Translations under genes and position numbers: made by a program | Notes under the pieces: model-generated | What the model was told of the DNA's origin: nothing | Databases searched by the model: none | Seen by the model: only the letters and a program-made list of their open reading frames with translations | Part shown: positions 1-64,000 of the stretch, piece after piece | Numbering within the stretch: position 1 is the first letter of the stretch | How the letters are laid out: every line of letters starts with the position of its first letter | Assembly (NCBI GenBank): GCA_964543985.1 | Contig: CAZJBW010000010.1 | Coordinates: forward strand, 9,684 to 73,683 | Length of the DNA stretch: 64,000 nucleotides | Source of the DNA: an uncultured Pirellulaceae bacterium | GTDB lineage: Bacteria > Planctomycetota > Planctomycetia > Pirellulales > Pirellulaceae | Direction of reading: 5' to 3'

Positions 1-355
1 CCTGATTGTTCCCTTGGGCGTCAACATTTTCGCTTACTGCAACTGTCAAAAGGGCGACCAATGAAGCGAAGAACATCTTTTGGGCCAATATCATGAGTTT
101 GCTTTCGCTAAATGTTTCAGATTTAATCCGCTACTTCACATATGCGGTTATATCAGAGTGTTACATAGAAAGTCTGCAAAATTGCCAGATTGTTTCGGCA
201 CGCTGGGGACTAACACTCGGCTCCGTCACTAAAAACTAACTTGCAAGCTCGCCATCGTGTCAAATGCTTCCTTGTAGGCTCTGCATTTGACACTGCTCGA
301 CTTGCTGTTGCGTTCAAGGCGACTTCACCGTCTTTTTATCAATCCCCTCTTTCAA

Positions 356-568
356 ATGTCAAAACTTCAAAACAACTCCGCCGAACTCCCAAACGAATTC
401 GTTTACACCTTGAGCAAAAGCGAAATCCAGATGTTTGCTGAACACTTCCAAAACCGCGAGTTGACGCTTTCGGAAATGGAAAGCTTTGAAAACCGATTTG
501 AAAAACACATTTGTACTGAATACGTTGTTAGCGCAATCGAGGATTGCTTATCGGAAATCCTCGAATAG
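356..568 (+). CDS. hypothetical small acidic protein (70 aa)
   Basis: ORF 287..568 with first ATG at 356 (MSKLQNNSAELPNEF...). No recognisable motif. Confidence 0.3.
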   Translation: MSKLQNNSAELPNEFVYTLSKSEIQMFAEHFQNRELTLSEMESFENRFEKHICTEYVVSAIEDCLSEILE

Positions 569-1035
569 GAACAGCGTCAAATCCAGGACTTCGGATTTGC
601 CCACTCGCGTAGTTGCCTCGACGCGAACCCCTCCTTGACTCCCCCACTCTGAACTTGGCGACCTGTCCATTTGAAGCCAAAAAACGTTGAGCCGTTGACG
701 GGTTGGACGATTCACGGTCGGCCCATGCCCCCATTCGCGGACGGTTCAAATGGCCTCGATGAATGGCTCTTGGTCAGGGCGGTCAGAAGTTTATGATCGA
801 CTCCCCTGTTGAACAAGCAATGAACGGAGCAATTTGACCGGTAATGAATTGCCATGAACCCGCATTGGTTCGGCGTTGACCATTGCATCGAATAGGTCAA
901 TGCCAGTGCAAACATATTTGATTGAACTGCCTGACTCCTCCACTTCAGTCAGGACGAATTCATGAACTATTCAATTTGCTTGCCTTCGCTCATTGACCTG
1001 TGCTACTCTGAACCGGTCACTCCCCTATCTCATCT

Positions 1036-1644
1036 ATGAAAGAACTACTCAGCGTCGGCGAGGCGCGTAAACTCACAGGCAAATCGGAAAGCACAATCAA
1101 GCGAATGATTCGCGAGATCACGGCCGATGAAAATCATGAAGACCGAGGGCTGATCGAACCTTCACATGAAGAACTTGAGCGGCGTAAGGCCGAAAAAGAA
1201 CCTTATGTCTGGAAGATCACCAAGTCGCTCTTGAAAAAACGATACCCGGTTCATGACCCCGATCAAGACACGGGTCACGGGGGGAGTCATGGAGTAGGGG
1301 ATTCAACCAACAATGACATATCTCAGTCAAAGCTGATTGAACTACTTCAAACACAACTTTCCGGTAAAGACGATCAACTAAAGACGCTTGAGGTTCAGCT
1401 TGATCGTAAGGACGAACAGATATCAAATCTGAATGATCGGATGAGGGAGAGTAATGTACTCATGCAGACGCTTCAAAAACGCCTGGAGTTGCTTCCGGCA
1501 GGTGACGAGACGAACTTCATCCAGGTTAATACAACATCACCCAATACGGACAAAAATACAGCGGATGCCGAAGTAGTTGAAACAAAGAAGAAAACATTCA
1601 TGGATCGGCTCCGCACACCCATTCAAATCTTCCCAAGGAAATGA
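1036..1644 (+). CDS. HTH DNA-binding protein (MerR/excisionase-type N-terminal HTH) with coiled-coil region
   Basis: N-terminus MKELLSVGEARKLTGKSESTIKRMIREI resembles an HTH_17/excisionase-type motif. The central part is heptad-like (LKTLEVQLDRKDEQISNLNDRM). Its stop overlaps the next ATG (ATGA at 1641). Confidence 0.5.
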   Translation: MKELLSVGEARKLTGKSESTIKRMIREITADENHEDRGLIEPSHEELERRKAEKEPYVWKITKSLLKKRYPVHDPDQDTGHGGSHGVGDSTNNDISQSKLIELLQTQLSGKDDQLKTLEVQLDRKDEQISNLNDRMRESNVLMQTLQKRLELLPAGDETNFIQVNTTSPNTDKNTADAEVVETKKKTFMDRLRTPIQIFPRK

Positions 1645-3119
1645 ATCGAGAATTGCCTCACGCATCGGCAAACAATCAACATGAAAGCAAGCCTGAGCCA
1701 GCCTTCGCTGGATTCCAGCGACCAACGGCAAACTTTCTTTTCTGCCCCAATCAATTCTTCGACATCTGTCTCAAAAGTAACTCACGAGGCATGGTGCGGA
1801 TCGTGGCCTATGTTTTGCGGCAAACGATTGGCTGGCTCGACAAAAATGGGATGCCAATCAATCAACAGGTCAAAGTCTCCTATCGCGATCTGATTGAGAA
1901 GGCTGGTGTCAGCAGGGGAGCTATCGGGCCAGCGATCCAACGTGCAGTCGCGATGCGATTTCTTGAGTGCCGAGTTGAAGGATACTCCAAATCGACTGGA
2001 CAATCGAGTCGAACCGCCGAGTACGCGATCCGATGGGATGAAAAAGGGGACTATACAAAGTCATTTGAACACTTCAACGGTTTCTTTACAGGAGAGGGGA
2101 ATCGAACTCAAATTCCAAATGCGTTCTTCGATCAAATCATTTGTACGGAGTCCCTTGCCGTTACAAAAGTCGTTGGAACTGTTCTGCGACACACCGTTGG
2201 TTACGTCAATCAGTTCGGCGGCAGGCGAACGGAAGCCTCTCTTTCATATTCACAAATCCATGGCTATACCAACACGAGCGATAGTTCGACGCTTGCACAA
2301 GCAATTCGAACCGCGATTGATTCAGGTTACATCATTAAAGTCGAAGAAGGGAATTTCAATGCGAGGTCAGACCGGCGAACTTCAGCTTCATATGCGATTC
2401 GATGGCTTGAGACAAACAAGAACGTCGACAACGGTTCAAAAACCAGACCAGAGAGACAACGGTTCAAAAACCAGACCAGCATCGGTTCAAAAACCAGACC
2501 ATTGGAACGGTTCAAAAACCAGACCAGTAATAAAACAACAATTAAAAAAGACATTTCTAAACAACAACTTGTTGCTGCTGAATTCTTACCAGCTGTAAAC
2601 AAGTTGATCGAGGCCGGGTTCAGCTCTGATACGGCAAATGAATTTGTCCAAAAGAGAGGAGTTGCGGTTGTTGAAAGGCAGTTGAAATGGATCGACGCTC
2701 GAAATCCTAAAAATCGTTTGGGTATGCTGCGAAATGCGATAAAAGAAAACTGGGACGAACCGGAAGCGTATCGAGTTAAGCAGAAGATTGCGAAAGCTCG
2801 GACTCGCGACGCCAGGAAAGACGAGTTGCGGTCACTTCAGGATTTTGAGGCAATTCAAAAAAAGAAAGCTCGGATTGAACGAAAGAATCGTTTGTTAACG
2901 GTTTGGGGAAACGCCTCGCTTGCGGATCGAGCTCGATGGATCGAATCAGCAGCCAAAGCTGCCTCGGGAAAAGTGTTACGAGATATTATTCGGCGGCAAG
3001 CCCCAAACATGCAGAAGCCACACTTCCAAGTGCTCGATGAACTCGCACGGGAAATGTCTCTTCCAATGATCGTTTCCAGTGACGAAAACGCTGAATCAAT
3101 TTTGGTGAAATCGAATTAG
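1641..3119 (+). CDS. putative replication initiator protein (two winged-helix-like regions, repeat linker, C-terminal helical domain)
   Basis: Two similar segments (VSYRDLIEKAGVSRGAIGPAIQRAV.. and LSYSQIHGYTNTSDSSTLAQAIRTAI..) resemble wHTH modules of plasmid/phage initiators. It is translationally coupled to the upstream HTH gene, has iteron-like repeats inside it, and a primase lies next door. Confidence 0.5.
   Translation: MNRELPHASANNQHESKPEPAFAGFQRPTANFLFCPNQFFDICLKSNSRGMVRIVAYVLRQTIGWLDKNGMPINQQVKVSYRDLIEKAGVSRGAIGPAIQRAVAMRFLECRVEGYSKSTGQSSRTAEYAIRWDEKGDYTKSFEHFNGFFTGEGNRTQIPNAFFDQIICTESLAVTKVVGTVLRHTVGYVNQFGGRRTEASLSYSQIHGYTNTSDSSTLAQAIRTAIDSGYIIKVEEGNFNARSDRRTSASYAIRWLETNKNVDNGSKTRPERQRFKNQTSIGSKTRPLERFKNQTSNKTTIKKDISKQQLVAAEFLPAVNKLIEAGFSSDTANEFVQKRGVAVVERQLKWIDARNPKNRLGMLRNAIKENWDEPEAYRVKQKIAKARTRDARKDELRSLQDFEAIQKKKARIERKNRLLTVWGNASLADRARWIESAAKAASGKVLRDIIRRQAPNMQKPHFQVLDELAREMSLPMIVSSDENAESILVKSN
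2432..2526 (+). repeat. 4 direct copies of the 19-mer CGGTTCAAAAACCAGACCA (iteron-like)
   Basis: Exact copies at 2432..2450, 2460..2478, 2483..2501 and 2508..2526 (start-to-start spacing 28/23/25 bp), inside the initiator-like CDS. They encode the repeated peptide NGSKTRP / RFKNQTS. Confidence 0.9.
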
Positions 3120-3295
3120 AAAAAGGGGCGTCAACGTCGCGAATGCTTCGACTCAGTGACTCACCTCAAATAAAAAAACGCGACCACAAGGTGTACCGAA
3201 AAATGTCCCATGCACAGGACAGGCAACGGGTCACTCCGCGGGTCGGCAGAACCGAACCAAAAACCGCTTGGCAGAGCCAAGATCGCCACGATGAG

Positions 3296-3423
3296 GGCGG
3301 GGAGCGTCGACGTCCTAACGTCCGCGACCCGTGGCGGTTCCGACTGATCGCATGGAATGCGGCGGCCCCACCACGGGTCGCGGACTTCGCTCGTACCTCG
3401 CTACATCCTCGACGCTCCCCGCC
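3296..3423. repeat. GC-rich nested perfect inverted repeats (15-bp outer arms, 13-bp inner arms)
   Basis: Outer arms: GGCGGGGAGCGTCGA (3296..3310) pairs with TCGACGCTCCCCGCC (3409..3423). Inner arms: CCGCGACCCGTGG (3322..3334) pairs with CCACGGGTCGCGG (3371..3383). The element lies in the 387-bp spacer between convergent gene ends. Confidence 0.85.
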
Positions 3424-3506
3424 GCACACCTTTCCCGCGGTCGGAAACCGCCCCTCTCGGCTGGCGAAGCCAGCGAGCCGCTGCAAAAAATCCCCTCGCA
3501 CCTCGA

Positions 3507-4457
3507 TTACTTTCGCGAAAAGAAGTTGCGGAGCTTGGCGAACAAATGAGGCTTTGCCTTACTCCCTTCAGAACCATCGGCTTCTTGTTTCGATGTCAAA
3601 CCGTTTTCTTCGTCTAACATCGCCCCACGATCAATCGCATGCCCCGTCATCGGAACATCTCGCAACTTCAAATTTTCGTTGCTACTCGAATCGCCAAACA
3701 GATCCCGCTCCAAATAGTGAAGGTGCAAAAAGATTGATTCTTCATTGACTGGAAAAATCGAATTGTGGTCGCCCTGCATGAAAAGCGTGTACTTGCAAAA
3801 CTCTGCATTCATGGCCCATTGGTAAAGGCGATCGGCATGCGTGAGATTGATTAGGCCATCTCTGGCGGCATGCAATAGCAAGACCTTTCCGTCGTACGAT
3901 TCAATCTTGGCTTGATGATTGAAGTGCAATTCAACTTGCTGGTTAACTTCATCCCAATCCTGAATCTGCTCAGCAATGTCCTTACGAGCAAGAAATCGTT
4001 CCTTGATATCTGCAACACCGCTGTCGATCACCAGGCCAGCTAACGTTGGACAACGATTCGCCAATTCCAGAGCGTAGAGCGACCCAATGGAACGGCCATA
4101 GGCAATCGTTTTGGCTGGGTCGATATTCAGCTCCCCAAGCACCCGGTACCCATCTGGCAGCATCGAAACCATTTCGACTTCACCGCTACTACCGCCGTAG
4201 CCTCGATACTCAACCATCAGAACGTTGATTTGATTCATTCGAGCTGACAATGTCGGAATGAAACGGTCTTGGGAGTAGTGCCCAACCGCTTCGCCGTTGC
4301 CATGGAAATGGACGAGCGTCCGTCCGTCATCGTTTCCAATATGGTGGTGACAACGAAGAATCGCGTCTCCAACATCCACTTCAACCGCATCATTGCAACG
4401 AACGTCTTGCGGAAAGAAGTAAGCTTGGCTTATCTCAGGGCTGTTTAGGATCGACAC
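3507..4457 (-). CDS. alpha/beta-fold hydrolase
   Basis: HFHGNGEAVG oxyanion-type region and nucleophile elbow GRSIGS (GxSxG). Late D/H candidates (AARDGLI, QGDHNSIF). Starts 3 nt after the primase stop. Confidence 0.7.
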   Translation of the reverse strand: MSILNSPEISQAYFFPQDVRCNDAVEVDVGDAILRCHHHIGNDDGRTLVHFHGNGEAVGHYSQDRFIPTLSARMNQINVLMVEYRGYGGSSGEVEMVSMLPDGYRVLGELNIDPAKTIAYGRSIGSLYALELANRCPTLAGLVIDSGVADIKERFLARKDIAEQIQDWDEVNQQVELHFNHQAKIESYDGKVLLLHAARDGLINLTHADRLYQWAMNAEFCKYTLFMQGDHNSIFPVNEESIFLHLHYLERDLFGDSSSNENLKLRDVPMTGHAIDRGAMLDEENGLTSKQEADGSEGSKAKPHLFAKLRNFFSRK

Positions 4458-4459
4458 TT

Positions 4460-5692
4460 TTACGAACTTTCAATTTGTTTCCAATCATCGTCAGTAAAAT
4501 CTTCTGGCTGCTTCCCTTCAAATTGGCCATCAAACATCTGGCTGCTAACAGCAAGGCGGACATTTGTTCTCAATTCAGCCAATCGCCACAACAACTCCTT
4601 GAACCCCGCTTCCCCTTCTGCGTCGCAGTCAGGTAACAACATGACTCGGCTATTCGCAACCTGTTTCGAAAACCTGGAAACCATTTCGATCTGTTGTTGG
4701 GTCGCTTTGTTGCTGCAAAGACCAACAGCGGAAACACCGAGGCAAGCAAGCCGTACCACGTTGTTTGCACTTTCAACAACGACGACACCGTGTTTGGCCA
4801 AAGATTCCTTCACATAAGGCTCTTCGAGTCGTGAAGCCTGTCCGCCATAGAGTTCAGAACCACGGTGATAGCCTGCGACGTAGCGATGTTTATTCGGCTT
4901 CTTACCTTCTGGTTTGTTCTGATTCAGCCACTTTCTCCACTTCGATTCGAAAGTCAAATCACGGCCAGAATAGCTCACCACTTCATCGCGAACGTTCCGC
5001 TGCGTGTAAACAAGATAGTTCTTTCGAAACAACGAACGGCCATTGCCGGGAATCCAGCCAATGCCCCATTGTTTCAACACATCCGGTGTCATCCAGGGAC
5101 GCTTACGAACATACGCCGATGCCTCAGGACTCATTTGCGAAACATCCGTTATCAATTCTTCATGCAGATTGGCCAACTCTCGGGCTGCGTCCTTTTCGTG
5201 ACGCCGCAATGGGACGTTCACAGTAGCTGCTGGGCGATTGGGCTTTTGAGCTGGCGTAGCAATTGGAGTGAAAGCTGCTTGACCGGAAACTTCTTTCGAA
5301 CTCGCCGAAGAAGGGGAGTCAGCCAACCCGTTGATCGAATGCAACGTCGCAACTGCTGATTTGAATTCCTGACCTCTGAGCCGTCCGCCGGTTGGTGGCT
5401 GGTTCGTTTCCAAACCATGTAACAGCGTCAACAAATTACCCTTCGTCTCGCAGGCGTGACAGTAAATTCGTTTTGCAGAATCAAGTTTGACCGACAGGTT
5501 TCCATACTGGCTATCGCTACAGGCCTCAGAGAATATGCATGCCATTCTGTACTCAGTCGTTCCGGGCCGACTAAGCGGCAAACCATAGTGCTGCAGCACC
5601 AGGTCAAGCGGAGTCTGCTCAATCAGTTGGTCGACATCGTTCATCCAACCACGGTTTTTAGAATTCATCAATAAGAAGTAAGTTGAATTCAT
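4460..5692 (-). CDS. DnaG-like primase (CHC2 zinc finger + Toprim domain)
   Basis: Zinc finger: C..C...[19 protein letters not shown]. Toprim-like: [12 protein letters not shown]...[14 protein letters not shown] (E ... DxD). The start may instead be the internal Met at 5644. Confidence 0.75.
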
Positions 5693-5712
5693 GATACGCT
5701 TCGTCCAAGCCT

Positions 5713-6603
5713 ATGACAAAAACTTTCAACACTAAAATTGGCGACCGTGATATTCAATTACTGATAGCGATTGACCGTTGTCCATTAACTCCGTCACAGC
5801 TTTGCCACATCAGCAAAACGTTCGAGCGACCTTTCAATGACTCGCACAACGTCAGACGACGCCTTCGAAAACTCGCGGCGGCTGACCTGGTTCAATGCTT
5901 TCCATATACGATTACAGGCGACGGCTATTCTCATCGCTACTACAAACTGACACGCTGCGGGTATCGGTTGCTTTACGGGCCCAAGGTCACACTTCCGAAA
6001 CGAAGATACTTTGAAGCCATCAAACCCGGTCACCATCACCATACGTTTTGCCTTGCCGAGACGATCGTTCACCTTTGCGTGACCGCCCACGAAAACGGTT
6101 GTGAGATCATCTACTTTTCACGTGAGAACAGCGTCAAGCTACAGGCCGATCCATTTACGCTTTACCCAGATTCCGCTTTCGTCGTTAGAAGAAGTGACGG
6201 ACGCACGTTTTCTTTTGTTGTTGAACTGGACAACGGAACTGAACGTGTCAGGTCAAAGCAGGATGTCGAATCAATTGAACGCAAGCTCCGTGGATACGAC
6301 GCCCATCAATCGAAGTACGACAAATTCGATCCAGATCGTTATTTGGTTCTATTTATCACGACTCGCAGCGAGAATCGCCTGCAATACATCATGGACGTCG
6401 CGGCAGACATCATGAAACAACCAAACCGCCGCGTGTTCGTTGGAGCTGAGCTGAATCGACTATTGTCAGTTGATCCGTTTCAAGTTCCCATCTTCGTCGA
6501 TCATCGCGGCTTGAAACGCCAGATGGTTTCAACAGTAGAAACTGACTCAGGTATCAAGACGATGAAGAATCACACCAACCTTTTACGACCGCTGGCGGTT
6601 TAA
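5713..6603 (+). CDS. replication-relaxation family protein (copy 1)
   Basis: N-terminal wHTH pattern DRDIQLLIAIDRCPLTPSQLCHI....VRRRLRKLAAADLV. Later HH.H cluster and PDSAFVV...FVVELDNGTE...LVLFITT, as in Replic_Relax-type proteins. Confidence 0.65.
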   Translation: MTKTFNTKIGDRDIQLLIAIDRCPLTPSQLCHISKTFERPFNDSHNVRRRLRKLAAADLVQCFPYTITGDGYSHRYYKLTRCGYRLLYGPKVTLPKRRYFEAIKPGHHHHTFCLAETIVHLCVTAHENGCEIIYFSRENSVKLQADPFTLYPDSAFVVRRSDGRTFSFVVELDNGTERVRSKQDVESIERKLRGYDAHQSKYDKFDPDRYLVLFITTRSENRLQYIMDVAADIMKQPNRRVFVGAELNRLLSVDPFQVPIFVDHRGLKRQMVSTVETDSGIKTMKNHTNLLRPLAV

Positions 6604-6604
6604 C

Positions 6605-6709
6605 TCAGTCTTTCGTTGCTTCCTTCGTCGATGGTTTTTCTTTCGCTTCAGTTTTAACGGGTTTCTGCGCCGCGCTTTCTTTTTTGTGGGGACTACCGCC
6701 GTTGGTCAT
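6605..6709 (-). CDS. possible small Lys/Glu-rich ORF (34 aa), not in ORF track
   Basis: ATG at 6709 preceded by GAGGAG (5-6 nt upstream). Peptide MTNGGSPHKKESAAQKPVKTEAKEKPSTKEATKD. Divergent from the XRE gene. Confidence 0.2.
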   Translation of the reverse strand: MTNGGSPHKKESAAQKPVKTEAKEKPSTKEATKD

Positions 6710-6733
6710 GTCAACTCCTCTCAGATCGTAAAT

Positions 6734-6752
6734 ATAGTCCATTTTGGACTAT
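6734..6752. promoter_or_regulatory. palindromic operator candidate ATAGTCCA-TTT-TGGACTAT
   Basis: Perfect 8-bp arms, 50 bp upstream of the XRE-family gene start. A partial repeat of the half-site (GGACT) follows at 6761..6765. Confidence 0.4.
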
Positions 6753-6801
6753 TCCAAATCGGACTTTACCATCCGCACCTTTGCCGTGCAAGGTTCGAAA
6801 T

Positions 6802-7083
6802 ATGGATAAAACGATCTATTCCGCTGAATACGCCGCTTTGCTTCGCGTATTGAAGCGAACCAGGGCCGGTTCCGGGATTACTCAAACCGAATTGGCCGAG
6901 CAGCTTGGCATGACGCAGTCGGCATACAGCAAGCTGGAACGGGGCGAGCTTCGAATTGACGTCATTCAATTGCGGATAATCGCAACTAAAATTGGCGTGT
7001 CGCTCGTAGACTTTGTTGGCGACCTGGAAACGGAAATTGGCAAACGCGAACCGCGACGACGAAAATCATCGCGCCGCAAGTAG
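6802..7083 (+). CDS. XRE-family HTH transcriptional regulator
   Basis: ITQTELAEQLGMTQSAYSKLERGELRIDVIQLRIIATKIGVSLVDF is a classic Cro/C1 HTH_3 pattern. The first ATG in the ORF is at 6802. Confidence 0.8.
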   Translation: MDKTIYSAEYAALLRVLKRTRAGSGITQTELAEQLGMTQSAYSKLERGELRIDVIQLRIIATKIGVSLVDFVGDLETEIGKREPRRRKSSRRK

Positions 7084-7575
7084 TCTGTCGACCCGGTGGT
7101 AGTATTTTCGCAGGGTATCTCTGGAGCCAGCAAAGAACAGAATGCAAACCGCAAGTCCGCAAACGAACTCGATCCACGAAAACCCCTCGCTAATCCATCT
7201 GGCGGACAAAGCAAGCACGATTGCGATCATTGAGTTGCTGTAAAACTGATAGAAGCGATAGTGGATCGCGATCAAGAACTCAAAGCTATCCTCCCTACCT
7301 GCCAGTCTCGAAAAATCCCAACTCGGATGCTTGATACCACTTCGTTGATGAATCGTATCAACGATGGCCCATCGAATCGTACTGACCGTCATTCCGGCGA
7401 ACACGGACGCGACGGTTAGAAACAGGAAACCACCGACTGACGGTGACGCTTCTCCCGATTTCCCAAGCCATGTCATTAGCGTTTCCGAATGGTGAGCCAA
7501 TCCGAGCAGCAAAATAAAACCGGGCAGCACAAACGAGATCAACAAACCAAAGTCTTTTTCACGACTCGTACTCAT
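7066..7575 (-). CDS. hypothetical membrane protein (about 4 TM segments)
   Basis: Hydrophobic stretches LLISFVLPGFILLLGL, GGFLFLTVASVFAGM, SMIAIVLALSA and FVCGLAVCILFFAG. Its 3' end overlaps the XRE gene by 18 nt (convergent). Confidence 0.5.
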   Translation of the reverse strand: MSTSREKDFGLLISFVLPGFILLLGLAHHSETLMTWLGKSGEASPSVGGFLFLTVASVFAGMTVSTIRWAIVDTIHQRSGIKHPSWDFSRLAGREDSFEFLIAIHYRFYQFYSNSMIAIVLALSARWISEGFSWIEFVCGLAVCILFFAGSRDTLRKYYHRVDRLLAAR

Positions 7576-7915
7576 GGACTTACGCTAACACGTTGTCATT
7601 CAAAACAAAGGAACGTTTGTTGCGAAACCTCCAGCAGATTGCATAATCACAAAAACATTCACTCGTGATTTTGCTCGGATATTTGTCGACGAAGTGATAT
7701 CCTGAAATCCCAATGGCTGGCCCTTCCCGCCGTTACATTGATTTGCCCATGCGCAATCAACCGACTTCCTAAGCCAAACATTCGTTTTTCGAGGCCAGAT
7801 CAGATGGCTTCTCCTGGTTTCCGAAAACGAAACCGAGCCCAAAACCCTCGTGAGTTCCGGGAAGCGGTCTCGCTAACCAAGGTCTGTGGCCTCCTGGGCT
7901 CGCCCTTGAAGTGGC

Positions 7916-10048
7916 ATGTCCGAAGAGGGCGAGAAACTCCATTGGCAATCACTTCCAATGACCTTGCTTAAGTTTCATCCACCAGCAGACAACCAACGCG
8001 GCCCCAAGTTCCTGGAAAGCCTGATCGAAGGCTGGGTGTCATTGTGCGGCCAAGAGGGAATTCGGCTCGGCATCAACAGCAATCATGGACGAATCGTTTT
8101 TGTTGCCGACGTACCTGACAAACGGCAACGTGTTGTCGCGGCTCAGCTGGAAAACGCTTATCCAGGTGGGAAAAGCGAAGTGGTGCATTCGCGATCCAAA
8201 GCTGAACCGCCACATCAACACCGGTCGGTGGGTTGGCTTCGACTATCGCCCGATGTTTATCCGCTGAAGCTTCATCAATCATTCGTCGAAGAACATTCAC
8301 GAGATGCAATGGATCCACTTGAAGGCTTGTTGGAAATCATCAAGTCCGGTCAGTCGGGACGTGTTGGGACGACGCTTTGGCTGGAGCTGAAGCCCCTCAA
8401 GAAAAGGCAAGCTGATCGCGCCAAGCGTAATTCGCGTCTATTGAACGCAAGCTTCCCATTCAAAACGGTCGAGAACTCATTCGAGCGGAACTTTTCCGGC
8501 TCAACTTGGAACCAACGATTCCAACTCTGGCTGATCCGTCGAATTATTCGCTCTACCGCGTCAATTCCAGAACCGGTTGCCGCAAAGCTGGAGCAACATC
8601 TGTTTTCGGCTTTGGTAAGCGTCGAAGTCACCACCGACACACCCAATCCGAAACTCCATCAGCAACGACTTCACGATATCGAATCTGCACTTTGTCTTTT
8701 AACGGGCTTCTCAGCCGTTTTCTTTGTGGAGACCAGACCAAGGGGCAGCTTCCTGCTGACAACGCCTGAGATCGCAACTTTGTGGCATATTCCGACCATT
8801 GAAACCAAAGTCCCGCGACTCGAACGAAGCACGTTTAAAGAACTCGAACCGCCACCGAATTTGCCTCGCCCCGGAGACAGCCCGCACATCGTCACGCTTG
8901 GGCGCGTTTGCTTTCGCAACGAACGGTACAAATTCGGCATGGATCTCGAAGCCCGCCGCCGTCATTTGTACATCATCGGGAAAACCGGAATGGGTAAGTC
9001 GACGCTGCTGCAAAACATCATCGCCGATGACATCGCGGCCGGCAGGGGATTGGCGGTCATTGACCCGCACGGTGACCTGGCTGAAAACACGCTCAACTAC
9101 GTTCCCAAGTTCCGTAAGAACGACATCATCTACTTCGATCCCGCCGATCCGAACTCGATACCGTTCAATCCACTGATGGTTCCGCCCGGTTCAGACAAAA
9201 CGCTTGTCGCCGACGGCGTGCTTTCCGCATTCCAAAAAGTCTTCGGCATGGACGAGTCACAAGCCCCACGGCTGCTACACATTTTCCGCAACTGTTTGTT
9301 GTCGCTGGTCGAGATGCCATCCGCATCATTGATCGACGTTCAACGATTGCTGGTCGACGAGATGTTTCGCAAGTCGGTCATCGCCCGCGTCACGAACCCA
9401 GTCGTTCGCAGTTTCTGGCTTGACGAGTATAGCAAGTGGAAACCACACGACCGCACCGCGTTCATCGCATCGCTTCAAAACAAACTTGGCGCATTCCTGA
9501 CCAATCCAAAACTCCAATACATCCTGGGCGATCCCAAAGCCAAACTGAACCTGCGCAAAGTTATGGACGAAGGCAAAGTCCTGATCGTAAACCTGAGCAA
9601 AGGCCGAGTGGGGGAGAACGCATCCAACTTGCTTGGCGCGCTGATCGTTACATCGCTTCAACTCGCCGCCATGAGCCGTGCCAACATCCCCGAATCCGAC
9701 CGCCGCGACTTCTCAATCATCATCGACGAGTTCCAAAACTTCACCACGCCCTCAATCGCAACATTTTTGTCAGAGGCGCGAAAGTACCGAACGCATCTAA
9801 TTCTCGCTAACCAGTTCACCGAACAAATTCCACCAGAAATTCTCGGAGCAATTGTCGGCAATGTCGGTAATAAAGTAATGTTTCAGCTCGGTGCCACCGA
9901 TGCCGCCATGTTTGAAATATATTTCGCGCAAAATGTCCATTCAACGAATCTAATGGAATTGCCAAGATTTCATGCTTATTGTTCTTTGCAAACCAATTCC
10001 TCGGGATCGCAATTGTTTTCAGTAAAGACCCATCAAATTCAAAAATGA
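7916..10048 (+). CDS. VirD4/TraD/HerA-like P-loop ATPase (copy 1) with ~330-aa unknown N-terminal region
   Basis: Walker A YIIGKTGMGKSTLL and Walker B DFSIIIDEFQNF. AVIDPHGDLA and IPFNPL blocks are shared with the paralog at 30796..32538. Confidence 0.7.
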   Translation: MSEEGEKLHWQSLPMTLLKFHPPADNQRGPKFLESLIEGWVSLCGQEGIRLGINSNHGRIVFVADVPDKRQRVVAAQLENAYPGGKSEVVHSRSKAEPPHQHRSVGWLRLSPDVYPLKLHQSFVEEHSRDAMDPLEGLLEIIKSGQSGRVGTTLWLELKPLKKRQADRAKRNSRLLNASFPFKTVENSFERNFSGSTWNQRFQLWLIRRIIRSTASIPEPVAAKLEQHLFSALVSVEVTTDTPNPKLHQQRLHDIESALCLLTGFSAVFFVETRPRGSFLLTTPEIATLWHIPTIETKVPRLERSTFKELEPPPNLPRPGDSPHIVTLGRVCFRNERYKFGMDLEARRRHLYIIGKTGMGKSTLLQNIIADDIAAGRGLAVIDPHGDLAENTLNYVPKFRKNDIIYFDPADPNSIPFNPLMVPPGSDKTLVADGVLSAFQKVFGMDESQAPRLLHIFRNCLLSLVEMPSASLIDVQRLLVDEMFRKSVIARVTNPVVRSFWLDEYSKWKPHDRTAFIASLQNKLGAFLTNPKLQYILGDPKAKLNLRKVMDEGKVLIVNLSKGRVGENASNLLGALIVTSLQLAAMSRANIPESDRRDFSIIIDEFQNFTTPSIATFLSEARKYRTHLILANQFTEQIPPEILGAIVGNVGNKVMFQLGATDAAMFEIYFAQNVHSTNLMELPRFHAYCSLQTNSSGSQLFSVKTHQIQK

Positions 10049-10051
10049 ACA

Positions 10052-11554
10052 CTACATGAAATAGCGCAGAGAGGATTCAACTGGCGGTTCTTCTCCGAAC
10101 TCGTCAAGGATTCCCCCAACTCGTCGAGCAAATGACAAGGTGACTGGCCATTTCGCGCGAACGTCGGCCGTATTCCAATTCATCCTTGTTAAGTTAAGAA
10201 TATCTCTGACAGCTTCTTCCGGATGGTAGTCACCAAAACATCGAACCTCAAATGGCTGCGGTATGTGAGGTCCGGGATAAGTTCCAAGTGAAGGCATATA
10301 GCCTGACGTATACAGAAATGTTCGATCTGAGTTGACAGTGCAAATGGTCCCCACGTTGGGCGGATACGCTCCAAAGCGTAGCAGCCTAAACGAACTTGGA
10401 ATTAGGGTCACCATGCTTACAATTGGAATTCCCTTAAGAGCTTCCCTAAATCCCGCAATCTCAGCTTCATTGAATTCACTAGTTTTATGAATGATTAGCC
10501 GCAATGGTTCGCCGCCTGTTCGGCTACGGTATTCTTCAAGAACCATCGTACCCAGAAGCATTGCTTGTTGTTCTGTTAATTTAGTATCCCTACGTTGATG
10601 AGGGTCAGCCGGAACGCCTTCGCCACGAATTGCGAAACCTTCTCCCTCACTTGAGAAAGCTTGAGCTAAACTTGAATGAACAATATGCCTTTGGGTCGTC
10701 CTAAAGTGATGAAAACTAATTCCAACGAAGCAGGTTTCGAGCTGGCTAATTGGAAGACGCCACGGCACGCCTCCGGACTTATAGTAAAGGCCAACTGAAA
10801 AATTCCATGCGCGTGTTGCTGCATCCTGATTGTGCTTGGAATCCTCAGTCAATGAGGTTGTTACCAGTTGTATCGGAAGCCTCAAAGATAGGGCCCGAGC
10901 CTTTAGCGCGTGACGTAGGTCACGACGAATGAAATCTTCTTTTGTTTGTTCCACTTCCTCGGCAAGGTCAAAGAGTTCCAGCTGCCGCATTGAAAGTTGT
11001 TTTTCAATCTTTCGGACAGCCTTCTTTTCAGTTCTCGAAAATTGTCGATCAACGTTCCTAGCTTTGAGTGAGACGGACTTGGGCAGACACACCAATACGA
11101 CATCTGGGCGGTTCGTATCCCTCTTTGCCAAAGTTTCCAACGCATTCGCGTATAGATCAATGATTTCTTGAAATTTTGCGAATCGGTCTGGTTTAGTCAT
11201 TCGGTCAGCAAGTTCATCCAACTTACCGCCTGGCAGCAACACGGTACCATTCTCTCCAAATTCTAATGTCTTGTGAAACGCCCCCGGAAACGACGGGAAG
11301 CTTCGGTGAAGTAAGCTTGTGCTTCCGGAAAAAATGATCTTTTTTGAACATCTGATTAGCCAATTTTGAGCAAGTTTGACTTCATTTTCGGGCCCAATCA
11401 AACCAACAAAAATTGCATTTTTGCGAGCTGAGCCGAAGCGAAGATCGAAAGGGCCAGCGACTTCTAGCCCAATTTTCGGATCGGTTTGCTGTGTTGCTCC
11501 GCCAAACTGCAGACTTGGCTGTGGAAGCTCTTCGATAGATAGCTCAATTGTCAT
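10052..11554 (-). CDS. short prokaryotic Argonaute (MID-PIWI, predicted catalytically inactive)
   Basis: PIWI motif WNFSVGLYYKSGGVPWRL and MID-like LRHALKARALSLRLPIQLV. The slicer Asp positions read FVGISF and IIHKTSEF. About 500 aa with no PAZ. The likely start (MTIELS, ATG 11554) overlaps the upstream gene stop by 11 nt. Confidence 0.85.
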   Translation of the reverse strand: MTIELSIEELPQPSLQFGGATQQTDPKIGLEVAGPFDLRFGSARKNAIFVGLIGPENEVKLAQNWLIRCSKKIIFSGSTSLLHRSFPSFPGAFHKTLEFGENGTVLLPGGKLDELADRMTKPDRFAKFQEIIDLYANALETLAKRDTNRPDVVLVCLPKSVSLKARNVDRQFSRTEKKAVRKIEKQLSMRQLELFDLAEEVEQTKEDFIRRDLRHALKARALSLRLPIQLVTTSLTEDSKHNQDAATRAWNFSVGLYYKSGGVPWRLPISQLETCFVGISFHHFRTTQRHIVHSSLAQAFSSEGEGFAIRGEGVPADPHQRRDTKLTEQQAMLLGTMVLEEYRSRTGGEPLRLIIHKTSEFNEAEIAGFREALKGIPIVSMVTLIPSSFRLLRFGAYPPNVGTICTVNSDRTFLYTSGYMPSLGTYPGPHIPQPFEVRCFGDYHPEEAVRDILNLTRMNWNTADVRAKWPVTLSFARRVGGILDEFGEEPPVESSLRYFM

Positions 11555-14366
11555 AGGTGCTATCCTCGTCGTCTTCCAGATCTTCGTCCGATTGTTCAGC
11601 CAATTCGAAGAGCTCTTCTTCAAGATCGTCTAGATCGCCTTGCAAATCCTCAAGAATCTCCGAATCCAGGTTGAATGAGTTAGCTCCAAATGCAACCGTT
11701 GGAGGGCGATCCGACAAGAGAATTGTAGGCGCGAAACCAGCGGACGGATTGTCATCATCGCAACTCAGGGCAAAGACCCCAGTTGCTCCGCTCGCAATCA
11801 TTGAAATCCAAAACGTTACATCTTGGTGAACAGCCTGATTAAAGTCCTTGGCGGCTCGTCGCGTTGAAAGCACATTAATTCTTGCGCGCCCAATGGGCAT
11901 TCCAATTCCGTTACGCGTGAACGTGTAACCAGGTGACAACATAATTGCCCATTCATCTTGAAAATCCATGATGTTGAAGTTCAACGCTTTGTGTTCGTAG
12001 TAGACGACTTCATTTGAATCCTTCTTTGTTCTAGCTTTTACGACAGTACGGGTTGCAGTCCTTGAACGGCCCTTGTAAGTAATCTTGAACTCATTTTCAT
12101 CGGAAGGTTTGGGATAGTGGACTCGCTTTCGACCATAGTCAATCCAGAGTCCGATGGATCGAAGATGCTCAAACATCGCCTCGTTTAGCAACTTCACGAA
12201 AACATTGCGGCCATTGGGCTCCGCGAGTAGGTCGTTAAGAGCAATTTTCGAAATGCCGGATTTTGCGAATGGAAGTTCGACGGACCTAGACATTTCTTGA
12301 AGATTGAAAAGCGAATAGAAATAGCCGTTGGTTATATATCCTCTGGGGACGTTTTGATGATCGGCTTTCTCTTTTAAGCCTCGCATGGAGCGAAACTTTG
12401 TCCTGGCTACCCATACAAAGTCAGGAAGCCCCACAATGCTGAGCATATTGGCGGCAAAGCGATGTATTTCGGTTGATGCCGAAATTGCAGTATTGGTTAT
12501 TTCATCAACAACTTCTGGTCGCGCACGTACAACAACTGTAAAGTACTCATTATCGGAATCCGGGCCGAAATCGACTTCACCGTTGTTGTTAACTGTCTCT
12601 TTCCACATGTCAGACAAGCCGGATCCTTGCCTGTCCATTTGTCCGCCGCCATAAAACAAATCCGAGATCACCGGATTCCGGTAGCCTTTTACTCCACGTC
12701 GATTGTTCTTGATGAGAGTTTCTATAGGTTCGCCGCCAGTTTGCGCCGCAACTTCATCGACCAACCCGCCAGGGCTTATAACGGATACTGAATCTGGGGT
12801 AATGTTTACACGAATAGGTTCATCTTTTCGGTAGTCACGGTGAACTAATGCATTGACGAGCATTTCTTTCAAAGCAAGCGGGTTATACGCTTGGACTTGT
12901 TTCGACAATTCCGCTTTTAGCCGAAACGAAAAATTCACCAAAGAAAGCAAGTCGGTTAGCTCATCCAGTTGCGTCCAGAGGTTTCCCGTTATGTGACGCT
13001 CAACGACATGGTTTCCCGTTTCATCTTCTGGATTTAATTCTGTATCGTCTCCTAGCGTTTTCCTCAACCAATTGGAATGCCCAATAAGCGTTACTTGGAC
13101 TCTTGCATTGGGAACTGCAAATGTAGGATCCTTTCCGAACAACAAGATGCCGGCAAATGTAGGACTAGCGGACTCAGGTTGATTAGAGATTAAATGCAGC
13201 GAGCCTGCCGTTTCCAATACCCAAGTTTCATCAATGAGATTTGGTACCCAGATGTTTAATTTGTCTGCGTATTGCGCAAGCCTCGCCCGCAAAAGTGGAA
13301 TGTCCAAATCGCCAACGGAATTCGATTTACACGGTCGCATGTCCTCAGGAACGGCCAACTCATTCGAAAATGGCGGACGACGTCCCGGAGGTGTCTTGCT
13401 TGAAACCAGCAAGTTCAACAGATCAATCTCGAACAGCTCGTCGAATCCGCGAATGGAAACGGAGTTGAAATTGGAACCAATTGTATTTGCGAGACGTTGC
13501 ACGAGAGGCGAAAGGGAAACCTGATCCGGTTTGTCGCGCGTGCACCAATAAACGCCTTGCGCGAATTTGTTTGTAAACTTCAGATGGTTTTGGAAAATCC
13601 CATCCATGATCGAAGGTTCGTTTCCTCTATATCCAACAACAATGATTGGGCGATCTCGAAGCATCGTTTTCACCGCATCAACAAGAGCTTTATCTAGTTT
13701 TTGCACTTCGTCAGTAAGGTTTCTGTCTGTGTAATGCTCAACCGAACCGTGTAGGAAAACGAGTTGCGGGACTGATGGTGTTGCGCTGAACTGGATCAAA
13801 TCATCCGAAGTCTTGATTTTTACAATATGGTGTGGCTTGTTTTCCAGAGTCGCGGCTTTTTGAACACAGTTATCGAAATTGGTTGTAAGTACAGTTGAAA
13901 TCCAACCTTGATGCAGAATTTTTGCCAATGAGCGATATCCGCGGTTTGGAGGAATCGGCGGCGAAATCAGTCTTTCGAAAAAGTCCCGACGATCACGCTT
14001 TACTCCAAGTAGTTGGTCGATCGCAGTCGGGTACAAGTCCGCTAGGTTTAATGATGGATCGAACCATGGTTTTGCAGCCAACCAGGGCTTGTAGTCAGAC
14101 GGACGAACGGTGGGGTCGTCGAAATGACGACCATTTTCTTTGCACCAAGCCCATTTCGCCGCGCGTTCAACTGTCGCATTGGCGGCTGGAATACCAGAAG
14201 TGATTGAAGCGCCTGCACCGATCAACAAAACTGGGGTCGGGTCATCTTTTAGAAGAGAGCGTAATCGTCCTGCTTCGGCGTGTCGTAGTTCTTTCAGTGT
14301 TTTTCTCGCTTCAAACGATCGCACGGATAAGACCTGCATTTTATGACTAGTATTCCTCGCAGGCAA
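11544..14366 (-). CDS. SIR2-domain protein fused to a Schlafen(AlbA_2)/HATPase_c_4-like module and a C-terminal (putative APAZ) region with an acidic tail
   Basis: SIR2 motifs: LLIGAGASITSGIP, VLTTNFDN, FLHGSVEH. Middle module: ILLFGKDP, LVNALVHRDYRKDEPIRVNITPDSVSVISPGGL, YRNPVISDLF, DRQGSGLSDM. Tail: DLDDLEEELFELAEQSDEDLEDDED. APAZ is inferred only from position next to a short pAgo. Confidence 0.8.
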   Translation of the reverse strand: MPARNTSHKMQVLSVRSFEARKTLKELRHAEAGRLRSLLKDDPTPVLLIGAGASITSGIPAANATVERAAKWAWCKENGRHFDDPTVRPSDYKPWLAAKPWFDPSLNLADLYPTAIDQLLGVKRDRRDFFERLISPPIPPNRGYRSLAKILHQGWISTVLTTNFDNCVQKAATLENKPHHIVKIKTSDDLIQFSATPSVPQLVFLHGSVEHYTDRNLTDEVQKLDKALVDAVKTMLRDRPIIVVGYRGNEPSIMDGIFQNHLKFTNKFAQGVYWCTRDKPDQVSLSPLVQRLANTIGSNFNSVSIRGFDELFEIDLLNLLVSSKTPPGRRPPFSNELAVPEDMRPCKSNSVGDLDIPLLRARLAQYADKLNIWVPNLIDETWVLETAGSLHLISNQPESASPTFAGILLFGKDPTFAVPNARVQVTLIGHSNWLRKTLGDDTELNPEDETGNHVVERHITGNLWTQLDELTDLLSLVNFSFRLKAELSKQVQAYNPLALKEMLVNALVHRDYRKDEPIRVNITPDSVSVISPGGLVDEVAAQTGGEPIETLIKNNRRGVKGYRNPVISDLFYGGGQMDRQGSGLSDMWKETVNNNGEVDFGPDSDNEYFTVVVRARPEVVDEITNTAISASTEIHRFAANMLSIVGLPDFVWVARTKFRSMRGLKEKADHQNVPRGYITNGYFYSLFNLQEMSRSVELPFAKSGISKIALNDLLAEPNGRNVFVKLLNEAMFEHLRSIGLWIDYGRKRVHYPKPSDENEFKITYKGRSRTATRTVVKARTKKDSNEVVYYEHKALNFNIMDFQDEWAIMLSPGYTFTRNGIGMPIGRARINVLSTRRAAKDFNQAVHQDVTFWISMIASGATGVFALSCDDDNPSAGFAPTILLSDRPPTVAFGANSFNLDSEILEDLQGDLDDLEEELFELAEQSDEDLEDDEDSTYDN

Positions 14367-14438
14367 CAGCGTGGGGAAGCGACTGTCAGATCAAAATACC
14401 CTTTTGTGCTAAGAAAGATCTGTCCATTGATCTACTGT

Positions 14439-15914
14439 TCATCGACTTGCCAATTTTGCATTTGATTGTTTACATGTTCGCAAACTGCTCGCGTTGTTTT
14501 GCTCGGGGGATTGTGCAGAGAAAATTCTTTTTGGTGAGAAAAGCAAATTCGAGTTTATCTGTTCTTGAATATGAACTCTCGCATTACCGCGAGAAGTGAA
14601 CTTTTCGGACACATAAATACAGACGAACCCGAACTGCTCATTCCGAGCAAACATGTATGCGGCCCATACGTTTTCTTTCTTGAAGTAAAGGACGGTTCCA
14701 AAGAACGAAGATGTGTCGTCACAAAACCACCCTTGTTCTTCGCTATCGGGAACGACGCATTCACCTGGCACGAAAAAATCGAAATGCTCCTTGTCAATTG
14801 GCGACACGCCGATTGAAACCATTGGCGGGTATTTCTTGATAAAGTCCTTCAACTCAGAACCAAAATTCATCGTGAGCGTTTTCGACACATACGGATGCCA
14901 AGGCACAAGCGAATCGTATTCGACAGCAACATGCCCATTATCGGCCAAATATGACTGAATCGCGTAGTGGAAAAAGTCGTGGGGAACTGGGTTCAGCGCA
15001 TTCGGGTTGTGCATCACAGTGAGACCTTGCCCCCATGATTCAACAAACGGTGGGCATTCCATATTGTAGGCAAACAGCGACGGATCCTTGGCATTCTCAA
15101 GGGGAGTGTAGCATTCACCCCGACGATATACTGAAACTTGATCATTTCCAAAGCCATGCTGAAAACCCATACGCGTGAACTTTCCAGACGTCCCGCTGTT
15201 CGTGAAAATAACGGCACTGATGTACTCTGATTCTGGCTGAACAAAGAAACCTGATGGGATCACCTTTTCTGCCACAGAGTGCGATTCCACTTCATTGGTA
15301 GAAACAACAAGTTCCGCATTCTCATTCCATTGCGCCGTACTTTTACTGCCATACAAGTAACCCATCAATGCCCCGTCCGAAACGGAAAGCGAGTCTTCAT
15401 CGTGAAATGCTTGGATGGCGATAACAAGAGGGATGTTTTTGCAGTGTTCGTGCTCCCAATATTTCTTCTTGAGCTTCGAGAACAAAGGACTGCCAAATCG
15501 GATCGGAAGTTCTTCCGTCACATAGTGCAAAAGCTCCGCCTCATCGAGGTCGCCAATTTTCCGGCCTTTTTCTTTCAAGACACCAGAAGTTGGAGGATTG
15601 ACAGTGGTCGCTTCTACGGCGACTGTTCGCCCATTTCGAGAAATCAAAAAATCCGGCTTGTCATGATCGCGGTTCAGTTGGAATCCCGATCGAGAGAAAT
15701 AGGCGAACAAGTACAGTTCAAAAAACCTCGCGTCGAATCCAGTTGTTTGAAATTGTTCGAGAAAATTCCCATCAGGATCAACAAAGTCTTGGTAAATATT
15801 CTCGAGCATCTCGCGTGAGCAGATAGCACCCGGCTGATCCTTTAGCTGGAGAAAACTGGGATGAAGTTTGGATTCTTCTACGACAGGTTCGAAAAGCTTG
15901 TTTTTTGCCATCAT
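14439..15914 (-). CDS. hypothetical protein, possible PD-(D/E)XK-like nuclease fold; first gene of the pAgo operon
   Basis: Co-directional, 72 bp upstream of the SIR2 gene. The segment FFELYLFAYF...DKPDFLISRNGRTVAVEATTV resembles an E...D...ExK-type core, but the K is not evident. Start taken at MMAKNKLF (15914). Confidence 0.5.
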   Translation of the reverse strand: MMAKNKLFEPVVEESKLHPSFLQLKDQPGAICSREMLENIYQDFVDPDGNFLEQFQTTGFDARFFELYLFAYFSRSGFQLNRDHDKPDFLISRNGRTVAVEATTVNPPTSGVLKEKGRKIGDLDEAELLHYVTEELPIRFGSPLFSKLKKKYWEHEHCKNIPLVIAIQAFHDEDSLSVSDGALMGYLYGSKSTAQWNENAELVVSTNEVESHSVAEKVIPSGFFVQPESEYISAVIFTNSGTSGKFTRMGFQHGFGNDQVSVYRRGECYTPLENAKDPSLFAYNMECPPFVESWGQGLTVMHNPNALNPVPHDFFHYAIQSYLADNGHVAVEYDSLVPWHPYVSKTLTMNFGSELKDFIKKYPPMVSIGVSPIDKEHFDFFVPGECVVPDSEEQGWFCDDTSSFFGTVLYFKKENVWAAYMFARNEQFGFVCIYVSEKFTSRGNARVHIQEQINSNLLFSPKRIFSAQSPEQNNASSLRTCKQSNAKLASR

Positions 15915-16061
15915 GTTCTCAAGTACATGGAATGTGATCTTGATTGACTCTAAAAATAGAAAATAGTTCGGCCCAATCATAGCCAAGTCGCATTTCGCGA
16001 TAGATTACGAAAGAAAAACCCAGTTAGAAACTGGGTTGGGTTCCTTCCCATTGTGCCCTCG

Positions 16062-16325
16062 CTACTTCTGCTTTTCCTGTACCAGTTGACGGTACAGCTC
16101 CTGGGCCGCGAAGGCCAAGGTGAGCAGGTCGGTGGCGCGGTAGCCGCTGGCGGTTTTCCATTCCTTTGAATCTTCGTCGTAGTAACGTCGTTGAAACGTG
16201 CAGGAATGACTTGTAAATGTTTCGCCATCTTTCTTCTGTTCGTTTTCCCAGAGTGCGGCCTGAATTTGGCCGCCGCCCGAAGTTGAAAAATTCAAAGCGA
16301 TCTTTGGTTTTGAGCTTTCACTCAT
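16062..16325 (-). CDS. small conserved protein, paralog family A (copy 1 of 3)
   Basis: MSESSKPKIALNF... with GGAGA 8 nt upstream. Shares the pattern G.(I/V).A.(V/L)(F/W)...R.Y.....(F/W).(S/T)...(F/Y)...(D/E)L.......A with 35108..35374 and 35875..36159. Confidence 0.5.
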   Translation of the reverse strand: MSESSKPKIALNFSTSGGGQIQAALWENEQKKDGETFTSHSCTFQRRYYDEDSKEWKTASGYRATDLLTLAFAAQELYRQLVQEKQK

Positions 16326-16369
16326 AAGTAAATCTCCAAATGGATAAAGTTGAAGGCTGACCAAACGGT

Positions 16370-16804
16370 TCAGGCAGCCAAAAGTGTTTGAAAGCTCATG
16401 ACTTCATGGGCTGACTTGTTTGGATACCGTCGTTGACGGTCTTTCGCGACATGCGTGTAAGCCGACAACATCGACCACGCCGTTCGCGATTCAAAATCTT
16501 CGTACGATGGCAATCGCCATTCGTTGAGAAGGGGACGGAGCATGCGTGTTCCCACGATGCCCTTGTCCCAAGCACGCAAAACGATTGATTCAGCTCGCTG
16601 TTCGGTTAACGGTTGGGCTTGAAGCTGCTCGATTCGCTTGGCTTCAAGCTTTTGGTAATCGGCCAATTTGCCGACCGTCGCCGCGATGCCTTCGCGAAAG
16701 CGATCTTCGCCAAAACGAGTATGCCATTTGACATGACGACGCTCCTTTCGTGAAACCAGAAATAGGAAAGAACTGGTAATCACGCTAGCGCACGTTGAAT
16801 GCAT
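16370..16804 (-). CDS. hypothetical protein (144 aa)
   Basis: The ORF track extends it to 16954, but that part overlaps RadC in another frame. The first non-overlapping ATG is at 16804. The C-terminal segment RTAWSMLSAYTHVAKD recalls plasmid/ICE accessory proteins from memory only. Confidence 0.4.
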   Translation of the reverse strand: MHSTCASVITSSFLFLVSRKERRHVKWHTRFGEDRFREGIAATVGKLADYQKLEAKRIEQLQAQPLTEQRAESIVLRAWDKGIVGTRMLRPLLNEWRLPSYEDFESRTAWSMLSAYTHVAKDRQRRYPNKSAHEVMSFQTLLAA

Positions 16805-16868
16805 GCGCGAGCAAAAAGTCAACTTTGTTTTTCTTTGAGGTGAATCGTTTCGGCGACTCCGGCGCGGC

Positions 16869-17480
16869 TCACCGGTATTCGCGGATGCTGATACCCTTGT
16901 CTTTGCCAAGCACAATGTGGTCAAGGACGTCGATGCCGATTGTTTTACCGACATCGGTCAGCCGGTCGGTGACCGCGATATCTTCGCGTGATGGTGTCGG
17001 ATCGCCGGACGGATGGTTGTGGACAAGAATGACCGACGACGCGGCGTCTTTGATGGCCTTTCGAAAGACCTCGCGAGGGTGAACCAATGATGCGTCAAGT
17101 GTGCCAACCGTAATCTGATGGGAAGCGATGACTTGGTTTTTTGTATCTAGCGTGACCGTATGAAACTCTTCTTGAAGGCAGTCTGATACCAAGCGAGAGA
17201 AGTGTCGGCGGCAATAGTCAATGGCGTCAGAGCTGCTGGAGATCTTGATGATGGCACGAAAAGCAGTTTTCGATTCCTGAATGCGACGCCCAATCTCGAT
17301 GCTCGCCTGAAGCCGTTCATAGGCTTTGGGAGTCAGGTTTAGTTCCTGACGATGCGCCTGATCAAGTTTTTCCAGCGGAATCTCTTTCAATATCTGCTCT
17401 GCCCGGTCAGAAGAGCGTAGTAATAGTTCAAGTAGTTCTTGATTCGACCTTTGATGGAATTCTCGTGGCTGTTTCGGCAT
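16869..17480 (-). CDS. radC: RadC-like JAB-domain protein
   Basis: JAMM motif ILVHNHPSGDPTPSREDIAVTDRL and a typical RadC length (203 aa). Confidence 0.85.
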   Translation of the reverse strand: MPKQPREFHQRSNQELLELLLRSSDRAEQILKEIPLEKLDQAHRQELNLTPKAYERLQASIEIGRRIQESKTAFRAIIKISSSSDAIDYCRRHFSRLVSDCLQEEFHTVTLDTKNQVIASHQITVGTLDASLVHPREVFRKAIKDAASSVILVHNHPSGDPTPSREDIAVTDRLTDVGKTIGIDVLDHIVLGKDKGISIREYR

Positions 17481-17594
17481 AGCCTAGCGAGCATGCCGAA
17501 GAATCTTCTCCCATTCAAGCAATTCGCAATCCAATTTAATCCAAGTTCAGGATAGCTTCTGCTTTGGGTCGCCGACAGAAATGACACCAAGACA

Positions 17595-18566
17595 TCAAAA
17601 CAAATGTGAGTAATCTTTGTGCAGTTGTTTTAGAGTTGAATCGCAATCAAATGCCAACGCTCCTAACCCCTGAGTGTTCTGCGCAGATACATAAGAAGCA
17701 ATTTCGCCACACTCTTTGTACGACGCACCGCGCGTGATTGCCCAAAGAAAACCGCCGTGATAAGTATCCCCGCAACCGGTTGTGTCAATGATGTCTGTCA
17801 TGTTGAACGCTGGTTGAAGCCAACTACTACAGCCAATCGGAGAAATCCAACTGCCTTTCTCTCCCAGTGTGATCACTACCAATTCAGATCCGAAATCATC
17901 TTGAAGCAACGAAGCTAGTGAACTAGCGTCGGTGTAGGGAACGGCTTTGGATTCTGCATGGGCCATCGCAAATTGTTCGGATACGATCAGGAAATCGACT
18001 AAGTGGAGAATTGGTACGACTTCTTTGCGGTAGCGGTGAGCCCCACCATCGTAAGAAACTTTTGTTCCGCAATCATGTGCCAGGCTGGCAGCTTTCTTGC
18101 TCAACTGGAGGTGTCGTCCATTGATGTGGAGTATTTTTGCATTCTCAATCGCGGAAAGACATTTGTCGTCAGTATTCAGCGATTCTGCATTGCCAGGGGA
18201 GAAGACAATACTACGCGAGCCGTTCTTGCTGATTACTAGCACGCATGCGAGTGATGGCGAGCAATCTGAATCACGAACAACATTTGCTGTATTAACGCCA
18301 CATTGAGAAATCCTGTCAACGATCGCTTGAGACGTAACGTCGACTCCAAGTGTATCGACCAGCTCAGCACTGCCGCCAAGAAGTCCAATTGTCGATAGAG
18401 CAACCGTAACGCCGCCACCGATTCCAACCGAACGGGCTTTTGCCTCAGCTACAGACTCTTGGGTTGGTAGCTCGTCAACCACGAGAATTGTATCCATTAC
18501 GGACACGCCGATTCCAAAAACATCGCATGATTGATTGGGATTGGGTACAATGCTGTTTTCTGCCAT
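17595..18566 (-). CDS. PfkB-family carbohydrate/nucleoside kinase (ribokinase-like)
   Basis: N-terminal GIGVSVMDT and C-terminal signature DTTGCGDTYHGGFLWAI (PfkB motif 2). Confidence 0.85.
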   Translation of the reverse strand: MAENSIVPNPNQSCDVFGIGVSVMDTILVVDELPTQESVAEAKARSVGIGGGVTVALSTIGLLGGSAELVDTLGVDVTSQAIVDRISQCGVNTANVVRDSDCSPSLACVLVISKNGSRSIVFSPGNAESLNTDDKCLSAIENAKILHINGRHLQLSKKAASLAHDCGTKVSYDGGAHRYRKEVVPILHLVDFLIVSEQFAMAHAESKAVPYTDASSLASLLQDDFGSELVVITLGEKGSWISPIGCSSWLQPAFNMTDIIDTTGCGDTYHGGFLWAITRGASYKECGEIASYVSAQNTQGLGALAFDCDSTLKQLHKDYSHLF

Positions 18567-18593
18567 GACAGCAAGAGTACATCAACTTTTCTC

Positions 18594-19517
18594 ATGCCGC
18601 AACAATTTCAAGTCATACATTTATTCATCCGTCCGATTTGCACTTTCTTGGCTGCGCTAATTGCAATCATTTGGTGTAGGAATTTTGCCGACCCTCAAAG
18701 CATGTCTAGCCAGATTGGTTTGGGGGTCGCCGCATCTTTGCTTGCAGTGTCTTTGATTGATTTGGCAATTGCGTTGCGAAAAATGTTCAAAATGCGCCGC
18801 AATCACAAATGGTTGCTTAGTCTCTTTGGGTCACCATATTTGGCTCAGTGTGTTCGCATCTCGGTTCCAGTGTTTAGGCTTTCTAACGAAGTGGTAAAGG
18901 CATGCGACGAAAAAAACATACCAGTGCAATTTCACTTTCAGAAAGACAAAACTCCATGGGCAAAGTCTGAATTTAGAATTGATGTTCCGAGTTGCATGGC
19001 TGGAAACGACGTTGCTGCAACAAATGCAATTCTTGAGTGCCTAAGTGATTGGCTGGAGTATGTACCGGATTTGAAACCAGACGAAGATTGCTTGCAACTG
19101 CCGTTCACTGAAAACACAGTCATCAACATCGGATTTTCAAGCAATGTGCTTACGCATTACTTACTTGACACGAAACAGCCTTCGATCTTTCGTCCAAAAG
19201 AGGATGGATTTGATTCTGAAAGAGTAGAAGTCCTTTCCGAGCTGATCCCACCTAAATATGTTGAGTACAAATCAACACAATCAACTCAAATCGGGCTGAT
19301 CGCGCGCTGGCAGCCTTATCGAGATGAAGGAAAAACCGCGTCTTTGATCTGGTGCGCAGGGATTGGTGCGGAAGGAACAATTGGCGCAGCTTCATATTTT
19401 TCGGTTCACCTAAGGGAAATCGCAGAGTCAGTTAAAGACAAAGATTTTTGCTTGGTGTTGGAAGTTCCAAAAAACAGCCCAGCAAATGGCATGGTGAGAG
19501 CGACGTATATTTACTAA
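18594..19517 (+). CDS. 2-TM membrane protein with uncharacterised soluble C-terminal domain
   Basis: TM1 IRPICTFLAALIAIIWC and TM2 IGLGVAASLLAVSLIDLAIAL. The C-terminal domain has a glycine-rich block WCAGIGAEGTIGAASYF. Its stop overlaps the next ATG (TAATG at 19515..19519). Confidence 0.5.
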   Translation: MPQQFQVIHLFIRPICTFLAALIAIIWCRNFADPQSMSSQIGLGVAASLLAVSLIDLAIALRKMFKMRRNHKWLLSLFGSPYLAQCVRISVPVFRLSNEVVKACDEKNIPVQFHFQKDKTPWAKSEFRIDVPSCMAGNDVAATNAILECLSDWLEYVPDLKPDEDCLQLPFTENTVINIGFSSNVLTHYLLDTKQPSIFRPKEDGFDSERVEVLSELIPPKYVEYKSTQSTQIGLIARWQPYRDEGKTASLIWCAGIGAEGTIGAASYFSVHLREIAESVKDKDFCLVLEVPKNSPANGMVRATYIY

Positions 19518-20182
19518 TGGGAAATTCAAGCAAAATTAACGTCCTCCAATTCGTAAATTGGTGCGAGTCTTTGGTCGACAACAGTAGTGACAGCAGAATT
19601 ATCGTCGGAATTTGCGGGCCCCCAGCAGGAGGGAAGTCAACGCTCGCCACATATACCGCCGAGGCTATAAACCGCAATCACCCAGGAACTGTGGCCTTGT
19701 TGCCTCAAGACGCCTTCCATTATCCAACGTCGGTTCTGACTGCAAAAGGGCTTGTCGATGTTAAAGGTATGCCGAATACTTTCGACGCTGAACTCTATCT
19801 CGATAAACTCAAAGAGGTAAAAAGGAATGTTAGGACTTCCGTTGCCGCTCCAACGTTTAATCGTGCCAATTTAGATCCATTCGAATCTGCTGTGAGAGTA
19901 GATCCCGGAGTTCGGCTGATAATCACGGAAGGAATTCATTTATTCGCAAACATAACGCCATGGACAGATATTTGCAGGTTGTGTGATGAAACGATCTATA
20001 TTGAGCGAGACTGGAAACCGTGCCGGAAAGCTTTGATGCAAAGGCAGTTGAGAAAGAAGGCCATGGCGGATGCTAATAAGCACGTTGACTTGGTTGATCG
20101 AACCAACTTTAACCAAATCGAATTGTCCAAGCACCGAGCCCACAAGATCGTCCGTTTTACGGATTGGATAGATGATTCGTAA
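19517..20182 (+). CDS. P-loop kinase of the uridine kinase/phosphoribulokinase (PRK) family
   Basis: Walker A IVGICGPPAGGKSTLA, followed by LLPQDAFHY, LIITEGIHLF and DETIYIERD, as in Udk/PRK-like kinases. Confidence 0.7.
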   Translation: MGNSSKINVLQFVNWCESLVDNSSDSRIIVGICGPPAGGKSTLATYTAEAINRNHPGTVALLPQDAFHYPTSVLTAKGLVDVKGMPNTFDAELYLDKLKEVKRNVRTSVAAPTFNRANLDPFESAVRVDPGVRLIITEGIHLFANITPWTDICRLCDETIYIERDWKPCRKALMQRQLRKKAMADANKHVDLVDRTNFNQIELSKHRAHKIVRFTDWIDDS

Positions 20183-20258
20183 CGGTTCGTTTCTTCGACA
20201 AGGTTGGTACGCCTGTTTTTTTGTTGGCCGATTTTCAGAGAAGTGGTACAATAGTGAT

Positions 20259-20498
20259 ATGAATCCAAAACTATCACGGGACGTCGAAAACTTCGTTTCC
20301 ACCACGCCTGAAGGCGCGATGAAGGTGGAAGGGGATACTGGTGCGTCTTATTGGGTGTTAACAGAAGAAGCGATGAAAATTCGCCAACAGGTTTTGGAAG
20401 GTCTGGCCCAGGCCGACCGTGGCGAAGTTGAACCATGGGACGCCGAATCCATTAAACGCGCTGGCCGCGAACGATTAAACGAACGCCGCCAAGCCTGA
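20259..20498 (+). CDS. putative antitoxin of ParE-type toxin
   Basis: Small acidic protein (79 aa) immediately upstream of the ParE-like toxin, with a TGATG stop/start overlap. The first ATG with sensible context is at 20259. Confidence 0.55.
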   Translation: MNPKLSRDVENFVSTTPEGAMKVEGDTGASYWVLTEEAMKIRQQVLEGLAQADRGEVEPWDAESIKRAGRERLNERRQA

Positions 20499-20785
20499 TG
20501 CCGAAGATCAAACGGACTTCACTGGCCCAGAACGACGCGATCGAAATCTGGGAGTACATCGCTCAAGATAACGAAGCCGCCGCCGATAAAGTGATCGACC
20601 AAATCGACGATCGCATCAAATCACTTTCTATGATGCCTCTTTCTGGCGCGGCCGTTAACTATATCAGCCCAGATATCCGCCGCACCGTGGTTGGCCGTTA
20701 TTCAATCTACTATCGACCGATCGAAGACGGCATTGAAGTCTTGCGGATCCTGCATGAACGCCGTCGGCATGACGACTTGGTTTAG
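20498..20785 (+). CDS. parE: RelE/ParE-family toxin
   Basis: LAQNDAIEIWEYIAQDNEAAADKVIDQIDDRIKSLSMMP..G....RRTVVGRYSIYYRPIEDGIEVLRILHERR matches the ParE pattern. Length 95 aa. Confidence 0.85.
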   Translation: MPKIKRTSLAQNDAIEIWEYIAQDNEAAADKVIDQIDDRIKSLSMMPLSGAAVNYISPDIRRTVVGRYSIYYRPIEDGIEVLRILHERRRHDDLV

Positions 20786-20877
20786 GTCATGCAAGGATGG
20801 AAATAGGTTTGTGATTCCAAAGGGGATTAAGGTGAACGGTCATCCACCGCACAACCAAACGTACATTTAGTGAAGCC

Positions 20878-20913
20878 AAAAAACCGTCTTAACATAAAGC
20901 AGATAATGTTAAG
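20878..20913 (-). terminator. candidate intrinsic terminator of the minus-strand three-gene operon
   Basis: CTTAACAT / ATGTTAAG 8-bp stem (20888..20913), followed on the minus strand by ACGG + TTTTTT (20883..20878). The AT-rich stem makes this weak. Confidence 0.35.
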
Positions 20914-20973
20914 TGCGACAGTTTCTCATCCATTTTCGGCTCTTCATCCAATTGGGAATGCCAACCGTCTTGG

Positions 20974-22146
20974 TTATCCTGTCCATTGGTACGACACGGA
21001 AGCGCGAACAGTCTGCACGTCAATTTTTCCCTGTTCAATTCTCGAAATGTTCCCAGCAATTTCCTTGGCAAGTGACACAGCCTCCGGGCTGTCTTGATTT
21101 AGCTCGTCGTGAGTTGTTCGTAAACGGTTCAGAAGTGATTGCAAACTGGTTGATTCCAAATTTTTGCTTTGAATATGTAGCACGTAGCCAATCATGAGAA
21201 AATTATTGATGATCGAGCAATATCGAACAGAGGAATGTGGAAGTTTGCGATTCCCCTCAGCAAGTTGTTTTGACTCAAGGCAAAGCTTGCGGGCTTGAGC
21301 TTGCCGGTCAGCGTCACGCATGGCAATTGCAGACCAAAAGATGTTTGTTGCATGATCAGAAAGAAGGCACGCGTGTTCGGCTTGTCCATAGACCAACAAA
21401 CTTGTACCCAGCTCATGTGCGTCATCGCTGTATTTGAATACGGAATAGTGATACCCAATGCGGAATGAATTCTCCGCGAGTCGCATCAATAATCTCACTT
21501 CATCATATTTGATTGGCACGAAATCAAACAAACGAGGGAACCACCTAGTCGCGATTCTGCCCACGAGCATTTTCAGATTAGTTTTTTCCTTCGGCCAAGG
21601 AAACCGCCGATACTCGTCGAGTGCTAACGACAGGATTCCGTCATATGTTTCCCTTGGAATCTGCTTTCCATCTTTAAGAACTCCGGCCACTCCGAGAATC
21701 AGTTTCCACGGCGGAAGGTTACTTGTATTCGCCGAGTAATCGGCAAATTTCTTCATGCAGGATCGCAACTCGCCAAGGTCGTCTTCGTTGACACGCAAGA
21801 CTGCCAAATGGAGATGAGCTGATAACGCCAATTCATGTAACTCGTCAGAGGATTCGGCTTTCGCTTTCGCTTGGAGCGCATATTCAATCGCTTCTGGGAG
21901 GTTGTCGTTCTGTTGTGAAAGACTAGATAACGCCAGTAATCGTTTTGCAGCGTATTTCGCGTTTTTCGGATCAGCCAACAGTGAGCCCACAACGATGGCG
22001 CTGAACCTCGTAGAATTTCCATCGCTAAAATAATGTGAAAATTCAGACTTGCCAGAAAAAATCTGACTATTGAGCGATTGAGCCTCGTTTTCACTAAGCT
22101 CATTTGCCATCAGCCTTCGTAGTTGCTCAAACTCAGAGGGATTCAT
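20974..22146 (-). CDS. hypothetical helical-repeat protein (about 390 aa)
   Basis: Long ORF. The probable start MNPSEFEQL (22146) overlaps the upstream stop by 14 nt. Composition is all-helical/TPR-like with no catalytic motif seen. Confidence 0.5.
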   Translation of the reverse strand: MNPSEFEQLRRLMANELSENEAQSLNSQIFSGKSEFSHYFSDGNSTRFSAIVVGSLLADPKNAKYAAKRLLALSSLSQQNDNLPEAIEYALQAKAKAESSDELHELALSAHLHLAVLRVNEDDLGELRSCMKKFADYSANTSNLPPWKLILGVAGVLKDGKQIPRETYDGILSLALDEYRRFPWPKEKTNLKMLVGRIATRWFPRLFDFVPIKYDEVRLLMRLAENSFRIGYHYSVFKYSDDAHELGTSLLVYGQAEHACLLSDHATNIFWSAIAMRDADRQAQARKLCLESKQLAEGNRKLPHSSVRYCSIINNFLMIGYVLHIQSKNLESTSLQSLLNRLRTTHDELNQDSPEAVSLAKEIAGNISRIEQGKIDVQTVRASVSYQWTG

Positions 22147-22831
22147 CTGACCTGCCGATGATTTTCTGTTGACAAAACCACTGATTGATCCCAACGCAGC
22201 TGTCGACGATTAAAATCATTGGCCCCCAGAAAGCTGTCTTCGCTTCTAAGGAATCCAGGAATCCGAGATTGTTGGTCGCATCGCCTGGGGGCTCGATGTT
22301 CGGTATGACGCTCGAGTATTCCAAAATAAACTCGACTAGATCCAACTGTTTGAATGTAGACCATTGTTTGAAGTTTAGCGCCTTCGATGCGATACCTTCG
22401 TGCGTAATCATTAGAGCAGCCAAGAGGTCAAAATCGCTTGGGGGATCGCTTGGAGCCGACGGGGAATCTAATTGTTTCGTGAGAGTCTTGATCGCTTCTC
22501 GATATCCAGCGAATGCCGATCGAATTCCATTGTATGACTCGTATCGACAATTTAGCCCGGCAAGCATCGCAACGATGTTCTCGAATTCCGTAGTCAATAC
22601 TTTCGGTGTGAATTTCCAGTCGTCACCGCTGCGAGTTCCCGATGCTTTTGCAATGATTTTTTTGCTCGCGGATCGAGCTAGTAGCATCACATCTTTTTGT
22701 TCCGACCGAGTACTGCCTTTTAGTCGTTCGGTGACGGGTTCTAAAAAATCTGCCGCTAATGCGTTAAGGAAATCACTTTTAATTGAGGCCTTGTCGTAAA
22801 AACTTGGTTCATCGGTCTGGTTCGATTCCAT
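22133..22831 (-). CDS. hypothetical protein (232 aa)
   Basis: ORF overlapping both neighbours (23 nt and 14 nt) in the same orientation. No recognisable motif. Confidence 0.5.
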   Translation of the reverse strand: MESNQTDEPSFYDKASIKSDFLNALAADFLEPVTERLKGSTRSEQKDVMLLARSASKKIIAKASGTRSGDDWKFTPKVLTTEFENIVAMLAGLNCRYESYNGIRSAFAGYREAIKTLTKQLDSPSAPSDPPSDFDLLAALMITHEGIASKALNFKQWSTFKQLDLVEFILEYSSVIPNIEPPGDATNNLGFLDSLEAKTAFWGPMILIVDSCVGINQWFCQQKIIGRSDESL

Positions 22832-23054
22832 TGATTTGTTTGCTCAGCTGCGCTCTCAGCGACTCGATTAGCGACGTCGAGTTCTCTGCCGACCCGAGGT
22901 TTTTCTGCTCTATCAGCTGCAGAGCCTCTCTTTGCTCGTGTAGGGAACTATCACCGGACATGACTCGAAAAAGCAAGTCAAAGTCTTCCCGAGTTACCAA
23001 CTCCTCGGTTCGGTCATGCTCTTTTTCGCCGCTATGTGGGTCGTAATTATCCAA
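22809..23054 (-). CDS. hypothetical small acidic protein (81 aa)
   Basis: First ORF of the overlapping minus-strand trio. Acidic and helical. Confidence 0.35.
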   Translation of the reverse strand: MDNYDPHSGEKEHDRTEELVTREDFDLLFRVMSGDSSLHEQREALQLIEQKNLGSAENSTSLIESLRAQLSKQINGIEPDR

Positions 23055-23302
23055 TCTGGCTTGGAGGTCTGTTTGAGATTACCCCAATCCAGAACGTTTG
23101 GCAACGTTTTTGGGGAATTCCTAGTTTTTTCTATCGCTTCATGCGAGATAGGGTCGCTCCGTCGACCCTATCGAATTTCGGCATTTGTAGATTTGGGAAT
23201 TGAATGTGGTCGTTCCTGATTTCCTCAACTCGTCCAGCGACATATGGCCCAAGTCAACACTTCAAAGCGCAGGCACCTGCGCAACAAAAAAGGAGAAAAA
23301 GT

Positions 23303-23956
23303 ATGTCATTTACAGGCAACCGTTTCGGACAGTCCTTCGACAACGATGAAAACGCCACGTCATCAAACAAGAAACGTTCAAAAGAAGTTCGCTTACGGCT
23401 GAAAGAGCTAGGCCAGTTTTACAAAGCCGCTCAGATCGAAACCGCGAGGCTGTTGGAAGAGTGTCGAGCGGGCGGCTACTGGGCAGAAGAGTATGCAACG
23501 TTCTCAGACTTTGTTGAAAAGGAGGTGGGCATTTCATTGCGAACCGCTCAGGAAATGATGCGAGTGATTCGGAAATGTAATGTTGCGAAAGTCTCACCGG
23601 AAAAGATTGCTGAGCTGGGATGGAGCAAAGTTGCGCTGATAGCTAAGGATCTCAATGAGGAGAACGCTGCAAAGTTGCTGGCCGAAGTGAAAGACAAAAG
23701 CTACAGCCAATTGCAGGAGTCAACTCGTCAAAAACGCAAATCGAAGAACGCGGTCAAAGGCAAGTCTTATTCGAAGGTTGATAAGAACGAACAATCCGAT
23801 ATCTGCATCTCAGAAAGCGTGCTCGCCGCACTTCAGTGTGCGAGTTTGCATACTCGCGACTTTTCAACCCAAGCCAACTTGGAGTTCATGGCAGCCAAGT
23901 TTATTGAGCTTTGTCCACCGCCTTCGCGCGTTCCAGAAAACCAAAACTGGAACTAA
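23303..23956 (+). CDS. putative DNA-binding protein (ParB/KorB-like HTH region)
   Basis: ATG at 23303 preceded by AAGGAG 8 nt upstream. YKAAQIETARLLEECRAGGYWAEEYATFSDFVEKEVGISLRTAQEMMRV resembles plasmid ParB/KorB-type or DUF3102-type HTH segments. Confidence 0.4.
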   Translation: MSFTGNRFGQSFDNDENATSSNKKRSKEVRLRLKELGQFYKAAQIETARLLEECRAGGYWAEEYATFSDFVEKEVGISLRTAQEMMRVIRKCNVAKVSPEKIAELGWSKVALIAKDLNEENAAKLLAEVKDKSYSQLQESTRQKRKSKNAVKGKSYSKVDKNEQSDICISESVLAALQCASLHTRDFSTQANLEFMAAKFIELCPPPSRVPENQNWN

Positions 23957-24046
23957 ACAATCATTTGGGCGAGCGACAAGTTTTAGATGACTTGAACTTA
24001 CCCCACCAAATTCAACCGTCGTTACCAAAACCTATCTGAGGTAGCC

Positions 24047-26935
24047 ATGATCTTAATGCGACTTACAGTTTTTGCTTTGGCTCTTTTTTTGCCCGGGAGT
24101 CTCGTTGGCCCTGTTGCTGGCCCAACCAGTGGGCCGCAAACACAGCGACAAGTTGCGGCAAAAGAACAGAATCTTCAAGAACAGACGATCATCATCGCAG
24201 TTGATTGGTCGCAGTCGATGAGTCTGATGGATCCACCGCACCAGATCGAGGCGGCGATCAACCACTTCATCGACGTGTCCCGTTTGACTGGCGGGCGAAT
24301 AAAACTCGTCTTCATCTTCTTTCACGGACAGACTGTGGAAGTCATCGCCGGGCCCGATGGGTTGGCAGCCGTCGGCTCTGAAGCGATGCGCACTCAATGC
24401 CGGGAATACCTTTCGAAACCGTGCAGTGGTGCAACGCCATTGGACGGAGCACTAGAAGCGGTCAACAAAGCGCTTGAGCAGAGCGTTTCAAAAAACAAAA
24501 CGCTTGTAATTATCTCCGATGGCGAGCCCACAACTTCAATTCGCCCGGAAGTGTTTGGCCCAGTCAAGGAAGCTATCGAAAAAGAAGAAGCCAAGCGCGA
24601 GAAAAAAGGTGGTCGCCAGGCGGTTGCGGCATACCAAGCACGACTTCGGGATTGGCAATCAGAGGAATCCAAGTTCATTCAAGCAATTCAGCAACCATTG
24701 TTGTTCGAACGTTGCCTGAACTTGGCCGCGAAAACCAACCAACACAACGTTCGTGCTGTCAGCCTCGCCTTCACCCCCGACCTCGCCAAGCTTCGACAAA
24801 TTCACGATGCCGTTGGTGGCGCGCCAGAAGATTTTGTTTTCATTGACGAAAAGTCGTTGTTCGCCCGCATTCATGAACGGCAGGTGTTTGACAGCGTGTT
24901 GGCACTGCCGGTAATTGAATCGGCGGCAATCAAAAAACTGGAAGCCACGACCGCATTTAGTTTGGCCGGTGATTTGCGAGCATCCTGTCTGGTGGTTGTA
25001 GAACTTGATTCGATTCCTGATCTGGATCGCCATTCAACGATGTTGATGACGGTAGATGGTCAAGCCTACCGTCATACGACAGACAATGTTGACGATCGCA
25101 TCGTGGTTTCTCGCGATGCCAAAGGACGATTGGCCACACTTTCGACAGTCGCAGCGCCAGCCCAATCGGGATCATTCGATTTCAAAAGCCACAAAGACGA
25201 CATGACGTTTCCGGGATTGAAGGTTTATCGGTACGTGGAAGCGCCGAAGAACCTTCAATTCGTTGTGCATCCTGAGTCGCTGTCAGCCAACGAGCCTAGT
25301 GGCTTCGAGGTTAATCAGTTTTCAAACGAAAAATGGCTATGTGGACTTTCGTGGCTCAACGGAGCAACAATTCCTTTGAAGTCGGCGGACATTGTGTTCC
25401 GCCATCGCGAATCGAACCGAGACTTTATGGTTGACACCAGCCGCGCGCAGCATTTCAACCACCGGTTCAAAGTTCAGCCACCCGAGTTGCCACTTGGGTT
25501 GTTCGATGTGTTTCTGCGTTATGAACTCGAATCTGGGCTCACATTCGAAACACGGATCGAATCGCATTTTAAAGTGGTTGGCGTCAAAGAAATCATCAAG
25601 ATGGAACTTTTCGATGATTCCAATGCGATGGAATCAGTCGATTTTGGCTTGTTGGGCGACGTTGACACTAGCCGTACTGTCAAAGTGAAACTTCATTCTG
25701 CGACGCCACACGATCTGGACATCCTGATTACGACCGTCGGCTTGGAGGACTCACAGGGCAATGCAGTAGGACAGTCCTGGATCACAGTTTCAGATCCGAC
25801 GATCAATATCCCAGCCGGCGAATCAGCCGAGTTGAAATTTGAATGTTCAATTCCTGACGAGGTTCCTGATAATGTTGTCGATGGCTTATTTGAATCGCAC
25901 CTTGAAATCATAAACGCCAAAACTCTTCAGAAGATCAACATTGAACCGCTGATCGAAGGAACCAGCGATACAGAGTCTCTGAAACGCCTTTTGTTTACGC
26001 TCCGACGACCTTCTTTGATCGTCGAGGCCCATTACGCCCGTCGCCAGTGGATCGTCAAAGACGGTGATGATTTTTCACTGGAATTGAATGCAAACGTTTC
26101 AACGCCATTCTCCCGACAGGTAATTTTCACCGTTAAAACTACATCGGCGGCATCTCGCGACGTCGCCGTTCGCATTGCCAATCTTCGTCAGGAAGATGGC
26201 TCGGCTCAGTCGAAAATTGATGTTCTACCTGATAACGATTGGGTCGGCCCCAAACCGATCGAACCCGGTACGGCATATGAATACCGTGCCCGTTTTGTGG
26301 TTGAGAAACTTGGGCCCGATGACCCCCGTCGCTCGTACGGAAAAGTCATCATCTCTGGCAACGGGATGCGACCGGTCGTGATCAACATGGTTGCTGGTGA
26401 AGGCAAGTCATGGGCTCGAACCATTTGGTTCTGGTTTGTTTCAGTTGCCTGCATTTGCGGCTTAGTCGTCATCCGCATGTGGCGGCGAATCCGAACACTG
26501 AAGCAACTGACGCCGGGTAAGCCACGCCGATTCCGCGCCGGTGAGCCAGTCTTTGGCATGTTCGAATTCAAAGCGATCGACGGCCAAATCATGTTGGTGC
26601 CGAAAAAACCGATCGAGGTGAAGGACACCGATGGAGCTTTTTATCAGCAAAAAAATCCAATGCTTGTTGATTCAAGTACGCCTATTCCAATTCGGATTCG
26701 CGACAAGGACAAAGTCGAAATTGAAATCCAAAAAGTTGATGCCGCAGGAAAGCAGATTTTTGCCCGTGTAGCATCGGCAAGAATTAACAGCAAGAAGCTT
26801 CGACGTGCAAAACGACGCTTGTGGCTGTCCACAACCACAGCGACCACATCAATCCTTTTATTGGTCTTGATGCAACGTTGGCAGCCAGCCACACGAATCG
26901 TCCAGTATTTGATCGACGTATCCCCTTTTGCCTGA
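24047..26935 (+). CDS. membrane-anchored von Willebrand factor A (vWA) domain protein, 962 aa
   Basis: N-terminal signal/TM LTVFALALFLPGSLVG. MIDAS elements IIIAVDWSQSMS, GATPLDGAL and LVIISDGEPT. A long beta-rich middle region, then a TM near TIWFWFVSVACICGLVVI and another at the C-terminus SILLLVLM. Confidence 0.8.
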   Translation: MILMRLTVFALALFLPGSLVGPVAGPTSGPQTQRQVAAKEQNLQEQTIIIAVDWSQSMSLMDPPHQIEAAINHFIDVSRLTGGRIKLVFIFFHGQTVEVIAGPDGLAAVGSEAMRTQCREYLSKPCSGATPLDGALEAVNKALEQSVSKNKTLVIISDGEPTTSIRPEVFGPVKEAIEKEEAKREKKGGRQAVAAYQARLRDWQSEESKFIQAIQQPLLFERCLNLAAKTNQHNVRAVSLAFTPDLAKLRQIHDAVGGAPEDFVFIDEKSLFARIHERQVFDSVLALPVIESAAIKKLEATTAFSLAGDLRASCLVVVELDSIPDLDRHSTMLMTVDGQAYRHTTDNVDDRIVVSRDAKGRLATLSTVAAPAQSGSFDFKSHKDDMTFPGLKVYRYVEAPKNLQFVVHPESLSANEPSGFEVNQFSNEKWLCGLSWLNGATIPLKSADIVFRHRESNRDFMVDTSRAQHFNHRFKVQPPELPLGLFDVFLRYELESGLTFETRIESHFKVVGVKEIIKMELFDDSNAMESVDFGLLGDVDTSRTVKVKLHSATPHDLDILITTVGLEDSQGNAVGQSWITVSDPTINIPAGESAELKFECSIPDEVPDNVVDGLFESHLEIINAKTLQKINIEPLIEGTSDTESLKRLLFTLRRPSLIVEAHYARRQWIVKDGDDFSLELNANVSTPFSRQVIFTVKTTSAASRDVAVRIANLRQEDGSAQSKIDVLPDNDWVGPKPIEPGTAYEYRARFVVEKLGPDDPRRSYGKVIISGNGMRPVVINMVAGEGKSWARTIWFWFVSVACICGLVVIRMWRRIRTLKQLTPGKPRRFRAGEPVFGMFEFKAIDGQIMLVPKKPIEVKDTDGAFYQQKNPMLVDSSTPIPIRIRDKDKVEIEIQKVDAAGKQIFARVASARINSKKLRRAKRRLWLSTTTATTSILLLVLMQRWQPATRIVQYLIDVSPFA

Positions 26936-26946
26936 TTGAGAGAACA

Positions 26947-27882
26947 ATGAGTCATTCAAACGATATCAACCAGTTGTATCAGCTCTTGAAACAAGCGACG
27001 TGCGTTGAGTTCCCACCCGTGTTGACGTCCGCCACCACCATCTTTGGTATCGGAACAACCGGATCGAAGATCGTCATCAACCTGTTTCGGTTGCTTGAAG
27101 CCAGCGAAAGAGGTGTTCCTGACGGCGTGATTTTCATCGTCGCCGATGTTGATTCTGATGAAAGAGACGACAACCTGGCAGAAATAAGCCAAATCGTTTT
27201 CATTCCCTTGGGGAAATCTGGCGCCGGAACTAACACGCAGAACGGTTGCCGAATCATTGAGGAGCATTACGAACCAATCAAGTCAACGATCGAGAAGTCG
27301 ATGGTGACCTTGATGGAAAACGATGGATTGGAATCTCAATTCAGTCTTCCACCAGGAAAATCCCAATCGTTTTTTATTATCGGTGGCGATGGCGGCGGTA
27401 CTGCCGGTGGTGGTAAGGACAAGACTGCCACGGCCGCTCACGATGCGAAGCGTTCTGTCGGTTTGGAACAACTCGAAGTCAACGTTTGGCGCGTTGGCTC
27501 GCAGATTCCGATTCATGACGTGACTCGTTCCGTCAGCTCTGATGCCAAAGAACGAATTCCTGCAAATACGGCTGACAATCTCGAAGCGTGTTACATCCAA
27601 ATGAACACGAAACGGTATCTGACTGAACATCCACCCATTGGTGAGCCGTTCGAAGTCCAAATGAGTACTCGAACGTTTGCCAATGTCGAGTTCGATAACG
27701 TCAGCCGTGGCCACCGCCTAAATACCAACGAAGAACTACTGCACGTTATCGCTGGATGTCTTCAATCCCGAATCTTTACCGCCGCTGGCAAGGAAAACGA
27801 GTCGCGTCATATCGACGACATGATCTTGGGAACCACAGGTCAAACATTCCGCTCAACTGGATCTCCCGTATTGGAAAACTAA
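26947..27882 (+). CDS. divergent tubulin/FtsZ-superfamily GTPase domain protein (Tubulin_2-like)
   Basis: TTIFGIGTTGSKIVINLF (G-box 1), VIFIVADVDSD, GKSGAGTNTQNG and FFIIGGDGGGTAGGG (resembles the tubulin signature GGGTGSG). ATG at 26947, 11 nt after the vWA stop. Confidence 0.6.
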   Translation: MSHSNDINQLYQLLKQATCVEFPPVLTSATTIFGIGTTGSKIVINLFRLLEASERGVPDGVIFIVADVDSDERDDNLAEISQIVFIPLGKSGAGTNTQNGCRIIEEHYEPIKSTIEKSMVTLMENDGLESQFSLPPGKSQSFFIIGGDGGGTAGGGKDKTATAAHDAKRSVGLEQLEVNVWRVGSQIPIHDVTRSVSSDAKERIPANTADNLEACYIQMNTKRYLTEHPPIGEPFEVQMSTRTFANVEFDNVSRGHRLNTNEELLHVIAGCLQSRIFTAAGKENESRHIDDMILGTTGQTFRSTGSPVLEN

Positions 27883-29964
27883 ATGTCACGACGAAAAACA
27901 AACTACGATTATGTCCCAGCGCAGACCCGCTCATACGGTCGCCACGATTGCAAGTTTCCGATCGCAGCGTTGTTTGCGGAGGCCTGCGAGGTCGCGATGG
28001 CTCGGTCGATTGAATCACTACTGTCAGGAACAGATGTCCAAGGTGACCCAAAGGCCATGGTTCGCCGTTGCGAAGTGACAGTTTCGCAAGCCATCAAAGT
28101 TCGCCGTATTGAAACGTGTATGCCGTCCATACCGGAATTGGATTTTGGCCAGATAGAACTCCTAGCGGAAGCGGTTGCGGATCTTCAGCGGGACGATGGC
28201 CAATGGCGAGTAGATTACCGAGATCGGATGCAGTCGCTGGTTGACAAACACGTTGCCAACTTAAGTCTTCGATACGCTGAACTGGTTTCCGGACTGACGG
28301 TTACATACGGTTACCTGCCTGCAAACAAGTTGTTGATGCAGCTTCAACGTGACCTTGAGTCTGTTCGAAACGATCATACTAAACAGGTTTGGGATTCAGG
28401 TGACACAAGTCTGGCAGCTGATACCGCAGACACCTTGATGCGTTTTCACGAAATGGCGTCGGGGAAATCACGATGGCTCAAGAAATACTTGTCGCCATTT
28501 AAAGCCGATGACAAAGAAGAATTAGAACGCCTTTTCGAAGTGGCGGAATCGCTTCTAGAGAAACGATCGAATCAATTGCGAGCCGAGGCAGTTGTCGACG
28601 TAATCGACCAGCTCTTGGATCCATCTGTCGCCGGAATGATTCCGCAACTGGTTAGAAAGATCCAAGCTGAAGCCAAACGGCTAAAGGAAATAGCAGACGC
28701 GCTCCGTAAGCCGCAGCAGTTGCCCAAAAGCACCGCGACGACCACAGTTTTGGTCGATTCGATTCGTCGAAAAATTGATGGAGAAAGAACTCTTGAGCTG
28801 GCCTTCGCTGCGGCATTCGAAATTGCTGGCAAAGGGCGTGCAGAAGTTCTATCCGCGATTCGTCTTGGGATTCCGATCGGTGGCTGCCTCGTTGGGCCAC
28901 GCGAACTGGCGACGATGGAGCCGAATACAGCCAAGGCAGAGTTACTTAAGTTTGGACGTGACTTTTTTGCATCGGCCATCCCGGCAGCACTAAAAATCGA
29001 CATGACGAAGCCCGAGCTTCAGCTGGCCCTTGCAAAAAGGGCGGTCACCCTAATCCAGAAGTCTCAACCCTATTTGACTTTTGACAAGATTCCAGGTGCA
29101 GTCGAAAAATATGAGTTCTATCTGTTCTGTCACCCAGATCTTCGGACTTTGATTGACAAATATACTCGTGGGCGAATTCGGTTCGCCAATGCGCCTGATG
29201 ACAAACGATTTCACGTTGTGTCGAAACACATCGTTTCGTTGACATCCACGGTACTTGGAGCCGGTCATGCTCGCACCGATTATTACCGCGGTTTGTATCG
29301 GCGGGCACGAATGGGTGGCGACTTTAAGACCATCTATAACCATCCGGAGGAAACTGCTTACCCACTCGCGATCGCAGAACGTGCCTGCGATGAGCAAGAT
29401 AGTCGTGATCTGTTTACGTTGGCTACGTCAATTGGAGCGGTCGCCGAAATGGTTGATGGCGAAGAGAGCCGATTTATTTGTAGCCCACTTGATCATACGG
29501 TCGCTCCCCGTTTTAGCTCGATCGTTTGCGTTCGACGCCCAATCTCGGAAAAGTCTCTTCGGCGTTGGGTGAACCAAGGGTGGTTCAAGCAATGTGTTCG
29601 CGTTGGCTTGCCCGAGGTCGCTCATGATTGGGATCAAAACATGCGTATTCAGATGGATCAGCAAACTGATCATGAAATCGCAGAGCGACTTTGCGAATTG
29701 AAAATCTTGGAACGGACTGCCATCGGCTACCAATTTGGCTGCCCACATTCCGCAGGCATCCAAAAACACGAATCGTTGTTCGAACTTCGAAACAGTGAGC
29801 CGCAAGGCTTGATCGCCGCTGATTTTATTCGGTCAATGTTGGATCACGACGACCTTTACACACGGGTTCTCTTCGACGTCGTCATGGCGGAAGCAGCCGG
29901 TGTATTCGAGGAACGCCAGCTGCCAGAGTTCGCACAAACGATGGCACGCAAGTGGAGAAATTAA
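27883..29964 (+). CDS. hypothetical 693-aa protein, possibly the detached C-terminal part of a long tubulin-like protein
   Basis: ATG immediately follows the TAA of the GTPase gene (..CTAAATG..). Mostly helical with no catalytic motif seen. Confidence 0.55.
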   Translation: MSRRKTNYDYVPAQTRSYGRHDCKFPIAALFAEACEVAMARSIESLLSGTDVQGDPKAMVRRCEVTVSQAIKVRRIETCMPSIPELDFGQIELLAEAVADLQRDDGQWRVDYRDRMQSLVDKHVANLSLRYAELVSGLTVTYGYLPANKLLMQLQRDLESVRNDHTKQVWDSGDTSLAADTADTLMRFHEMASGKSRWLKKYLSPFKADDKEELERLFEVAESLLEKRSNQLRAEAVVDVIDQLLDPSVAGMIPQLVRKIQAEAKRLKEIADALRKPQQLPKSTATTTVLVDSIRRKIDGERTLELAFAAAFEIAGKGRAEVLSAIRLGIPIGGCLVGPRELATMEPNTAKAELLKFGRDFFASAIPAALKIDMTKPELQLALAKRAVTLIQKSQPYLTFDKIPGAVEKYEFYLFCHPDLRTLIDKYTRGRIRFANAPDDKRFHVVSKHIVSLTSTVLGAGHARTDYYRGLYRRARMGGDFKTIYNHPEETAYPLAIAERACDEQDSRDLFTLATSIGAVAEMVDGEESRFICSPLDHTVAPRFSSIVCVRRPISEKSLRRWVNQGWFKQCVRVGLPEVAHDWDQNMRIQMDQQTDHEIAERLCELKILERTAIGYQFGCPHSAGIQKHESLFELRNSEPQGLIAADFIRSMLDHDDLYTRVLFDVVMAEAAGVFEERQLPEFAQTMARKWRN

Positions 29965-29965
29965 C

Positions 29966-30799
29966 GTGATCGACCCGTCCATTATTGATTTCACGCCGAC
30001 ATTCTACTTGCTAATGATCGGGTACTTCCTCGTCCAGATTGGCAGAGTTTTTGCACAGCGTTATCCCAAGACAGCAAACTATCAATCTGGTTTGGCGGTG
30101 TTCGTGTTTGCTTACTTAACCCTGCCTCGACTTTTCTACAAACCACCATACTGGCTGGCTGATGGAATCGGAATTTCAGTTCGGGCTGCCGCCTTCGCCG
30201 CAATCGCCTATGGGCTGGGCGGGTTCGTAGCCATGTCTCATATGGGCATCAAATCACTATTGCAAAAAACGAAGCTGCGTTGGCAGACTTGGATGCAAAA
30301 CCGTGAACTTCGTGAGCAAAGTCAGATACAAGACGAAGAACGACGTTTGCGCGCGGCTCATCAGCCGAGTTACGACGAGATGCAGGAACTTGCGCGGCTT
30401 GAACAGGAAGAGCAGGAACGGCGCGATAAAGAAGCACATTCCCGCGAGACTGATCGGCAACGACGACTGGAACTAAGGCTTAAAGCAGAATTGGAGATGG
30501 AGTTTGCCGCTGACAAAAGCAGGCGAGAGAAACTCGATCAACTTATCAATACTTATGCGGACGAATCGTTGCCAGTTGATATCTACCAGCAACGGCTTGA
30601 GATGATCCAAAATGCGGTTTCTCGAAACTCCCCGGCCAAAGCCAAACAGTATCACACGATGCAAGAAATCATAGACGATTTTGATAAGCAAATCGCAGAC
30701 GTCAATAGTTCGACCAACTCGGAGTTTGAAAAGGAATCGCTTCGTGCACTGATTCTGATGGAACGTCAAAACGTGATACAGAGGTTTATCCAACCATGA
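29966..30799 (+). CDS. membrane protein (about 3 TM) with long charged coiled-coil tail
   Basis: Likely GTG start at 29966, 1 nt after the upstream stop, with GGAGA upstream. TMs FYLLMIGYFLVQIG, LAVFVFAYLTL and AAAFAAIAYGLGGFVAM. Then EERRLRA...LEQEEQERRDKEAHSRETDRQRRLELRLKAELEMEF. Confidence 0.55.
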   Translation: MIDPSIIDFTPTFYLLMIGYFLVQIGRVFAQRYPKTANYQSGLAVFVFAYLTLPRLFYKPPYWLADGIGISVRAAAFAAIAYGLGGFVAMSHMGIKSLLQKTKLRWQTWMQNRELREQSQIQDEERRLRAAHQPSYDEMQELARLEQEEQERRDKEAHSRETDRQRRLELRLKAELEMEFAADKSRREKLDQLINTYADESLPVDIYQQRLEMIQNAVSRNSPAKAKQYHTMQEIIDDFDKQIADVNSSTNSEFEKESLRALILMERQNVIQRFIQP

Positions 30800-32538
30800 G
30801 TCGCTATTTAATCGGACGATCCCCGGGCAACAGGCAAAACGTCTACTTGCCTATCAAAACGTTGCCAACACACACACATCTGATCGGAGCAACGGGTACT
30901 GGTAAAAGTACTTTGATCATGCGCATCCTAGCGCAGTTGATGATCGGGATGGTCAACCCGACGACGATTTTCGTGATTGATCCCTTGGGTGGGTTGGCGA
31001 ATGTGATCTTGAATTTCATGGCTCATCCGACGTTGTGCCCTGAATCGGTTCGCAAGCGCCTTGTTTACATTGAGCCGGCAAAAACAGAGTATTGCATGCC
31101 ATTCAACCCACTGATTTTCGATGATGAAAATGACTTGTATTATCGAACCGGTCGAACCAGTGATGTAATGTTACGTAGTGGAAAAAGTCACGACATGACT
31201 TTGATGCTTCGACTGCGTCGATGGCTTTACAACTGCTTCTATTCAGTAGGTGCTTTGGGTTACGCACCCGCAACGGCCCAATTTCTAATCCAGCCCGGAA
31301 CCGATCAGCACGACCAACTCTTGCGCCAGATTCCCGACCGTCTTCGCAATGAATGGGCCGAAATCTTGAAGGCTGGGCTGCGTGAGAGAATCCATGCCCT
31401 AGACAGCACCCGGAACCGTTTGAACCCCTATTTTACTTGCCCAGTTCTCAACAACATGTTTAGCAGTACTCAAAGTTATTTTGACGTACCGCGATTCATG
31501 CGTGAAAAAAAGATCGTCGTTGTGAACTTGGCTCCAAAAGGAAAAATTGACCCGCACGTCGCCAATGCAATCGGTGGAATGATGGTGAACGAAATTGTTC
31601 AGACTGCACGAAATTTACCGAAGGAAATTGTTGACCCCACGATGTTGGTACTTGATGAGTTCCAAAACTTTGTTTCAGAGGAAATGTATTCAACTTTGCC
31701 AGAGACAAGGCAGCTCGGTTTGCAACTCTTACTAAGCCATCAAAGTTTTTCACAGCTGCTGCAGGGTGAAATTGACATGCGAGGTATCGTTTGGCAGGCG
31801 AGGAATCGTTTCATGTTTGCTAACGACGCTGATGACGCTGATCTTCTTGCCCATGAGCTTGCTTCCTTATCTTATGATCCCAAGAGCTTGAAGGATCAGA
31901 TCGAGGTCTTTCGGCAAAAAAAGATTGGTCAAAAACTGATTCGGCTAAACAACTTCAGCTCCACAAGCACTAAATCGAACGCCTATGACGAAACAAGTTC
32001 ACATGGTTCCAGTCGCGGGCGAAGCTACAATTCAAACGATCCGTTCGGAGGCATAACACATACCGAGGGCAGCAATGTCAATCGCGGTAGCTCAAGGAAG
32101 CAGGCGGACAGCAGTGGTAGCAACCACGGCTGGTCGGAAACGTTGATTGATGAACTGGAAGACTTTTATGAGGTAAGTTCACGAACCTATCACACGTTCG
32201 ACGAGCAAATGCGAATATGGGCAAAACGAGTGCGACGTTTGTTGACTGGTGAGGCGTTGGGTAAATTCAAAGACGACAATCGAATTCACCATATCGACGT
32301 AGACCAGGTTGTGATCCCAATGATTCCGGCTCTGGTGGACTTGAAAGCGAAATTGTTGGAAGAGAATTTTGCCAATCGCGAATTGTTCATCCCAACGGTG
32401 GCCATCCAAGAACGTTGGGCTGACTTTACTGCAAGGTTAGGTGCGGGAACCAGTATTCCGCCCAACCAACGAGAAATTGTTGACGCCATTCGAATTGAAC
32501 ATGGTGGGGATTCAAACAACGATTCTATTTTCCGGTAG
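30796..32538 (+). CDS. VirD4/TraD/HerA-like P-loop ATPase (copy 2)
   Basis: Walker A LIGATGTGKSTLI and Walker B MLVLDEFQNF. FVIDPLGGLA and MPFNPL blocks. ATGA overlap with the upstream gene. Confidence 0.75.
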   Translation: MSRYLIGRSPGNRQNVYLPIKTLPTHTHLIGATGTGKSTLIMRILAQLMIGMVNPTTIFVIDPLGGLANVILNFMAHPTLCPESVRKRLVYIEPAKTEYCMPFNPLIFDDENDLYYRTGRTSDVMLRSGKSHDMTLMLRLRRWLYNCFYSVGALGYAPATAQFLIQPGTDQHDQLLRQIPDRLRNEWAEILKAGLRERIHALDSTRNRLNPYFTCPVLNNMFSSTQSYFDVPRFMREKKIVVVNLAPKGKIDPHVANAIGGMMVNEIVQTARNLPKEIVDPTMLVLDEFQNFVSEEMYSTLPETRQLGLQLLLSHQSFSQLLQGEIDMRGIVWQARNRFMFANDADDADLLAHELASLSYDPKSLKDQIEVFRQKKIGQKLIRLNNFSSTSTKSNAYDETSSHGSSRGRSYNSNDPFGGITHTEGSNVNRGSSRKQADSSGSNHGWSETLIDELEDFYEVSSRTYHTFDEQMRIWAKRVRRLLTGEALGKFKDDNRIHHIDVDQVVIPMIPALVDLKAKLLEENFANRELFIPTVAIQERWADFTARLGAGTSIPPNQREIVDAIRIEHGGDSNNDSIFR

Positions 32539-32898
32539 CGGTGCGGTGTTTTGTTTTGCCAAGAACTCAAGTCTCGGAAGACCGAACCCGTTTAATTCGG
32601 AGTAGTGGATTCTTGCCTCGACCTGAGCATCGCTGATGGTCGCAATTTCTCCAATCAGCACACGATACAACTGTTCACGGTACGCGTGGCGTTTCTCAAA
32701 ATGGACTCCAAATTCGTTGTGGTAGTAGTTGGACAAAGCCATCAAGTCGCGGATACGATTTGACGTGTTCGTTTGGGAAGCGGCGACCTGTTCGTAGTCA
32801 ACCAGTGCGGTGTCGAACGATTCAATGCGGTCAATTTCTCTTGCCGCTTCTCGAACGGCTTCTGCATGATGCCAATGCTGATTCGAGATCTGTTCCAT
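32512..32898 (-). CDS. hypothetical protein (128 aa)
   Basis: ORF convergent with the ATPase gene and overlapping its 3' end by 27 nt. No motif recognised. Confidence 0.4.
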   Translation of the reverse strand: MEQISNQHWHHAEAVREAAREIDRIESFDTALVDYEQVAASQTNTSNRIRDLMALSNYYHNEFGVHFEKRHAYREQLYRVLIGEIATISDAQVEARIHYSELNGFGLPRLEFLAKQNTAPLPENRIVV

Positions 32899-33119
32899 GA
32901 AGCGACAATACGCCGATTAGAATGCAGAATCAATTGGCGCAAACGGATCTGATGTTCTGGTGCGCCTCGACCGAAAGATTGGTTCCGTTGGTAGTACCGA
33001 CTATGGTTCCATCGTTCGACCGGGGCGGGTCATCGAACCGGCGATGGACGGTCATCCGTAACCCTACCACCCTCCGGCACTTACGGTTTGCCAAGGACTG
33101 TCGTCGCAAGCTCCTCCAC

Positions 33120-33185
33120 CCTTGGCTTCATTGCCATGTTCAGCGTTGGAAACCGCTTTTTGAATGCATGGCAATGAAGCCAAGG
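33120..33185. repeat. perfect 19-bp inverted repeat (hairpin) with 28-nt loop
   Basis: CCTTGGCTTCATTGCCATG (33120..33138) pairs with CATGGCAATGAAGCCAAGG (33167..33185). The loop contains a small AGCG..CGCT stem plus TTTTT. Located in a divergent intergenic region. Confidence 0.9.
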
Positions 33186-33384
33186 CTGCGCCTTCGCAAA
33201 CCACGCCGTTTTTGTTGACCAAAGTTGGATTAAATTTCGACCTTTGACAACGTGATCCAAACGGCTGCACGCCGCTACCGCGTCGTGGTAAGTGCCCTCC
33301 AAAGCCGTGTACTTAATCAGGTTTAAACTTGAATACCTAGCGAATATTTTTCGCTTGACAATCCAATCGAACTATCGAATAACA

Positions 33385-33876
33385 ATGGTGATCGTCAGCA
33401 ATTTCGCTGGTGACAAATTTCCCCCCTTTTTTATGGAGAACAATTCTCTCAGGCGGCTTTACGCTAGTCGGCCCACGTCATCCGACATGCTTCACGACCA
33501 ATCGAAGTTGGATGCGGTCGAGTGCTTTACGCGTTCGCTTTCATTCATTCCCGGCGGTTGGTTAAAAGAGTGTCTCAGGGCTAGAGGCGAACCGTTTGCA
33601 ATGCCAATTTGCCACGGGCTGTTTCTGGTTGACGAACCAAGTGTCGCTAACAGAATCAAGCGACATTTTTGTGACGACGTTTTTAACGAAGACGATGATC
33701 GTCTACGGCTTATCGAATCGGGATGGAACTCTATTCGCTCGACCGGTTTGTTTGGTCGAGAAATCGACGGCTTCGTGGTTTTGGGTATCGACGGGCTTGG
33801 CTACGATTTTTTCGAAGCGCATTGGGAGCCTCTTTATGACCTGCTTGGTTATAAATGGCATCTAAACGTCGACTGA
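33385..33876 (+). CDS. hypothetical protein
   Basis: ORF 33292..33876. Candidate ATG starts at 33385 or 33433. No motif recognised. Confidence 0.4.
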   Translation: MVIVSNFAGDKFPPFFMENNSLRRLYASRPTSSDMLHDQSKLDAVECFTRSLSFIPGGWLKECLRARGEPFAMPICHGLFLVDEPSVANRIKRHFCDDVFNEDDDRLRLIESGWNSIRSTGLFGREIDGFVVLGIDGLGYDFFEAHWEPLYDLLGYKWHLNVD

Positions 33877-34101
33877 AAACTGTTGATAAAAATGGAAACG
33901 CCGAACTTGACTTTTGACGGTTCGGCGTTCTAATTGGGGTATCGCTCTGAAAACGAGTGCCTCCATGTACGGTTAAATCCGCCCGGTGCTTCGGCACTGA
34001 AGATTGATCGCTTGGTTGTAATTCGCCCAAAAGGCCATTTCATTCCGAAGACTGTTACTTTTAATAGTTCTTCGGAATCTTTTTTTCCGCTCTTGGATTT
34101 A

Positions 34102-34992
34102 ATGGCAATCAGGATTGGGCCAATGCCTCTTACCGAACTCGATATGACTGTGCTGAAAACAGTCGCGACGTATTACGTTCTTACCCGTGAACAAGTGCAG
34201 GGCGTTTGTTGCGCCGAACATTCAAGCGGTCGCGGTACGCGCAAACGACTCAGTCGGCTTGGCAAGGCTGGCTACATCGTCAAACATCGCGTTCCAGTGG
34301 CCCTTCCTGGCACAAACGGAGCCGCTCCGGTGTATTACCCCACCAAAAAGGGTTCGGACGCGCTAGCGAGCTATTTTGACGATGAACGCTTTTACGCAAC
34401 CAACACCAAGAACCCACGCGCTGATCGCTTGTCGCATTGGATTGCCTGCAATTCGACCCGAATCTTAGTCGAAAAGGCAATTCAACAACTCCCGCAGGTT
34501 GATTTGATTCGATGGATCAACGAATGGGAAACCGTCAACAAAGACGACACGAAATCAGATCAATTCTGTCTTCACACGCAACTTGTCAAAGATCCCCCGT
34601 TGAGTTGTTCGCCGGATGCTGGATTCATGATTCGCTACCAGGATCAACAAATGGTTTACTACCTAGAACAAGATCGCGCAACATCCAGCCCACGCCAGGT
34701 CGCCGCCAGAAAGCATCGCGGCTACGCCGAATTGTCGAAACAAAACGGTCACAAGAAACACTTTCCAGATCTAACAGTCCCCTACTTTCGCGTTCTGTTC
34801 ATCACGCCAAGCGAAACACGAGCCAAAAAAACGCAACAAGAGATGAAAGATCGAAGTGGAAAAGAACTTTGGCTGATGATGAACGAAAAAGCATTGAACG
34901 AAATCAACTTCTTCACCGGCAATGTTGCTATCGACCACGAAGGTGAAGTTGGGCCACTACTGACGCTTCCTGAGACAACTGGCCAATCCTGA
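34102..34992 (+). CDS. replication-relaxation family protein (copy 2)
   Basis: LDMTVLKTVATYYVLTREQVQGV....GTRKRLSRLGKAGYIV, then PDAGFMI...YYLEQDRAT...RVLFITPSE. Same architecture as 5713..6603 but highly divergent. The start could also be 34123. Confidence 0.65.
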   Translation: MAIRIGPMPLTELDMTVLKTVATYYVLTREQVQGVCCAEHSSGRGTRKRLSRLGKAGYIVKHRVPVALPGTNGAAPVYYPTKKGSDALASYFDDERFYATNTKNPRADRLSHWIACNSTRILVEKAIQQLPQVDLIRWINEWETVNKDDTKSDQFCLHTQLVKDPPLSCSPDAGFMIRYQDQQMVYYLEQDRATSSPRQVAARKHRGYAELSKQNGHKKHFPDLTVPYFRVLFITPSETRAKKTQQEMKDRSGKELWLMMNEKALNEINFFTGNVAIDHEGEVGPLLTLPETTGQS

Positions 34993-35107
34993 CCACTAAC
35001 CGCTTATCGGTTCAATCAACACATTCAGGGTGTGTCGTGCGAGCCGATTGGCGTTGTGGATATTCGTGACTCACGACTGTGAGTTTTTATTTCATTCCTC
35101 TTTCTAT

Positions 35108-35374
35108 ATGGACAATTTACAAAACGACAAATCAAAAAAGCCAGTTCGTGTCTTTCGATCCGGCGGCATTTCAGTCGCAGTGTTTGGAAACACCTCTGAC
35201 GAAGGCAATGTTTTTCACAAGTTAAGCGCCGAGCGCGTTTACAAAACTGGAAACAAGTTCGCGACAACGAATTCGTTTTCGTTTAACGAACTGCCAACCG
35301 TAGTGATGCTCATGAAGCGTGCTTGGTACTTTGTACTTGAGCTCGAATCACAAGCAAAAGACAAACAAGATTAG
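35108..35374 (+). CDS. small conserved protein, paralog family A (copy 2 of 3)
   Basis: MDNLQNDKSKKPVRVFRSGGISVAVFGN...ERVYKTGNKFATTNSFSFNELPTVVMLMKRAW aligns with the copies at 16062 and 35875. Confidence 0.5.
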   Translation: MDNLQNDKSKKPVRVFRSGGISVAVFGNTSDEGNVFHKLSAERVYKTGNKFATTNSFSFNELPTVVMLMKRAWYFVLELESQAKDKQD

Positions 35375-35570
35375 TCGTGCAAAACTAAGTGGGCCAACCC
35401 CTGATACGGCCCACTACGACTGGTGCTAGTCACCAGCGTGACCGTTCAACTTGATCGTGATGCCATTCCTATGGTTTTGGGCAGTCCGATTCGTTTTGAC
35501 AGTCATGGTGAACATCGTTTTCTCCAAGCATCACCTCTCTCGTGATCGCTCGGTACCTCTAAGTACCAGC

Positions 35571-35595
35571 CCGGTAATTTGTTTACCGGTTTTTT
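35571..35595 (+). terminator. intrinsic terminator-like hairpin
   Basis: CCGGTAA-TTTGT-TTACCGG followed by TTTTTT. Lies about 200 nt downstream of the 35108..35374 stop. Confidence 0.5.
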
Positions 35596-35618
35596 GTTAA
35601 TCACGTTAGGAGAAATCT

Positions 35619-35831
35619 GTGAAAGTCTTACTTACCCCTGCGCCGAAAGACGCAACTTGTTTCTGGTGCCGCAAGCGCAAAAAGGATTGCGTAACTGCGG
35701 AATTTTCCAATGGATTTGTTAAAGGCAAAATCCTCTGTTTCGATTGTTTCGTCCGCGCTACGCGCGTCCAGTTTGAACCGGTCAGCGAGGAAGTTGCAAA
35801 AGCAACCGAGGTGCCCAACGCGAAGGCGTAG
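35619..35831 (+). CDS. small Cys-rich (zinc-ribbon-like) protein, 70 aa
   Basis: GTG start with AGGAG upstream. Two CxxC pairs: CFWC...CFDC. Confidence 0.45.
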   Translation: MKVLLTPAPKDATCFWCRKRKKDCVTAEFSNGFVKGKILCFDCFVRATRVQFEPVSEEVAKATEVPNAKA

Positions 35832-35874
35832 GTCGCTTCAATCCACTTTTTACAAACTCCACTAAGGAAAAATC

Positions 35875-36159
35875 ATGAACCGAAGTCACCCAGAAAAAGT
35901 GTTCCGTATTGGTTACGTCAGCGCTAGCGTGTTTGCACGCAAGATCGAGAAGGACGGCGAACCCGAACGGATCGTACGCAGCGTGAACCTGCAAAAGCGA
36001 TATCTGGACAACGGCGAAACGAAGTTTAGCTCCTCATTTGGACTTGGCGAATTGCCGCAGGCCATTGAGGCGATGCGACTTGCGTTTGATCATTTGGCCG
36101 AGCAAGAAGCTGATGTTGCGTTGCAACAGCCCAATTTGGGCTCCAGAGGTGCATCATGA
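35875..36159 (+). CDS. small conserved protein, paralog family A (copy 3 of 3)
   Basis: KVFRIGYVSASVFARK...LQKRYLDNGETKFSSSFGLGELPQAIEAMRLAF matches the same pattern as the other two copies. Confidence 0.5.
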   Translation: MNRSHPEKVFRIGYVSASVFARKIEKDGEPERIVRSVNLQKRYLDNGETKFSSSFGLGELPQAIEAMRLAFDHLAEQEADVALQQPNLGSRGAS

Positions 36160-36374
36160 GCAGGCAAAAGGAAGGAGGTGTCATTCGAATCGACGAGGCG
36201 TATAGCAAACAATGCGTCTTGTCCCGATTAGGAGTCTCCCAGCGGTTTTGGGACAAAATGTTGGATGAGGGGCTCCCCTACACCAACGTTGGACACACTC
36301 GCTGGGTTACCGGCGAAGAGATCATGAACTACTTGAAAAAGTTTGCGCAAACCAAACCGGTTCAGGCAAAGTAG
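36156..36374 (+). CDS. excisionase/AlpA-like small HTH protein (candidate Xis)
   Basis: 72 aa, ATGA-coupled to the upstream gene, ends 5 nt before the integrase ATG. LGVSQRFWDKMLDEGLPYTNVGHTRWVTGEEIMNYL resembles HTH_17/excisionase-type motifs. Confidence 0.5.
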   Translation: MSRQKEGGVIRIDEAYSKQCVLSRLGVSQRFWDKMLDEGLPYTNVGHTRWVTGEEIMNYLKKFAQTKPVQAK

Positions 36375-36378
36375 TTTC

Positions 36379-37926
36379 ATGGCTCGCCCACCAGAAATTG
36401 GCAACGTCAAGTTGTATCCCGATCGGCCATTGCGCGATTCTGACAAAAACGGTTTTGTGCTGAAGTTCTATTGCCCCATTCAAGGCAAACGGATTCGCAA
36501 AAACGCTGGAACGCGCGATCGCCGGGAGGCACGAAAAATCGTTCGGGAATGCAGCACTCGACTTACAAACGGAGAGTACGTTGCGTCTGGCGGGTTGATA
36601 TCCGCTGAACAGGAGAAGGTTCGAAAAGCGATCGAACAAGTCGTACCACAGGGCGTTTTTTCAGGCGTCGAAACAGATTCTGGTCGTTCTTGGGATGCCT
36701 GCAAGGATCAGTATTTAGCGTACAAGAAGAAACGAGTCCGGGATTCATCATATGCTGATATCACGTCGCGACTCGACCTTGCTGAGCGAATTATTGTAGG
36801 CTATCGCGAAGACAATGGACTTCAAGGCGTCGGGTCAATTCAAGAGAATTGTACGCTATCGGCGATGGAATACCTTCAGGACAGACTGCTCGCCGGAGAT
36901 GAATGCCGCTATGACTACCGCTCTCCGATGACTGTTAACACGGCGATGGGAGCAATCATGGCATTCGTTCGTTATTGTGCCCGCCACGAATGGATCGACA
37001 AGGTGCCGATCGTCGATCGCTTGGAAGTTGACAACCCGATGAAAGGGCGCCCGATTTCGGAATCGGAGTATGAAGCGATGCTTAAAGCTACGCCCAAAGT
37101 CGTCGGAGAATCGGCAACTGACTCCTGGCGCTTTGTACTCAGGATCATTTGGACAACTGCTTTTCGAGTGGGCGACGTGATGTCGTTCTCATGGGACGAC
37201 GAAACCGAGATCCACCCGCTTTGGAAAGACGATCGCCGTGAACATCCGACAATTGCCATTCCAACGAAACAAAAGAACAGGAAGAAGCAAGAGATCCCCA
37301 TGTTGCCCGAATTGGAGCGGCTTCTGGTTTCAATTCCACAGTCGCACAGGACAGGGTGGATTGCCAATCCTCGGCCGCTGGATTCGCAAAACGCTCTTGT
37401 CAGGCGTCCAACTCGCAAGCAACTCACGAAGTTAAAGAAGAGCAGTTCAAATACGAAAATCGCAGAGATCTACGGCGTAAGCGAAGCAGCCGTCCGAAAA
37501 TGGCTTCTAAATCCAAACTCGCTAAACCAACGTTCGTCGACAATCTCACAACCACCCAATCTCATTCAACGTCTGACGAAGGAACGAGTCGGACGTGTTA
37601 TCGCTCTGATTGGAAAGGAGGCTGACATTGTCGTTCAAGACCAAGATGTCGATCAACGAAAACGACTGAAGTATGCTTCCGCTCACGACATTCGCCGTGG
37701 CTGCGCACAGCGTTTGATCAACCAAGGCGTTTCCGCTGAATCGCTGAAACTAATCTTACGTCATGCAGATTTCGCGACCACCGAAAAATTTTATGGGGCC
37801 GTAAAAAGCGTCCAGTCAGCATCGTCCGAAATTCGAAAACTGATTTCGGCAGTTCCGGACAAACAAGCCCCCGATCTAAGCGCGGCAGAAGTCGCAAAAC
37901 TTCGTCAGCTACTATCTCAGATATAA
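36379..37926 (+). CDS. int: tyrosine recombinase / phage-type integrase (with internal HTH-like insertion)
   Basis: Catalytic-region motifs TAFRVGDVMSFSW (R), HDIRRGCAQRL (HxxR) and LRHADFATTEKFY (H..Y). Adjacent to the tRNA 3' end. Confidence 0.85.
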   Translation: MARPPEIGNVKLYPDRPLRDSDKNGFVLKFYCPIQGKRIRKNAGTRDRREARKIVRECSTRLTNGEYVASGGLISAEQEKVRKAIEQVVPQGVFSGVETDSGRSWDACKDQYLAYKKKRVRDSSYADITSRLDLAERIIVGYREDNGLQGVGSIQENCTLSAMEYLQDRLLAGDECRYDYRSPMTVNTAMGAIMAFVRYCARHEWIDKVPIVDRLEVDNPMKGRPISESEYEAMLKATPKVVGESATDSWRFVLRIIWTTAFRVGDVMSFSWDDETEIHPLWKDDRREHPTIAIPTKQKNRKKQEIPMLPELERLLVSIPQSHRTGWIANPRPLDSQNALVRRPTRKQLTKLKKSSSNTKIAEIYGVSEAAVRKWLLNPNSLNQRSSTISQPPNLIQRLTKERVGRVIALIGKEADIVVQDQDVDQRKRLKYASAHDIRRGCAQRLINQGVSAESLKLILRHADFATTEKFYGAVKSVQSASSEIRKLISAVPDKQAPDLSAAEVAKLRQLLSQI

Positions 37927-38501
37927 AATCTCTCGCGCAAGTTCCTCAATTTATTCCTGAACGGTCTTAAAGAGAACTTCAAGCAAGAAATGAGAGAGCG
38001 ACAGTAAGTCGCGTCTCTCTGGATATTTGTCTTGGCTGGACCGTCGTCAACTAGTAAAAGCGTCAGGTACACCGTAATTGGTTCCACAGACGAGTTCGCC
38101 TAGTCTCCCCAAAGTTGATTGGCAAAGCAACCAACTTTGGGGCATTCTTCCATCACCGGAAAATCAGCAATAGCTGCCCAGCTCCGATAGCCAAAAAGGA
38201 GCCGAGTAAGATCAAATCAAGTCCAATCCCTGGTAAGGAATCGGGCTTGCCTTTGTGCCTGAACCTGGTCGACCATGTCACCAGCTTCGAGTACCAAGAA
38301 AAAAACTTTCTCATAGTTGGAGGGGAAGAAAGCAAAAAAGCTTACGCTCAATCGCAATTAGAGGAACGGCAAACTCGAAAGTCAAGTAACTAGTTGCGGC
38401 GATAACGCTTGAAGGCGAGCCCCGATTGGCTGCGCCGTCTGACCCTTTGCTCCTACCAAAGCCAAGCGATGGAACCCCTCGACCAGATGCAAGAAATCTT
38501 C

Positions 38502-38525
38502 ATTAGTGGGGGGATTAGTGGGGGG
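38502..38525 (+). repeat. tandem duplication ATTAGTGGGGGG x2
   Basis: Exact 12-mers at 38502..38513 and 38514..38525, about 70 nt beyond the tRNA 3' end on the element side. Confidence 0.9.
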
Positions 38526-38549
38526 ACTTCATGTTGCAGTCAGCGCACG

Positions 38550-38582
38550 AAAAAACCGAGATCGTTTCCGACCTCGGTTTTT
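38550..38582 (-). terminator. bidirectional intrinsic terminator downstream of tRNA-Arg
   Basis: AAAAAA-CCGAG-(12 nt)-CTCGG-TTTTT. On the minus strand the hairpin is followed by a T run, 15 nt after the tRNA end. Confidence 0.55.
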
Positions 38583-38596
38583 GCTTGTTCAAAAAG

Positions 38597-38670
38597 CACA
38601 CCCGGGAGGATTCGAACCTCCAACCCTCGGTTCCGAAGACCGATGCTCTATCCAGTTGAGCTACGGGTGC
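38597..38670 (-). tRNA. tRNA-Arg (anticodon UCG)
   Basis: Minus-strand sequence GCACCCG-TA-GCTC-AACTGGATA-GAGC-A-TCGGT-CTTCGGA-ACCGA-GGGTT-GGAGG-TTCGAAT-CCTCC-CGGGTGT-G folds as a cloverleaf. The anticodon loop is CU-UCG-GA. CCA is not encoded. The first acceptor pair is G1.U72. Confidence 0.9.
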
Positions 38671-38754
38671 ATGTACTTGTCCCGGTCTTGTATGTCCCGG
38701 TATTGTAACGAAAAATCGATTTTCGGCAACGATCTCAAGTAAAACGATCCCAGG

Positions 38755-39501
38755 TCAACTTTCTAGTTCCGCCATCGCCTCTGCTGAGAACTCGAAGTTC
38801 GCCGAGACGCTTTGTACGTCGTCGTGGTCGTCGAGAGTTTCCATCAGGCTGATGACGGTTTTTACTTGTGGGCCTTCAACACTGACGGTGTTTTGGGGTA
38901 TGCGAGTTACTTGAGCGGATAGACATTCGATTTGCGCGTCTTCCAATGCTTGACGGACGTCGGAAAAACTGTCTGGGTCGCAAAGGACCTCGAAGTCGCC
39001 GTCTTGTTTGATGTCGTCGGCGCCGGCGTTCAGAGCGACTTCCATCAATTGATCTTCACTGGTCTTGTCAGCTGCGATCACGAACAGACCTTTGCGATCA
39101 AACATCCACGAGACACAACCGGTTGCGCCCAGGTTGCCACTGTGTTTCTCAAAGATCTTTCGCAGCTCCGGGGCGGTTCGATTTCGGTTATCGGTCAAGA
39201 TGTCACACATCACCGCGACGCCGTTGGGACCGTAGCCTTCGTAAACGATTTCCTCGTAGTTACTGCCTTCCAGTTCGCCGCAACCTTTTTTGATGGCTCG
39301 TTCAATATTATCTTTGGGCAAACTAACCGCTTTGGCATCAGCGATCACTGTCCGCAGACGAATATTGGTGTCAGGGTCGCCACCACCTTGTTTCGCGGCC
39401 ACCATAATGGCTTTACTCAGCTTGCTCCACAGCTTGGCCCGTTTGGCATCCGTGGCAGCTTTCTTGTGCTTAATGTTGGCCCACTTACTGTGACCGGCCA
39501 T
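38755..39501 (-). CDS. yebC: YebC/PmpR-family DNA-binding transcriptional regulator
   Basis: MAGHSKWANIKHKKAATDAKRAKLWSKLSKAI...GGGDPDTNIRLR is the hallmark N-terminus. Length 248 aa. Confidence 0.9.
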   Translation of the reverse strand: MAGHSKWANIKHKKAATDAKRAKLWSKLSKAIMVAAKQGGGDPDTNIRLRTVIADAKAVSLPKDNIERAIKKGCGELEGSNYEEIVYEGYGPNGVAVMCDILTDNRNRTAPELRKIFEKHSGNLGATGCVSWMFDRKGLFVIAADKTSEDQLMEVALNAGADDIKQDGDFEVLCDPDSFSDVRQALEDAQIECLSAQVTRIPQNTVSVEGPQVKTVISLMETLDDHDDVQSVSANFEFSAEAMAELES

Positions 39502-39560
39502 CTTAGGTCCTCCAAAACCGAGTGCGTTTTCGAACGGAATTCAATATTCAAGAAGGTTCG

Positions 39561-40628
39561 TTAGCGTGGTTTCTTTTTTGCAAGTCGTTTGGAAGCAGAC
39601 TTCTTTGTCGTTTTTTTCTTGGTCGATTTCTTTGCTGCTTTCTTCTTTACAGCAGCTTTCTTTTTGGCCGGAGCCTTCTTCTTCGCTGGTTTCTTTGCGG
39701 CTACTTTTTTGGTTGCTTTCTTCTTGGCAGCTTTTTTAGGTGCCGTCTTCTTCTTGGCTGGTTTGGCGGTTTTCTTAGGCGTCGCCTTTTTCTTGGCTGG
39801 TTTGGCGGCCTTACCAGTCTTTGTCTGCTTGGCTACTTTAGTCGCTGTACCGCCTTTTTCAGCAGCTTTCGCTTTTTTGCCTTTGGTGGCAACTTTCTCT
39901 TCAACGACCTCTTCCTTTACGGGTTCAGGAGCTGGTTTCTTTTTTCGTTGTCGTTTAGGGAAACGTTCCCGAGCGTCCGCGTCCAGGCTAAGAAGTATGG
40001 CGCGAGTATCGTTGTTAAAAGGGCTGCTGGTATAAGCGACAGCCAATTGGTGCACGACCGAGAAAAATTCGACGCCTTTGTTTTTGGCGATTGCTCGTTC
40101 CATTCCAGGAACGACTCCCTTTTCCGATTCTTTTTCATCGATGATGCCGACGGTGTACAACAGGTTAACCATCGATCGATCGACACCGATGGAGTGTCCA
40201 CCGAGTCCATTTTGGGCTGTATAGGAAACGACGAAGGGCGTGGCCCCTTTGTAGTCTTCGATGGTTTGTACGGCTTTGCCAAGGTTCTCCTTGCGTAGCA
40301 AATCGATGTCGAAACTGTAGTGAGTTTCAAACATTGAATGCAGCGTCTTCTTCAAGCGGACAGCCGCTTGATTAGGTTCGCTTAAGCAGTCCATGGTTTC
40401 GGACAGCTCAACAGCCGTCGTTACGCGGACTTCATTCCAATCAAAAAAGCCATTTTGCAATCGAGCGAACGCCTCGTCGGCGGCTTCGAATTTGGAATTT
40501 TCCAGGCAGCAAGCGTATAGCAAATGCTCCAAGACAGAACGTTCGCTGGGAGGTTTGACGGGTTGATAATGTTTTTTGGCAACTCGATGCAACTTGGCCA
40601 GTTTTGCGGCGCGATTTGAAACTGCCAT
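39561..40628 (-). CDS. HhH/EndoIII-like domain protein with Lys/Ala-rich histone-H1-like C-terminal tail
   Basis: The N-terminal ~230 aa (LEHLLYACCLENSKFEAADEAFARLQNGFFDWNEVRV..) resemble the EndoIII-like helical domain. The C-terminal ~120 aa are KKAAKKPAKKK-type repeats. Confidence 0.5.
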   Translation of the reverse strand: MAVSNRAAKLAKLHRVAKKHYQPVKPPSERSVLEHLLYACCLENSKFEAADEAFARLQNGFFDWNEVRVTTAVELSETMDCLSEPNQAAVRLKKTLHSMFETHYSFDIDLLRKENLGKAVQTIEDYKGATPFVVSYTAQNGLGGHSIGVDRSMVNLLYTVGIIDEKESEKGVVPGMERAIAKNKGVEFFSVVHQLAVAYTSSPFNNDTRAILLSLDADARERFPKRQRKKKPAPEPVKEEVVEEKVATKGKKAKAAEKGGTATKVAKQTKTGKAAKPAKKKATPKKTAKPAKKKTAPKKAAKKKATKKVAAKKPAKKKAPAKKKAAVKKKAAKKSTKKKTTKKSASKRLAKKKPR

Positions 40629-40691
40629 GGCGGCGATGATTACTCCGATAAACGTTGTCTTATGATGGGGTTATAAAAAAAACGCGAACAA

Positions 40692-41168
40692 TTAGCCCGT
40701 GGGTTCTACGGACGATTCTTGGACATCGGGCGACGTGGGCTCGTCGGGATGATCCATGGTTGATTCGGTTGCGGCGGGCGGGGCATCACCTGCGACTTCT
40801 TCGGAGGATTCCGATTCGTCATTGGATTGTGGCAGGACTTCGTTCAGAATTCGAGTGACCTCGACAGCGTTCTTGGCACCTTTATCCAAAACAAATTTGA
40901 TACGCGGTGTATAGCGAGTATCAATCCGGTTTCCGACTCGCTTTTGCAGGAAGCCGCAAGAGCTGCGAAGTCCGTTCAAGCAGAGATTTTGTTTGGTTTC
41001 GTCACCCATAACTGAAACGTAAACTTTCGCGGCGCGTAGATCCCCCGAGACCTCTACCATTGTTACGGTAACGTCTTTTACGCGAGGGTCCTTCAGTTCC
41101 AGCAGGATTGCTGTACTGACAACTTCACGGATGGCTTGAGCAGCCTTCAGGGCGCGACGGGAACTCAT
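40692..41168 (-). CDS. rbfA: ribosome-binding factor A
   Basis: RALKAAQAIREVVSTAILLELKDPRV..VTVTMVEVSGDLRAAKVYVSV, positioned downstream of infB. Confidence 0.85.
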   Translation of the reverse strand: MSSRRALKAAQAIREVVSTAILLELKDPRVKDVTVTMVEVSGDLRAAKVYVSVMGDETKQNLCLNGLRSSCGFLQKRVGNRIDTRYTPRIKFVLDKGAKNAVEVTRILNEVLPQSNDESESSEEVAGDAPPAATESTMDHPDEPTSPDVQESSVEPTG

Positions 41169-41199
41169 CGATTGAAAACCAAGTACATGGGTTGGGTAA

Positions 41200-43971
41200 T
41201 TACAGCGTGCGAGCTACTTCAACGATTTTGTAAGCTTCCAGGGTGTCACCTTCCTTGATGTCGTTGTAGCCTGCCAGCCGGATCCCGCACTCCATACCAC
41301 GCTGCACCTCCTTGGCGTCATCTTTTTCACGCTTCAGGGAATCCAGTCCGTAATCGCCGATGACCCGGCTTTCCCGGATCAACCGGATACGGCAATTTCT
41401 TTCGATGTTGCCTCGCATCACACGACAACCAGCGATCGAACCAACGCGGCTGATATTGAAGACTCGCAAGACCATCGCCATACCAAGTTCGACCGTGCTT
41501 TCTTCTGGTTTCAGGCGGCCTTCCAGTGTCGCACGAATATCGTCCGTCACTTTGTAGATGACTTCGTAGCGACGAACTTCGACTTGCAGTTCTTCGGCTA
41601 GGCTGCGAGCCGCTTCGTCGGGCACGACATTGAAGCCGATGATAACGGCATTGGATGCCTGAGCCAGACGGACGTCGGCCACGGTGATACCACCAACCAG
41701 GTTTTGCAGCACCTTGACGCGTACTTCGGGGTGATCCAGTTTGCCGAGTTCTTTTTGGATGGCTTCGATCGAACCACGCACATCGGCGCGGATGATCAAA
41801 TTCAATTCCACCAAATCTTCGACGACACCTAATGTGCCCGAGGCCAATTGCTCCTGGAATTTATCCAACGAGACCTTGGTAGTGATTCCGGCCAGATTCT
41901 TGTGTCGCGAAGCGAACTCGCGAGATTCTGCAACTTCGCGAGCTTCCGAAATATCATCCAGAACATAGAACCGGTCACCAGCTTCGGGTGCCACGTCCAG
42001 ACCGGTCAAGTTGACGGGTGTGGATGGACCAGCTTCATTGACTTTGCGATTCACATCCAAGGTGTTGTACAACGCTTTGACGCGACCGTGCGAGGCCCCG
42101 CAGACCACCACGTCGCCGACCTTCATCGTGCCGTTTTGAACCATCACTTTCGCGATGACACCACGACCCGGTTGCTGTTCGGCTTCCAGGCAAGTTCCCA
42201 TCGCATGGCGATCGGGATTCGCTTTGTATTCGTGCAATTCTGCGGTAACAAGAATCGTTTCTAGAAGATCATCGATACCTTCGCCCTTGATGGCACTGGT
42301 TCGCACGACCTCGATATCACCACCCCATTCACTAGGCAATAGTTCATGCGAGGCCAGATCTTGCAAAGCCTTGTCCGCGTTCGCACCGGGCAAATCGATC
42401 TTGTTCAATGCGACAATAATCGGAACACCGGCTGCTTTGGCGTGACTGATCGCTTCTTCGGTTTGCGGCATGACGCCGTCATCCGCCGCGACAACCAGTA
42501 CAGCAATGTCTGTGACATTAGCACCACGAGCTCGCATTTCGGTGAACGCTTCGTGGCCCGGTGTATCAACGAAAGCGATCTTTTGGCCAGCCTTTTCAAT
42601 CTCGTAGGCACGAATGTGCTGGGTGATTCCACCCGCTTCGCCTGAAACAACATTGATACCGATAATCGCATCTAGTAGCGAAGTTTTACCGTGATCGACG
42701 TGGCCCAGGAAGGTAACCACAGGCGGTCTGGCTTGCAGACTTTCTGGATCATCCTCTTGGTCAAACTGCTCCATCAATTTGTCTTCAAGGGACTGTTGAG
42801 CTCGCAGTTCAACGTGTTCGACGCCGTAATGTTCGATCAACATTTCCACGAGTTCTTCGGACAGCATGGAATTGATATTCAGCATGCTACCTTCTTCGAT
42901 AAACTGAGGTGCCTCCAAGCAGACGCGTGCCGCCGGAATACCCGCAGCCTCGGAAAACGCCCGAATTGAGCAAGGCAGTTCCAAAGTCAGATTTTCTTTT
43001 CGCGGCGCGGCCGTGTTCGCTACAGGCCCACTCTTTCGCCGGTAATTTCGACGTCTTGAATATCGGTCGTCATCGCGTCGATTGGGACGACGGCGGGTCG
43101 GCCGGGCTTGACGAGTGGTGCCTAAACCCGAATCGACATTGGACCCTGGGCGGTCCTTCTTCTTGCCACGACGACCAGACAGTGGCGAAGTTGGAACGTT
43201 TTGAGCGTTCATCGGGCTAGTAGGCGCGGCAGCCTTACCACCCTTCTTATTGCCGTGAGATTTGGCTTTGTTAGTAGCCTTTTTGGTGAAGTCACTTAAA
43301 GGCGCGGGCGAACCAGACTTGGCGCGTTCTCGCATATCCCGAATCGCCTCTTGTGGCAACGCGATATCGGGCTTTTGGACTTTTTCGGTCGGCTTATTTG
43401 ATTTGGACGGCTGCTTTACTGTGGGCATCGCAGCAATTTTGACATTCAAACCACCAGGCTTTTTCGATTCGCGAGGCTTATCTTTATCTGCGCGGCGTTT
43501 CCGCTGATTCAGATCTCGCACTTCTTTGACGCGACCACCATCACCACGAACGGGCACTGGTTTGGCAGGTGCAGTCGGTGCCGACGAAGGTGGCGGTTGG
43601 GAAGCAGGTGCTTCGGGCGGAGCATCTGGAGTCACCGTCGGTTCCGCTACCGGGGCCTCGTCAACTGGCGCCGCCGGTGCTGGTGCATCTGCCGCCGGAG
43701 CTGGACGCGAACTTCGCGAAGTTCTACTGGCTAGTGGACGGACCGGGCCGGAGGCCTTTCTTTCAGGGCGAGTCGGTTTTTTGGGATGAGCAGGCTCAGC
43801 TGGTTTTTCGGGAGCGCTGGAAAGTTGTTGCTTGATGCGAGCGATCTCGTCATCGTTGAGACTAGCTAGCGCAGACCCCTTGCCTTTGATGCCTAGTTTG
43901 TCACAGACACCAAGCAATTCTTTGTTGTCAATTCCCAGTTCTTTGGCCAGCGCGTAAATGCGTACGGACAC
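41200..43971 (-). CDS. infB: translation initiation factor IF-2
   Basis: GTG start with GGAGG upstream. G-domain [25 protein letters not shown] and NKID. Pro/Ala-rich N-terminal region. Length 923 aa. Confidence 0.95.
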
Positions 43972-44129
43972 TTGTAAGGGACCTCCTTAGGGGTCGTTTG
44001 CTGAACGAACTTTCGTCGATCGGTCAGCCAGTCAAATAATAAATGGTGTTACATAAATGAATCACTCCTGTGTTAACGACTGTCCATTACGCAGTCGTCA
44101 AACACGGCACTCGGTCGGCTACACGACAC

Positions 44130-45500
44130 TCACTGCCCCTCCTGATCCGCTTTGACGGCATCAGCATCTGGTTCAGCTGTCGCAGCATCTGCGGAGGGTT
44201 CGTCTGAGTTCGTATTGTTTTCCGCTTCCGCAGCTTTGGCTGCCGCTTCCGCTTCTTTTGCCGCTTTGGCTTGTTCTTCGGCTAAACGATTGGCTTCCGC
44301 TTCACGGTCTTTGCGTTCACGATCCAATCGCCGTTGTTCTTGCAATGCTTTTTCGGCTTCTTCGGCTTTGACTTCTGCCTGAGCCACAATCAAGTCAACC
44401 TGTTCGGCCGACAGATCGCCCAATCCCATCAAGAAATCGGGTTCGATGACTTCCAAATCATCGTAAGACAAGAAGCCTTCACCGACCAACATGTTCGCTA
44501 AATCTTCATCCACACCGTCCAAGGCACTGAAACCTTCCACGGCTCGTTCGATTTGTTTTTCCAGTTCTTCCTGAGTCATGATTTCGATGTCCCAGGTGCA
44601 CAGCTTGCTAGCCAAACGCACATTCTGGCCTCGCTTACCGATAGCCAGCGACAACTGATCTTCGGCAACCAGGACGATTGCACGCCCCATCTCTTTACAC
44701 AAAATGACTTCGTCGACATTGGCTGGCTGAAGCGCGTTGCGGATCATGACCTGCGGGTCTTCGTCGTAGCGAACAATATCGATCCGTTCGTTTGACAACT
44801 CGTCGATAATACTCTTGATTCGATTGCCACGCACACCGACGCAGGCGCCGACACAGTCGACTTTAGAATCGATACTGCTGACCGCCAGTTTCGTTCGGTA
44901 TCCGGGTTCTCGCGAGATGGCATTAATGTTGATCACACCGTCAGCAATCTCTGGAATCTCTTGCTCAAACAATCGCTGCACCAATTCGCGGCGAGTCCGG
45001 CTGAGCACTACTTTGATTCGGTTACCTTGAGCCTTCACTTCAGTGACCACCGCGCGAACGCGATCATTGGGTTGATAGTGTTCGCCAGGAATTTGTTCAC
45101 TTCGTGGCAAAATGGCTTCGACACTACCGAGATTGACCGTGGTCACACTTCCTTCGCTTCGATGAACGGTGCCCGAAACGATCTCGTTGATCTGCTGATC
45201 AAACTCGACCATCTGAGCGTCACGCTCGGCTTCGCGAACCTTTTGAATAATCACTTGCTTGGCGGTCTGAGCACCGATCCGGCCAATGACGTCTTCGTAG
45301 TCCAGTTGAGTGTCACCACAGCGACCGGCGATTTCACCGCTTTCACGATCGATCGCGAATTCCACATCGGCTTCGTCCCCGAAGTGTTTTCGTGCAGCCG
45401 AAACCAGCGCAGACTCGATCGCCCCAAAAACAATCTCTTTGGGGATGTTCTTGTCGCGATGCAGCGAATCGACGATGCGTAAAACTTCACCTGCGTTCAT
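44130..45500 (-). CDS. nusA: transcription termination/antitermination factor NusA
   Basis: N-terminus EVLRIVDSLHRDKNIPKEIVFGAIESAL, S1 and KH regions (GACVGVRGNRIKSI, AIGKRGQNVRLASKL), and synteny nusA-infB-rbfA. Confidence 0.95.
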   Translation of the reverse strand: MNAGEVLRIVDSLHRDKNIPKEIVFGAIESALVSAARKHFGDEADVEFAIDRESGEIAGRCGDTQLDYEDVIGRIGAQTAKQVIIQKVREAERDAQMVEFDQQINEIVSGTVHRSEGSVTTVNLGSVEAILPRSEQIPGEHYQPNDRVRAVVTEVKAQGNRIKVVLSRTRRELVQRLFEQEIPEIADGVININAISREPGYRTKLAVSSIDSKVDCVGACVGVRGNRIKSIIDELSNERIDIVRYDEDPQVMIRNALQPANVDEVILCKEMGRAIVLVAEDQLSLAIGKRGQNVRLASKLCTWDIEIMTQEELEKQIERAVEGFSALDGVDEDLANMLVGEGFLSYDDLEVIEPDFLMGLGDLSAEQVDLIVAQAEVKAEEAEKALQEQRRLDRERKDREAEANRLAEEQAKAAKEAEAAAKAAEAENNTNSDEPSADAATAEPDADAVKADQEGQ

Positions 45501-45963
45501 TCGGTTTCTGCCTAAGTGTTATTAATGGTTTGTATTTGGTGGTCATTGAATCAGGTGCAAGCGACCTAAGACAAATTCCGTTGCAAATGGTTCGGACGGG
45601 ATTGGAATGTTCTTGTCTTGCGAAAGTTTTGGGCCCTTCAAATGAAAAACCGCCGGATCCGTTCAATTTCGCAAAGGCGTCATTGAGCTTCACCGCCGGA
45701 CAACCAAAGACTGCAATCAACATCAACAGCCTCATTCGTGTTGCCAACCATTTCGCTGCGGAGCGGATTTGTTACATCAACCAAACCGTCACGCAATGAA
45801 TGATCTCGAAAGAACCACTAAACCACGATGTTTCTCCAATTCCTGCCGGGTTACAAACAAAACGATACTGTCGTCAGGCTGCTATCGGCATAATCCATGA
45901 CACAACACAGCGTAAAGAATACTCAGATTCGAAAAAATGGTCAACTACAGCCCCCTTAATCCA

Positions 45964-46001
45964 CAAAATCTATCGAGCCTGTCAAAATCTATCGAGCCTG
46001 T
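45964..46001 (+). repeat. perfect 19-bp tandem duplication CAAAATCTATCGAGCCTGT x2
   Basis: Copies at 45964..45982 and 45983..46001, in the 780-bp non-coding stretch upstream of nusA. Confidence 0.9.
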
Positions 46002-46279
46002 TTTTCGGGCAACCAACGAACAACTGCCCACCCAGTCTTCAATCGACGATCGAACCAACGCGACTATCTGCCCAACGCGGGCATGTAAGGTCCGGAATCT
46101 TTCCCACCACAGAATCCGGGTGCTGAGATTGCCTTGCCAATAGAGGGGCCGAAGGGGGCCAAACGAGTGATTGGTTCCAGGCAAATTTTCAGGTTTGTCG
46201 TCTAGTAGAAGGACGACATTTCCTAGCCGTAGCGCATGCGGGATCCGCTGAATGATGGATGCCGCCGTCGATTGTTTGA

Positions 46280-47608
46280 TTACTGAATCGAGCGAAACGT
46301 ACCAAAATAGGCGTCAGCGATGGCCTTTAGAGAGGGCTCGAAGTCACGAAAGCAGTAAAAAGCGATGGTATTAATAACGAATTCGTCTTTGTCGGTCCGC
46401 TTGGCTCGCTTGGTCGCTCGATTAATCAAATACTCTACCGAGTTATCAAAGAACATCCCGTCGGTTAGCAGGAAGATCGTATCTGGATCCATATTGATGG
46501 ACCGACGAATGGACCCCAAAGGCTTGGTCGAATTATCAGGTTTTTGCCTATTCAACCATTTACGGAACGCAATTTTGTTCTCGTCCGTCGCCGGAACCAT
46601 TTTGTTGGCGCCAGCCAAACGGGGCATGGGGTGAGTTGTCCCACTAAACAAGAACACAAAGAATTCTTGATCAGCCGTCAATCCGGAGATCGCTCGCAAC
46701 AACTCGTACTTGGCATCGACCCACCGCGCGCCTTCCATACTGCCCGACCGGTCCACGATAAACACGATCTTTTTGCCAGTGGCCTCAATTCCAAAGAAGG
46801 ACGAGCCACCTTCCAAAAACTCCAGAGACTCTCCGCTACTGGCATTCGCAATGCGACTTAATTGTTCGGAACTTCCCGACAAATCATCGGCAAATTCAAA
46901 TTGCTCGGTGTCGAACGCTTCCAGCTCGAATTCCAATTCCATCGAAAGCAATTCGGGCGCACCATCGGCAGAATTAGCCTCTGGCAACTCGAACGCCTCC
47001 TCCGAGGACTCGAACGTAACATCCTCCAGATCCAACAAAGCTCCCAAATCATCATCACTGCTGACTTCCAGGAAAATGTTACCTCGGCTCTGCACGCCGA
47101 AAGTAAACACCGCTAGAGCAACGATCACAATCACGTGTACCACCAAACTGGCCATCCAAGAACGGCTGGAATGGAGCAATTGATACACGAACCCTGTCGA
47201 CTGATAGTATTCGCTGGACTCGTCCAATTCTGAAGAAAAGGCGAAATCTTCACGTGGTTTCACGACATCATCGACGGCTAATCGTTGCAACGTCTGCTGC
47301 TGAATTTGAGACTTCGTGGTGACACCAGCAACTGTCTTGGTAGTGGCGGGCTTCGTGGCGGGCTTCGTTGCGACGGCACGCACCGTTTTGTTTTTTGCTT
47401 CTGCCGCTTTCAACTGAGCCGCTTTGTTTGGCATGGGCTTGGGCGGCGAAGCAGCGGGCTTACTTTTGGCGCTGGCCTGCGGGACAGGTTTGCGGGCTGC
47501 CGCGCCCGGCTTTGTTACCTTTGCCTTGGAAGGCTTTTGAGGCGCCGCTTTAGGCGCAATCCCATCCTGGGGACCTATATTTGAGTTGTCTGAATTTGGT
47601 TTAGGCAT
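46280..47608 (-). CDS. membrane-anchored vWA-domain protein with Lys/Pro/Ala-rich N-terminal region
   Basis: MIDAS KIVFIVDRSGSMEG and a TM MASLVVHVIVIVALAVFTF. Start taken at MPKPNSDN (47608). Confidence 0.7.
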   Translation of the reverse strand: MPKPNSDNSNIGPQDGIAPKAAPQKPSKAKVTKPGAAARKPVPQASAKSKPAASPPKPMPNKAAQLKAAEAKNKTVRAVATKPATKPATTKTVAGVTTKSQIQQQTLQRLAVDDVVKPREDFAFSSELDESSEYYQSTGFVYQLLHSSRSWMASLVVHVIVIVALAVFTFGVQSRGNIFLEVSSDDDLGALLDLEDVTFESSEEAFELPEANSADGAPELLSMELEFELEAFDTEQFEFADDLSGSSEQLSRIANASSGESLEFLEGGSSFFGIEATGKKIVFIVDRSGSMEGARWVDAKYELLRAISGLTADQEFFVFLFSGTTHPMPRLAGANKMVPATDENKIAFRKWLNRQKPDNSTKPLGSIRRSINMDPDTIFLLTDGMFFDNSVEYLINRATKRAKRTDKDEFVINTIAFYCFRDFEPSLKAIADAYFGTFRSIQ

Positions 47609-47931
47609 GCCAAGCCCCAATGTGCGAACCGTTGGAAATTGCGGGCAAAGGATGATGAGACCGCTAGTTCCTAACACGACTTAATTATCACGCACCCCAT
47701 GCGTTTATACAACGGATCGATTCAAAACAATTTTGATTTTTGAGCGAGTGTGATCACATTTCCCGCAAAAACCGTGATGCTGGCAACCCTTTCCATGTCG
47801 ATCGATATTGTGACCTGCCTGACAGCTTCCCTATACTCCGCGGCCATTTACGCCCTAGCGACATCAACTGTCCAGCGGCGAAAACGCATACGCGTTAACG
47901 GGCACCAACTAACCAAAATTTGGATCTTGCA

Positions 47932-49449
47932 ATGTGCAAAATGGGAACGCGAATTCAATCGGCAATTGTATTGTTGGCGACCTTGTTGATTGTCATGGGT
48001 TTTACGGTTACCGACTGCTCGGCTCAATCCACCAGTGACCCGACTAGTAAACAAGCGCCTGAGAACCGCAGCACTCTTAACGACAACGAGTCTTTAGAGT
48101 GGCTACCCGGTTTAGATGGTCAGCCTGTTCAACCAAGCAATCGCCCAGCCGCAGCACCCGCTTTGCCCAACGCTCGGCCGTTGAATCCATCCAACAGCCA
48201 GCGTTTTCCTAGCGACCCGGCAGCTCTGTATCCGAATCAACCGGTCGTCGCGCAAGTCGCATTCCAGGAAACCGCTAGTACCCAGCAAGATCCGCAAACG
48301 CAAACCGACCAAGCGACCACGACGCCAGCGCCTGCCCAAAACAATGTTGTAGATTCGCGAATCACAATGGTCACCAAAGGCGTGACCCAATTGCCAAGCG
48401 AAGCGGGGCAGGTTTGGCGAACATACGACATCAGCCCCTATACAACCGCCGTTCGCGACAACCAACGACCTCAACAAGCCATCATCGATTGGATTTTGAA
48501 AGAGACTGGAACGGAAATGTGGTTCCAGCAACCGATGGGAATCTTGAACACGACGGGTCGCCAGTTACACGTTTACCACACACCTGCCGTTCAAGCTCGC
48601 GTCAAGTCGCTAGTGGATCGGTTCGTTAACAGCCGCGCACGGTCACTGGTTATGGGCATGAAGATGATGACCATCACCAGTCCCGATTGGCGAAGTTCTG
48701 CCTTTTCCATGATGCAGCCGGTGCCCATGTCATCGCCGGGTGTCGAGGCTTGGTTGATGTCAAAAGAAAATGCCGCCATCCTGTTTGGCGACCTGAAAAA
48801 CCGAGCGGACTCTCAAGAGCGGACAAATGCCGATTTGGTAGTAACTGACGGGCAACCTTACGAACTTTCACAACGTCGCCCTGTAACGTTCACTCGATCC
48901 GTCAGTGCAAGTCAAACGGGTGCCGGGTACACTCCGCTGAACTCGCAAATCGCAGAGGGTTTCACGGTCGACATTAGCGCCTTGAGTTCATTGGATGGGC
49001 GTTCCATCGAAGCCATCATTGGATGCGATATCGATCAAATCGAAAAAATGAATCGCGTGTCGGTCGACCTACCGGGCATCGGCGGACAGACTCAACCGTT
49101 TGAGTTGCAGATTCCGCAAATGGTTTCATGGAGTGTGAAGGAGCGGTTTCGTTGGCCAAGTGACCAAGTTTTAGTATTGAGCTGTGGCGTCGTGGCCACC
49201 CCCGGCCCTCAACGCCAGGCTTTGTTGGGCCTGCCAACTCTATTTAACGGCAATCGCCGTCGAGCCGATGCACTGATGTTCCTGGAATACAAAGGGGTGG
49301 CACAATCGGTCGCGGGGGTCAGCCAAACCCAATTGTTGGCTCCCACGGGCCTGAATCGCGGTTACGTACCGCCTCAATCCACACCGACCGGAAATATCAC
49401 CGGAAACACGGGCCAAGCGGGATTGATTCCCATTACGCCTCGTCGATAG
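47932..49449 (+). CDS. secreted protein, possibly secretin-domain outer-membrane protein
   Basis: Signal peptide AIVLLATLLIVMGFTVTDCSAQS. The C-terminal segment VLVLSCGVV....LLGLPTLFNGNRRRADALMFLEYKGV resembles the secretin C-terminal motif. Confidence 0.4.
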   Translation: MCKMGTRIQSAIVLLATLLIVMGFTVTDCSAQSTSDPTSKQAPENRSTLNDNESLEWLPGLDGQPVQPSNRPAAAPALPNARPLNPSNSQRFPSDPAALYPNQPVVAQVAFQETASTQQDPQTQTDQATTTPAPAQNNVVDSRITMVTKGVTQLPSEAGQVWRTYDISPYTTAVRDNQRPQQAIIDWILKETGTEMWFQQPMGILNTTGRQLHVYHTPAVQARVKSLVDRFVNSRARSLVMGMKMMTITSPDWRSSAFSMMQPVPMSSPGVEAWLMSKENAAILFGDLKNRADSQERTNADLVVTDGQPYELSQRRPVTFTRSVSASQTGAGYTPLNSQIAEGFTVDISALSSLDGRSIEAIIGCDIDQIEKMNRVSVDLPGIGGQTQPFELQIPQMVSWSVKERFRWPSDQVLVLSCGVVATPGPQRQALLGLPTLFNGNRRRADALMFLEYKGVAQSVAGVSQTQLLAPTGLNRGYVPPQSTPTGNITGNTGQAGLIPITPRR

Positions 49450-49665
49450 ATTGGATTCCGACAAAAATTGGAACCGATAAACCCACAAATATCGTCCGGC
49501 TTAATAGATCGCCCCATTTGCCAAGCTTCTTTTCGCACTCCCGTTGGCGAACGAATCTGGCTGACTCGGACAGAAAGTTGTGCGGTCTCGACGTAGTCGG
49601 GCGGATTCTTAGAATGTACTTTTGACCCTATCTGCTAATTTTCAGCTCGAAGAGCCAGTTTGTTT

Positions 49666-50976
49666 ATGTACTGTCCTGATCGTCGCGTCGTGATCACAGG
49701 GATTGGGCTAGTCAGTCCCCTCGGAACCAACGTTGAAACCATGTGGAGCAACCTTTCACAAGGTAACAGCGGCGTGGGCTTTATTGATGCCTTGCCCGAA
49801 GCCAAAACGCCGACCCGTATCGGTGGCGAGGCGAAAACGTTTACCGGTTCGATCGATGACTTTGGCGAGCTAGAAAAAACGTTAAAACGCAGTATCAAAA
49901 AAGGGCTGCGTTTGATGTGCCGCGAAATCAGCATGGGCGTCGCCTCTTCGCAACTCGCTTTACAAGACGCCGGAATTACGACTGGAACCTACGACCCAGA
50001 ACGCATCGGCACTCTTTTTGGCTCCGACTATATCCTGACGCTGCCTCAAGAATTCAACGAGGGTATTCACAAGTGTTTGTCCGCAAACCAAGACTTCGAT
50101 TTTGAACGCTGGGGCCAGGATGGTATTCCACAAGTCAATCCGCTGTGGTTGCTAAAGTACCTTCCCAATATGCCAGCCAGTCATGTGGCCATCTACAATG
50201 ACTTGCGCGGACCCAGCAATTCGTTGACGATGCGCGAAGCCTCGTCCAACGTCGCGTTGGCCGAAGCCGTGACAACGATTCGACGCGGCGTAGCCGAATG
50301 CATGTTGGCCGGCGCCACAGGAACTCGCATTCATCCACTACGCAGCGTGCATGTGGCCATGCAACAACCTTTGGCTCAAGCCGACCAACCCAACCAAGCT
50401 TGCCGCCCATTCGACCAAGCCCGCAGTGGTATGGTTCTGGGTGAAGGCGCTGGCTGTATTGTCCTGGAATCTTTGGAAGCCGCTCAAGCCCGCTCGGCCA
50501 CAATCCACGGTGAAATCGTTGGCTACGGCACCAGCACGGTGGCCAACAAAAACGGAGTCGCCAATTACGAAACGGCATTCGAAAACGTATTAAAGGGTGT
50601 TTTGGAAACTAGCGGACTGACGACCGCAGATATCGGACACATTCATGCTCATGGAATTTCCACCGTCGATTGCGACAAACAGGAAGCCGCGGCCATCAAC
50701 CGAGTCTTTGGCGATGATTCACCACCGGTGATGGCGGCAAAAAGTTTCATGGGTAACTTGGGAGCCGGCAGTGGCTTGGTCGAAGCGATCGCCAGCCTGG
50801 AAGCCGTCAAACGAAACCAACTGTTTCCGATCCTGAATTACGACCAACCGGATCCCGAATGCCCAATCAATGCTGCGGATCCAAACAAGCACGAACCCGG
50901 GTCATGCTTCATTAACATGAATGTCTCGCCGCAGGGCCAAGCCAGCGCAATTCTAATCAAAGCGTTTCAGGGCTAA
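49666..50976 (+). CDS. beta-ketoacyl synthase (FabF-like) family protein lacking the canonical Cys nucleophile
   Basis: RRVVITGIGLVSPLG, HAHGISTVDCD and KSFMGNLGAGSG. The block DLRGPSNSLTMREASSN aligns gaplessly with FabF [16 protein letters not shown], placing Glu at the Cys position. Asn replaces the second His. Confidence 0.8.
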   Translation: MYCPDRRVVITGIGLVSPLGTNVETMWSNLSQGNSGVGFIDALPEAKTPTRIGGEAKTFTGSIDDFGELEKTLKRSIKKGLRLMCREISMGVASSQLALQDAGITTGTYDPERIGTLFGSDYILTLPQEFNEGIHKCLSANQDFDFERWGQDGIPQVNPLWLLKYLPNMPASHVAIYNDLRGPSNSLTMREASSNVALAEAVTTIRRGVAECMLAGATGTRIHPLRSVHVAMQQPLAQADQPNQACRPFDQARSGMVLGEGAGCIVLESLEAAQARSATIHGEIVGYGTSTVANKNGVANYETAFENVLKGVLETSGLTTADIGHIHAHGISTVDCDKQEAAAINRVFGDDSPPVMAAKSFMGNLGAGSGLVEAIASLEAVKRNQLFPILNYDQPDPECPINAADPNKHEPGSCFINMNVSPQGQASAILIKAFQG

Positions 50977-51187
50977 GTCCAACGCGTTCCGCTGGAACGA
51001 GTGGAGACTCGTTCCCTCAAACATGCGTTCGGTCGCAGGGAATCCCCGCGTCACTTTCTAAACAATCGTCACACGTGGCATAACCTGCCGAAATTTCCAA
51101 GGGCTGGAATCGACTGGGCGGGGCTGCGCGCGAATTCCACAACCTATATTTTGGCGTCTCATCCAACCTTTTCCCCAGACGTCCGCC

Positions 51188-52591
51188 ATGGCGAAGCCCA
51201 ATATCCGTCAAAACAAAACGACGATCAAACTATTCTTTAAACTCATCGATGTCGCCGCTATCGGTTTCGGGCTGTTCATGCTGTTGCAATGGTTCCCCGA
51301 AATGAACAGCAAGGCGACGGTCGCCAGTTTCTTGATCGCTCTAGGCATTTTCAGCATCACTGCCGAACTGTTTGGATTGTATCGTGATTGGCAAGGCATC
51401 TTATTCGCTCGAGAAGCGGCCAGTTGCATCACGACCTGGGCAGTTACTTTGTGTCTACTGTTTCTGTTGGGAAGCTACACGGCGTACATTACCGAACTTT
51501 CAATTCTGGCGCTGATTTATTGGTTTGCGTTCACGCCCTTGATCTCGCTTACCTTTCGCATCTGTCGTCGCTGGCTTGTTGCCACGATGGTTAAACGTGG
51601 CGTTTATACTCGCAGCTTTGCCGTCGTTGGAGTCAACGAGCTTGGGTTGCAACTAGTACAAAACATCGAATCGGCCCCCGATCTGGGTTTACAGTTCTTG
51701 GGCTTCTATGACGACCGACCCGACGATCGCACTTTGGGATTGCCTACCGAATACGAATCGCGTTTGGGTACCATTAGCGACTTGATCGATCACGCCAAAA
51801 AGATGGAAGTGAACGTCGTTTTCATTGCCCTACCAATGCGAGCTGAAAAACGAATCCGCAGAGTGATCGAAGGACTGTCCGATTCAACCATCTCGGTGTA
51901 TATCGTGCCCGACCTGTTCGTCTTTCAGATGTTGCATAGTCGCTGGTCCGACATCCAAGGTTTGCCAGTCGTCAGTGTTTTCGAGAACCCGTTCTACGGT
52001 GTCGATGGACTGCTGAAACGGTCAGTCGATATCGCGTTGGCCTGTGTCGCTTTGTTGGTCCTGTCATTGCCGATGCTGGCGATTGCCTTGGCCGTCAAAC
52101 TGACGTCGAAAGGCCCTGTACTGTTCAAACAACGGCGATACGGTTTGGACGGAAAAGAGATCCGAGTTCTCAAGTACCGATCAATGACCGTCTGCGAGGA
52201 CGGTGGCAAGGTTACTCAGGCTACAAAGAATGACAAACGATTGACACCGATCGGTGGTTTCCTACGCAGCACCTCGCTGGACGAACTTCCACAGTTTCTA
52301 AATGTGTTGCTAGGTTCCATGTCACTCATCGGACCTCGCCCTCACGCCACGGCTCACAACGAATTCTACCGGTCGCAAATTGACGGCTACATGCTGCGGC
52401 ACAAAGTCAAACCAGGCATCACTGGCTTGGCGCAAGTGAATGGGTGCCGAGGCGAAACTGAAACGGTCGAAAAAATGGCCAAACGAATTCACTTCGACCA
52501 TCAGTACATCCGCGAATGGTCACTGTGGTTGGACATCAAGATCCTGTTCCGTACCGTCACCGTTGTGTTCTCGAAACAGAACGCCTATTAA
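51188..52591 (+). CDS. polyprenyl glycosylphosphotransferase (WcaJ/WbaP-type bacterial sugar transferase)
   Basis: N-terminal TM helices. C-terminal domain [66 protein letters not shown]. Confidence 0.85.
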
Positions 52592-52785
52592 CTGAACGAC
52601 TACAAACAGAACATCTAAAATTTGCAGCCTACATTTCTGCAATTGGCGAAAAATTGTTTGTTGAAGCGCGGCGGTCAAATTACAAATGGGCTCATTTTTG
52701 CATCTGATTGCAAACTTTGACTGACACCTTTTTAGATTCTTGGTACGTTGGTTGATTCCAGTCTGGTATCGATCTGTTGCCCTGA

Positions 52786-54276
52786 ATGAACGGGATGCTT
52801 GATATGCCCTTGGTGTTGATAACGATTGCGGTGGCTTGCAGCTTCTGCGGAGTGCTTTGTGCCAGTGGCAACGAGTCGCAAGACCGCCCCAACGTGATAC
52901 TCATCATGCTGGATGATCTGGGGATCGCTGACCTGGGTTGTTATGGAGGCCAGGTGGTTAAGACGCCGAACATCGACCTTCTGGCCGAGCAAGGGGTGCG
53001 GTTCACGAACGCCTATTCCGGTTCGGTGGTGTGCGCGCCCGCTCGCTGCATCCTGATGACTGGCAAACATTCTGGCCATTGTTCCGTCCGCACCAATAGC
53101 GGCGGCGTACCACTGCCTGATGCCGACTACACGATCGCCGAATTGGTCAAATCGCAAGGGTACAAGACAGCCGGTTTTGGCAAATGGTGCTTGGGCATTC
53201 CGCAATCGGAAGGAGACCCACAGCAACAAGGCTTCGATCACTTCTTTGGTTACTACCACCAATCGCACGCTCATATCCAATTCCCCGAGTACCTGGTTCG
53301 AGATGGGGTTCGCGAAATTTTGAGTGGCAACTTGAACTCCAAAATGACCAAAGATCGCATTGGTTTTTTTGACGATTCAACCAGTGATGACCGACAACTA
53401 GAGTTTGCTCACTATCGCATCATGAGCGAGTTGAAAGAGTTCATCTCGCAAAACCACAACGAAGACTTTTTCTGCTACGTGCCGATCACGATGCCTCACG
53501 GTCGATTTCAAATGCCCAGTTCAGATCCGGCGGCCAAGAAGTTCGCTGACAAGGATTGGAGCGAAAAGGCCAAGGTCGCTGCCGCCATGATCTCGATGAC
53601 GGATCGGCAGATTGGCCAGTTAAGACAACTGCTGGTCGATCTAGAAATCAGCCAAAAGACAATGATCGTAATATGCTCGGACCATGGCCCAGCGGCTCGC
53701 TACGAGGGCGAACTGAATTCAGCCGGACCCTACAAAGGATTCAAACGATCCGTGTACGAAGGCGGGATCCGCATTCCCATGATCATTCATTGTCCGGATT
53801 TAATCACACCAAAGACCAGTGATCTGCCCGTCTATCTTGGCGACATGATCACGACAATGGCGGACCTGTGCGGTGGAGCTTCCGAATTGCCAACGGACCT
53901 GGATTCCATTTCGTTCGCACCCACTTTGAACGATCGGTTCGGCGAACAACAAAAGCACGAAGCGTTGATTTGGAATTGGGCCCGATACAATCCAAATTCC
54001 CAACGTTACGGCGAAAGCATGCAAGCGATCCGAGTCGGTGATTGGAAACTACTCCGCAACACTGAAAGCGACCCTTGGGAACTTTACGATCTTGGTCGGG
54101 ACCCGTTCGAAGAACGGAACGAAGCCGCCAATCATCCACAAATGGTTGCCGACCTGGTCAAAAGAATCGAGACGCAAATCACAAACCCACTGCCTCAACG
54201 CGAGGCTCTGCAGGTGTGGCACAACGAGTTTTTGTCGACCGAGAAACCTGGCGAAAATTTGAGCACTCGCCAATAG
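52786..54276 (+). CDS. sulfatase (formylglycine-dependent arylsulfatase family)
   Basis: Signal peptide, then RPNVILIMLDDLG and the sulfatase signature CAPARCILMTGKH (CxPxR). Confidence 0.9.
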   Translation: MNGMLDMPLVLITIAVACSFCGVLCASGNESQDRPNVILIMLDDLGIADLGCYGGQVVKTPNIDLLAEQGVRFTNAYSGSVVCAPARCILMTGKHSGHCSVRTNSGGVPLPDADYTIAELVKSQGYKTAGFGKWCLGIPQSEGDPQQQGFDHFFGYYHQSHAHIQFPEYLVRDGVREILSGNLNSKMTKDRIGFFDDSTSDDRQLEFAHYRIMSELKEFISQNHNEDFFCYVPITMPHGRFQMPSSDPAAKKFADKDWSEKAKVAAAMISMTDRQIGQLRQLLVDLEISQKTMIVICSDHGPAARYEGELNSAGPYKGFKRSVYEGGIRIPMIIHCPDLITPKTSDLPVYLGDMITTMADLCGGASELPTDLDSISFAPTLNDRFGEQQKHEALIWNWARYNPNSQRYGESMQAIRVGDWKLLRNTESDPWELYDLGRDPFEERNEAANHPQMVADLVKRIETQITNPLPQREALQVWHNEFLSTEKPGENLSTRQ

Positions 54277-54286
54277 CAAGTCCCGT

Positions 54287-55471
54287 TTAGGCCGCCTTCT
54301 TTTTTCCCAAACGCTTCGCGTTTTCTGCCTGCAGCCAATCGGTCATCTGCATCAAGCTTTTATTCCAGGACTTGCTAAGTCGGGATTCGCAGAAGACGCC
54401 AAACAGCATGTCCACCGTTTCGGACATTTGCCGAATGCTTTCGATTCGATCCAGCACGTCACGTCGTTGAACGTCTTCGCCGATCTGGCTGATCCGAGCA
54501 CCATTGATGGTTAGTGATTCGGCTTTCAGCGTTAAATCATATTGTTCGCCTTCACGAATCAACGTTAACCCTGCTTTGCGAGGCAGCTTGCCCATACGAA
54601 TTGCCAATCGCGATTCGGGCAAGGCCACGGGTGAATCGGACGAGATCGATTCTTTACCACTTTCGCCAAGCGGACAGTCCAACGCCAGCGACCGTGCGAA
54701 CATACTGGCCACTTCGGTTTCGTCAGCCAAATCGAAGACATCCGATTTGGTTTCTGTCTGCCACCACAGCCACAAAAGAAACTCGTTGCCCAAAAAATCG
54801 TAGTTGTCCTTCATGCCGTTCCACCAGACAACACTGTTGTCTCGGTCGGCGATAAACGTCGAGGGTGTCGCGCCGTAGATGCCGGCTTTTTCGTCTTCAG
54901 ACTCGGACAACTCAAGCGCCAGACTTCCTGAGGTGACTCGCGTGAACGCCAAACCGAAAGCGCTGTTCAGAAGCGACAAGCATGCATCGTTCGCTTTTTC
55001 GCTGGTACCACCTAAGTAGACGGTTTCTGTTTCAGCGTCCCATAGGACTGGCGTCTGGTTCATTCGCAGGTAGTTACCTTTTTCGGCCTGTTGCTCGCAC
55101 AGGTCGTCGACCGCTTGCTTGGCTTCCTCGCGTTGCGACTTTGTAGGGCGACCACCAGGGTTGTCCTTCATCATGCCGCTAAGTTCGATCTGCATCCAGG
55201 CCTTTTTGATAGGGCCGGGGATCTGGCAGGTATCGCAACGGATCCCAAAGTGCAGAGCCTCGCCAAGGATGTTCTTTTCGTAGTCGAATTGAGTGTCCAA
55301 CAGATGGGCACCGCCGGAAAAGCCAATCGCAGGCGAATCGAACAAGTTTGATTTGGACGAGTTAATTCGATGCTTCTTCAGGATCTCCAGGTGTTCCTCG
55401 CCGAACTCGCCCGTAGGGTCTTCAGTGATACGAAATCGTTCGAACGTGACGGAACCTGAAAGGAAACCCAT
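54287..55471 (-). CDS. RdgC-like recombination-associated protein (tentative)
   Basis: N-terminus MGFLSGSVTFERFRI and overall block order resemble RdgC. This is a weak by-eye match only. Confidence 0.4.
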   Translation of the reverse strand: MGFLSGSVTFERFRITEDPTGEFGEEHLEILKKHRINSSKSNLFDSPAIGFSGGAHLLDTQFDYEKNILGEALHFGIRCDTCQIPGPIKKAWMQIELSGMMKDNPGGRPTKSQREEAKQAVDDLCEQQAEKGNYLRMNQTPVLWDAETETVYLGGTSEKANDACLSLLNSAFGLAFTRVTSGSLALELSESEDEKAGIYGATPSTFIADRDNSVVWWNGMKDNYDFLGNEFLLWLWWQTETKSDVFDLADETEVASMFARSLALDCPLGESGKESISSDSPVALPESRLAIRMGKLPRKAGLTLIREGEQYDLTLKAESLTINGARISQIGEDVQRRDVLDRIESIRQMSETVDMLFGVFCESRLSKSWNKSLMQMTDWLQAENAKRLGKKKAA

Positions 55472-55656
55472 AACTGAATTGGCCTATTGCTAAACTTGTC
55501 GTGGCTAAGATTCTGACGTTTCGCGTTTGAGCACGAGGCCGTCAAAGTAACTACATTCGACATCTGGCATTCGAAACTTGATTCAGTCGGTGGCGCAGAA
55601 AAGCGAAAACCGAACGAGTCGTTGCCGCATCGTTACCTCGGTCATAGAACTCGAAT

Positions 55657-57318
55657 CTAAGAATCCTGTGGACTCTGACTGTCGGTAAACGGTTCCACGT
55701 TGACCGTTGGAATAGAGAATCCCTTCACCCCTGGGATCAGTTCGTCCAATGCTGGCGGAGCTGGCGTTTGCACGGGCGTTGCGGTTGACGGATGGTTCGC
55801 ATTATCCATAGGGTGAGTATCTGTTACGGCAGGGATCGATGGTAACGTTTCCGAGCTTGTCGGAATCGGTGACGTGTCCTGCTGAGCCGTTTCTGACTTA
55901 GTTGTATTCGCGGTAGCCGAATTTGGCTGAGGGGCAGGCTGTGGTTGTCGGGTCAGTGGCGTACTTCCGGAAGAACCTGAGTCTGTACCGAAAGGCAAGC
56001 TAGGCACGGGCGTCACCATCATGACCAAGCCCAAGCCGAACAATCCACCGGCGACCGCGGCCGCAAACAACATGGTTCGCTTGGTAGGCCCCAGCGGACG
56101 GAGACCCGTTTGCGCCTCGTCCAGTTTGGTCATAAAGTCGACCTTCTGAGCAGCGCGGTGCATAGAACTCGCCTGAGCTAACTCGGCTTGAGCTTTAGAA
56201 ATCGCCTCGTTGCGAACTCTCAGTTCTTCATTCAATTGACCGTACTCAACACGAACTAGAGCCAAGTCGGTGATTCGCTTTTCGATCTCTTCCGAGCGTT
56301 GGCCCAGCAGATTGGCGCTGCGGTTGGCCAAACTGCGTTGTGTTTCCAAGCCCGCCAATGCCGTTTCCAGTTCCAAGTTGATTTGGTAGCGGATGTCTCG
56401 AACCGATTTGTTGCTGGACTGGAACCGAGGGTGCTTCATCGAGTAAAGACCGCCCACCGTTGCGCGAGAGACCTGGGCTTCGATCAACTGAATCTTCAGT
56501 TGTTCCAGTGCCGGTTGCGATTCCAGCAGTTCTCGTGGTGTGGCCAGCAAAGCCGACGGGTTGCGAGAGGCGGCTTCCAAGTGACTGATCAATTGAATGG
56601 TCTGCGCTTCTTGAGATTCCGCTTGTCGTTTTTCCGCTTCGATTTGAGCAATCGTTCGTCGCAAATCACTGCCGGCGAAGTTTTGGCCATTGATGACTCG
56701 CAATTCCGCCAAGTCGCCACCGACTTTGGATTCAATCTCTTTCAGCATTGCCGACGTTTGCAACAACTCACCCTTGGCCAACTCGACTGATTCACCAATT
56801 TCCTGCATCATGCTTGCGGCGCGTTCTTGCCGCAGGCGACGAATCTCGTTGCGAGTTTCGTCAAACAGAGCCTCAACCAATTGTCTTGCTTTATCGGTAG
56901 TCGAAGCTTTGACTCGCATCGTCAAGATTTCTGTGTTACCCAATTCGGAACCGCCAGGTGCCGAAAACGAGATGGCTTCTTGCAACTCTTGAATTTCTTT
57001 GCGTGATGGCTCTTCACCATCCACTGCCAACATGACTCGCTTGATAACCCGAGGACGCCTAGCGACCTCTTGAATCACTTCCTGGGCCGTCTTCATAGTG
57101 TCCAGTGAATCGAAGCGACCGGGTCGCACTGTTCGACCAATGAATTCTTCACGCACGATAAAGGCTTGCGAGGCATCCCAGGTCTTGGGGCCCAAGAAGG
57201 CTATCAGCAGCGCAATGAGAACTGCTGAAAACAATGGGATACACCAGAGCCCTGGCCTGCGATAAGCAGTATCTAAAAGGGCTCGAAGATAATCCTTGTG
57301 CTGTCTTTGTTGCGTCAT
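55657..57318 (-). CDS. Wzz/GumC-family polysaccharide chain-length determinant protein
   Basis: N-terminal TM (LWCIPLFSAVLIALLIAFLG) followed by PKTWDASQAFIVRE. A long coiled-coil periplasmic region, a second TM (MLFAAAVAGGLFGLGLVMMV) and a Pro/Thr-rich tail. Confidence 0.65.
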   Translation of the reverse strand: MTQQRQHKDYLRALLDTAYRRPGLWCIPLFSAVLIALLIAFLGPKTWDASQAFIVREEFIGRTVRPGRFDSLDTMKTAQEVIQEVARRPRVIKRVMLAVDGEEPSRKEIQELQEAISFSAPGGSELGNTEILTMRVKASTTDKARQLVEALFDETRNEIRRLRQERAASMMQEIGESVELAKGELLQTSAMLKEIESKVGGDLAELRVINGQNFAGSDLRRTIAQIEAEKRQAESQEAQTIQLISHLEAASRNPSALLATPRELLESQPALEQLKIQLIEAQVSRATVGGLYSMKHPRFQSSNKSVRDIRYQINLELETALAGLETQRSLANRSANLLGQRSEEIEKRITDLALVRVEYGQLNEELRVRNEAISKAQAELAQASSMHRAAQKVDFMTKLDEAQTGLRPLGPTKRTMLFAAAVAGGLFGLGLVMMVTPVPSLPFGTDSGSSGSTPLTRQPQPAPQPNSATANTTKSETAQQDTSPIPTSSETLPSIPAVTDTHPMDNANHPSTATPVQTPAPPALDELIPGVKGFSIPTVNVEPFTDSQSPQDS

Positions 57319-57657
57319 CAGTCAATCAAACCTGAAACTACATTTACGATCTGAACTACCAGCGGCGTACGTATTAATTTGTTCGTACTGAATATCTCAG
57401 TAAGTTGACTTGTGCCGCCTTTTTTGACACAGAAAATATCGACAGCATGCGTAACAACGGAATCACAAGCAAGGTCTCGTAAACCGTTAAGCTTTCGGTA
57501 GCCGTCAAACTTTAACAGCATGTGCAAGCTGCACGGCATTGATTTAGTGGACAAGGCAAGCAAAAAGTCGCGTCGTCATCGCCCTCCACGAAAAAACCGC
57601 AAGCCGGATTTAGCAATCCGACTTGCGGTCGAGTTTGGTCAAATTGAGTAGCGAGCC

Positions 57658-59004
57658 TTAGTTCATAACAAAGCTCTCACGCACAGACTGTTGCAACACT
57701 TGTGCGGTGTTTCTTTCGATCATACGAATCCTTACCTCGATCGCTCGAACCGGGTAAGCGTAGGGTGGGGCGGTTTCCCGCTCGTCATTGTCATCGATAC
57801 CCGATGTGGCATCGTTGTCCACGCCATCCACGCCTTCGTCGAACAAACCATCGGTATCTTGATCGATTCCGTCAGACTCGTAACCGTTCCACCAAGTGCA
57901 GTAGGTGTAATTGTTCCACGTGTAGTTGTTTGTGAACGGGTCGCCAGCAAACCAGCGATCATTGTTAAAGATAGGTCGGATTCCACCACGACTGGCCGCA
58001 TCGTAGCCCAGGTTAACGTAAGAACCTACTTGACCATACGAACTTGCGTTGGCCGCAACCGATGGATCGAAGGTGCCCACGAGATCTGCAGTGGTGTTGG
58101 GATCTTCAAAGCCTGGATCGTCGTACTCGATGACCTGCTGGGTGACGACCAATGGATTGGTAGCAGCCAGCGTTGGATCTGGATCAAACGCTTCTGCCGT
58201 CGGATCAAAAACTTTGATGTCGAATGCCACGCAATCATCCAGCATCACGTCAAAACCTTCGACTGATCCGCCCAAGATTCGATCACTTACGACCGACGGA
58301 TCCAGTTCATGAGGAAACAAAGCTGGGTCGTGTGCGAAACGATTTTGTCGCAGAGTCAAATCGGACAGCGAGTTCATGCTCAAGCCAGTACCGTCCACAC
58401 GGACAGAAATATCATTGTTTTGGAAAAAGGTGTCGATGTCCGCTGCCAAAACGCCTGTTGCTAGATCTGGTCGAATCAACAATTCGCGACGATGCAAACG
58501 GAATTGCCCATCGAATCCATCGCTACCGGTTTGCTCGACCCACCAAATAACCTCAGCCAAATACGATTCGACCGTCAACACGGCCCCACTGGCATCGACA
58601 AAACGACCGCGGAACGGCTCGTCTTCGCTGCGAACAGTAAGCAGCAAATAGTCGTCGTGATCACCAATAAAGCTGATGGCATCCGTCGCGTGTTCCGCAT
58701 CGGTCTCCTCGCCTTCGATAATGGTCAAGTATCCATCGGAGGTCGAACGCGGGTTGGGAATTCGCGTGGTGTTTTGCAGATCGCGTCGCAGCTTTTCTAC
58801 GACGACACGAATTTTGTTGTGCATATCCATACGTGCACGACCTTCTGAGATGCTATCTCCGGTCACTGCAAACGCACGGATCATGGCTGCCACAATGACC
58901 AATGTCAAAGCGACTGCAATCATCACTTCGATCAGAGTGATTCCTTGACGAGATCGTCGCTTAATCATTCGGCACGGATTTAGGGATGAGGATGCCAGAT
59001 TCAT
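57658..59004 (-). CDS. prepilin-type N-terminal cleavage/methylation domain protein (pseudopilin-like)
   Basis: RRSRQGITLIEVMIAVALTLVIVAAMI is the classical type IV pilin-like leader plus hydrophobic helix. Start taken at 59004. Confidence 0.7.
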   Translation of the reverse strand: MNLASSSLNPCRMIKRRSRQGITLIEVMIAVALTLVIVAAMIRAFAVTGDSISEGRARMDMHNKIRVVVEKLRRDLQNTTRIPNPRSTSDGYLTIIEGEETDAEHATDAISFIGDHDDYLLLTVRSEDEPFRGRFVDASGAVLTVESYLAEVIWWVEQTGSDGFDGQFRLHRRELLIRPDLATGVLAADIDTFFQNNDISVRVDGTGLSMNSLSDLTLRQNRFAHDPALFPHELDPSVVSDRILGGSVEGFDVMLDDCVAFDIKVFDPTAEAFDPDPTLAATNPLVVTQQVIEYDDPGFEDPNTTADLVGTFDPSVAANASSYGQVGSYVNLGYDAASRGGIRPIFNNDRWFAGDPFTNNYTWNNYTYCTWWNGYESDGIDQDTDGLFDEGVDGVDNDATSGIDDNDERETAPPYAYPVRAIEVRIRMIERNTAQVLQQSVRESFVMN

Positions 59005-59685
59005 GAGAGTAAAACTCCTGGATTGAGCACAAGGCAATAAAAGGCACGTTTGCAAAATCGAAAACGTTGTGGCTTCGCCGGAAAAGGCTTGGTGGCTAAG
59101 CAGAGGTAGTATTATTGGAGATATCGCCCAATAAATCCACGACTAACTAATTTTAACGTCAAAAAACGAGTAGAACACGCTCAATAGATGACCAGAGTGG
59201 GCGATTTAGGGCAAAATCTGCGAAATCTCTCTCACTTTTTGACGTTTCTTTGCATTTTCAGGCCCGACATTCCTCTGCACGGTGTTTCAATTTAGTCCAG
59301 TTCGACGCCCGACCAGAATCTGGTCAAGCGACTAAAAGAGCATCGAATTCGAACGCTTCCATCCCGAGCCCAATTCTGGTTGGAATTTCCTTCAAAAAAA
59401 ACTTCGCACAAAGAGTGACAGATTTTCAGCCCACAATCGTGTAATCAATTAACTGGAAAGGGGTTGAGATCGCGCGGCAACCAACCATTAGACTCGGTGA
59501 ATTCAATTTGTTCGGCAGCGTTTGCGCACTTTATGGCACAGTTGAATTACCTGGTTACGTTTGACCCTTTCCGCCAATTTTCGCCGTGTATAGACTGAAC
59601 TCCTAGCGAGTTCTGTTCGTATCACCTACCCGGATTGATAATTCACCCACACTCGCCATCCAACGACAATCCAGATTTTCAACTT

Positions 59686-62600
59686 ATGGGAACAGCTTCT
59701 ATGCAACGGTACCGCAGCCAGCTGACTCACTTTTTATTTTTTCGCACAGCATTACTTTTTGCAGTGACATTTTGTCTTTGTACTTCCACTGCCGCAGTTG
59801 CCATTGGTTGGCAACAGGAACAAGTGAAGGACGATCCCGCTGCTCAACAAATGTATGAAACGGCAGCGACGTTGTTCAATGCTGGCGAATTCGATTTGGC
59901 GATCGATCGTTGGAAGTCATTGATTGACCAGCATCCCAGTTATTCCGGGATTCGTGATACGAAGTATTTCATGGGAATGGCGTACTATCGCAAAAAGGAC
60001 TTTCCCAACGCGGTTAACGTTTTCGAGTCACTTCGCGATTCGTTGCCAAGCTTGAAAGACTATCCACGTTCGGACAAATTGCTTTTTCACTTGGCATACA
60101 CTCAATTCAAAACCGGAACCGGCGCAGGCGACGCCAACATTCTGCGTCAAGCGCTTAAGACCTTCGACCAGTACTTCACAACCTACCCGAACAGTGAACA
60201 ACGTGACGAAGCTTATCATTTTCAGGGCACAACGTATTACGAACTAAACCACGTGGATGATCAAGCCAAGACGTTGGACTTGGCCGCTCAATCTTTTAAC
60301 AAGGTTGTTACCGACTTCCCCGAATCACCCGTCCTGCCTTTGTCCACTTACTTCTTGGGCGTTTGCCAACAGGAATCCGGGCAGTACCAATTAGCCAGCC
60401 AAACCTACGATCTGTTTCTGAACGAACACTCCGAACACGACTACTCAAGCGAGACTAAGCTGCGCCGTGCCGACTGTCTTTTACAGCTAGGCATCGCCGC
60501 CAAGAACACTGGTGATGCTGACGTTGCGGCCGCCAACTTCAAACAAGCCGAAACGTATTACCAACCATTGGTAGAAGATTTGGAATATTCCAATCGTCCG
60601 ATGGCCATGCACCAAATGGCGTATTGCTTGCTGCACATGAACCAGTACGAAAGAGCGGCTGATCTGTACGCCACGATCGCCACGGACTATCCAAATTTCG
60701 AGTTCGCAAATACGGCCGCAATCGATGCAGGGAAATACTACTTTCAATCTCGCAAGCTGCCGTCTGCCGAGGAATGGCTGCAGAAAGTCTACAACGAAAA
60801 CGAAGCGTTTCGTTGGGAGGCCTGCCACTGGTTGTGCCGCACCAAGTTGGAGATGAACAAAGCGAACGAGGTCCTGTTGTTGGCCGACGACGCTCTACAA
60901 AACGAAACGGAACCCTACCGTGCCAACTTGTTAATGAACCGTGCCGATGCCTTGGATCAAATGGACGATCGAAAGGCAGACGCTGTCGCAGCCTACCTAC
61001 AAACAGCCACGGAATTCCCAAATCATCGTGTGGCCCCCCAGGCGCTTTACTACGCCAGCTTTGGCTACCTGCAAGCTGGCCTGAACGAAAAGGCAATGCA
61101 AACTGCCGAACTGTTCCAGGAACGCTACACTGCCGACAACACGTTCTACCCTGATTCCGTCGAGATCATCGGACGCGCGGCCACCAACTTGAAACAATTC
61201 GACCTGGCCGAAAAGACGTTCACCAATCTACGTTTGCAATTTCCCAATCACCAGAAAGTCGCCTGGTGGGGGACTCGAATCGGTTGGGTGCATTACTTGC
61301 AAGGCGAATACGATCGGGCGGTTGCTGGGCTTTCTGAACTGATTTTGAAAACCGAAGATCAGGTAGTGCTATCCGAGGCGAACTACGTCATCGGTGCCAG
61401 CCAGTTTGAACTCAAAAACAACGTCAAAGCGGTCGAACACCTGAAACGATCTCTGACGCACAATCCAGAACGAGTCAACCGCCAGGCATTGCGAATCCTG
61501 ATGGCTCGATCGCACGCACGCCTGAAGGAGTACGAGCAAGCGATCGCTCTGTCGCGAGAAGTCTGGAACGACGCAAAGAACCCGACAGCCGGATACTGGA
61601 TGGGCGAGTTTCAATATCTAAAAGGTGATTTCGAATCCGCCATTACCAGCTACCAACAAGTCGTGGACTTGCAGCCCGAGGTCGAGAATCGACCGGATGC
61701 CCTGTACGGCCTGGCATGGGCATACACTTCCAACAAAGAATTCGACAAAGCGATTGGATTTTTCGACGAGTTGTTGGCAAAGTACTCGCAGCACTCATTA
61801 GCTGACGACGCTCGCTTCGGTCGTGGCAAAGCCTTGCGATCAGGCGGGAAACTTCCTGAAGCCATTGCCGACTTCAACGAGTATCTAAAAGAAGACCTAA
61901 GTGAAGCCGATCGCTTCTCGGCAATCCACGCACGAGCTCTGTGTTACGTCGATCTGGAAAATTGGGACAATGCCATTAGTGACTTGGAAGCACTATCCAA
62001 GAACTTGCAACAAAACCCTGAACTAGCAGATGGCGTACTATTCGACTTGGCCTGGAGCTACAAGGAAACAAATCAACCCGAACAAGCCATCAGCACCTTT
62101 ACAGCTTTGACAACTGATTACCCGAATAGCCCCAAAGCAGCTGAGGCTCACTATCACATCGGCGAAAATCACTACGAGGCCCAGGACTATACGAGTGCGA
62201 TGCCGCGATTCCGCGCGGCAATCCAAGGCACCTCGCGTCCCAAAGTTGGCGAACTGGCTTCTTATCGACTGGCTTGGTGTCTTTACAAAACCGAGGATTT
62301 CCCAGAAGCGCAAAAAGCATTTCAGAATGTGGCGAACCAGTTTCCCAATGGGCAATTGAAACCTTTGGCATTGTCGATGGCCGCCGAATCCCATTTCCAA
62401 CTCGATCAATACTCAGACGCCGTAACGGTCTACAAGTTGGCAGTTCCAGCGATCACGGCTTCCTCGGAAGAGACCGAACTGAAAATCGTAGCTCCGTTAC
62501 ATGCGGCCCAGAGTGCCAATCGTTTGAAACAATTTGATGTCGCAATCGATTATGCGAATATCGTGGTCGAAAATTACCCCGACAGTCCTTTGGTCGCTGA

Positions 62601-63021
62601 TGCTTGGTACGAAATCGGCGAAGCAAAAAAAGGGTTGGGCAATTCCGAACAAGCGATCGCGGCCTGGTCCGAAGCAATGAACAAGTCTTTCGGAAAGACG
62701 GGAGCGCGGGCTCGCTGCATGGTCGGTGAAGTCCTGTTCGGTCAGAAGAAATACAACGAAGCCATCAATCAATTCAAGTTGGTCGTCTACGGCTCCTTCA
62801 ACGACCCGGAAGCCGTCAAACCGTGGCAAGCATTTGCCGCTTACGAAGCAGCCAGATGTTACTACGTGCAAATTCAAGGCGAATCGGATACCGCTCGTCG
62901 GACGGACTTAATCAAGAACGCAAAACAGTTCTTTCAAATTCTGGTCGACCAATTCCCCAACGATAAGTTGACGGCAGACGCCAAGCAACAAATCCAAGTG
63001 CTTAACGGAATCGACAACTAA
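59686..63021 (+). CDS. large secreted tetratricopeptide-repeat (TPR) protein
   Basis: Signal/TM FFRTALLFAVTFCLCTSTAAVA. Many A..Y..G.......A...F-type 34-aa repeats across about 1100 aa. Confidence 0.8.
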   Translation: MGTASMQRYRSQLTHFLFFRTALLFAVTFCLCTSTAAVAIGWQQEQVKDDPAAQQMYETAATLFNAGEFDLAIDRWKSLIDQHPSYSGIRDTKYFMGMAYYRKKDFPNAVNVFESLRDSLPSLKDYPRSDKLLFHLAYTQFKTGTGAGDANILRQALKTFDQYFTTYPNSEQRDEAYHFQGTTYYELNHVDDQAKTLDLAAQSFNKVVTDFPESPVLPLSTYFLGVCQQESGQYQLASQTYDLFLNEHSEHDYSSETKLRRADCLLQLGIAAKNTGDADVAAANFKQAETYYQPLVEDLEYSNRPMAMHQMAYCLLHMNQYERAADLYATIATDYPNFEFANTAAIDAGKYYFQSRKLPSAEEWLQKVYNENEAFRWEACHWLCRTKLEMNKANEVLLLADDALQNETEPYRANLLMNRADALDQMDDRKADAVAAYLQTATEFPNHRVAPQALYYASFGYLQAGLNEKAMQTAELFQERYTADNTFYPDSVEIIGRAATNLKQFDLAEKTFTNLRLQFPNHQKVAWWGTRIGWVHYLQGEYDRAVAGLSELILKTEDQVVLSEANYVIGASQFELKNNVKAVEHLKRSLTHNPERVNRQALRILMARSHARLKEYEQAIALSREVWNDAKNPTAGYWMGEFQYLKGDFESAITSYQQVVDLQPEVENRPDALYGLAWAYTSNKEFDKAIGFFDELLAKYSQHSLADDARFGRGKALRSGGKLPEAIADFNEYLKEDLSEADRFSAIHARALCYVDLENWDNAISDLEALSKNLQQNPELADGVLFDLAWSYKETNQPEQAISTFTALTTDYPNSPKAAEAHYHIGENHYEAQDYTSAMPRFRAAIQGTSRPKVGELASYRLAWCLYKTEDFPEAQKAFQNVANQFPNGQLKPLALSMAAESHFQLDQYSDAVTVYKLAVPAITASSEETELKIVAPLHAAQSANRLKQFDVAIDYANIVVENYPDSPLVADAWYEIGEAKKGLGNSEQAIAAWSEAMNKSFGKTGARARCMVGEVLFGQKKYNEAINQFKLVVYGSFNDPEAVKPWQAFAAYEAARCYYVQIQGESDTARRTDLIKNAKQFFQILVDQFPNDKLTADAKQQIQVLNGIDN

Positions 63022-63096
63022 GCCTTTGCTTGGCAAAAGCCTGGGATCGATCGGCAAGTGTCGCTCGATTCGAATTTTCAATACTTCGGAGTTCAG

Positions 63097-64000
63097 ATGA
63101 AATCAATTCATTGGCCGGCGACAGCTCGATTGCCAAAGCAGATGCCAGCCATCCGCTTGGCGATGTGGGCAGGAATCGTTTTGCTGGCCACTATCAGTTG
63201 CCAGTTTACGGTCGATGCTTGGGCGCAAGAGTTTCAACCGAGCGTCCAAGATAACCCACTGGATTCAATCACACCCGAAGACCAACCGCCCCAAGACTTG
63301 GCCGCAGCGGCAGCCGCCGAGGCTGAAGACAACGAGGTCGTGTACAAGGAAAAGGGCCTGAACCTGTTGGACCTGCTGTGGCGTGGCGGTTGGTTCATGA
63401 TCCCGTTGGCGATTCTATCAATCGTCGTGGTGGCGTTAGGGATCGAGCGTTGGTTTGCGCTGCGTGAAGAAAAAGTGTTGCCAAAACAATTGATTCGCGA
63501 ATTGGGAATGTTGAGTCGTGCCGAAGAAGGTTTCGACCCTCGACTTGCATTCCGTGCGTGCCAAGCACACCCTTCAGCGGCCTCGCGAGTCCTACGCGTC
63601 ATGTTGCTTAAGGCCGGGCGTCCACAATCGGAGGTTGAAAACGCGGTTGCGGAAGCCGCGGAACGCGAAGCGACTCGGCTACAAGCGACGGTGTCATGGT
63701 TGACCCTGGCAGCCGCGGTTGCTCCGCTAATTGGGCTTCTGGGTACGGTTTGGGGCATGATCCAGGCGTTTTACGACACCACTCAACTGGTCGCTGGCCA
63801 AAACAAAGCAGAAGTGTTGGCTCAAGGAATTTACACCGCGTTGGTTACCACGCTAAGTGGTTTGCTGATCGCTATCCCATCCGCTGTGTTGGCCCACTTT
63901 TATGACAACCGCATCGTCGGTTGGTTTCACAAGATCGAGGAACTGGCTGCCAGCCTGACGCCGATGATGGAACAGTTCGAAGGACAAATGCGAGCCACCG
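63097..64000 (+). CDS. MotA/TolQ/ExbB-family proton channel protein, 3'-truncated by the window end (absent from ORF track)
   Basis: Manual translation from ATG 63097: MKSIHWPATARL...WRGGWFMIPLAILSIVVVALGIERW...LTLAAAVAPLIGLLGTVWGMIQAF...GIYTALVTTLSGLLIAIPSAVLAHFY. This is the typical ExbB/TolQ core. No stop codon before position 64000. Confidence 0.8.
   Translation, partial: MKSIHWPATARLPKQMPAIRLAMWAGIVLLATISCQFTVDAWAQEFQPSVQDNPLDSITPEDQPPQDLAAAAAAEAEDNEVVYKEKGLNLLDLLWRGGWFMIPLAILSIVVVALGIERWFALREEKVLPKQLIRELGMLSRAEEGFDPRLAFRACQAHPSAASRVLRVMLLKAGRPQSEVENAVAEAAEREATRLQATVSWLTLAAAVAPLIGLLGTVWGMIQAFYDTTQLVAGQNKAEVLAQGIYTALVTTLSGLLIAIPSAVLAHFYDNRIVGWFHKIEELAASLTPMMEQFEGQMRAT

Follow-up and report, generated by a model that had tools for sequence, protein, structure and literature searches.

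We consider it probable that positions 10052-14366 of the window, the 64,000-nucleotide stretch of DNA that was analysed, encode a self-contained two-gene abortive-infection module of short-pAgo clade S2B, and that 14439-15914 is a separate defence gene of the PD-T7-1 family. The module pairs a short pAgo with a partner that consists of a SIR2 domain, a GHKL ATPase (HATPase_c_4), an APAZ domain and an acidic tail. The genes, domains and junctions are as follows.

10046..10054, both strands: convergent stops, TGA 10046-10048 (+) and TAG 10054-10052 (-), 3 nt apart
10052-11623, (-): short pAgo ORF; the internal ATG at 11554 gives 500 aa, gene 10052..11554
10481..10717, (-): PIWI segment with the two checked slicer positions, S280 (GISF) and T358 (HKTS), both non-acidic
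10778..10915, (-): MID pocket for the 5'-phosphate guide end, RK type by its residues R214, K218, Q229, T232, N251 and K259
11544-14366, (-): SIR2-GHKL-APAZ partner gene, 940 aa from TTG 14366
11544..11554, (-): overlap of the partner and pAgo genes, 11 nt, read from the sequence
11547..11681, (-): acidic tail at the C-terminus of the partner protein (residues 896-940), with D/E at 21 of 45 positions
11667..12461, (-): APAZ domain, about residues 636-900, pAgo-docking N/L1/L2-like module
12507..13355, (-): linker and GHKL (Bergerat-fold) ATPase module, about residues 338-620
13401..14285, (-): SIR2 domain, about residues 28-322
14367..14438, (-): 72-nt spacer (99 nt with ATG 14339 as the start) that separates the pAgo operon from the PD-T7-1-like gene
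14439-15986, (-): PD-T7-1-like ORF; ATG 15914 gives 491 aa, gene 14439..15914

Gene layout and conservation of the pair

A preliminary description of this DNA reported three co-directional minus-strand ORFs, an 11-nt overlap and 3 nt between convergent stops, and all of these are real. The ORFs are not chance ones, because each has hundreds of full-length homologues and strong profile matches; more than 540 full-length homologues were found for the partner and more than 1190 homologues for the upstream protein. The 72-bp gap that had been described depends on the start codon. It stands if the partner begins at TTG 14366, whereas the publicly called ATG 14339 (931 aa) gives a spacer of 99 nt, and the range of 72-99 nt therefore reflects these two starts. 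Conservation of the partner among its homologues begins only near residue 29. For the PD-T7-1-like protein, the public copy uses the second ATG (15911) and has 490 aa. At the other end of the trio, the pAgo gene converges on a plus-strand gene for a coupling-protein-like ATPase.

The pAgo ATG (11554-11552) lies inside ...ACCTATGACAATTGA, where the partner gene stops with TGA 11546-11544, and GAGGA is found 9 nt upstream of that ATG. Of the 39 related loci, about 30 have the -11 offset between the two genes and three have an offset of -4. Judged from the junction, this stop/start overlap implies translational coupling.

The co-occurrence of the two genes in other genomes, on which the preliminary description had made its reading depend, was borne out. 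A pAgo homologue (40-74% identity) directly follows the partner gene in 39 of the 41 related loci, and no other ORF family within 5 kb is common to more than four of the 39. As expected for a short-pAgo system, the APAZ protein is encoded beside the pAgo and in the same orientation; according to PMC9097488, the pAgo has no specific partner apart from the APAZ protein. Loci with the same gene order include those of Rhodopirellula maiorica, Bradyrhizobium, Mesorhizobium and Sphingomonas; among named genomes the nearest shows 60% identity, and the bulk of the alphaproteobacterial ones 50-53%.

Domains of the short pAgo and its partner

The pAgo is, as first described, a MID-PIWI protein that lacks N and PAZ domains, and its 500 aa fall within the size range of short pAgos (about 450-510 aa). 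It matches the PADLOC pAgo_I profile (PDLC02376) over its full length (3.3e-141, residues 6-500 against profile positions 2-455 of 455), and a phmmer search of the PDB aligns residues 10-497 with residues 8-482 of the solved short pAgo chain 9jsb_A. The motifs that had been named are located at residues 257-267 (YYKSGGVPWRL), 214-218 (RHALK), 227-229 (PIQ), 278-281 (GISF) and 356-359 (HKTS). However, the MID pocket reads as RK type rather than HK type as had been proposed. Across the family pAgos, R214, K218, Q229, T232 and N251 do not vary and 37 of 38 sequences have K259; at position 215, by contrast, only 22 of the 38 have His. The spacing R214-x3-K218-x10-Q229 corresponds to that of the RsAgo pocket residues Y463/K467/Q478/K506 (PMC6299218), and the canonical 5'-phosphate pocket pattern (H/R-K-Q-...-K) is thus present. 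In the SPARHA pAgo 9om4_B, the aligned counterparts of the GISF and HKTS stretches are VGISFH and HKTtEF. At these two checked positions of the DEDX tetrad the family carries no Asp (S280 is Ser in 37 of 38 pAgos, and T358 is invariant in 38 of 38), and the protein is accordingly predicted to be nuclease-dead, in agreement with the earlier proposal of a non-slicing pAgo.

The partner matches the PADLOC model Aga_SIR2-PNTD1-PNTD2 (PDLC02402) almost from end to end (1253 bits, residues 32-934 against profile positions 2-873 of 876), and also scores 1083 bits with Aga_SIR2-Kinase-PNTD1-PNTD2. Its SIR2 domain is recognized by Pfam SIR2_2 (1.9e-12) and carries the motifs GAGAS (50-54), TTNFD (161-165) and LHGS (205-208). 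In an alignment with GsSir2 (8in8_B, 3.6e-10), N163, D165 and H206 correspond to N142, D144 and H186; N163, F164, D165, H206, G207 and S208 are invariant among 23 homologues, and in a Foldseek comparison of the AF2 model the fold matches that of the SPARSA SIR2. The conserved Asn, Asp and His motifs uphold the intact-looking NADase site that had been noticed in this gene.

Between the SIR2 and APAZ domains lies a module whose GHKL motifs, E501-x3-N505, SPGG (531-534), KGYRNP (560-565) and GSGL (581-584), are all invariant in the 23 homologues. Pfam HATPase_c_4 (PF13749) is detected in the window protein (5e-08) and in 23 of 23 members, and 3lmm is hit in the sequence search (1.6e-07) as well as in the fold comparison (5e-9). 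In RzAgo, Mg2+ and the gamma-phosphate of ATP are coordinated by E314 and N318 (bioRxiv 10.64898/2026.05.29.728809), whose counterparts here are E501 and N505, and the predicted Glu/Asn ATP-Mg site of the partner appears intact. Stand-alone SLFN_AlbA_2+HATPase_c_4 proteins also align with residues 338-620, but only over a part that lies beyond their AlbA_2 domain (positions ~150-400), and residues 394-591 match positions 199-376 of phrog_12156. SLFN_AlbA_2 (PF04326) was sought in 23 members of the partner family and detected in none, even at E<=5, and neither an E-x4-(D/E)-x-K nor a SAFAN-like motif is conserved among the invariant residues of 323-480. The partner thus appears to have no detectable Schlafen (AlbA_2) core, its SIR2 domain occupying the place that Schlafen holds in Schlafen-ATPase proteins. 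Because SIR2 stands in the position of the Schlafen RNase, the module is described as SIR2-GHKL-APAZ and not as SIR2-Schlafen-APAZ in the nuclease sense.

The C-terminal ~300 aa, for which an APAZ-like fold had been expected, are APAZ both by sequence and by fold. With phmmer, residues 636-931 match residues 129-426 of the HNH-APAZ chain 9om4_A (5e-08), and further matches are to DUF4365-APAZ (9qbl/9qbq/9qbp) and DREN-APAZ (9jsb_D). The PADLOC model Aga_REase-PNTD1-PNTD2 covers residues 635-871 (7e-28), and in the Foldseek comparison the SPARDA and SPARHA chains that consist of APAZ alone reach TM values of 0.65-0.75. AF2 modelled the partner with moderate quality (pLDDT 71.6, pTM 0.43). The C-terminal tail is acidic in 23 of 23 homologues (alignment columns 900-969). 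SPARTA has an acidic C-tail, whereas such a tail is reported to be absent from SPARSA (bioRxiv 10.1101/2023.07.12.548734). A similar role for the tail here is suggested by analogy with SPARTA, but given its reported absence from SPARSA it does not transfer automatically.

Classification and proposed mechanism

The system type is already catalogued, in full-length PADLOC models and in three papers, and the partner architecture that had been noted as different is therefore not new. The family is listed as og_40 and APAZ group IIb, "SIR2+Schlafen+APAZ" (Ryazansky 2018, PMC6299218), as "DHS-like-APAZ" (Koopal 2022, PMC9097488) and under "S2B ... subgroup of SIR2 effectors" (bioRxiv 10.1101/2023.06.08.544223); no experimental study of the S2B SIR2 subtype was found in the literature searched. 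With the catalogued S2B SIR2 systems the window shares the full-length match, the two-gene order, the 11-nt overlap and the order of domains. It differs from them only in its sequence divergence, its (probably) planctomycete host, its mobile element and its PD-T7-1-like neighbour. By similarity ranking, the pAgo and APAZ appear closest to the nuclease-associated S2B systems SPARHA (HNH-APAZ) and SPARDA (DREN-APAZ), which also have an RK-type MID pocket. The window thus holds what is expected of the S2B SIR2 subgroup, namely a pAgo and APAZ nearest to DREN/HNH/Mrr-type systems with SIR2 as the effector. It differs from the SPARHA and SPARDA nucleases in that its effector is a predicted SIR2 NADase with an ATPase module.

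The system had been called SPARSA-like, and in the strictest form of that reading it would be a canonical S1B SPARSA that works exactly like GsSir2/Ago, the additional partner sequence being a passive linker. SPARSA (clades S1A and S1B) does have in common with it a SIR2 domain that precedes APAZ in one protein and carries the same Asn/Asp/His motifs, a short pAgo that is nuclease-dead, an effector gene placed first in the operon and, presumably, NAD+ depletion as its output. Moreover, the SIR2 domain resembles GsSir2, its motifs are intact, and the top whole-chain Foldseek hits are SPARSA SIR2-APAZ chains (8y80_E, 8e-15). Nevertheless, we regard this reading as very improbable. In phmmer searches of the PDB the pAgo lies far nearer to SPARHA (9om4_B, 1.7e-63), SPARDA (8e-47 with 9jsb_A, to 3e-42) and SPARTA (2e-37) than to GsAgo of GsSir2/Ago (8in8_C, only 2e-19), which places it outside clade S1 by a ranking of similarity, not by a tree. 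Canonical SIR2-APAZ (S1-type) PADLOC models match the SIR2 part only (residues 47-312), and all the APAZ models that the APAZ part hits are of REase, HNH or TIR type. The partner has 940 aa instead of the ~520-590 aa of a two-domain SPARSA protein, and the roughly 290 extra residues between SIR2 and APAZ are not a featureless linker but a linker with a conserved GHKL fold whose ATP-site residues are invariant in every member. The acidic C-tail and the RK pocket (HK in SPARSA) add to these differences. Less probable still is a reading in which the effector role falls to the middle module, as a Schlafen-type RNase like that of RzAgo, and SIR2 is only an NAD sensor or a scaffold. It would accord with an older catalogue label ("SIR2_1 fused with Schlafen", PMC6299218) and with the homology of the module to the ATPase half of Schlatpase proteins. 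Like the SLFN-pAgo/Schlatpase RzAgo, the system places the same GHKL HATPase_c_4 domain with E-x3-N between an N-terminal effector and an Argonaute-type sensor, and partner residues 330-630 are collinear with RzAgo 143-442. However, SIR2 takes the place of the SLFN_AlbA_2 nuclease domain. The failure to detect that domain in any of the 23 members, the alignment of true Schlatpases only past their AlbA_2 domain, the lack of the conserved motifs named above and the invariance of the SIR2 catalytic residues speak against an RNase effector. In addition, the sensor is split here into APAZ and a short pAgo, whereas RzAgo is a long-B pAgo fusion.

For the S2B SIR2 module that we favour, an RNA-guided, DNA-sensing and oligomerization-activated mechanism in the style of SPARHA and SPARDA is likely by analogy. 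The stop/start overlap seen in the sequence would allow the two proteins to be made in a fixed ratio. They would form a heterodimer in which APAZ completes the pAgo into a bilobed sensor resembling a long Ago, as in the structures of SPARDA, SPARHA and SPARTA. By comparison with S2 relatives, the RK-type MID pocket would hold a 5'-phosphorylated small guide, probably RNA, and PIWI is predicted to be unable to cut because neither checked slicer position carries Asp. At rest, the nucleic-acid channel would probably be plugged by the partner's acidic C-tail, as in SPARTA, and pairing of the guide with invader DNA would expel the tail and drive oligomerization. The GHKL module may add ATP-dependent dimerization of the kind described for RzAgo, joining the SIR2 domains. 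SIR2, with its invariant Asn163, Asp165 and His206, would then hydrolyse NAD+ and growth of the invaded cell would stop, a step modelled on SPARSA and other SIR2 defence systems. The NADase output, guide type and ATP dependence proposed here are thus argued by analogy.

The neighbouring PD-T7-1-like gene and its setting

The upstream protein matches PADLOC PD-T7-1 (PDLC04073, 8.4e-125, residues 5-350 against profile positions 108-448 of 452), PD-T7-5 (PDLC04110, 1.9e-47) and phrog_8571 (4.9e-83). E66, P87-D88 and E101-A-T-T are invariant among its homologues; an acidic motif of this kind is expected of a PD-(D/E)xK-like nuclease, and the protein is a candidate for having such a core. The Pfam search returned no hit, and the confident AF2 model (pLDDT 85.8) gave only local, non-significant hits to Hjc resolvase (E 0.4-0.9). 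The literature describes the PD-T7-1 family as a nuclease defence, and one cloned CDS was enough to protect E. coli in the case of both PD-T7-1 and PD-T7-5 (PMC9519451, Table S2). With these two systems (Vassallo 2022) the upstream gene shares the ~340-aa core, the conserved acidic motif E...PD...E-x-T, the single-gene organization and the location in mobile elements. Unlike E. coli PD-T7-1, the protein is without the first ~107 profile positions and has a conserved extra C-terminal domain (~351-468) that is typical of its own subfamily.

This gene had been taken as an additional component of the pAgo system, and a three-gene system in which the PD-T7-1-like nuclease serves as a functional accessory or second effector in this lineage would account for several features of the locus. 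The three genes are co-directional, their GC content (0.46-0.467) is below that of the flanks, and consensus scans found no recognizable terminator or promoter inside the 72-99-nt spacer, whereas a terminator-like hairpin (16037-16017) lies upstream of the trio. The sites closest to the spacer are a promoter-like match that begins on the TTG start codon (14366) and a hairpin within the upstream gene (14595-14576). However, promoter and terminator sites in the region are no more numerous than in shuffled sequence. A homologue of the upstream gene was found within +-9 kb of 0 of 41 related pAgo loci; in the nearest relatives of the pAgo pair, the upstream position is taken by an IS element or an unrelated gene. 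The genes most closely related to the PD-T7-1-like gene (loci L045-L048) occur singly, on other mobile elements, which makes the upstream gene a single-gene unit by genomic context, and its experimentally protective relatives acted as single cloned CDSs. Because the gene is absent from 41 of 41 loci and its own relatives are solitary, the system is not a three-gene operon, and we judge a functional role for the nuclease in it to be very improbable. By these sequence comparisons, the PD-T7-1-like gene is a separate, adjacent defence gene. It may still be co-transcribed with the pAgo operon, and there may be functional cross-talk between the two in the element of this window.

Carriage by a mobile element, also suggested earlier, is plausible from gene content, but a search for element boundaries found none, nor any second att copy within the window. 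Both defences are probably cargo of an integrative mobilizable element. The genes that suggest this encode two Replic_Relax proteins, a TrwB/TraG-D coupling-type ATPase and RadC; ParE is encoded on the source contig, and a tyrosine integrase gene adjoins tRNA-Arg.

Gene layout and the conserved pAgo-partner unit

Three co-directional minus-strand genes, claimed in a preliminary description of this DNA, are present in the ORF listing of the window:

10052-11623, minus strand: pAgo ORF, in which an internal ATG at 11554 gives a 500-aa MID-PIWI protein
11544-14366, minus strand: partner ORF, with a TTG start and encoding 940 aa
14439-15986, minus strand: ORF of the upstream PD-T7-1-like gene, in which an ATG at 15914 gives 491 aa

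The junctions described earlier could be read directly from the sequence. The pAgo ATG lies within ...ACCTATGACAATTGA and overlaps the partner stop in an 11-nt arrangement, and the pAgo TAG (10054-10052) is separated by only 3 nt from a convergent TGA (10046-10048). All peptide motifs quoted previously were likewise found at their assigned positions, and sequence inspection revealed GAGGA 9 nt 5ʹ of the pAgo ATG. In the public gene call for an identical metagenomic contig, the partner begins at an ATG at 14339 (931 aa), and alignment of homologues shows that partner conservation starts only near residue 29. These observations place the spacer between the upstream gene and the partner at 72-99 nt. 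For the upstream protein, the start codon in the public copy is the next one downstream.

When one genome per species was scanned, 41 related loci emerged. The expected co-occurrence of the two genes is borne out by this collection, in that a short pAgo directly follows the partner gene in 39 loci (40-74% identity), with the same 11-nt stop/start overlap in approximately 30 of them. One of the two exceptions (L041) is a contig fragment of 1.9 kb, cut off within the partner gene, and the other (L039) carries a partial partner match and no pAgo match. An all-against-all comparison of flanking ORFs within 5 kb revealed no further shared ORF family in more than 4 of the 39 loci, in line with the published description of the APAZ protein as the sole specific partner of the pAgo. 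The pAgo and its partner are a conserved, self-contained two-gene unit. The nearest named relative is from Rhodopirellula maiorica (partner 60% and pAgo 74% identical), and a search of the plasmid database PLSDB returned a single, partial relative (58%) at 34% identity.

Classification of the pAgo and its partner

The pAgo matches the PADLOC model pAgo_I over the whole profile (3.3e-141), and in a PDB sequence search it aligned along its entire length with short pAgos of solved structure, ranked as follows:

Solved short pAgos matched by the window pAgo
9om4_B, SPARHA pAgo: E = 1.7e-63
9jsb, 9qbp and 9qbl, SPARDA pAgos: E = 8e-47 to 3e-42
Several chains, SPARTA pAgos: E of about 2e-37
8in8_C, SPARSA (GsSir2/Ago) pAgo: E = 2e-19

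Judged by this similarity ranking, the protein is predicted to be of the S2B type. The locus had initially been read as SPARSA-like. However, the GsSir2/Ago pAgo gives the weakest of these matches whereas the SPARHA pAgo gives the strongest, and the partner carries an extra GHKL module; the ranking and the partner architecture together led us to reject a canonical SPARSA system.

The MID pocket was evaluated in an alignment of 38 proteins, comprising the window pAgo and 37 pAgos of related loci. All 38 have R214, K218, Q229, T232 and N251, and 37 have K259. The R-x3-K-x10-Q spacing is that of the RsAgo pocket residues Y463/K467/Q478 (PMC6299218), and therefore the pocket is of the RK type, as is that of the SPARDA pAgo. 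The HK-type pocket proposed previously must be abandoned, as H215 is a histidine in only 22 of the 38 proteins. The two slicer Asp positions are occupied by S280 (GISF) and T358 (HKTS) throughout the family, and thus the pAgo should be nuclease-dead, as had been claimed.

The partner consists of a SIR2 domain, a GHKL ATPase module, an APAZ region and an acidic tail. Pfam places SIR2_2 at residues 158-280 and HATPase_c_4 at 516-612. When searched with phmmer against PDB, residues 49-292 match GsSir2 (3.6e-10), residues 462-592 match 3lmm, an AlbA_2+GHKL protein, and residues 636-931 match the HNH-APAZ protein of SPARHA (5e-08) as well as DUF4365/DREN-APAZ chains. An AF2 model of the partner (pLDDT 71.6) searched against PDB matched SPARSA SIR2-APAZ chains, APAZ-only SPARDA and SPARHA chains (TM 0.65-0.75) and 3lmm. 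The SIR2 residues N163, F164, D165, H206, G207 and S208 are invariant among 23 homologues, and N163 and H206 correspond to N142 and H186 of GsSir2 in the phmmer alignment. These GsSir2 residues are probably catalytic, as in SIR2 defence NADases generally. The tail contains 21 Asp or Glu residues among the last 45 positions and is acidic in all homologues aligned.

The partner architecture, first described as differing from that of published SIR2-APAZ/short-pAgo systems, is already represented in PADLOC models, PMC6299218, PMC9097488 and bioRxiv 10.1101/2023.06.08.544223. PMC9097488 uses the name 'DHS-like-APAZ' for it, and the bioRxiv report speaks of an 'S2B ... subgroup of SIR2 effectors'. 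No experiments on S2B short pAgo systems of the SIR2 subgroup turned up in full-text literature searches, and the locus belongs to a type that is already catalogued and uncharacterised. This subgroup is widespread, as the partner family includes more than 540 full-length proteins at E<=1e-10, mostly from Alphaproteobacteria, with dozens of named representatives. Taken alone, the locus contributes little more than a new host context, probably that of a planctomycete. What is added here is the assignment to S2B, the RK-type pocket, a reading in which SIR2 takes the place of Schlafen, and evidence that puts the upstream gene outside the system.

The GHKL module and a proposed mechanism

Older catalogues describe 'SIR2_1 fused with Schlafen' together with APAZ (PMC6299218). 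A Schlafen nuclease in the middle region of the partner was considered and rejected, because Pfam detects SLFN_AlbA_2 in 0 of 23 family members even at E<=5, and HATPase_c_4 in all 23. Moreover, a Schlatpase-like PHROG profile covers only partner residues 394-591, equivalent to profile positions 199-376 of 485. A search with partner residues 330-630 against 1.84 billion representatives identified stand-alone proteins of 400-590 aa, in which positions ~150-400 align with partner residues ~338-620 and Pfam locates SLFN_AlbA_2 at ~15-145, upstream of the aligned part. In RzAgo, SLFN spans residues 1-142 of a Schlatpase that occupies 1-442, with E314 and N318 as the ATP/Mg residues. These two are offset by 187 from E501 and N505 of the partner, so residues 330-630 are collinear with the ATPase half of RzAgo and the SIR2 domain (~28-322) stands in the place of SLFN. 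From these alignments, the partner is predicted to be without a Schlafen nuclease and to carry SIR2 at the Schlafen position. The PADLOC name 'SIR2-Kinase-PNTD1-PNTD2' is consistent with this arrangement, which would correct a likely 'Schlafen' mislabel.

The GHKL motifs E501-x3-N505-A-x-x-H-R-D-Y, SPGG, KGYRNP, GGGQMD and GSGL are invariant among the 23 homologues. SIR2-GHKL-APAZ is the only short-pAgo partner type in which effector and APAZ are separated by a GHKL ATPase that appears competent, and therefore this locus or its relatives could be used to test ATP control of Argonaute-triggered NAD+ depletion.

Homology leads us to propose a mechanism in which every step from guide loading onward is inferred. 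Translational coupling would yield a 1:1 heterodimer of pAgo and partner, and the RK pocket would anchor a 5ʹ-phosphorylated guide; this is RNA in SPARDA, SPARHA and SPARTA, and probably here too. The channel may be blocked by the acidic tail, in the way demonstrated for SPARTA. Target DNA would then trigger oligomerisation, the GHKL module would promote ATP-dependent dimerisation, as in RzAgo, and the assembled SIR2 domains would degrade NAD+.

A bolder reading, which we consider possible but rather unlikely, is that the partner family represents a Schlatpase chassis in which a SIR2 NADase has been substituted for the Schlafen RNase, and that the GHKL module is no passive spacer. NAD+ depletion triggered by the pAgo would instead have to pass a second checkpoint, ATP binding or hydrolysis at E501/N505, which would act through ATP-driven partner dimerisation. 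This would make it the first short-pAgo system gated by ATP, and it would reflect an effector swap between the Schlafen-Argonaute and short-Argonaute lineages. Cell killing would be tied to the energy state of the cell, or a reset might be possible after false alarms.

Five distant SIR2-GHKL-APAZ relatives recovered by homology search (P0258, P0261, P0266, P0296 and P0308) are 1100-1270 aa long, with an additional ~220-390 residues at the N-terminus. This segment resembles a known effector type in four of the proteins: a PNP_UDP_1 phosphorylase, an endonuclease-type effector, an LmuA-like domain or a PDC-M54A-like domain; for that of P0261, no PADLOC model matched. By sequence, the four cases with an identified N-terminal effector would be double-effector short-pAgo partners. 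Separately, a SIR2-GHKL-APAZ/pAgo pair is encoded by Enhydrobacter aerosaccus ATCC 27094 (L023), the species that is the source of the solved EaeSPARDA structure, and thus one genome can hold two different S2B systems.

The upstream gene and the mobile-element surroundings

The upstream protein matches the PADLOC models PD-T7-1 (8.4e-125) and PD-T7-5 (1.9e-47), and also phrog_8571. The prototypes of both systems are single cloned coding sequences annotated as nucleases (PMC9519451 Table S2), and a review counts them among PD-(D/E)xK systems. More than 1190 family members share the same full-length architecture, with E66, P87-D88 and E101-A-T-T invariant. Searches of Pfam and NCBIfam returned nothing. 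The AF2 model is confident (pLDDT 85.8, pTM 0.84); Foldseek found nothing in PDB at E<=0.001, and matches to Hjc resolvase were short and non-significant. A conserved C-terminal domain at ~351-468 is missing from the profiles of PD-T7-1 and PD-T7-5 of E. coli.

This gene had been presented as an extra operon component. A three-gene operon is contradicted by the 41 pAgo loci, none of which has a homologue of the upstream gene within +-9 kb. Further evidence against it is the lack of any flanking ORF family shared by more than 4 of the 39 loci, and the surroundings of the nearest relatives of each module: upstream of the most similar pAgo pairs there is an IS element or an unrelated gene, and the most similar PD-T7-1-like genes occur singly, in other mobile settings. 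Rather than a component of the pAgo system, the upstream gene is a defence gene in its own right. The two could still be co-transcribed, as a scan of the spacer between the upstream gene and the partner, no richer than shuffled sequence, gave no convincing terminator. Consensus scans for promoter and terminator sites gave counts not above shuffled sequence and were accorded no weight. The case cautions against taking neighbouring defence genes on mobile elements for extra operon components.

Several features around the locus fit a mobile element:

5713-6603: Replic_Relax gene
7916-10048, plus strand: coupling-protein-like ATPase (DUF87, TrwB_AAD_bind, TraG-D_C)
16869-17480: RadC
33934-34992: second Replic_Relax gene
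36343-37926, plus strand: tyrosine integrase adjoining the tRNA-Arg 3ʹ end
38596-38670, minus strand: tRNA-Arg(TCG), followed by the housekeeping gene yebC

An Rfam search of the window found the tRNA alone. The integrase/tRNA-Arg end at 36343-38670 is probably one end of an integrative element. GC content falls to 0.46-0.467 over 10-16 kb, where the three defence genes lie, versus 0.50-0.52 in adjacent 2-kb bins, which suggests that the cargo was acquired separately from the element backbone. Gene content and the GC drop fit a defence cargo on an integrative mobilisable element. The earlier claim of carriage by a mobile element is plausible given the Replic_Relax genes, the coupling-type ATPase, the integrase beside tRNA-Arg and the GC drop; a second (att) copy of the tRNA-Arg 3ʹ end was not found in the window, either among direct repeats of >=16 nt or as a 23-mer with 3 mismatches. 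The 'VirD4-like' label given to the ATPase is only approximate; the TrwB_AAD_bind and TraG-D_C matches are accompanied by similarity to PADLOC mad8 (2.7e-20) and phrog_5156 (3.9e-50).

The two Replic_Relax genes are ~28 kb apart and may reflect two tandem elements or a duplicated module. A 410-aa protein encoded at 4460-5692 (minus strand) has nothing in Pfam; in PADLOC it weakly matches (~4e-10) the RT_UG29 model, in the N-terminal part of that model, and an RTasDnaG-like model, and a primase-like role in the element is possible. Finally, four direct copies of a ~22-nt repeat (AACGGTTCAAAAACCAGACCAG), spaced 23-28 nt apart, lie at 2430-2536 inside an ORF at 1641-3119 (plus strand), and may serve the mobile element as iterons or as some other array for protein binding.

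Follow-up and report, generated by a model that had tools for sequence, protein, structure and literature searches.

Introduction

SPARSA (GsSir2-APAZ/Ago; PDB 8in8, 8jl0, 8y80) combines SIR2 and APAZ in one polypeptide beside a short pAgo. Residues N142 and H186 of GsSir2 are catalytic, and NADase activity needs SIR2 tetramerisation (PMC11452484). SPARSA has no acidic tail (Guo et al.). A NADase output is also found in SPARTA (TIR-APAZ/short pAgo; clade S2A), which lacks a GHKL module; its effector is TIR and an acidic C-terminal tail serves as an autoinhibiting nucleic-acid mimic. According to the literature, the acidic tails of both SPARTA and SPARDA sit in the nucleic-acid groove and are autoinhibitory. 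SPARDA and SPARHA (clade S2B; PDB 9qbl/9qbq/9qcc, 9jsb, 9om4) bear a nuclease (DREN or HNH) directly on APAZ and activate via filaments, not tetramers. Both possess a negatively charged C-terminal tail, which in SPARDA is displaced from the groove.

Two further groups are related through an ATPase module. RzAgo, which carries the SLFN-pAgo 'Schlatpase' supradomain, is a long-B pAgo made of a single chain, whose effector is a Schlafen tRNase. Its residues E314 and N318 serve as ATP-Mg ligands, and the protein is driven into tetramers by ATP binding, mainly via the GHKL domain (Kuzmenko et al. 2026, bioRxiv 10.64898/2026.05.29.728809); such ATP-driven tetramerisation has been shown for RzAgo only. 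Stand-alone COG2865 or Schlafen-ATPase proteins (e.g. DIP2311, PDB 3lmm) have AlbA_2 at the N terminus and, in many cases, an HTH at the C terminus.

Results

At this locus, two genes form an intact short-Argonaute defence operon within the window analysed, a stretch of 64,000 nucleotides from an uncultured Pirellulaceae bacterium (Table 1). The genes overlap by 8 nt, as read from the sequence, with the pAgo ATG at 11551 and the TGA of the SIR2-partner gene at 11546-11544. A short pAgo lay directly downstream of the SIR2-partner homologue in all 39 related genome loci with downstream DNA (39/39). The 940-aa reading frame of the preliminary description is genuine, given its place in the ORF list, an end-to-end PADLOC match, and the database protein P0001, which is 100% identical to its product. 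However, P0001 has 926 aa, which fits a GTG start at 14324. An ATG at 14339 offers another start, and the TTG start that yields 940 aa is uncertain.

Table 1. Features of the locus, with positions in the window and residues of the 940-aa product
Feature	Position	Strand	Basis
SIR2-(middle subdomain)-GHKL-APAZ-acidic tail gene	11544..14366	minus	940 aa from TTG 14366; ORF list and PADLOC PDLC02402
SIR2 (DHS-like) NADase-type domain, aa ~28-322	13401..14285	minus	Pfam SIR2_2, phmmer, AF2 secondary-structure elements 28-322
Middle subdomain, aa 338-495	12882..13355	minus	hhalign, alignment, Foldseek to 3lmm; has AGILLFGK motif
GHKL (Bergerat-fold) ATPase core, HATPase_c_4 type, aa 496-616	12519..12881	minus	Pfam PF13749, Foldseek
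APAZ (PNTD1-PNTD2; N-L1-L2-like), S2B type, aa ~639-892	11691..12452	minus	PADLOC, phmmer, Foldseek
Acidic C-terminal tail, aa 893-940	11547..11690	minus	Composition and conservation
Short pAgo gene (MID-PIWI, 499 aa)	10052..11551	minus	Translationally coupled; PADLOC pAgo_I, 4e-141

Comparison of the pAgo with PDB sequences ranked SPARHA first (2e-63), followed by SPARDA (1e-46), SPARTA (2e-37) and SPARSA (2e-19). On this similarity ranking, rather than on a tree, the system appears to be of clade S2B type.

The partner protein exceeds characterised SIR2-APAZ proteins by about 350 aa. Chains in the PDB have 584-587 aa, in line with the 550-600 aa given beforehand as canonical; SPARSA partners (~585 aa) lack the GHKL insert, whereas the 940-aa partner has one. 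The full arrangement matched the PADLOC-DB v2 model PDLC02402 'Aga_SIR2-PNTD1-PNTD2' (876 positions), with query aa 32-934 aligned to model positions 2-873 at 1253 bits. PADLOC-DB v2 also holds PDLC02418 'Aga_SIR2-Kinase-PNTD1-PNTD2'. These two families share the length class, domain order and short-pAgo operon of the locus, which is a member with no architectural difference. The best 120 homologues all measured 850-956 aa. The preliminary description, aware of no characterised system with this arrangement, allowed that it would be refuted if the architecture were already standard in a described pAgo clade. A large clade does have SIR2-GHKL-APAZ as its usual form, and databases already catalogue it, so the architecture is not unrecorded and the description fails here on its own terms. 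That no characterised system was known to it agrees with our searches of the literature, where no experimental, biochemical or genetic study of the family was found.

Published classifications contain likely counterparts. Koopal 2022 listed "DHS-like-APAZ" effectors in S2B, Prostova 2023 a SIR2 subgroup within S2B, and Ryazansky 2018 the group og_40, which by description resembles SIR2-GHKL-APAZ proteins. Judged by descriptions and not accessions, og_40 and the S2B DHS-like/SIR2 groups are probably the same or closely related proteins. The published 'Schlafen' label lacks precision, since of a Schlafen-ATPase only the GHKL part is present.

The SIR2 domain, proposed beforehand at about aa 40 to 300, was recovered by Pfam (SIR2_2, aa 158-280, E=1.9e-12) and by phmmer, which aligned aa 49-292 to the GsSir2-APAZ structures 8jkz/8in8. 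In this alignment N163 corresponds to GsSir2 N142 and H206 to H186, the same catalytic Asn and His as in SPARSA. Across 60 family members N163, D165 and H206 are invariant. On these residues, the domain looks catalytically competent.

SIR2 and APAZ are separated by an insert of 287 aa (aa 338-624), and the preliminary description had assigned it to COG2865-type proteins with an AlbA_2/Schlafen part and a HATPase_c_4 part. The COG2865 origin and HATPase_c_4 stood; the AlbA_2 label did not. Pfam detected HATPase_c_4 (PF13749) at aa 516-612 (E=5e-8; 33.3 bits, above the gathering threshold of 26), but searches found no PF04326 (AlbA_2) in the query at E<=0.1 or in any of the best 120 homologues. 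Using hhalign, query aa 338-624 aligned with residues 153-401 of a stand-alone Schlafen-ATPase template (probability 99.8, E=1.9e-30), while nothing in the query aligned to template residues 1-146, where Pfam places AlbA_2 (~11-146). The middle subdomain is accordingly homologous to the stretch between AlbA_2 and HATPase_c_4 in the stand-alone proteins. The motif AGILLFGKDP...ITGNLWTQLDEL, quoted earlier as the AlbA_2/Schlafen part, is a true COG2865 hallmark but belongs to this intervening subdomain. The insert matches stand-alone AlbA_2+GHKL proteins only from residue ~150 on, and SIR2 therefore holds the position of the Schlafen nuclease, with APAZ in place of the HTH. The GHKL module has its origin in a Schlafen-ATPase ('Schlatpase') protein.

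Might the insert nonetheless bind nucleic acid as a Schlafen(AlbA_2)/HATPase_c_4 module, giving the NADase effector a second sensing layer or a second nuclease activity? Its homology to COG2865/Schlafen-ATPase proteins would fit, as would the annotation of family members by some sources as 'predicted HTH transcriptional regulator'. Yet the aligned query lacks any equivalent of the E(x)4(D/E)xK and SAFAN motifs seen in stand-alone proteins, and between SIR2 (ending at aa ~322) and the block (beginning at aa 338) there are only some 15 residues, where AlbA_2 needs ~120 aa. Foldseek of the insert model (pLDDT 83, pTM 0.83) returned 3lmm as best match (1e-9, TMq 0.58) and CA domains of histidine kinases next; none of the 50 matches listed was a Schlafen structure. 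The lack of PF04326, the missing motifs and an alignment that starts after AlbA_2 indicate that no AlbA_2/Schlafen core is present. The AlbA_2 version of this explanation is largely refuted, and we regard the explanation as a whole as very improbable. What remains of the proposed module is a middle subdomain and a GHKL ATPase.

The conserved elements of the GHKL core comprise an N-box (E501/N505), SPGG (531-534), YRNP (562-565) and GSG (581-583). Among 55 cluster representatives with 28-50% identity, E501, N505, H509, G533, R563, N564, G581 and G583 are invariant. These site residues are conserved more strictly than the SIR2 catalytic His and are kept even in representatives without that His, a pattern of strong constraint on the ATP site. 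By motif, E501/N505 correspond to RzAgo E314/N318. The RzAgo module is homologous, sharing the middle subdomain, PF13749 and the E-x-x-x-N ATP/Mg motif, and it too is flanked by an N-terminal effector and a region resembling the Argonaute N-lobe; here, however, two separate proteins make up the system, its pAgo is of the short type and SIR2 replaces Schlafen. The PADLOC pAgo model PDLC02394, which probably represents the RzAgo / SLFN-pAgo group, matched aa 379-537. Relative to stand-alone Schlafen-ATPases, hhalign revealed family-specific insertions at aa ~428-443 and in an ATP lid longer by ~12 aa (aa ~548-559), which could alter the function of the module.

Because HATPase_c_4 has SPGG instead of DxGxG, and with it no canonical G1-box Asp, we infer ATP binding here from the RzAgo homologue only. 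This missing Asp, the modest Pfam score (33 bits) and AF2 confidence that is low for some stretches of the ATP-lid region (pLDDT <50 at 482-490 and 578-580) would suit a degenerate spacer or scaffold without nucleotide binding, in a system that works like canonical SPARSA or SPARDA. Such decay seems unlikely to us, as E501, N505 and the glycine boxes show no variation across divergent representatives and the corresponding residues are functional in RzAgo.

The C-terminal APAZ presumed beforehand was confirmed. PADLOC REase/TIR-PNTD models matched aa ~622-871 (Aga_REase-PNTD1-PNTD2 at 7e-28), phmmer matched SPARHA 9om4_A to aa 636-931 and the SPARDA APAZ chains 9qbl/9qbq/9qbp/9jsb to aa 640-890, and Foldseek matched the region to SPARDA, SPARHA and SPARTA APAZ. 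The closest APAZ domains, like the closest pAgos, are those of SPARDA and SPARHA, although here the effector is no nuclease but SIR2, with a GHKL ATPase between it and APAZ.

The last 48 aa contain 21 D/E and no K/R/H, against 13% D+E protein-wide, in keeping with the acidic nucleic-acid mimic described earlier. The feature is not new, such tails being already known as autoinhibitors in SPARTA and SPARDA. AF2 predicted an amphipathic helix at 899-924 with the motif DLxxL(D/E)xELxxLA. The tail is kept in all 60 close family members and aligns with that of SPARHA HNH-APAZ. Since a subgroup of ~835-856 aa in the wider family lacks it, autoinhibition by the tail is not universal there.

Discussion

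We consider it fairly probable that the locus encodes a two-gene abortive-infection system of S2B type, whose partner protein unites a SIR2 NADase effector, a GHKL module with an N-terminal subdomain, APAZ and an acidic tail, and whose assembly is assisted by ATP. What is established is which domains the protein has, that AlbA_2 is not among them, that its catalytic residues and those of the ATP site are conserved, and that the two genes are linked in an operon; from this and the related systems we infer all biochemical steps of the working model.

A different role for a functional ATP site would be that of effector or metabolic sensor, the module depleting ATP or gating on ATP level or a nucleotide second messenger. 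The ATP site is conserved, RzAgo hydrolyses ATP, and some relatives carry an extra PNP_UDP_1 phosphorylase-superfamily domain on the same chassis (PADLOC 'PN-superfamily' effector model), all of which could agree with this role. But turnover rates in the GHKL superfamily are usually low. Moreover, hydrolysis-dead RzAgo E314A retains both ATP binding and oligomerisation, a behaviour that suggests a switch. We therefore think an effector or sensor role improbable and favour the assembly switch.

In the working model, APAZ and the MID-PIWI short pAgo would form a guide/target channel that is filled at rest by the acidic tail, as in SPARTA and SPARDA. Once an RNA guide pairs with invader DNA, the tail would be expelled and oligomerisation set off; this would join the SIR2 domains and switch on NAD+ hydrolysis, as in SPARSA. 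Binding of ATP by GHKL would create an interface for dimerisation or tetramerisation, through which the active SIR2 assembly would be licensed or stabilised, comparable to RzAgo. Given that the S2B relatives SPARDA and SPARHA activate via filaments, the active oligomer may take another form than a tetramer. The strictly conserved GHKL ATP site thus probably adds ATP-dependent oligomerisation to this system.

Domain architecture of the SIR2 partner

The 940-aa protein encoded upstream of the short Argonaute (pAgo) is arranged in the order SIR2, middle subdomain, GHKL, APAZ and acidic tail, with the motif residues of both SIR2 and GHKL intact. Pfam identified SIR2_2 (aa 158-280, E=1.9e-12) and, at E<=0.1, nothing beyond this domain and HATPase_c_4. 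NCBIfam returned only sub-threshold deacetylase fragments, which were uninformative. Residues 49-292 aligned with the SIR2 domain of GsSir2-APAZ from SPARSA (8jkz, 8jl0, 8in8), placing N163 and H206 on GsSir2 N142 and H186. The latter two residues are required for NAD+ hydrolysis (PMC11452484), and their counterparts N163 and H206 were invariant among 60 family members.

Toward the C-terminus, residues ~622-871 matched the PADLOC REase- and TIR-PNTD1-PNTD2 models. Using phmmer, the C-terminal third of the protein (aa ~636-931) aligned to the APAZ of SPARHA HNH-APAZ (9om4_A) and to SPARDA DREN-APAZ (9qbl, 9qbq, 9qbp, 9jsb). A full-length AlphaFold2 model (mean pLDDT 76) gave Foldseek matches to SPARSA, SPARDA, SPARHA, SPARTA and DIP2311 (3lmm), a stand-alone COG2865 protein, with the APAZ domains of SPARDA, SPARHA and SPARTA matched at E-values of 1e-13 to 1e-9. 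As SIR2 and APAZ matches dominated this search, the insert between them was modeled separately.

SPARSA (S1A/S1B) shares the catalytic Asn and His with the SIR2 domain described here. However, SPARSA has an S1 pAgo and a short SIR2-APAZ linker, whereas a 287-aa GHKL block separates the two domains in our protein. The SPARSA pAgo was also the least similar to that of the present operon. The preliminary description had given a length of ~550-600 aa for SIR2-APAZ partners, in agreement with the corresponding PDB chains (584-587 aa).

The insert carries a GHKL ATPase but lacks Schlafen

The insert had been described as a nucleic-acid-binding Schlafen (AlbA_2) part followed by a HATPase_c_4 part. 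The second assignment was supported by Pfam, which placed HATPase_c_4 (PF13749) at aa 516-612 with E=5e-8 and 33.3 bits, above the gathering threshold of 26. The AlbA_2 domain (PF04326) was absent from the 940-aa protein at E<=0.1, and from all of the best 120 of its 556 homologues according to precomputed Pfam annotation.

Comparison with more distant relatives located the boundary of homology. A HMMER scan with aa 330-640 against 1.84 billion cluster representatives revealed 1337 relatives, the more distant of which were stand-alone proteins of 400-590 aa. These carry SLFN_AlbA_2 at ~11-146 (PF04326 E-values of 1e-10 to 1e-17) and HATPase_c_4 at ~305-410, and our query aligned with them only from their residue ~150 on. 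In a multiple alignment the query enters at VPEDMRPC...DLD, directly after AlbA_2 of the stand-alone proteins, and has nothing opposite their ExxRxExK and ICAFAND. These correspond to two motifs defined for RzAgo, a single-chain long-B pAgo with a Schlafen-ATPase: E(x)4(D/E)xK of the nuclease and 'SAFAN', the Schlafen box. Profile-profile alignment by hhalign of the 60-member family against 11 stand-alone proteins yielded a single match, pairing query 338-624 with template 153-401 (probability 99.8, E=1.9e-30) and leaving template positions 1-146 unmatched.

Structure prediction gave the same result. The model of the insert (aa 335-622; pLDDT 83, pTM 0.83) matched DIP2311 (3lmm) over ~290 columns (E=1e-9, TMq 0.58), followed by histidine-kinase CA domains (4kp4, 9epn, 7zp0, 4cb0 and others; E-values of 4e-4 to 1e-2). 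These matches identify a Bergerat fold, and no Schlafen structure was found among the 50 Foldseek matches listed. Moreover, the stretch between the last SIR2 helix (aa ~322) and the homologous block is about 15 residues long, too short for an AlbA_2 domain of ~120 aa.

With Pfam, homologue annotation, profile-profile alignment and the Foldseek search of the insert all negative, the AlbA_2 label was rejected. PF04326 and the nuclease and SAFAN motifs are absent, a Schlafen fold was not found among the matches listed, and the insert is not a Schlafen nucleic-acid binder. The motif AGILLFGKDP...ITGNLWTQLDEL, quoted in the preliminary description, is a true COG2865 hallmark, but it belongs to the middle subdomain preceding the Bergerat fold and not to AlbA_2. 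An additional regulatory module is indeed present between SIR2 and APAZ, but it is an ATPase.

In the 'Schlatpase' supradomain AlbA_2 and GHKL occur in tandem, whereas the insert retains just the subdomain that follows AlbA_2, together with the GHKL core. It is thus derived from a Schlatpase without being a complete one. Relative to Schlatpase proteins, SIR2 stands in place of the Schlafen nuclease and APAZ in place of the C-terminal HTH. The name 'Schlafen' given to these proteins, including in publications, needs correcting since they have no Schlafen nuclease domain; for the same reason, a second nuclease or tRNase activity is not to be expected.

Invariant residues of the ATP site

In close family members, at 49-62% identity, E501, N505, H509-R510, S531-P532-G533-G534, K560-G561, R563-N564-P565 and G581-S582-G583 were invariant. 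In the wider family, sampled as 55 cluster representatives at 28-50% identity, the residues still invariant were E501, N505, H509, G533, R563, N564, G581 and G583. The SIR2 catalytic His was less strictly conserved in the wider family than these ATP-site residues. By motif, E501 and N505 correspond to E314 and N318 of RzAgo, the E-x-x-x-N residues that coordinate the gamma-phosphate and Mg2+ (Kuzmenko et al. 2026). Such invariance disfavors an explanation in which the GHKL block is merely an inert spacer between SIR2 and APAZ. The family also carries two conserved insertions compared with stand-alone Schlafen-ATPases, one in the middle subdomain and one in the ATP-lid region (see table).

The acidic tail

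Of the last 48 residues, 21 are Asp or Glu and none is Lys, Arg or His, compared with 13% Asp and Glu in the whole protein. A comparable tail was present in 60 of 60 close homologues (41-66 aa, with 14-30 acidic and 0-6 basic residues). It carries a conserved, amphipathic motif, DLxxL(D/E)xELxxLA, and AlphaFold2 predicted a helix at 899-924. The acidic tail of SPARHA HNH-APAZ aligned with it. In SPARTA, according to Guo et al., the tail autoinhibits the complex by mimicking nucleic acid until the guide-target duplex pushes it out. The C-terminal tail of XauSPARDA DREN-APAZ is negatively charged and lies in a groove of positive charge, from which the target strand displaces it. Because SPARSA lacks an acidic tail (Guo et al.), the one found here fits an S2-type affinity of the APAZ and is not a new feature. 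Alignment of the wider family also revealed a subgroup of ~835-856 aa without the tail (3-9 Asp or Glu in the last 40 aa), while most other members had 12-22; autoinhibition by the tail may therefore be clade-specific.

Operon structure and neighboring genes

The gene for the SIR2 partner is an uninterrupted, real open reading frame. An identical public protein (P0001) is annotated with 926 aa, which matches the GTG start. Among the three candidate starts, the N-terminus is uncertain by at most 14 residues, and no domain is affected. A sigma-70-like hexamer pair overlaps the TTG start. In a scan for promoters and terminators, promoter-like sites were rarer than in shuffled sequences (4 vs 7.6).

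The gene ends in ...TAT GAC AAT TGA, and the ATG of the next open reading frame lies inside this sequence (ATGACAATTGA). The resulting overlap of 8 nt between stop and start is typical of translational coupling and indicates it here. The downstream product is a short Argonaute (PADLOC pAgo_I, E=4e-141), placing a MID-PIWI protein of ~500 aa in the same operon as the SIR2 partner.

A PD-T7-1-like defense gene, whose product had no Pfam or NCBIfam match, lies 72 nt upstream of the SIR2 partner on the same strand. Both this gene and the TraD/HerA-like ATPase gene on the other side, the two largest of the neighbors, were considered as system components and rejected, since they adjoined the operon in none of 41 related loci. 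Their absence beside the operon in other genomes defines the system as a two-gene unit. The flanking mobile-element genes suggest a defense island on an integrative or mobilizable element.

Features of the SIR2-pAgo operon and its surroundings, in window coordinates
Feature	Position (nt)	Residues or length	Strand	Remarks
Replic_Relax protein	5713..6603			
XRE-type HTH protein	6781..7083			
TraD/VirD4/HerA-like ATPase	7916..10048	710 aa		Convergent with pAgo, its end 3 nt from the pAgo stop; PADLOC mad8 2.7e-20
Short pAgo	10052..11551	499 aa	-	
Stop/start overlap	11544-11551	8 nt	-	
SIR2 partner	11544..14366	940 aa	-	
Insertion 2	~12690-12725	aa 548-559	-	ATP-lid region longer by ~12 residues; just before invariant K560-G561
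Insertion 1	~13038-13085	aa 428-443	-	Middle subdomain; NWLRK..GDD, invariant G429, W433, G439
Candidate start GTG	14324	926 aa	-	
Candidate start ATG	14339	931 aa	-	
Candidate start TTG	14366	940 aa	-	
Sigma-70-like hexamer pair	14366-14338			
PD-T7-1-like defense gene	14439..15986	515 aa	-	PADLOC PD-T7-1 E=3.9e-125; PD-T7-5 2e-47
RadC JAB-domain protein	16869..17480			
tRNA-Arg, anticodon TCG	38596-38670		-	Sole tRNA gene of the window

Distribution and relation to catalogued systems

A word-indexed search returned 556 relatives of the 940-aa protein, the best 120 of which were all 850-956 aa long. Our genome survey, using one genome per species, yielded 41 loci. These were chiefly from Alphaproteobacteria (Bradyrhizobium, Mesorhizobium, Rhizobium, Sphingomonadales, Acetobacteraceae and Enhydrobacter), with others from Planctomycetes, one Binataceae MAG and one enterobacterial MAG. 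The closest named relative was from the planctomycete Rhodopirellula maiorica (60% identity). Searching with the pAgo of the window by tblastn, we located a short pAgo immediately downstream of the partner gene at 39 of the 41 loci, and the remaining two stop at a contig edge. That the locus encodes a short-pAgo operon with a SIR2-GHKL-APAZ partner can be stated with high confidence.

Ranked by similarity, the pAgo was closest to that of SPARHA (2e-63), followed by SPARDA (1e-46), SPARTA (2e-37) and SPARSA (2e-19), an order that points to membership in clade S2B. The catalytic DEDX tetrad of PIWI is reported to be lacking in all short pAgos (Koopal 2022). The table of Ryazansky lists an R. maiorica short pAgo of 500 aa, WP_008706031.1, as 'short, RK-putative'; this is presumably the 74%-identical pAgo of our surveyed locus L001. 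Enhydrobacter aerosaccus ATCC 27094, a representative genome, carries the SIR2-GHKL-APAZ and short pAgo operon (locus L023), and the structure of an E. aerosaccus SPARDA complex has been solved (9qbp). E. aerosaccus may thus possess two systems of S2B type.

Two models of PADLOC-DB v2 (2023) match the partner over nearly their full lengths. PDLC02402 (Aga_SIR2-PNTD1-PNTD2) aligned aa 32-934 with model positions 2-873 of 876 (1253 bits), and PDLC02418 (Aga_SIR2-Kinase-PNTD1-PNTD2) aligned aa 171-935 with positions 1-755 of 756 (1083 bits). Nothing relevant to the origin of the names PNTD1, PNTD2 and Kinase was found in the literature searched. Several published groups resemble the family. S2B operons with 'DHS-like-APAZ' have been reported (Koopal et al. 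2022), 'RecG/DHS-like' partners are mentioned by Guo et al., and S2B is said to contain 'a subgroup of SIR2 effectors' (Prostova et al.); the Pfam description of HATPase_c_4 is 'RecG'. From these descriptions, we infer that og_40 of Ryazansky 2018 and the other published groups correspond to this family. Kuzmenko et al. 2026 mention short-pAgo SLFN-APAZ proteins, which they selected with PF04326, a filter that SIR2-GHKL-APAZ proteins would fail.

The architecture had been put forward as novel. This claim fails by the criterion set in the preliminary description, because the arrangement is already the standard, catalogued form of a short-pAgo subgroup, as evident from the PADLOC models and the uniform length of the best 120 homologues. 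Apart from the AlbA_2 label, the observation was largely correct, and its interpretation is partly supported. The operon is an intact, ordinary member of a catalogued family and adds no new kind of system. The subgroup itself is large and widespread, comprising dozens of 50%-identity clusters mainly from Alphaproteobacteria and Planctomycetes, and all its members have a strictly conserved GHKL ATP site lying between the SIR2 NADase and APAZ.

Effector variants of the wider family

Some database homologues carry an extra domain preceding SIR2. These include a PNP_UDP_1 phosphorylase superfamily domain in P0139 (1221 aa), a trypsin-like peptidase in P0176 (1096 aa), a calcineurin-like phosphoesterase (metallophosphoesterase) in P0147 (1267 aa) and a region similar to PDC-M54A in P0189 (1111 aa). 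PDLC02402 was matched over its full length in all four. A further homologue, P0140, has an N-terminal extension without a Pfam match. The set of variants also includes the genome locus L042:4001-8617.

Catalytic residues of SIR2 appear to be altered in several variants: H206 is replaced by Tyr in P0139 and P0140 and by Phe in P0176, and N163 by Leu in P0147. These columns were taken from a 55-sequence MAFFT alignment and are provisional. Every GHKL residue was kept in the variants that had lost a SIR2 catalytic residue. At the P0139 locus, the gene immediately downstream encodes a short pAgo, of which 306 residues are present, with 42% identity. SIR2 thus appears to be inactivated in some relatives with an added N-terminal effector. 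This pattern suggests that GHKL-APAZ forms a constant chassis on which the effector is exchangeable.

A possible ATP-gated Argonaute effector

By analogy with related systems, APAZ and MID-PIWI would form the guide/target channel, which at rest would be occupied by the acidic tail. Pairing of the RNA guide with invader DNA would expel the tail, after which the complex would oligomerize. Oligomerization would bring the catalytic loop of SIR2 into alignment, as it does in SPARSA, and the ensuing NAD+ depletion would result in abortive infection.

The GHKL module may contribute an ATP-dependent step. In RzAgo, the homologous PF13749 domain binds ATP, and this binding drives tetramerization (Kuzmenko et al. 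2026); by this analogy the module would add ATP-dependent dimerization or tetramerization. We regard its role as an ATP switch as a tentative prediction. A rival explanation is that the module consumes or senses ATP. Somewhat less likely than the switch itself is a broader reading that treats this conserved ATPase as an ATP-dependent oligomerization switch and as a chassis reused to connect Argonaute sensors with effectors that can be swapped, with SIR2 replacing the Schlafen nuclease and, in some relatives, a further effector added before an apparently inactivated SIR2. If so, the present S2B SIR2 system would be the first short-pAgo system with an NADase output that needs both target DNA and ATP.

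We found no experimental study of a SIR2-GHKL/HATPase-APAZ system in the literature searched, which covered few subscription-journal papers. What remains of interest is that the family has apparently escaped experimental work, and that an ATP-gated SIR2 Argonaute system is an idea open to testing. Since the homologous module of RzAgo drives ATP-dependent tetramerization, the SIR2-GHKL-APAZ family offers a direct test. Two questions could be addressed: whether ATP-gated assembly is a general control of Argonaute-linked effectors, and whether NADase and nuclease effectors are interchangeable on one scaffold.

Follow-up and report, generated by a model that had tools for sequence, protein, structure and literature searches.

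The stretch of DNA analysed here (the window, 64,000 nucleotides) carries a block of plus-strand genes in which a membrane vWA protein and a tubulin/FtsZ-like GTPase precede a coupling-protein-like ATPase, and the question raised by this locus is what such an assembly does on an integrative element. The block comprises five genes at positions 24047-32538 (open reading frame list and direct reading of the junctions), and all junction coordinates given for them in the preliminary description were reproduced. The stop codon of gene 1 (TGA, 26933-26935) is separated by 11 nt from the ATG of gene 2 at 26947, the stop of gene 2 (TAA, 27880-27882) abuts the ATG of gene 3 at 27883, and the stop of gene 3 (TAA, 29962-29964) lies 1 nt from the GTG of gene 4 at 29966, while genes 4 and 5 overlap by ATGA at 30796-30799 and gene 5 stops at 32536-32538. 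With spacers of 0-11 nt and the recurrence of the block in other contigs, the proposal of one tightly packed operon holds; promoter and terminator scans gave results at or below shuffle expectation and are uninformative on transcription units. The copy in a related locus, L001, is 75% identical to the window block, and across the five genes dN is 0.10-0.21 with saturated dS (dN/dS = 0.06-0.08, only where computable). The low dN against saturated dS, together with the low ratio, indicates that the five open reading frames are real genes, and they are under strong purifying selection. The genes thus form a conserved five-gene operon.

Gene 1 (24047-26935, plus strand, 962 aa) matches Pfam VWA_2 over the gathering score (E = 3.1e-6). 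Its MIDAS motif DWSQS lies at residues 53-57 (nt 24203-24217) and is followed by TPLD and ISDGE, and hydropathy places an N-terminal signal or anchor at residues 2-20. Both the MIDAS and the signal-like segment are kept in all homologues, in agreement with the initial view of a membrane vWA protein with an intact MIDAS. After the vWA domain we observe a region of ~600 aa without a recognisable domain, and then, by hydropathy, a transmembrane (TM) helix at 793-811, a cytoplasmic loop of ~120 aa and a C-terminal hydrophobic segment. A gene 1 homologue stands 5' of each tubulin-family gene for which upstream sequence exists. Gene 1 is best described as a predicted exported vWA protein with a complete MIDAS; an operonic vWA protein of this kind is one of the features by which FtsZl1 loci are recognised.

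Gene 2 (26947-27882, plus strand, 311 aa) encodes a GTPase of the FtsZ/tubulin fold and of the Tubulin_2/FtsZl1 type. It carries a T1 loop GIGTTGS (nt 27046-27066), a GAGTN motif and the T4 signature GGDGGGTAGGG (nt 27385-27417), and it matches Pfam PF13809 (Tubulin_2) with an E value of 7.6e-7 (29.1 bits, cutoff 27); the same family is assigned in precomputed annotation to six of the seven close homologues from the first search. Across 52 family sequences, G36, G92 and G150 are invariant and G94, G147, G151 and G155 nearly so. The alignment of these 52 sequences was used for an AlphaFold2 model with a pLDDT of 88.9 (35 from the single sequence), and the top Foldseek matches of this model in the PDB are FtsZ 1w5f (E = 2.4e-6), CetZ, tubulins and PhuZ, with probability 1.0 for the top FtsZ, CetZ and tubulin matches and TM scores of 0.38-0.48. 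The structural comparison proposed in the preliminary description thus supports its assignment of gene 2 to the tubulin/FtsZ-like proteins, as does the PF13809 match, and TM scores of only 0.38-0.48 indicate a divergent fold. In a viral structure library, phage FtsZ and tubulin were the best matches of the model. Against PDB sequences, gene 2 alone gave nothing significant and its family profile gave weak matches, almost only to FtsZ and RepX; a word-indexed profile search with the broad family alignment added one further protein.

Gene 3 (27883-29964, plus strand, 693 aa) contains no Pfam domain that we could find, and over its whole length it can be aligned to residues 332-1017 of a fused protein, P0025 (1020 aa; E = 6e-12), whose residues 47-318 align with gene 2. 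Genes 2 and 3 together correspond to one fused 1020-aa protein elsewhere and are therefore a split FtsZl1, gene 3 being the detached counterpart of the C-terminal region of the fused proteins. FtsZl1 proteins are recognised by a long coiled-coil and alpha-helical C-terminal region that belongs to the GTPase polypeptide itself (of about 1000 aa); here a separate gene 3 supplies the equivalent. A gene 3 homologue is found 3' of the tubulin-like gene at each locus with downstream sequence. The relation of gene 3 to the tubulin-like protein, whose C-terminal part it supplies as a separate gene, had escaped an earlier reading of the locus.

Where mobile elements encode tubulin-superfamily proteins, these are known to serve as partition motors, and gene 2 might accordingly be read as a TubZ/PhuZ-like cytomotive filament that segregates or positions the element once it has been excised and replicates as a circle. 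The sequence and structure matches of gene 2 include RepX and PhuZ, and the presence of a Prim-Pol gene in one relative (L006) suggests that the excised form replicates. We nevertheless consider this very unlikely, given that no conserved TubR-like DNA-binding adaptor accompanies the family (the gene 5' of gene 1 is of three unrelated types) and that the invariant partners, an exported membrane vWA protein and a membrane-anchored ATPase, are absent from partition systems.

With respect to the second part of the operon, gene 5 (30796-32538, plus strand, 580 aa) encodes a coupling-protein-like ATPase of the FtsK/HerA superfamily, with a Walker A motif GATGTGKST (nt 30886-30912, starting at residue 31) and a Walker B motif LVLDEF (nt 31645-31662). 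It exceeds the Pfam cutoffs for TrwB_AAD_bind (27.2 bits, cutoff 20.5), T4SS-DNA_transf (22.6 bits, cutoff 20.1) and DUF87, stays under the cutoff for TraG-D_C (20.1, cutoff 22), and matches NCBIfam SXT_TraD at 1.4e-10, far under the whole-protein cutoff. The scores barely exceed their thresholds, and neither gene 5 alone nor its family profile gave anything significant against PDB sequences. The matches to TrwB/VirD4-type models are in line with the suggested placement of gene 5 among the Walker A/B ATPases of the FtsK/HerA/VirD4 clade. Like a coupling protein, gene 5 is encoded with a relaxase, and its relatives at 37-43% identity are also followed by a Replic_Relax relaxase downstream. It is without the N-terminal TM domain that is usual in type IV coupling proteins, its sole segment over the hydropathy cutoff being residues 58-76 (score 1.66), after Walker A. 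A separate 3-TM protein, gene 4 (29966-30799, plus strand, 277 aa), always stands immediately 5' of the ATPase gene with overlapping codons, and is proposed, from its homologue profile and hydropathy, to be the membrane anchor of the ATPase.

Gene 4 begins with three hydrophobic segments, and its C-terminal half is highly charged and coiled-coil-like, an architecture common to its homologues. The description of gene 4 as a 3-TM protein is less firm for this copy, as its own segments fall under a strict Kyte-Doolittle cutoff whereas the homologues have clear TM helices. A gene 4 profile made solely from copies adjoining a tubulin gene finds matches in six tubulin-less loci (L013, L014, L015, L017, L018 and L022; E = 5e-11 to 3e-46), where the homologue again lies directly 5' of the ATPase gene and overlaps it. 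Genes 4 and 5 thus form a widespread pair of a putative 3-TM coiled-coil anchor and a TM-less ATPase.

The genes that follow place this pair next to DNA-mobilisation functions. A small antisense open reading frame (32512-32898, minus strand, 128 aa, no Pfam match) shares 27 nt with the 3' end of gene 5 and sits between the ATPase and the relaxase, a position kept by homologues in L001, L006, L007, L014, L015 and L020. The relaxase (33934-34992, plus strand), which starts 1.4 kb 3' of gene 5, is of the MOBC type with a PD-(D/E)XK fold (Replic_Relax, PF13814, E = 6.9e-19), the family that represents the MobC relaxase superfamily in CONJscan (PMC5357655). A tyrosine recombinase (36343-37926, plus strand; Phage_integrase, E = 2e-10) is the integrase of the element and is 98% identical to that of L001. 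Beyond it, a tRNA-Arg (TCG) gene (38596-38670, minus strand; ARAGORN and Rfam) is the probable integration site and right boundary, and is followed by the housekeeping genes YebC, IF-2 and NusA (Pfam). Within the window, no repeat of the tRNA-Arg end was found above chance that could serve as left boundary or attachment site, and the island extends left beyond the window. A scan of viral contigs found no relative, and the element is therefore not a recognised prophage.

The 13.7-kb stretch from gene 1 to the integrase is collinear with L001, whereas the cargo differs: L001 has other genes in place of the pAgo/PD-T7-1 region and also of the genes that lie here between gene 1 and the toxin-antitoxin pair. 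Cargo in the window comprises a short pAgo/SIR2-APAZ system and PD-T7-1, with ParDE also on the island, and that of relatives elsewhere includes a sigma factor and a kinase. This runs against the preliminary description, in which the five-gene block was cargo of the island; the block is part of the element backbone.

We observe the same arrangement across the family, in six or seven loci with enough flank, all of them metagenomic contigs. Down to 22-28% gene 2 identity, gene 1, the tubulin gene, gene 3 and gene 4 follow one another in this order, the ATPase is present in five of the six tubulin-family loci with enough downstream flank, and a Replic_Relax relaxase lies 3' of the block in all intact tubulin-family loci with enough flank (6/6). 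Conservation of the neighbourhood, a check suggested at the outset, is thus found, with the block recurring in other contigs at the same place in the element. A conserved sixth gene 5' of gene 1 was also considered and rejected, the upstream genes being of three unrelated types.

The order gene 4, gene 5, small antisense frame and relaxase occurs also without a tubulin gene, accompanied by an integrase in L012, L014 and L044, which indicates that genes 4 and 5 belong to the mobilisation core. Sister elements L012 and L015 do without genes 1-3, and this add-on is therefore not essential to the core function; in L014, a different TM vWA protein lies directly 5' of genes 4 and 5. A hidden tubulin homologue in L012, L014 or L015 was rejected (no family-profile match, no Pfam match). 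The block, together with the small antisense frame, has been swapped as one unit with respect to the relaxase/integrase part. In a rough NJ tree the tubulin-linked ATPases are paraphyletic to the tubulin-less ones, which points to an old association and not to a recent cargo insertion.

Planctomycetes have unusual endomembranes, and the block could be imagined as a housekeeping membrane-remodelling or vesicle-forming system that is in the island by chance. Membrane remodelling was also the original prediction for FtsZl1-vWA operons (PMC2875224). The distribution of the gene 2 subfamily makes this extremely improbable: it is very rare (57 cluster representatives among 1.84 billion), it occurs in only two of 185,579 species genomes scanned, both Pirellulaceae loci and one a degraded copy, and it is always in an integrative-element context. 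Pirellulaceae (Planctomycetota) are the only named genomes with relatives.

A further possibility is that genes 1-3 are a conflict module, serving anti-phage or anti-plasmid defence or surface/entry exclusion, that has settled at the start of the transfer operon and is merely co-expressed with it. Kaur, Burroughs, Iyer and Aravind (2020) described tubulins with a coiled-coil/helical C-terminal region beside a membrane vWA protein, with the vWA domain extracellular and fused to a beta-rich domain, and read such pairs as NTP-dependent conflict systems (PMC7159879). The sister elements that do without genes 1-3, the exchange of the block as a unit, and the short pAgo/SIR2-APAZ, PD-T7-1 and ParDE genes on the same island would all fit. 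Against this, the defining GAP1-N2 TRAFAC GTPase and FNIII-repeat partners are absent from the five genes and their neighbours, as are the effector-associated domains that GAP1-N2 conflict systems carry. In PADLOC-DB 2.0, genes 1 and 2 have no match, genes 3 and 4 only matches with E >= 0.01, and gene 5 weak P-loop matches to mad8 (1.9e-11), HerA and DndH; PADLOC thus recognises no system in genes 1-4, consistent with the earlier impression that the block is no named defence system. Furthermore, the place of the block in the backbone is fixed while the true defence cargo varies, a relaxase is present in every intact family locus with flank, and the 0-11 nt spacers tie genes 1-3 to genes 4 and 5. 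We therefore regard a conflict module as possible but unlikely.

From the gene identities, the split of genes 2 and 3, the conserved order and the linkage to relaxase and integrase, the reading that we favour, at a probability of roughly 55%, is a membrane DNA-mobilisation module of tRNA-integrating elements with a vWA/FtsZl1 add-on. The preliminary description had left defence, exclusion and DNA transfer side by side; the context favours the DNA-transfer-associated option, and defence finds no support. In the favoured reading, the tyrosine integrase would excise the element and the MOBC relaxase would hand its DNA to the translocase, with genes 4 and 5 acting as a coupling-protein-like DNA translocase split into two parts (a 3-TM coiled-coil anchor and a soluble ATPase of the TrwB/TraD type). 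Genes 1-3 would be an add-on sub-module packed translationally onto genes 4 and 5, in which gene 1 displays its MIDAS vWA domain outside the cytoplasm and genes 2 and 3 provide a cytoplasmic split FtsZl1 made of a GTPase and its helical partner. A GTP-dependent assembly of genes 2 and 3 at the cytoplasmic face of gene 1 may organise, position or gate the translocase, and the exported vWA domain may give contact with the envelope or with another cell, as a mating adhesin or a scaffold. We infer from gene context that the gene products form a physical complex, that DNA transfer is its output, and that the vWA/tubulin part has such a role.

No VirB4 or other mating-pair-formation family appears among the Pfam matches of the larger window open reading frames, and with no type IV secretion component recognised in the window, a mobilisation module would need an unknown channel. 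It is conceivable, though doubtful, that the five proteins and the MOBC relaxase suffice by themselves as an apparatus for DNA transfer, without a type IV secretion system, the tubulin GTPase and exported vWA adhesin replacing the machinery of mating-pair formation; if true, Planctomycetota would have a conjugation system of a new kind. To our knowledge, this phylum is without FtsZ. No conjugation between members of Planctomycetota has been reported, and no complete chromosomal mating-pair apparatus (10.1101/2024.01.22.576637). Few branches of the tubulin superfamily are as divergent as the FtsZl1/Tubulin_2 proteins, and the literature that we found offers two competing computational guesses at their function (membrane remodelling and conflict system) and no experiment. 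The context of the subfamily is now compact and testable, in that the last two of five co-translated genes encode what appears to be a relaxase-coupled DNA translocase. Should the link prove functional, the organisation of DNA export at the membrane would be a new role for a tubulin-like GTPase, and the system would offer a way into horizontal transfer in Planctomycetota, whose conjugation machinery is essentially unknown. Should the vWA/tubulin part instead turn out to be an exclusion or defence device, the Aravind-type tubulin/vWA conflict systems would gain their first functional anchor.

Compared with known systems, the closest resemblance of genes 1-3 is to the FtsZl1/vWA operons of Makarova and Koonin 2010 (PMC2875224), which are the operons with proposed membrane remodelling to which the preliminary description referred. 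The two share a divergent FtsZ-like GTPase domain with a Gly/Thr-rich T4 signature, a long coiled-coil or alpha-helical C-terminal moiety, an adjoining vWA protein, membrane-bound or secreted, whose MIDAS is intact, and lineage-specific TM proteins, and in both cases the function is a prediction only. They differ in that the GTPase is here a 311-aa gene of its own and the C-terminal moiety a second gene, and the frequent partners of FtsZl1/vWA operons (P-loop GTPase, protein kinases and OmpA-family proteins) are absent. In addition, a coupling-protein-like ATPase ends the operon here, and a MOBC relaxase and an integrase adjoin it on a mobile element. The GAP1-N2 tubulin/vWA conflict systems (PMC7159879) are alike in their tubulin with a coiled-coil/helical C-terminal extension and in a membrane protein with an extracellular vWA domain and a beta-rich region, but are known from Firmicutes and Actinobacteria, whereas the genes here are joined to a DNA-mobilisation module. 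TubZRC and PhuZ are likewise tubulin-superfamily GTPases of mobile elements, with equally modest structural similarity, and differ from the system described here, which has no TubR adaptor or centromere, has membrane-protein partners and belongs to the sequence family Tubulin_2.

On the side of the mobilisation genes, integrative mobilizable elements have been documented that carry a MOBC relaxase, a VirD4-type coupling protein and an integrase, arranged just as compactly and in the same order (PMC5357655). The streptococcal IME_Class_8 of that study has the same succession of coupling ATPase, relaxase (PF13814), small genes and integrase at one element end, but its integrase is a serine recombinase and not, as here, a tyrosine recombinase. 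Here, moreover, the coupling ATPase has no TM domain of its own but a 3-TM coiled-coil partner protein encoded beside it, three further genes (the vWA gene and the split tubulin-like pair) precede these two, and the likely host phylum is Planctomycetota. The 'DNA translocation operon' of Bacillus phage 0305phi8-36, a bioinformatic proposal, similarly groups a MobC-like relaxase and a VirD4-like ATPase with membrane anchors and a cytoskeletal protein, but this protein is actin-like (MreB) and not tubulin-like, there is no vWA protein, and the operon is located in a lytic phage, where its deletion is without phenotype (PMC3357382); comparison of the present genes with PHROGs yielded nothing useful. 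FtsZl1/vWA operons and MOBC mobilizable elements are thus already known kinds, and what is new in this locus is a split FtsZl1 joined to putative translocase genes.

Genes 1 to 5, all on the plus strand, occupy 24047-26935 (962 aa), 26947-27882 (311 aa), 27883-29964 (693 aa), 29966-30799 (277 aa, GTG start) and 30796-32538 (580 aa), according to the ORF list and to the sequence read at each junction. Genes 1 and 2 are 11 nt apart, genes 2 and 3 abut, 1 nt separates genes 3 and 4, and genes 4 and 5 overlap in an ATGA, which is the packing claimed in the preliminary description. Compared with the homologous block on L001, a related 24-kb contig, the five proteins show 71-85% amino-acid identity, with dN of 0.10-0.21, saturated dS, and dN/dS of 0.06-0.08 where computable, indicating that these ORFs are real, constrained genes. 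Upstream of gene 1, the 250-aa ORF of the window (23204-23956; PHROG matches of unknown function only) is of a type also found in L004, a locus of Rhodopirellula maiorica SM1, with two other unrelated types in the remaining family loci. Since the gene at this position is not conserved across the family loci, five is the right size of the gene unit.

Gene 2 matches, just above threshold, Pfam Tubulin_2 (PF13809), the FtsZl1 family of Makarova and Koonin (2010; PMC2875224). The AlphaFold model, built with a 52-sequence alignment (pLDDT 88.9), has FtsZ, CetZ, tubulins and PhuZ as its best PDB matches (E down to 2.4e-6, probability 1.0) at TM 0.38-0.48, so that TM-scores to FtsZ are below 0.5; in a viral library, phage FtsZ and tubulin proteins rank first, and matches to Rossmann-type enzymes stay at a lower TM (0.2-0.3). 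Across the family, the T1, T3-like and T4 loops keep their glycines with little or no variation. The structural similarity of the model thus sustains the earlier tubulin/FtsZ call. No Pfam domain was found in gene 3, which aligns over its full length with residues 332-1017 of P0025, a fused 1020-aa FtsZl1-like protein from elsewhere (E 6e-12), with gene 2 aligning to residues 47-318. Because the two genes align with successive parts of this fused protein, they are a split version of the usual FtsZl1 architecture, in which a protein of ~1000 aa has an FtsZ-like domain at the front and a coiled-coil/helical region behind it (PMC2875224).

The vWA call for gene 1 likewise holds, with a Pfam VWA_2 match above threshold; the MIDAS residues (DxSxS...T...D) and an N-terminal signal-like segment are kept in all homologues. 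Hydropathy adds a TM helix (793-811) and a C-terminus that is hydrophobic; together with the signal-like segment, these give a predicted topology that puts the vWA domain and ~600 further residues outside the cytoplasm and leaves a loop of ~120 aa inside. Three hydrophobic segments at the N-terminus of gene 4, clear in homologues and weak in the window copy, precede a half that is highly charged. Gene 5 encodes a P-loop ATPase with TrwB_AAD_bind, T4SS-DNA_transf and DUF87 above cutoffs and a partial SXT_TraD match, and itself lacks a TM domain.

Relatives of gene 2 are rare: among 1.84 billion cluster representatives, searched exhaustively with HMMER, there are just 57, nearly all of 300-340 aa and one of them fused. 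Two loci came out of a scan of 185,579 species genomes. Both are in Pirellulaceae, and it is on these two genome matches that the taxonomic attribution is based. One of them, L004 (NZ_ANOG01000258.1), alone among the copies comes from a cultured strain and is degraded: gene 3 is frameshifted, gene 1 and the homologue of the 250-aa upstream gene are present as rearranged fragments, and there is no ATPase and no relaxase. With profiles built from the family and searched against all fetched loci, a gene 1 homologue is found upstream, and a gene 3 homologue downstream, in every tubulin-family locus with sequence on that side. Gene 4 is present in 8/8 loci with enough flank, the ATPase in five of the six intact ones with enough flank, and a Replic_Relax relaxase in 6/6 (the window, L001, L005, L006, L007 and L044). 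Across this handful of metagenomic contigs, the neighbourhood of gene 2 homologues agrees with the proposed block, which is kept down to 22-28% gene 2 identity.

To the right of gene 5, a minus-strand 128-aa ORF (32512-32898) overlaps its 3' end by 27 nt; it has no recognisable domain, and six or more other loci have it in this position between ATPase and relaxase. Next come a 194-aa ORF, a Replic_Relax (PF13814) relaxase (33934-34992), small ORFs, a tyrosine integrase (36343-37926), a tRNA-Arg (38596-38670) and the housekeeping genes YebC, IF-2 and NusA. PF13814 is a PD-(D/E)XK family corresponding to the MOBC relaxase superfamily, and a compact array of coupling protein, MOBC relaxase and integrase, in that order, has been described in integrative mobilizable elements (PMC5357655). 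Just outside the element, a minus-strand ORF adjoining YebC (39561-40628, 355 aa, no Pfam match) contains six imperfect repeats of 30-42 nt (39589-39801). Upstream of NusA, between genes, a 19-nt unit (CAAAATCTATCGAGCCTGT) is perfectly duplicated in tandem (45964-46001).

To the left of the block lie RadC and a ParE toxin with its upstream partner, and further left the defence cargo, all on the minus strand: a short pAgo (10052-11623; PADLOC pAgo_I, 4e-141), SIR2-APAZ (11544-14366; Aga_SIR2-PNTD1-PNTD2, E 0) and PD-T7-1 (14439-15986; 3.9e-125). Beyond it are a second Replic_Relax relaxase, 52% identical to the one adjoining the tubulin block in L005, and a second HerA/TrwB-like ATPase (5713-6603 and 7916-10048; the ATPase has 710 aa and a PADLOC mad8 match at 2.7e-20). 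The same pair occurs with pAgo in the related locus L048, where metal-resistance genes precede it; from this arrangement and the second pair, the island is composite and runs on the left past the window into metal-resistance genes. Four iteron-like direct repeats of ~25-28 nt (AACGGTTCAAAAACCAGACCAG...) lie at 2430-2536 inside ORF 1641-3119, which, together with its neighbour (1036-1644), has homologues beside a coupling-type ATPase in L012.

The block had been taken for island cargo, and it is here that the preliminary description does not hold. Window 24173-37889, from gene 1 to the integrase, is collinear with L001 at 80% nucleotide identity, and RadC and the toxin-antitoxin pair are also common to both, while the window genes between these and the block are replaced in L001 by a sigma factor and a Ser/Thr kinase. 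The block is therefore element backbone. The 194-aa ORF, relaxase and integrase are 97-98% identical to those of L001 (dS about 0.1), unlike the block with its 71-85% identity and saturated dS, which implies that the elements are mosaics whose modules were exchanged recently; a breakpoint falls after the small antisense ORF and before the 194-aa ORF (32898 to 33292).

A metagenome scan seeded with the gene 5 ATPase yielded relatives at 37-43% identity. Upstream of them lies a gene 4 homologue (E 5e-11 to 3e-46) whose codons overlap those of the ATPase, and downstream the small antisense ORF and then the relaxase, with integrases nearby. In L012, L014 and L015, no tubulin or gene 3 homologue is found within 10 kb upstream of the ATPase. 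As this order persists without the tubulin genes, gene 4, gene 5, antisense ORF, relaxase and integrase form the core, and genes 1-3 an add-on in a subset. In L014 (6926-11764), the gene 4 and gene 5 homologues are immediately preceded by a different vWA protein (753 aa, signal-like segment, C-terminal TM helix), with no tubulin-like gene. A rough NJ tree, built without support values, shows tubulin-linked ATPases as paraphyletic to tubulin-less ones, which suggests an old association of vWA/tubulin genes with the ATPase that was later lost, not a recent insertion.

On the best-supported reading, the operon serves the element as its membrane module for DNA mobilisation. In it, genes 4 and 5 would form a split coupling-protein-like translocase, partner of the MOBC relaxase, and the attached vWA/split-FtsZl1 sub-module (genes 1-3) may organise or gate it, or provide envelope or cell contact via the exported MIDAS domain. 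The main rival, that genes 1-3 are a conflict system, as read for tubulin/vWA pairs (PMC7159879), would fit sister elements that dispense with them, but the GTPase and FNIII partners that define such systems are absent, as is any effector, a PADLOC check finds nothing for it, the block has a fixed place in the backbone, and translation couples genes 1-3 to genes 4-5. TubZ-like partition by the tubulin-like protein, or housekeeping membrane remodelling, is less likely.

A survey of planctomycete plasmids and chromosomes (10.1101/2024.01.22.576637) noted that no conjugation is reported between members of the phylum, that their chromosomes carry no complete mating-pair apparatus, and that the relaxases are of the MOBF and MOBP types only. 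Full-text literature searches returned no paper joining an FtsZl1/vWA operon with a MOBC relaxase and coupling protein. FtsZl1/vWA operons have been known since 2010 (PMC2875224), and elements with a MOBC relaxase and coupling protein are also known (PMC5357655); what appears to be new here is the combination of the two.
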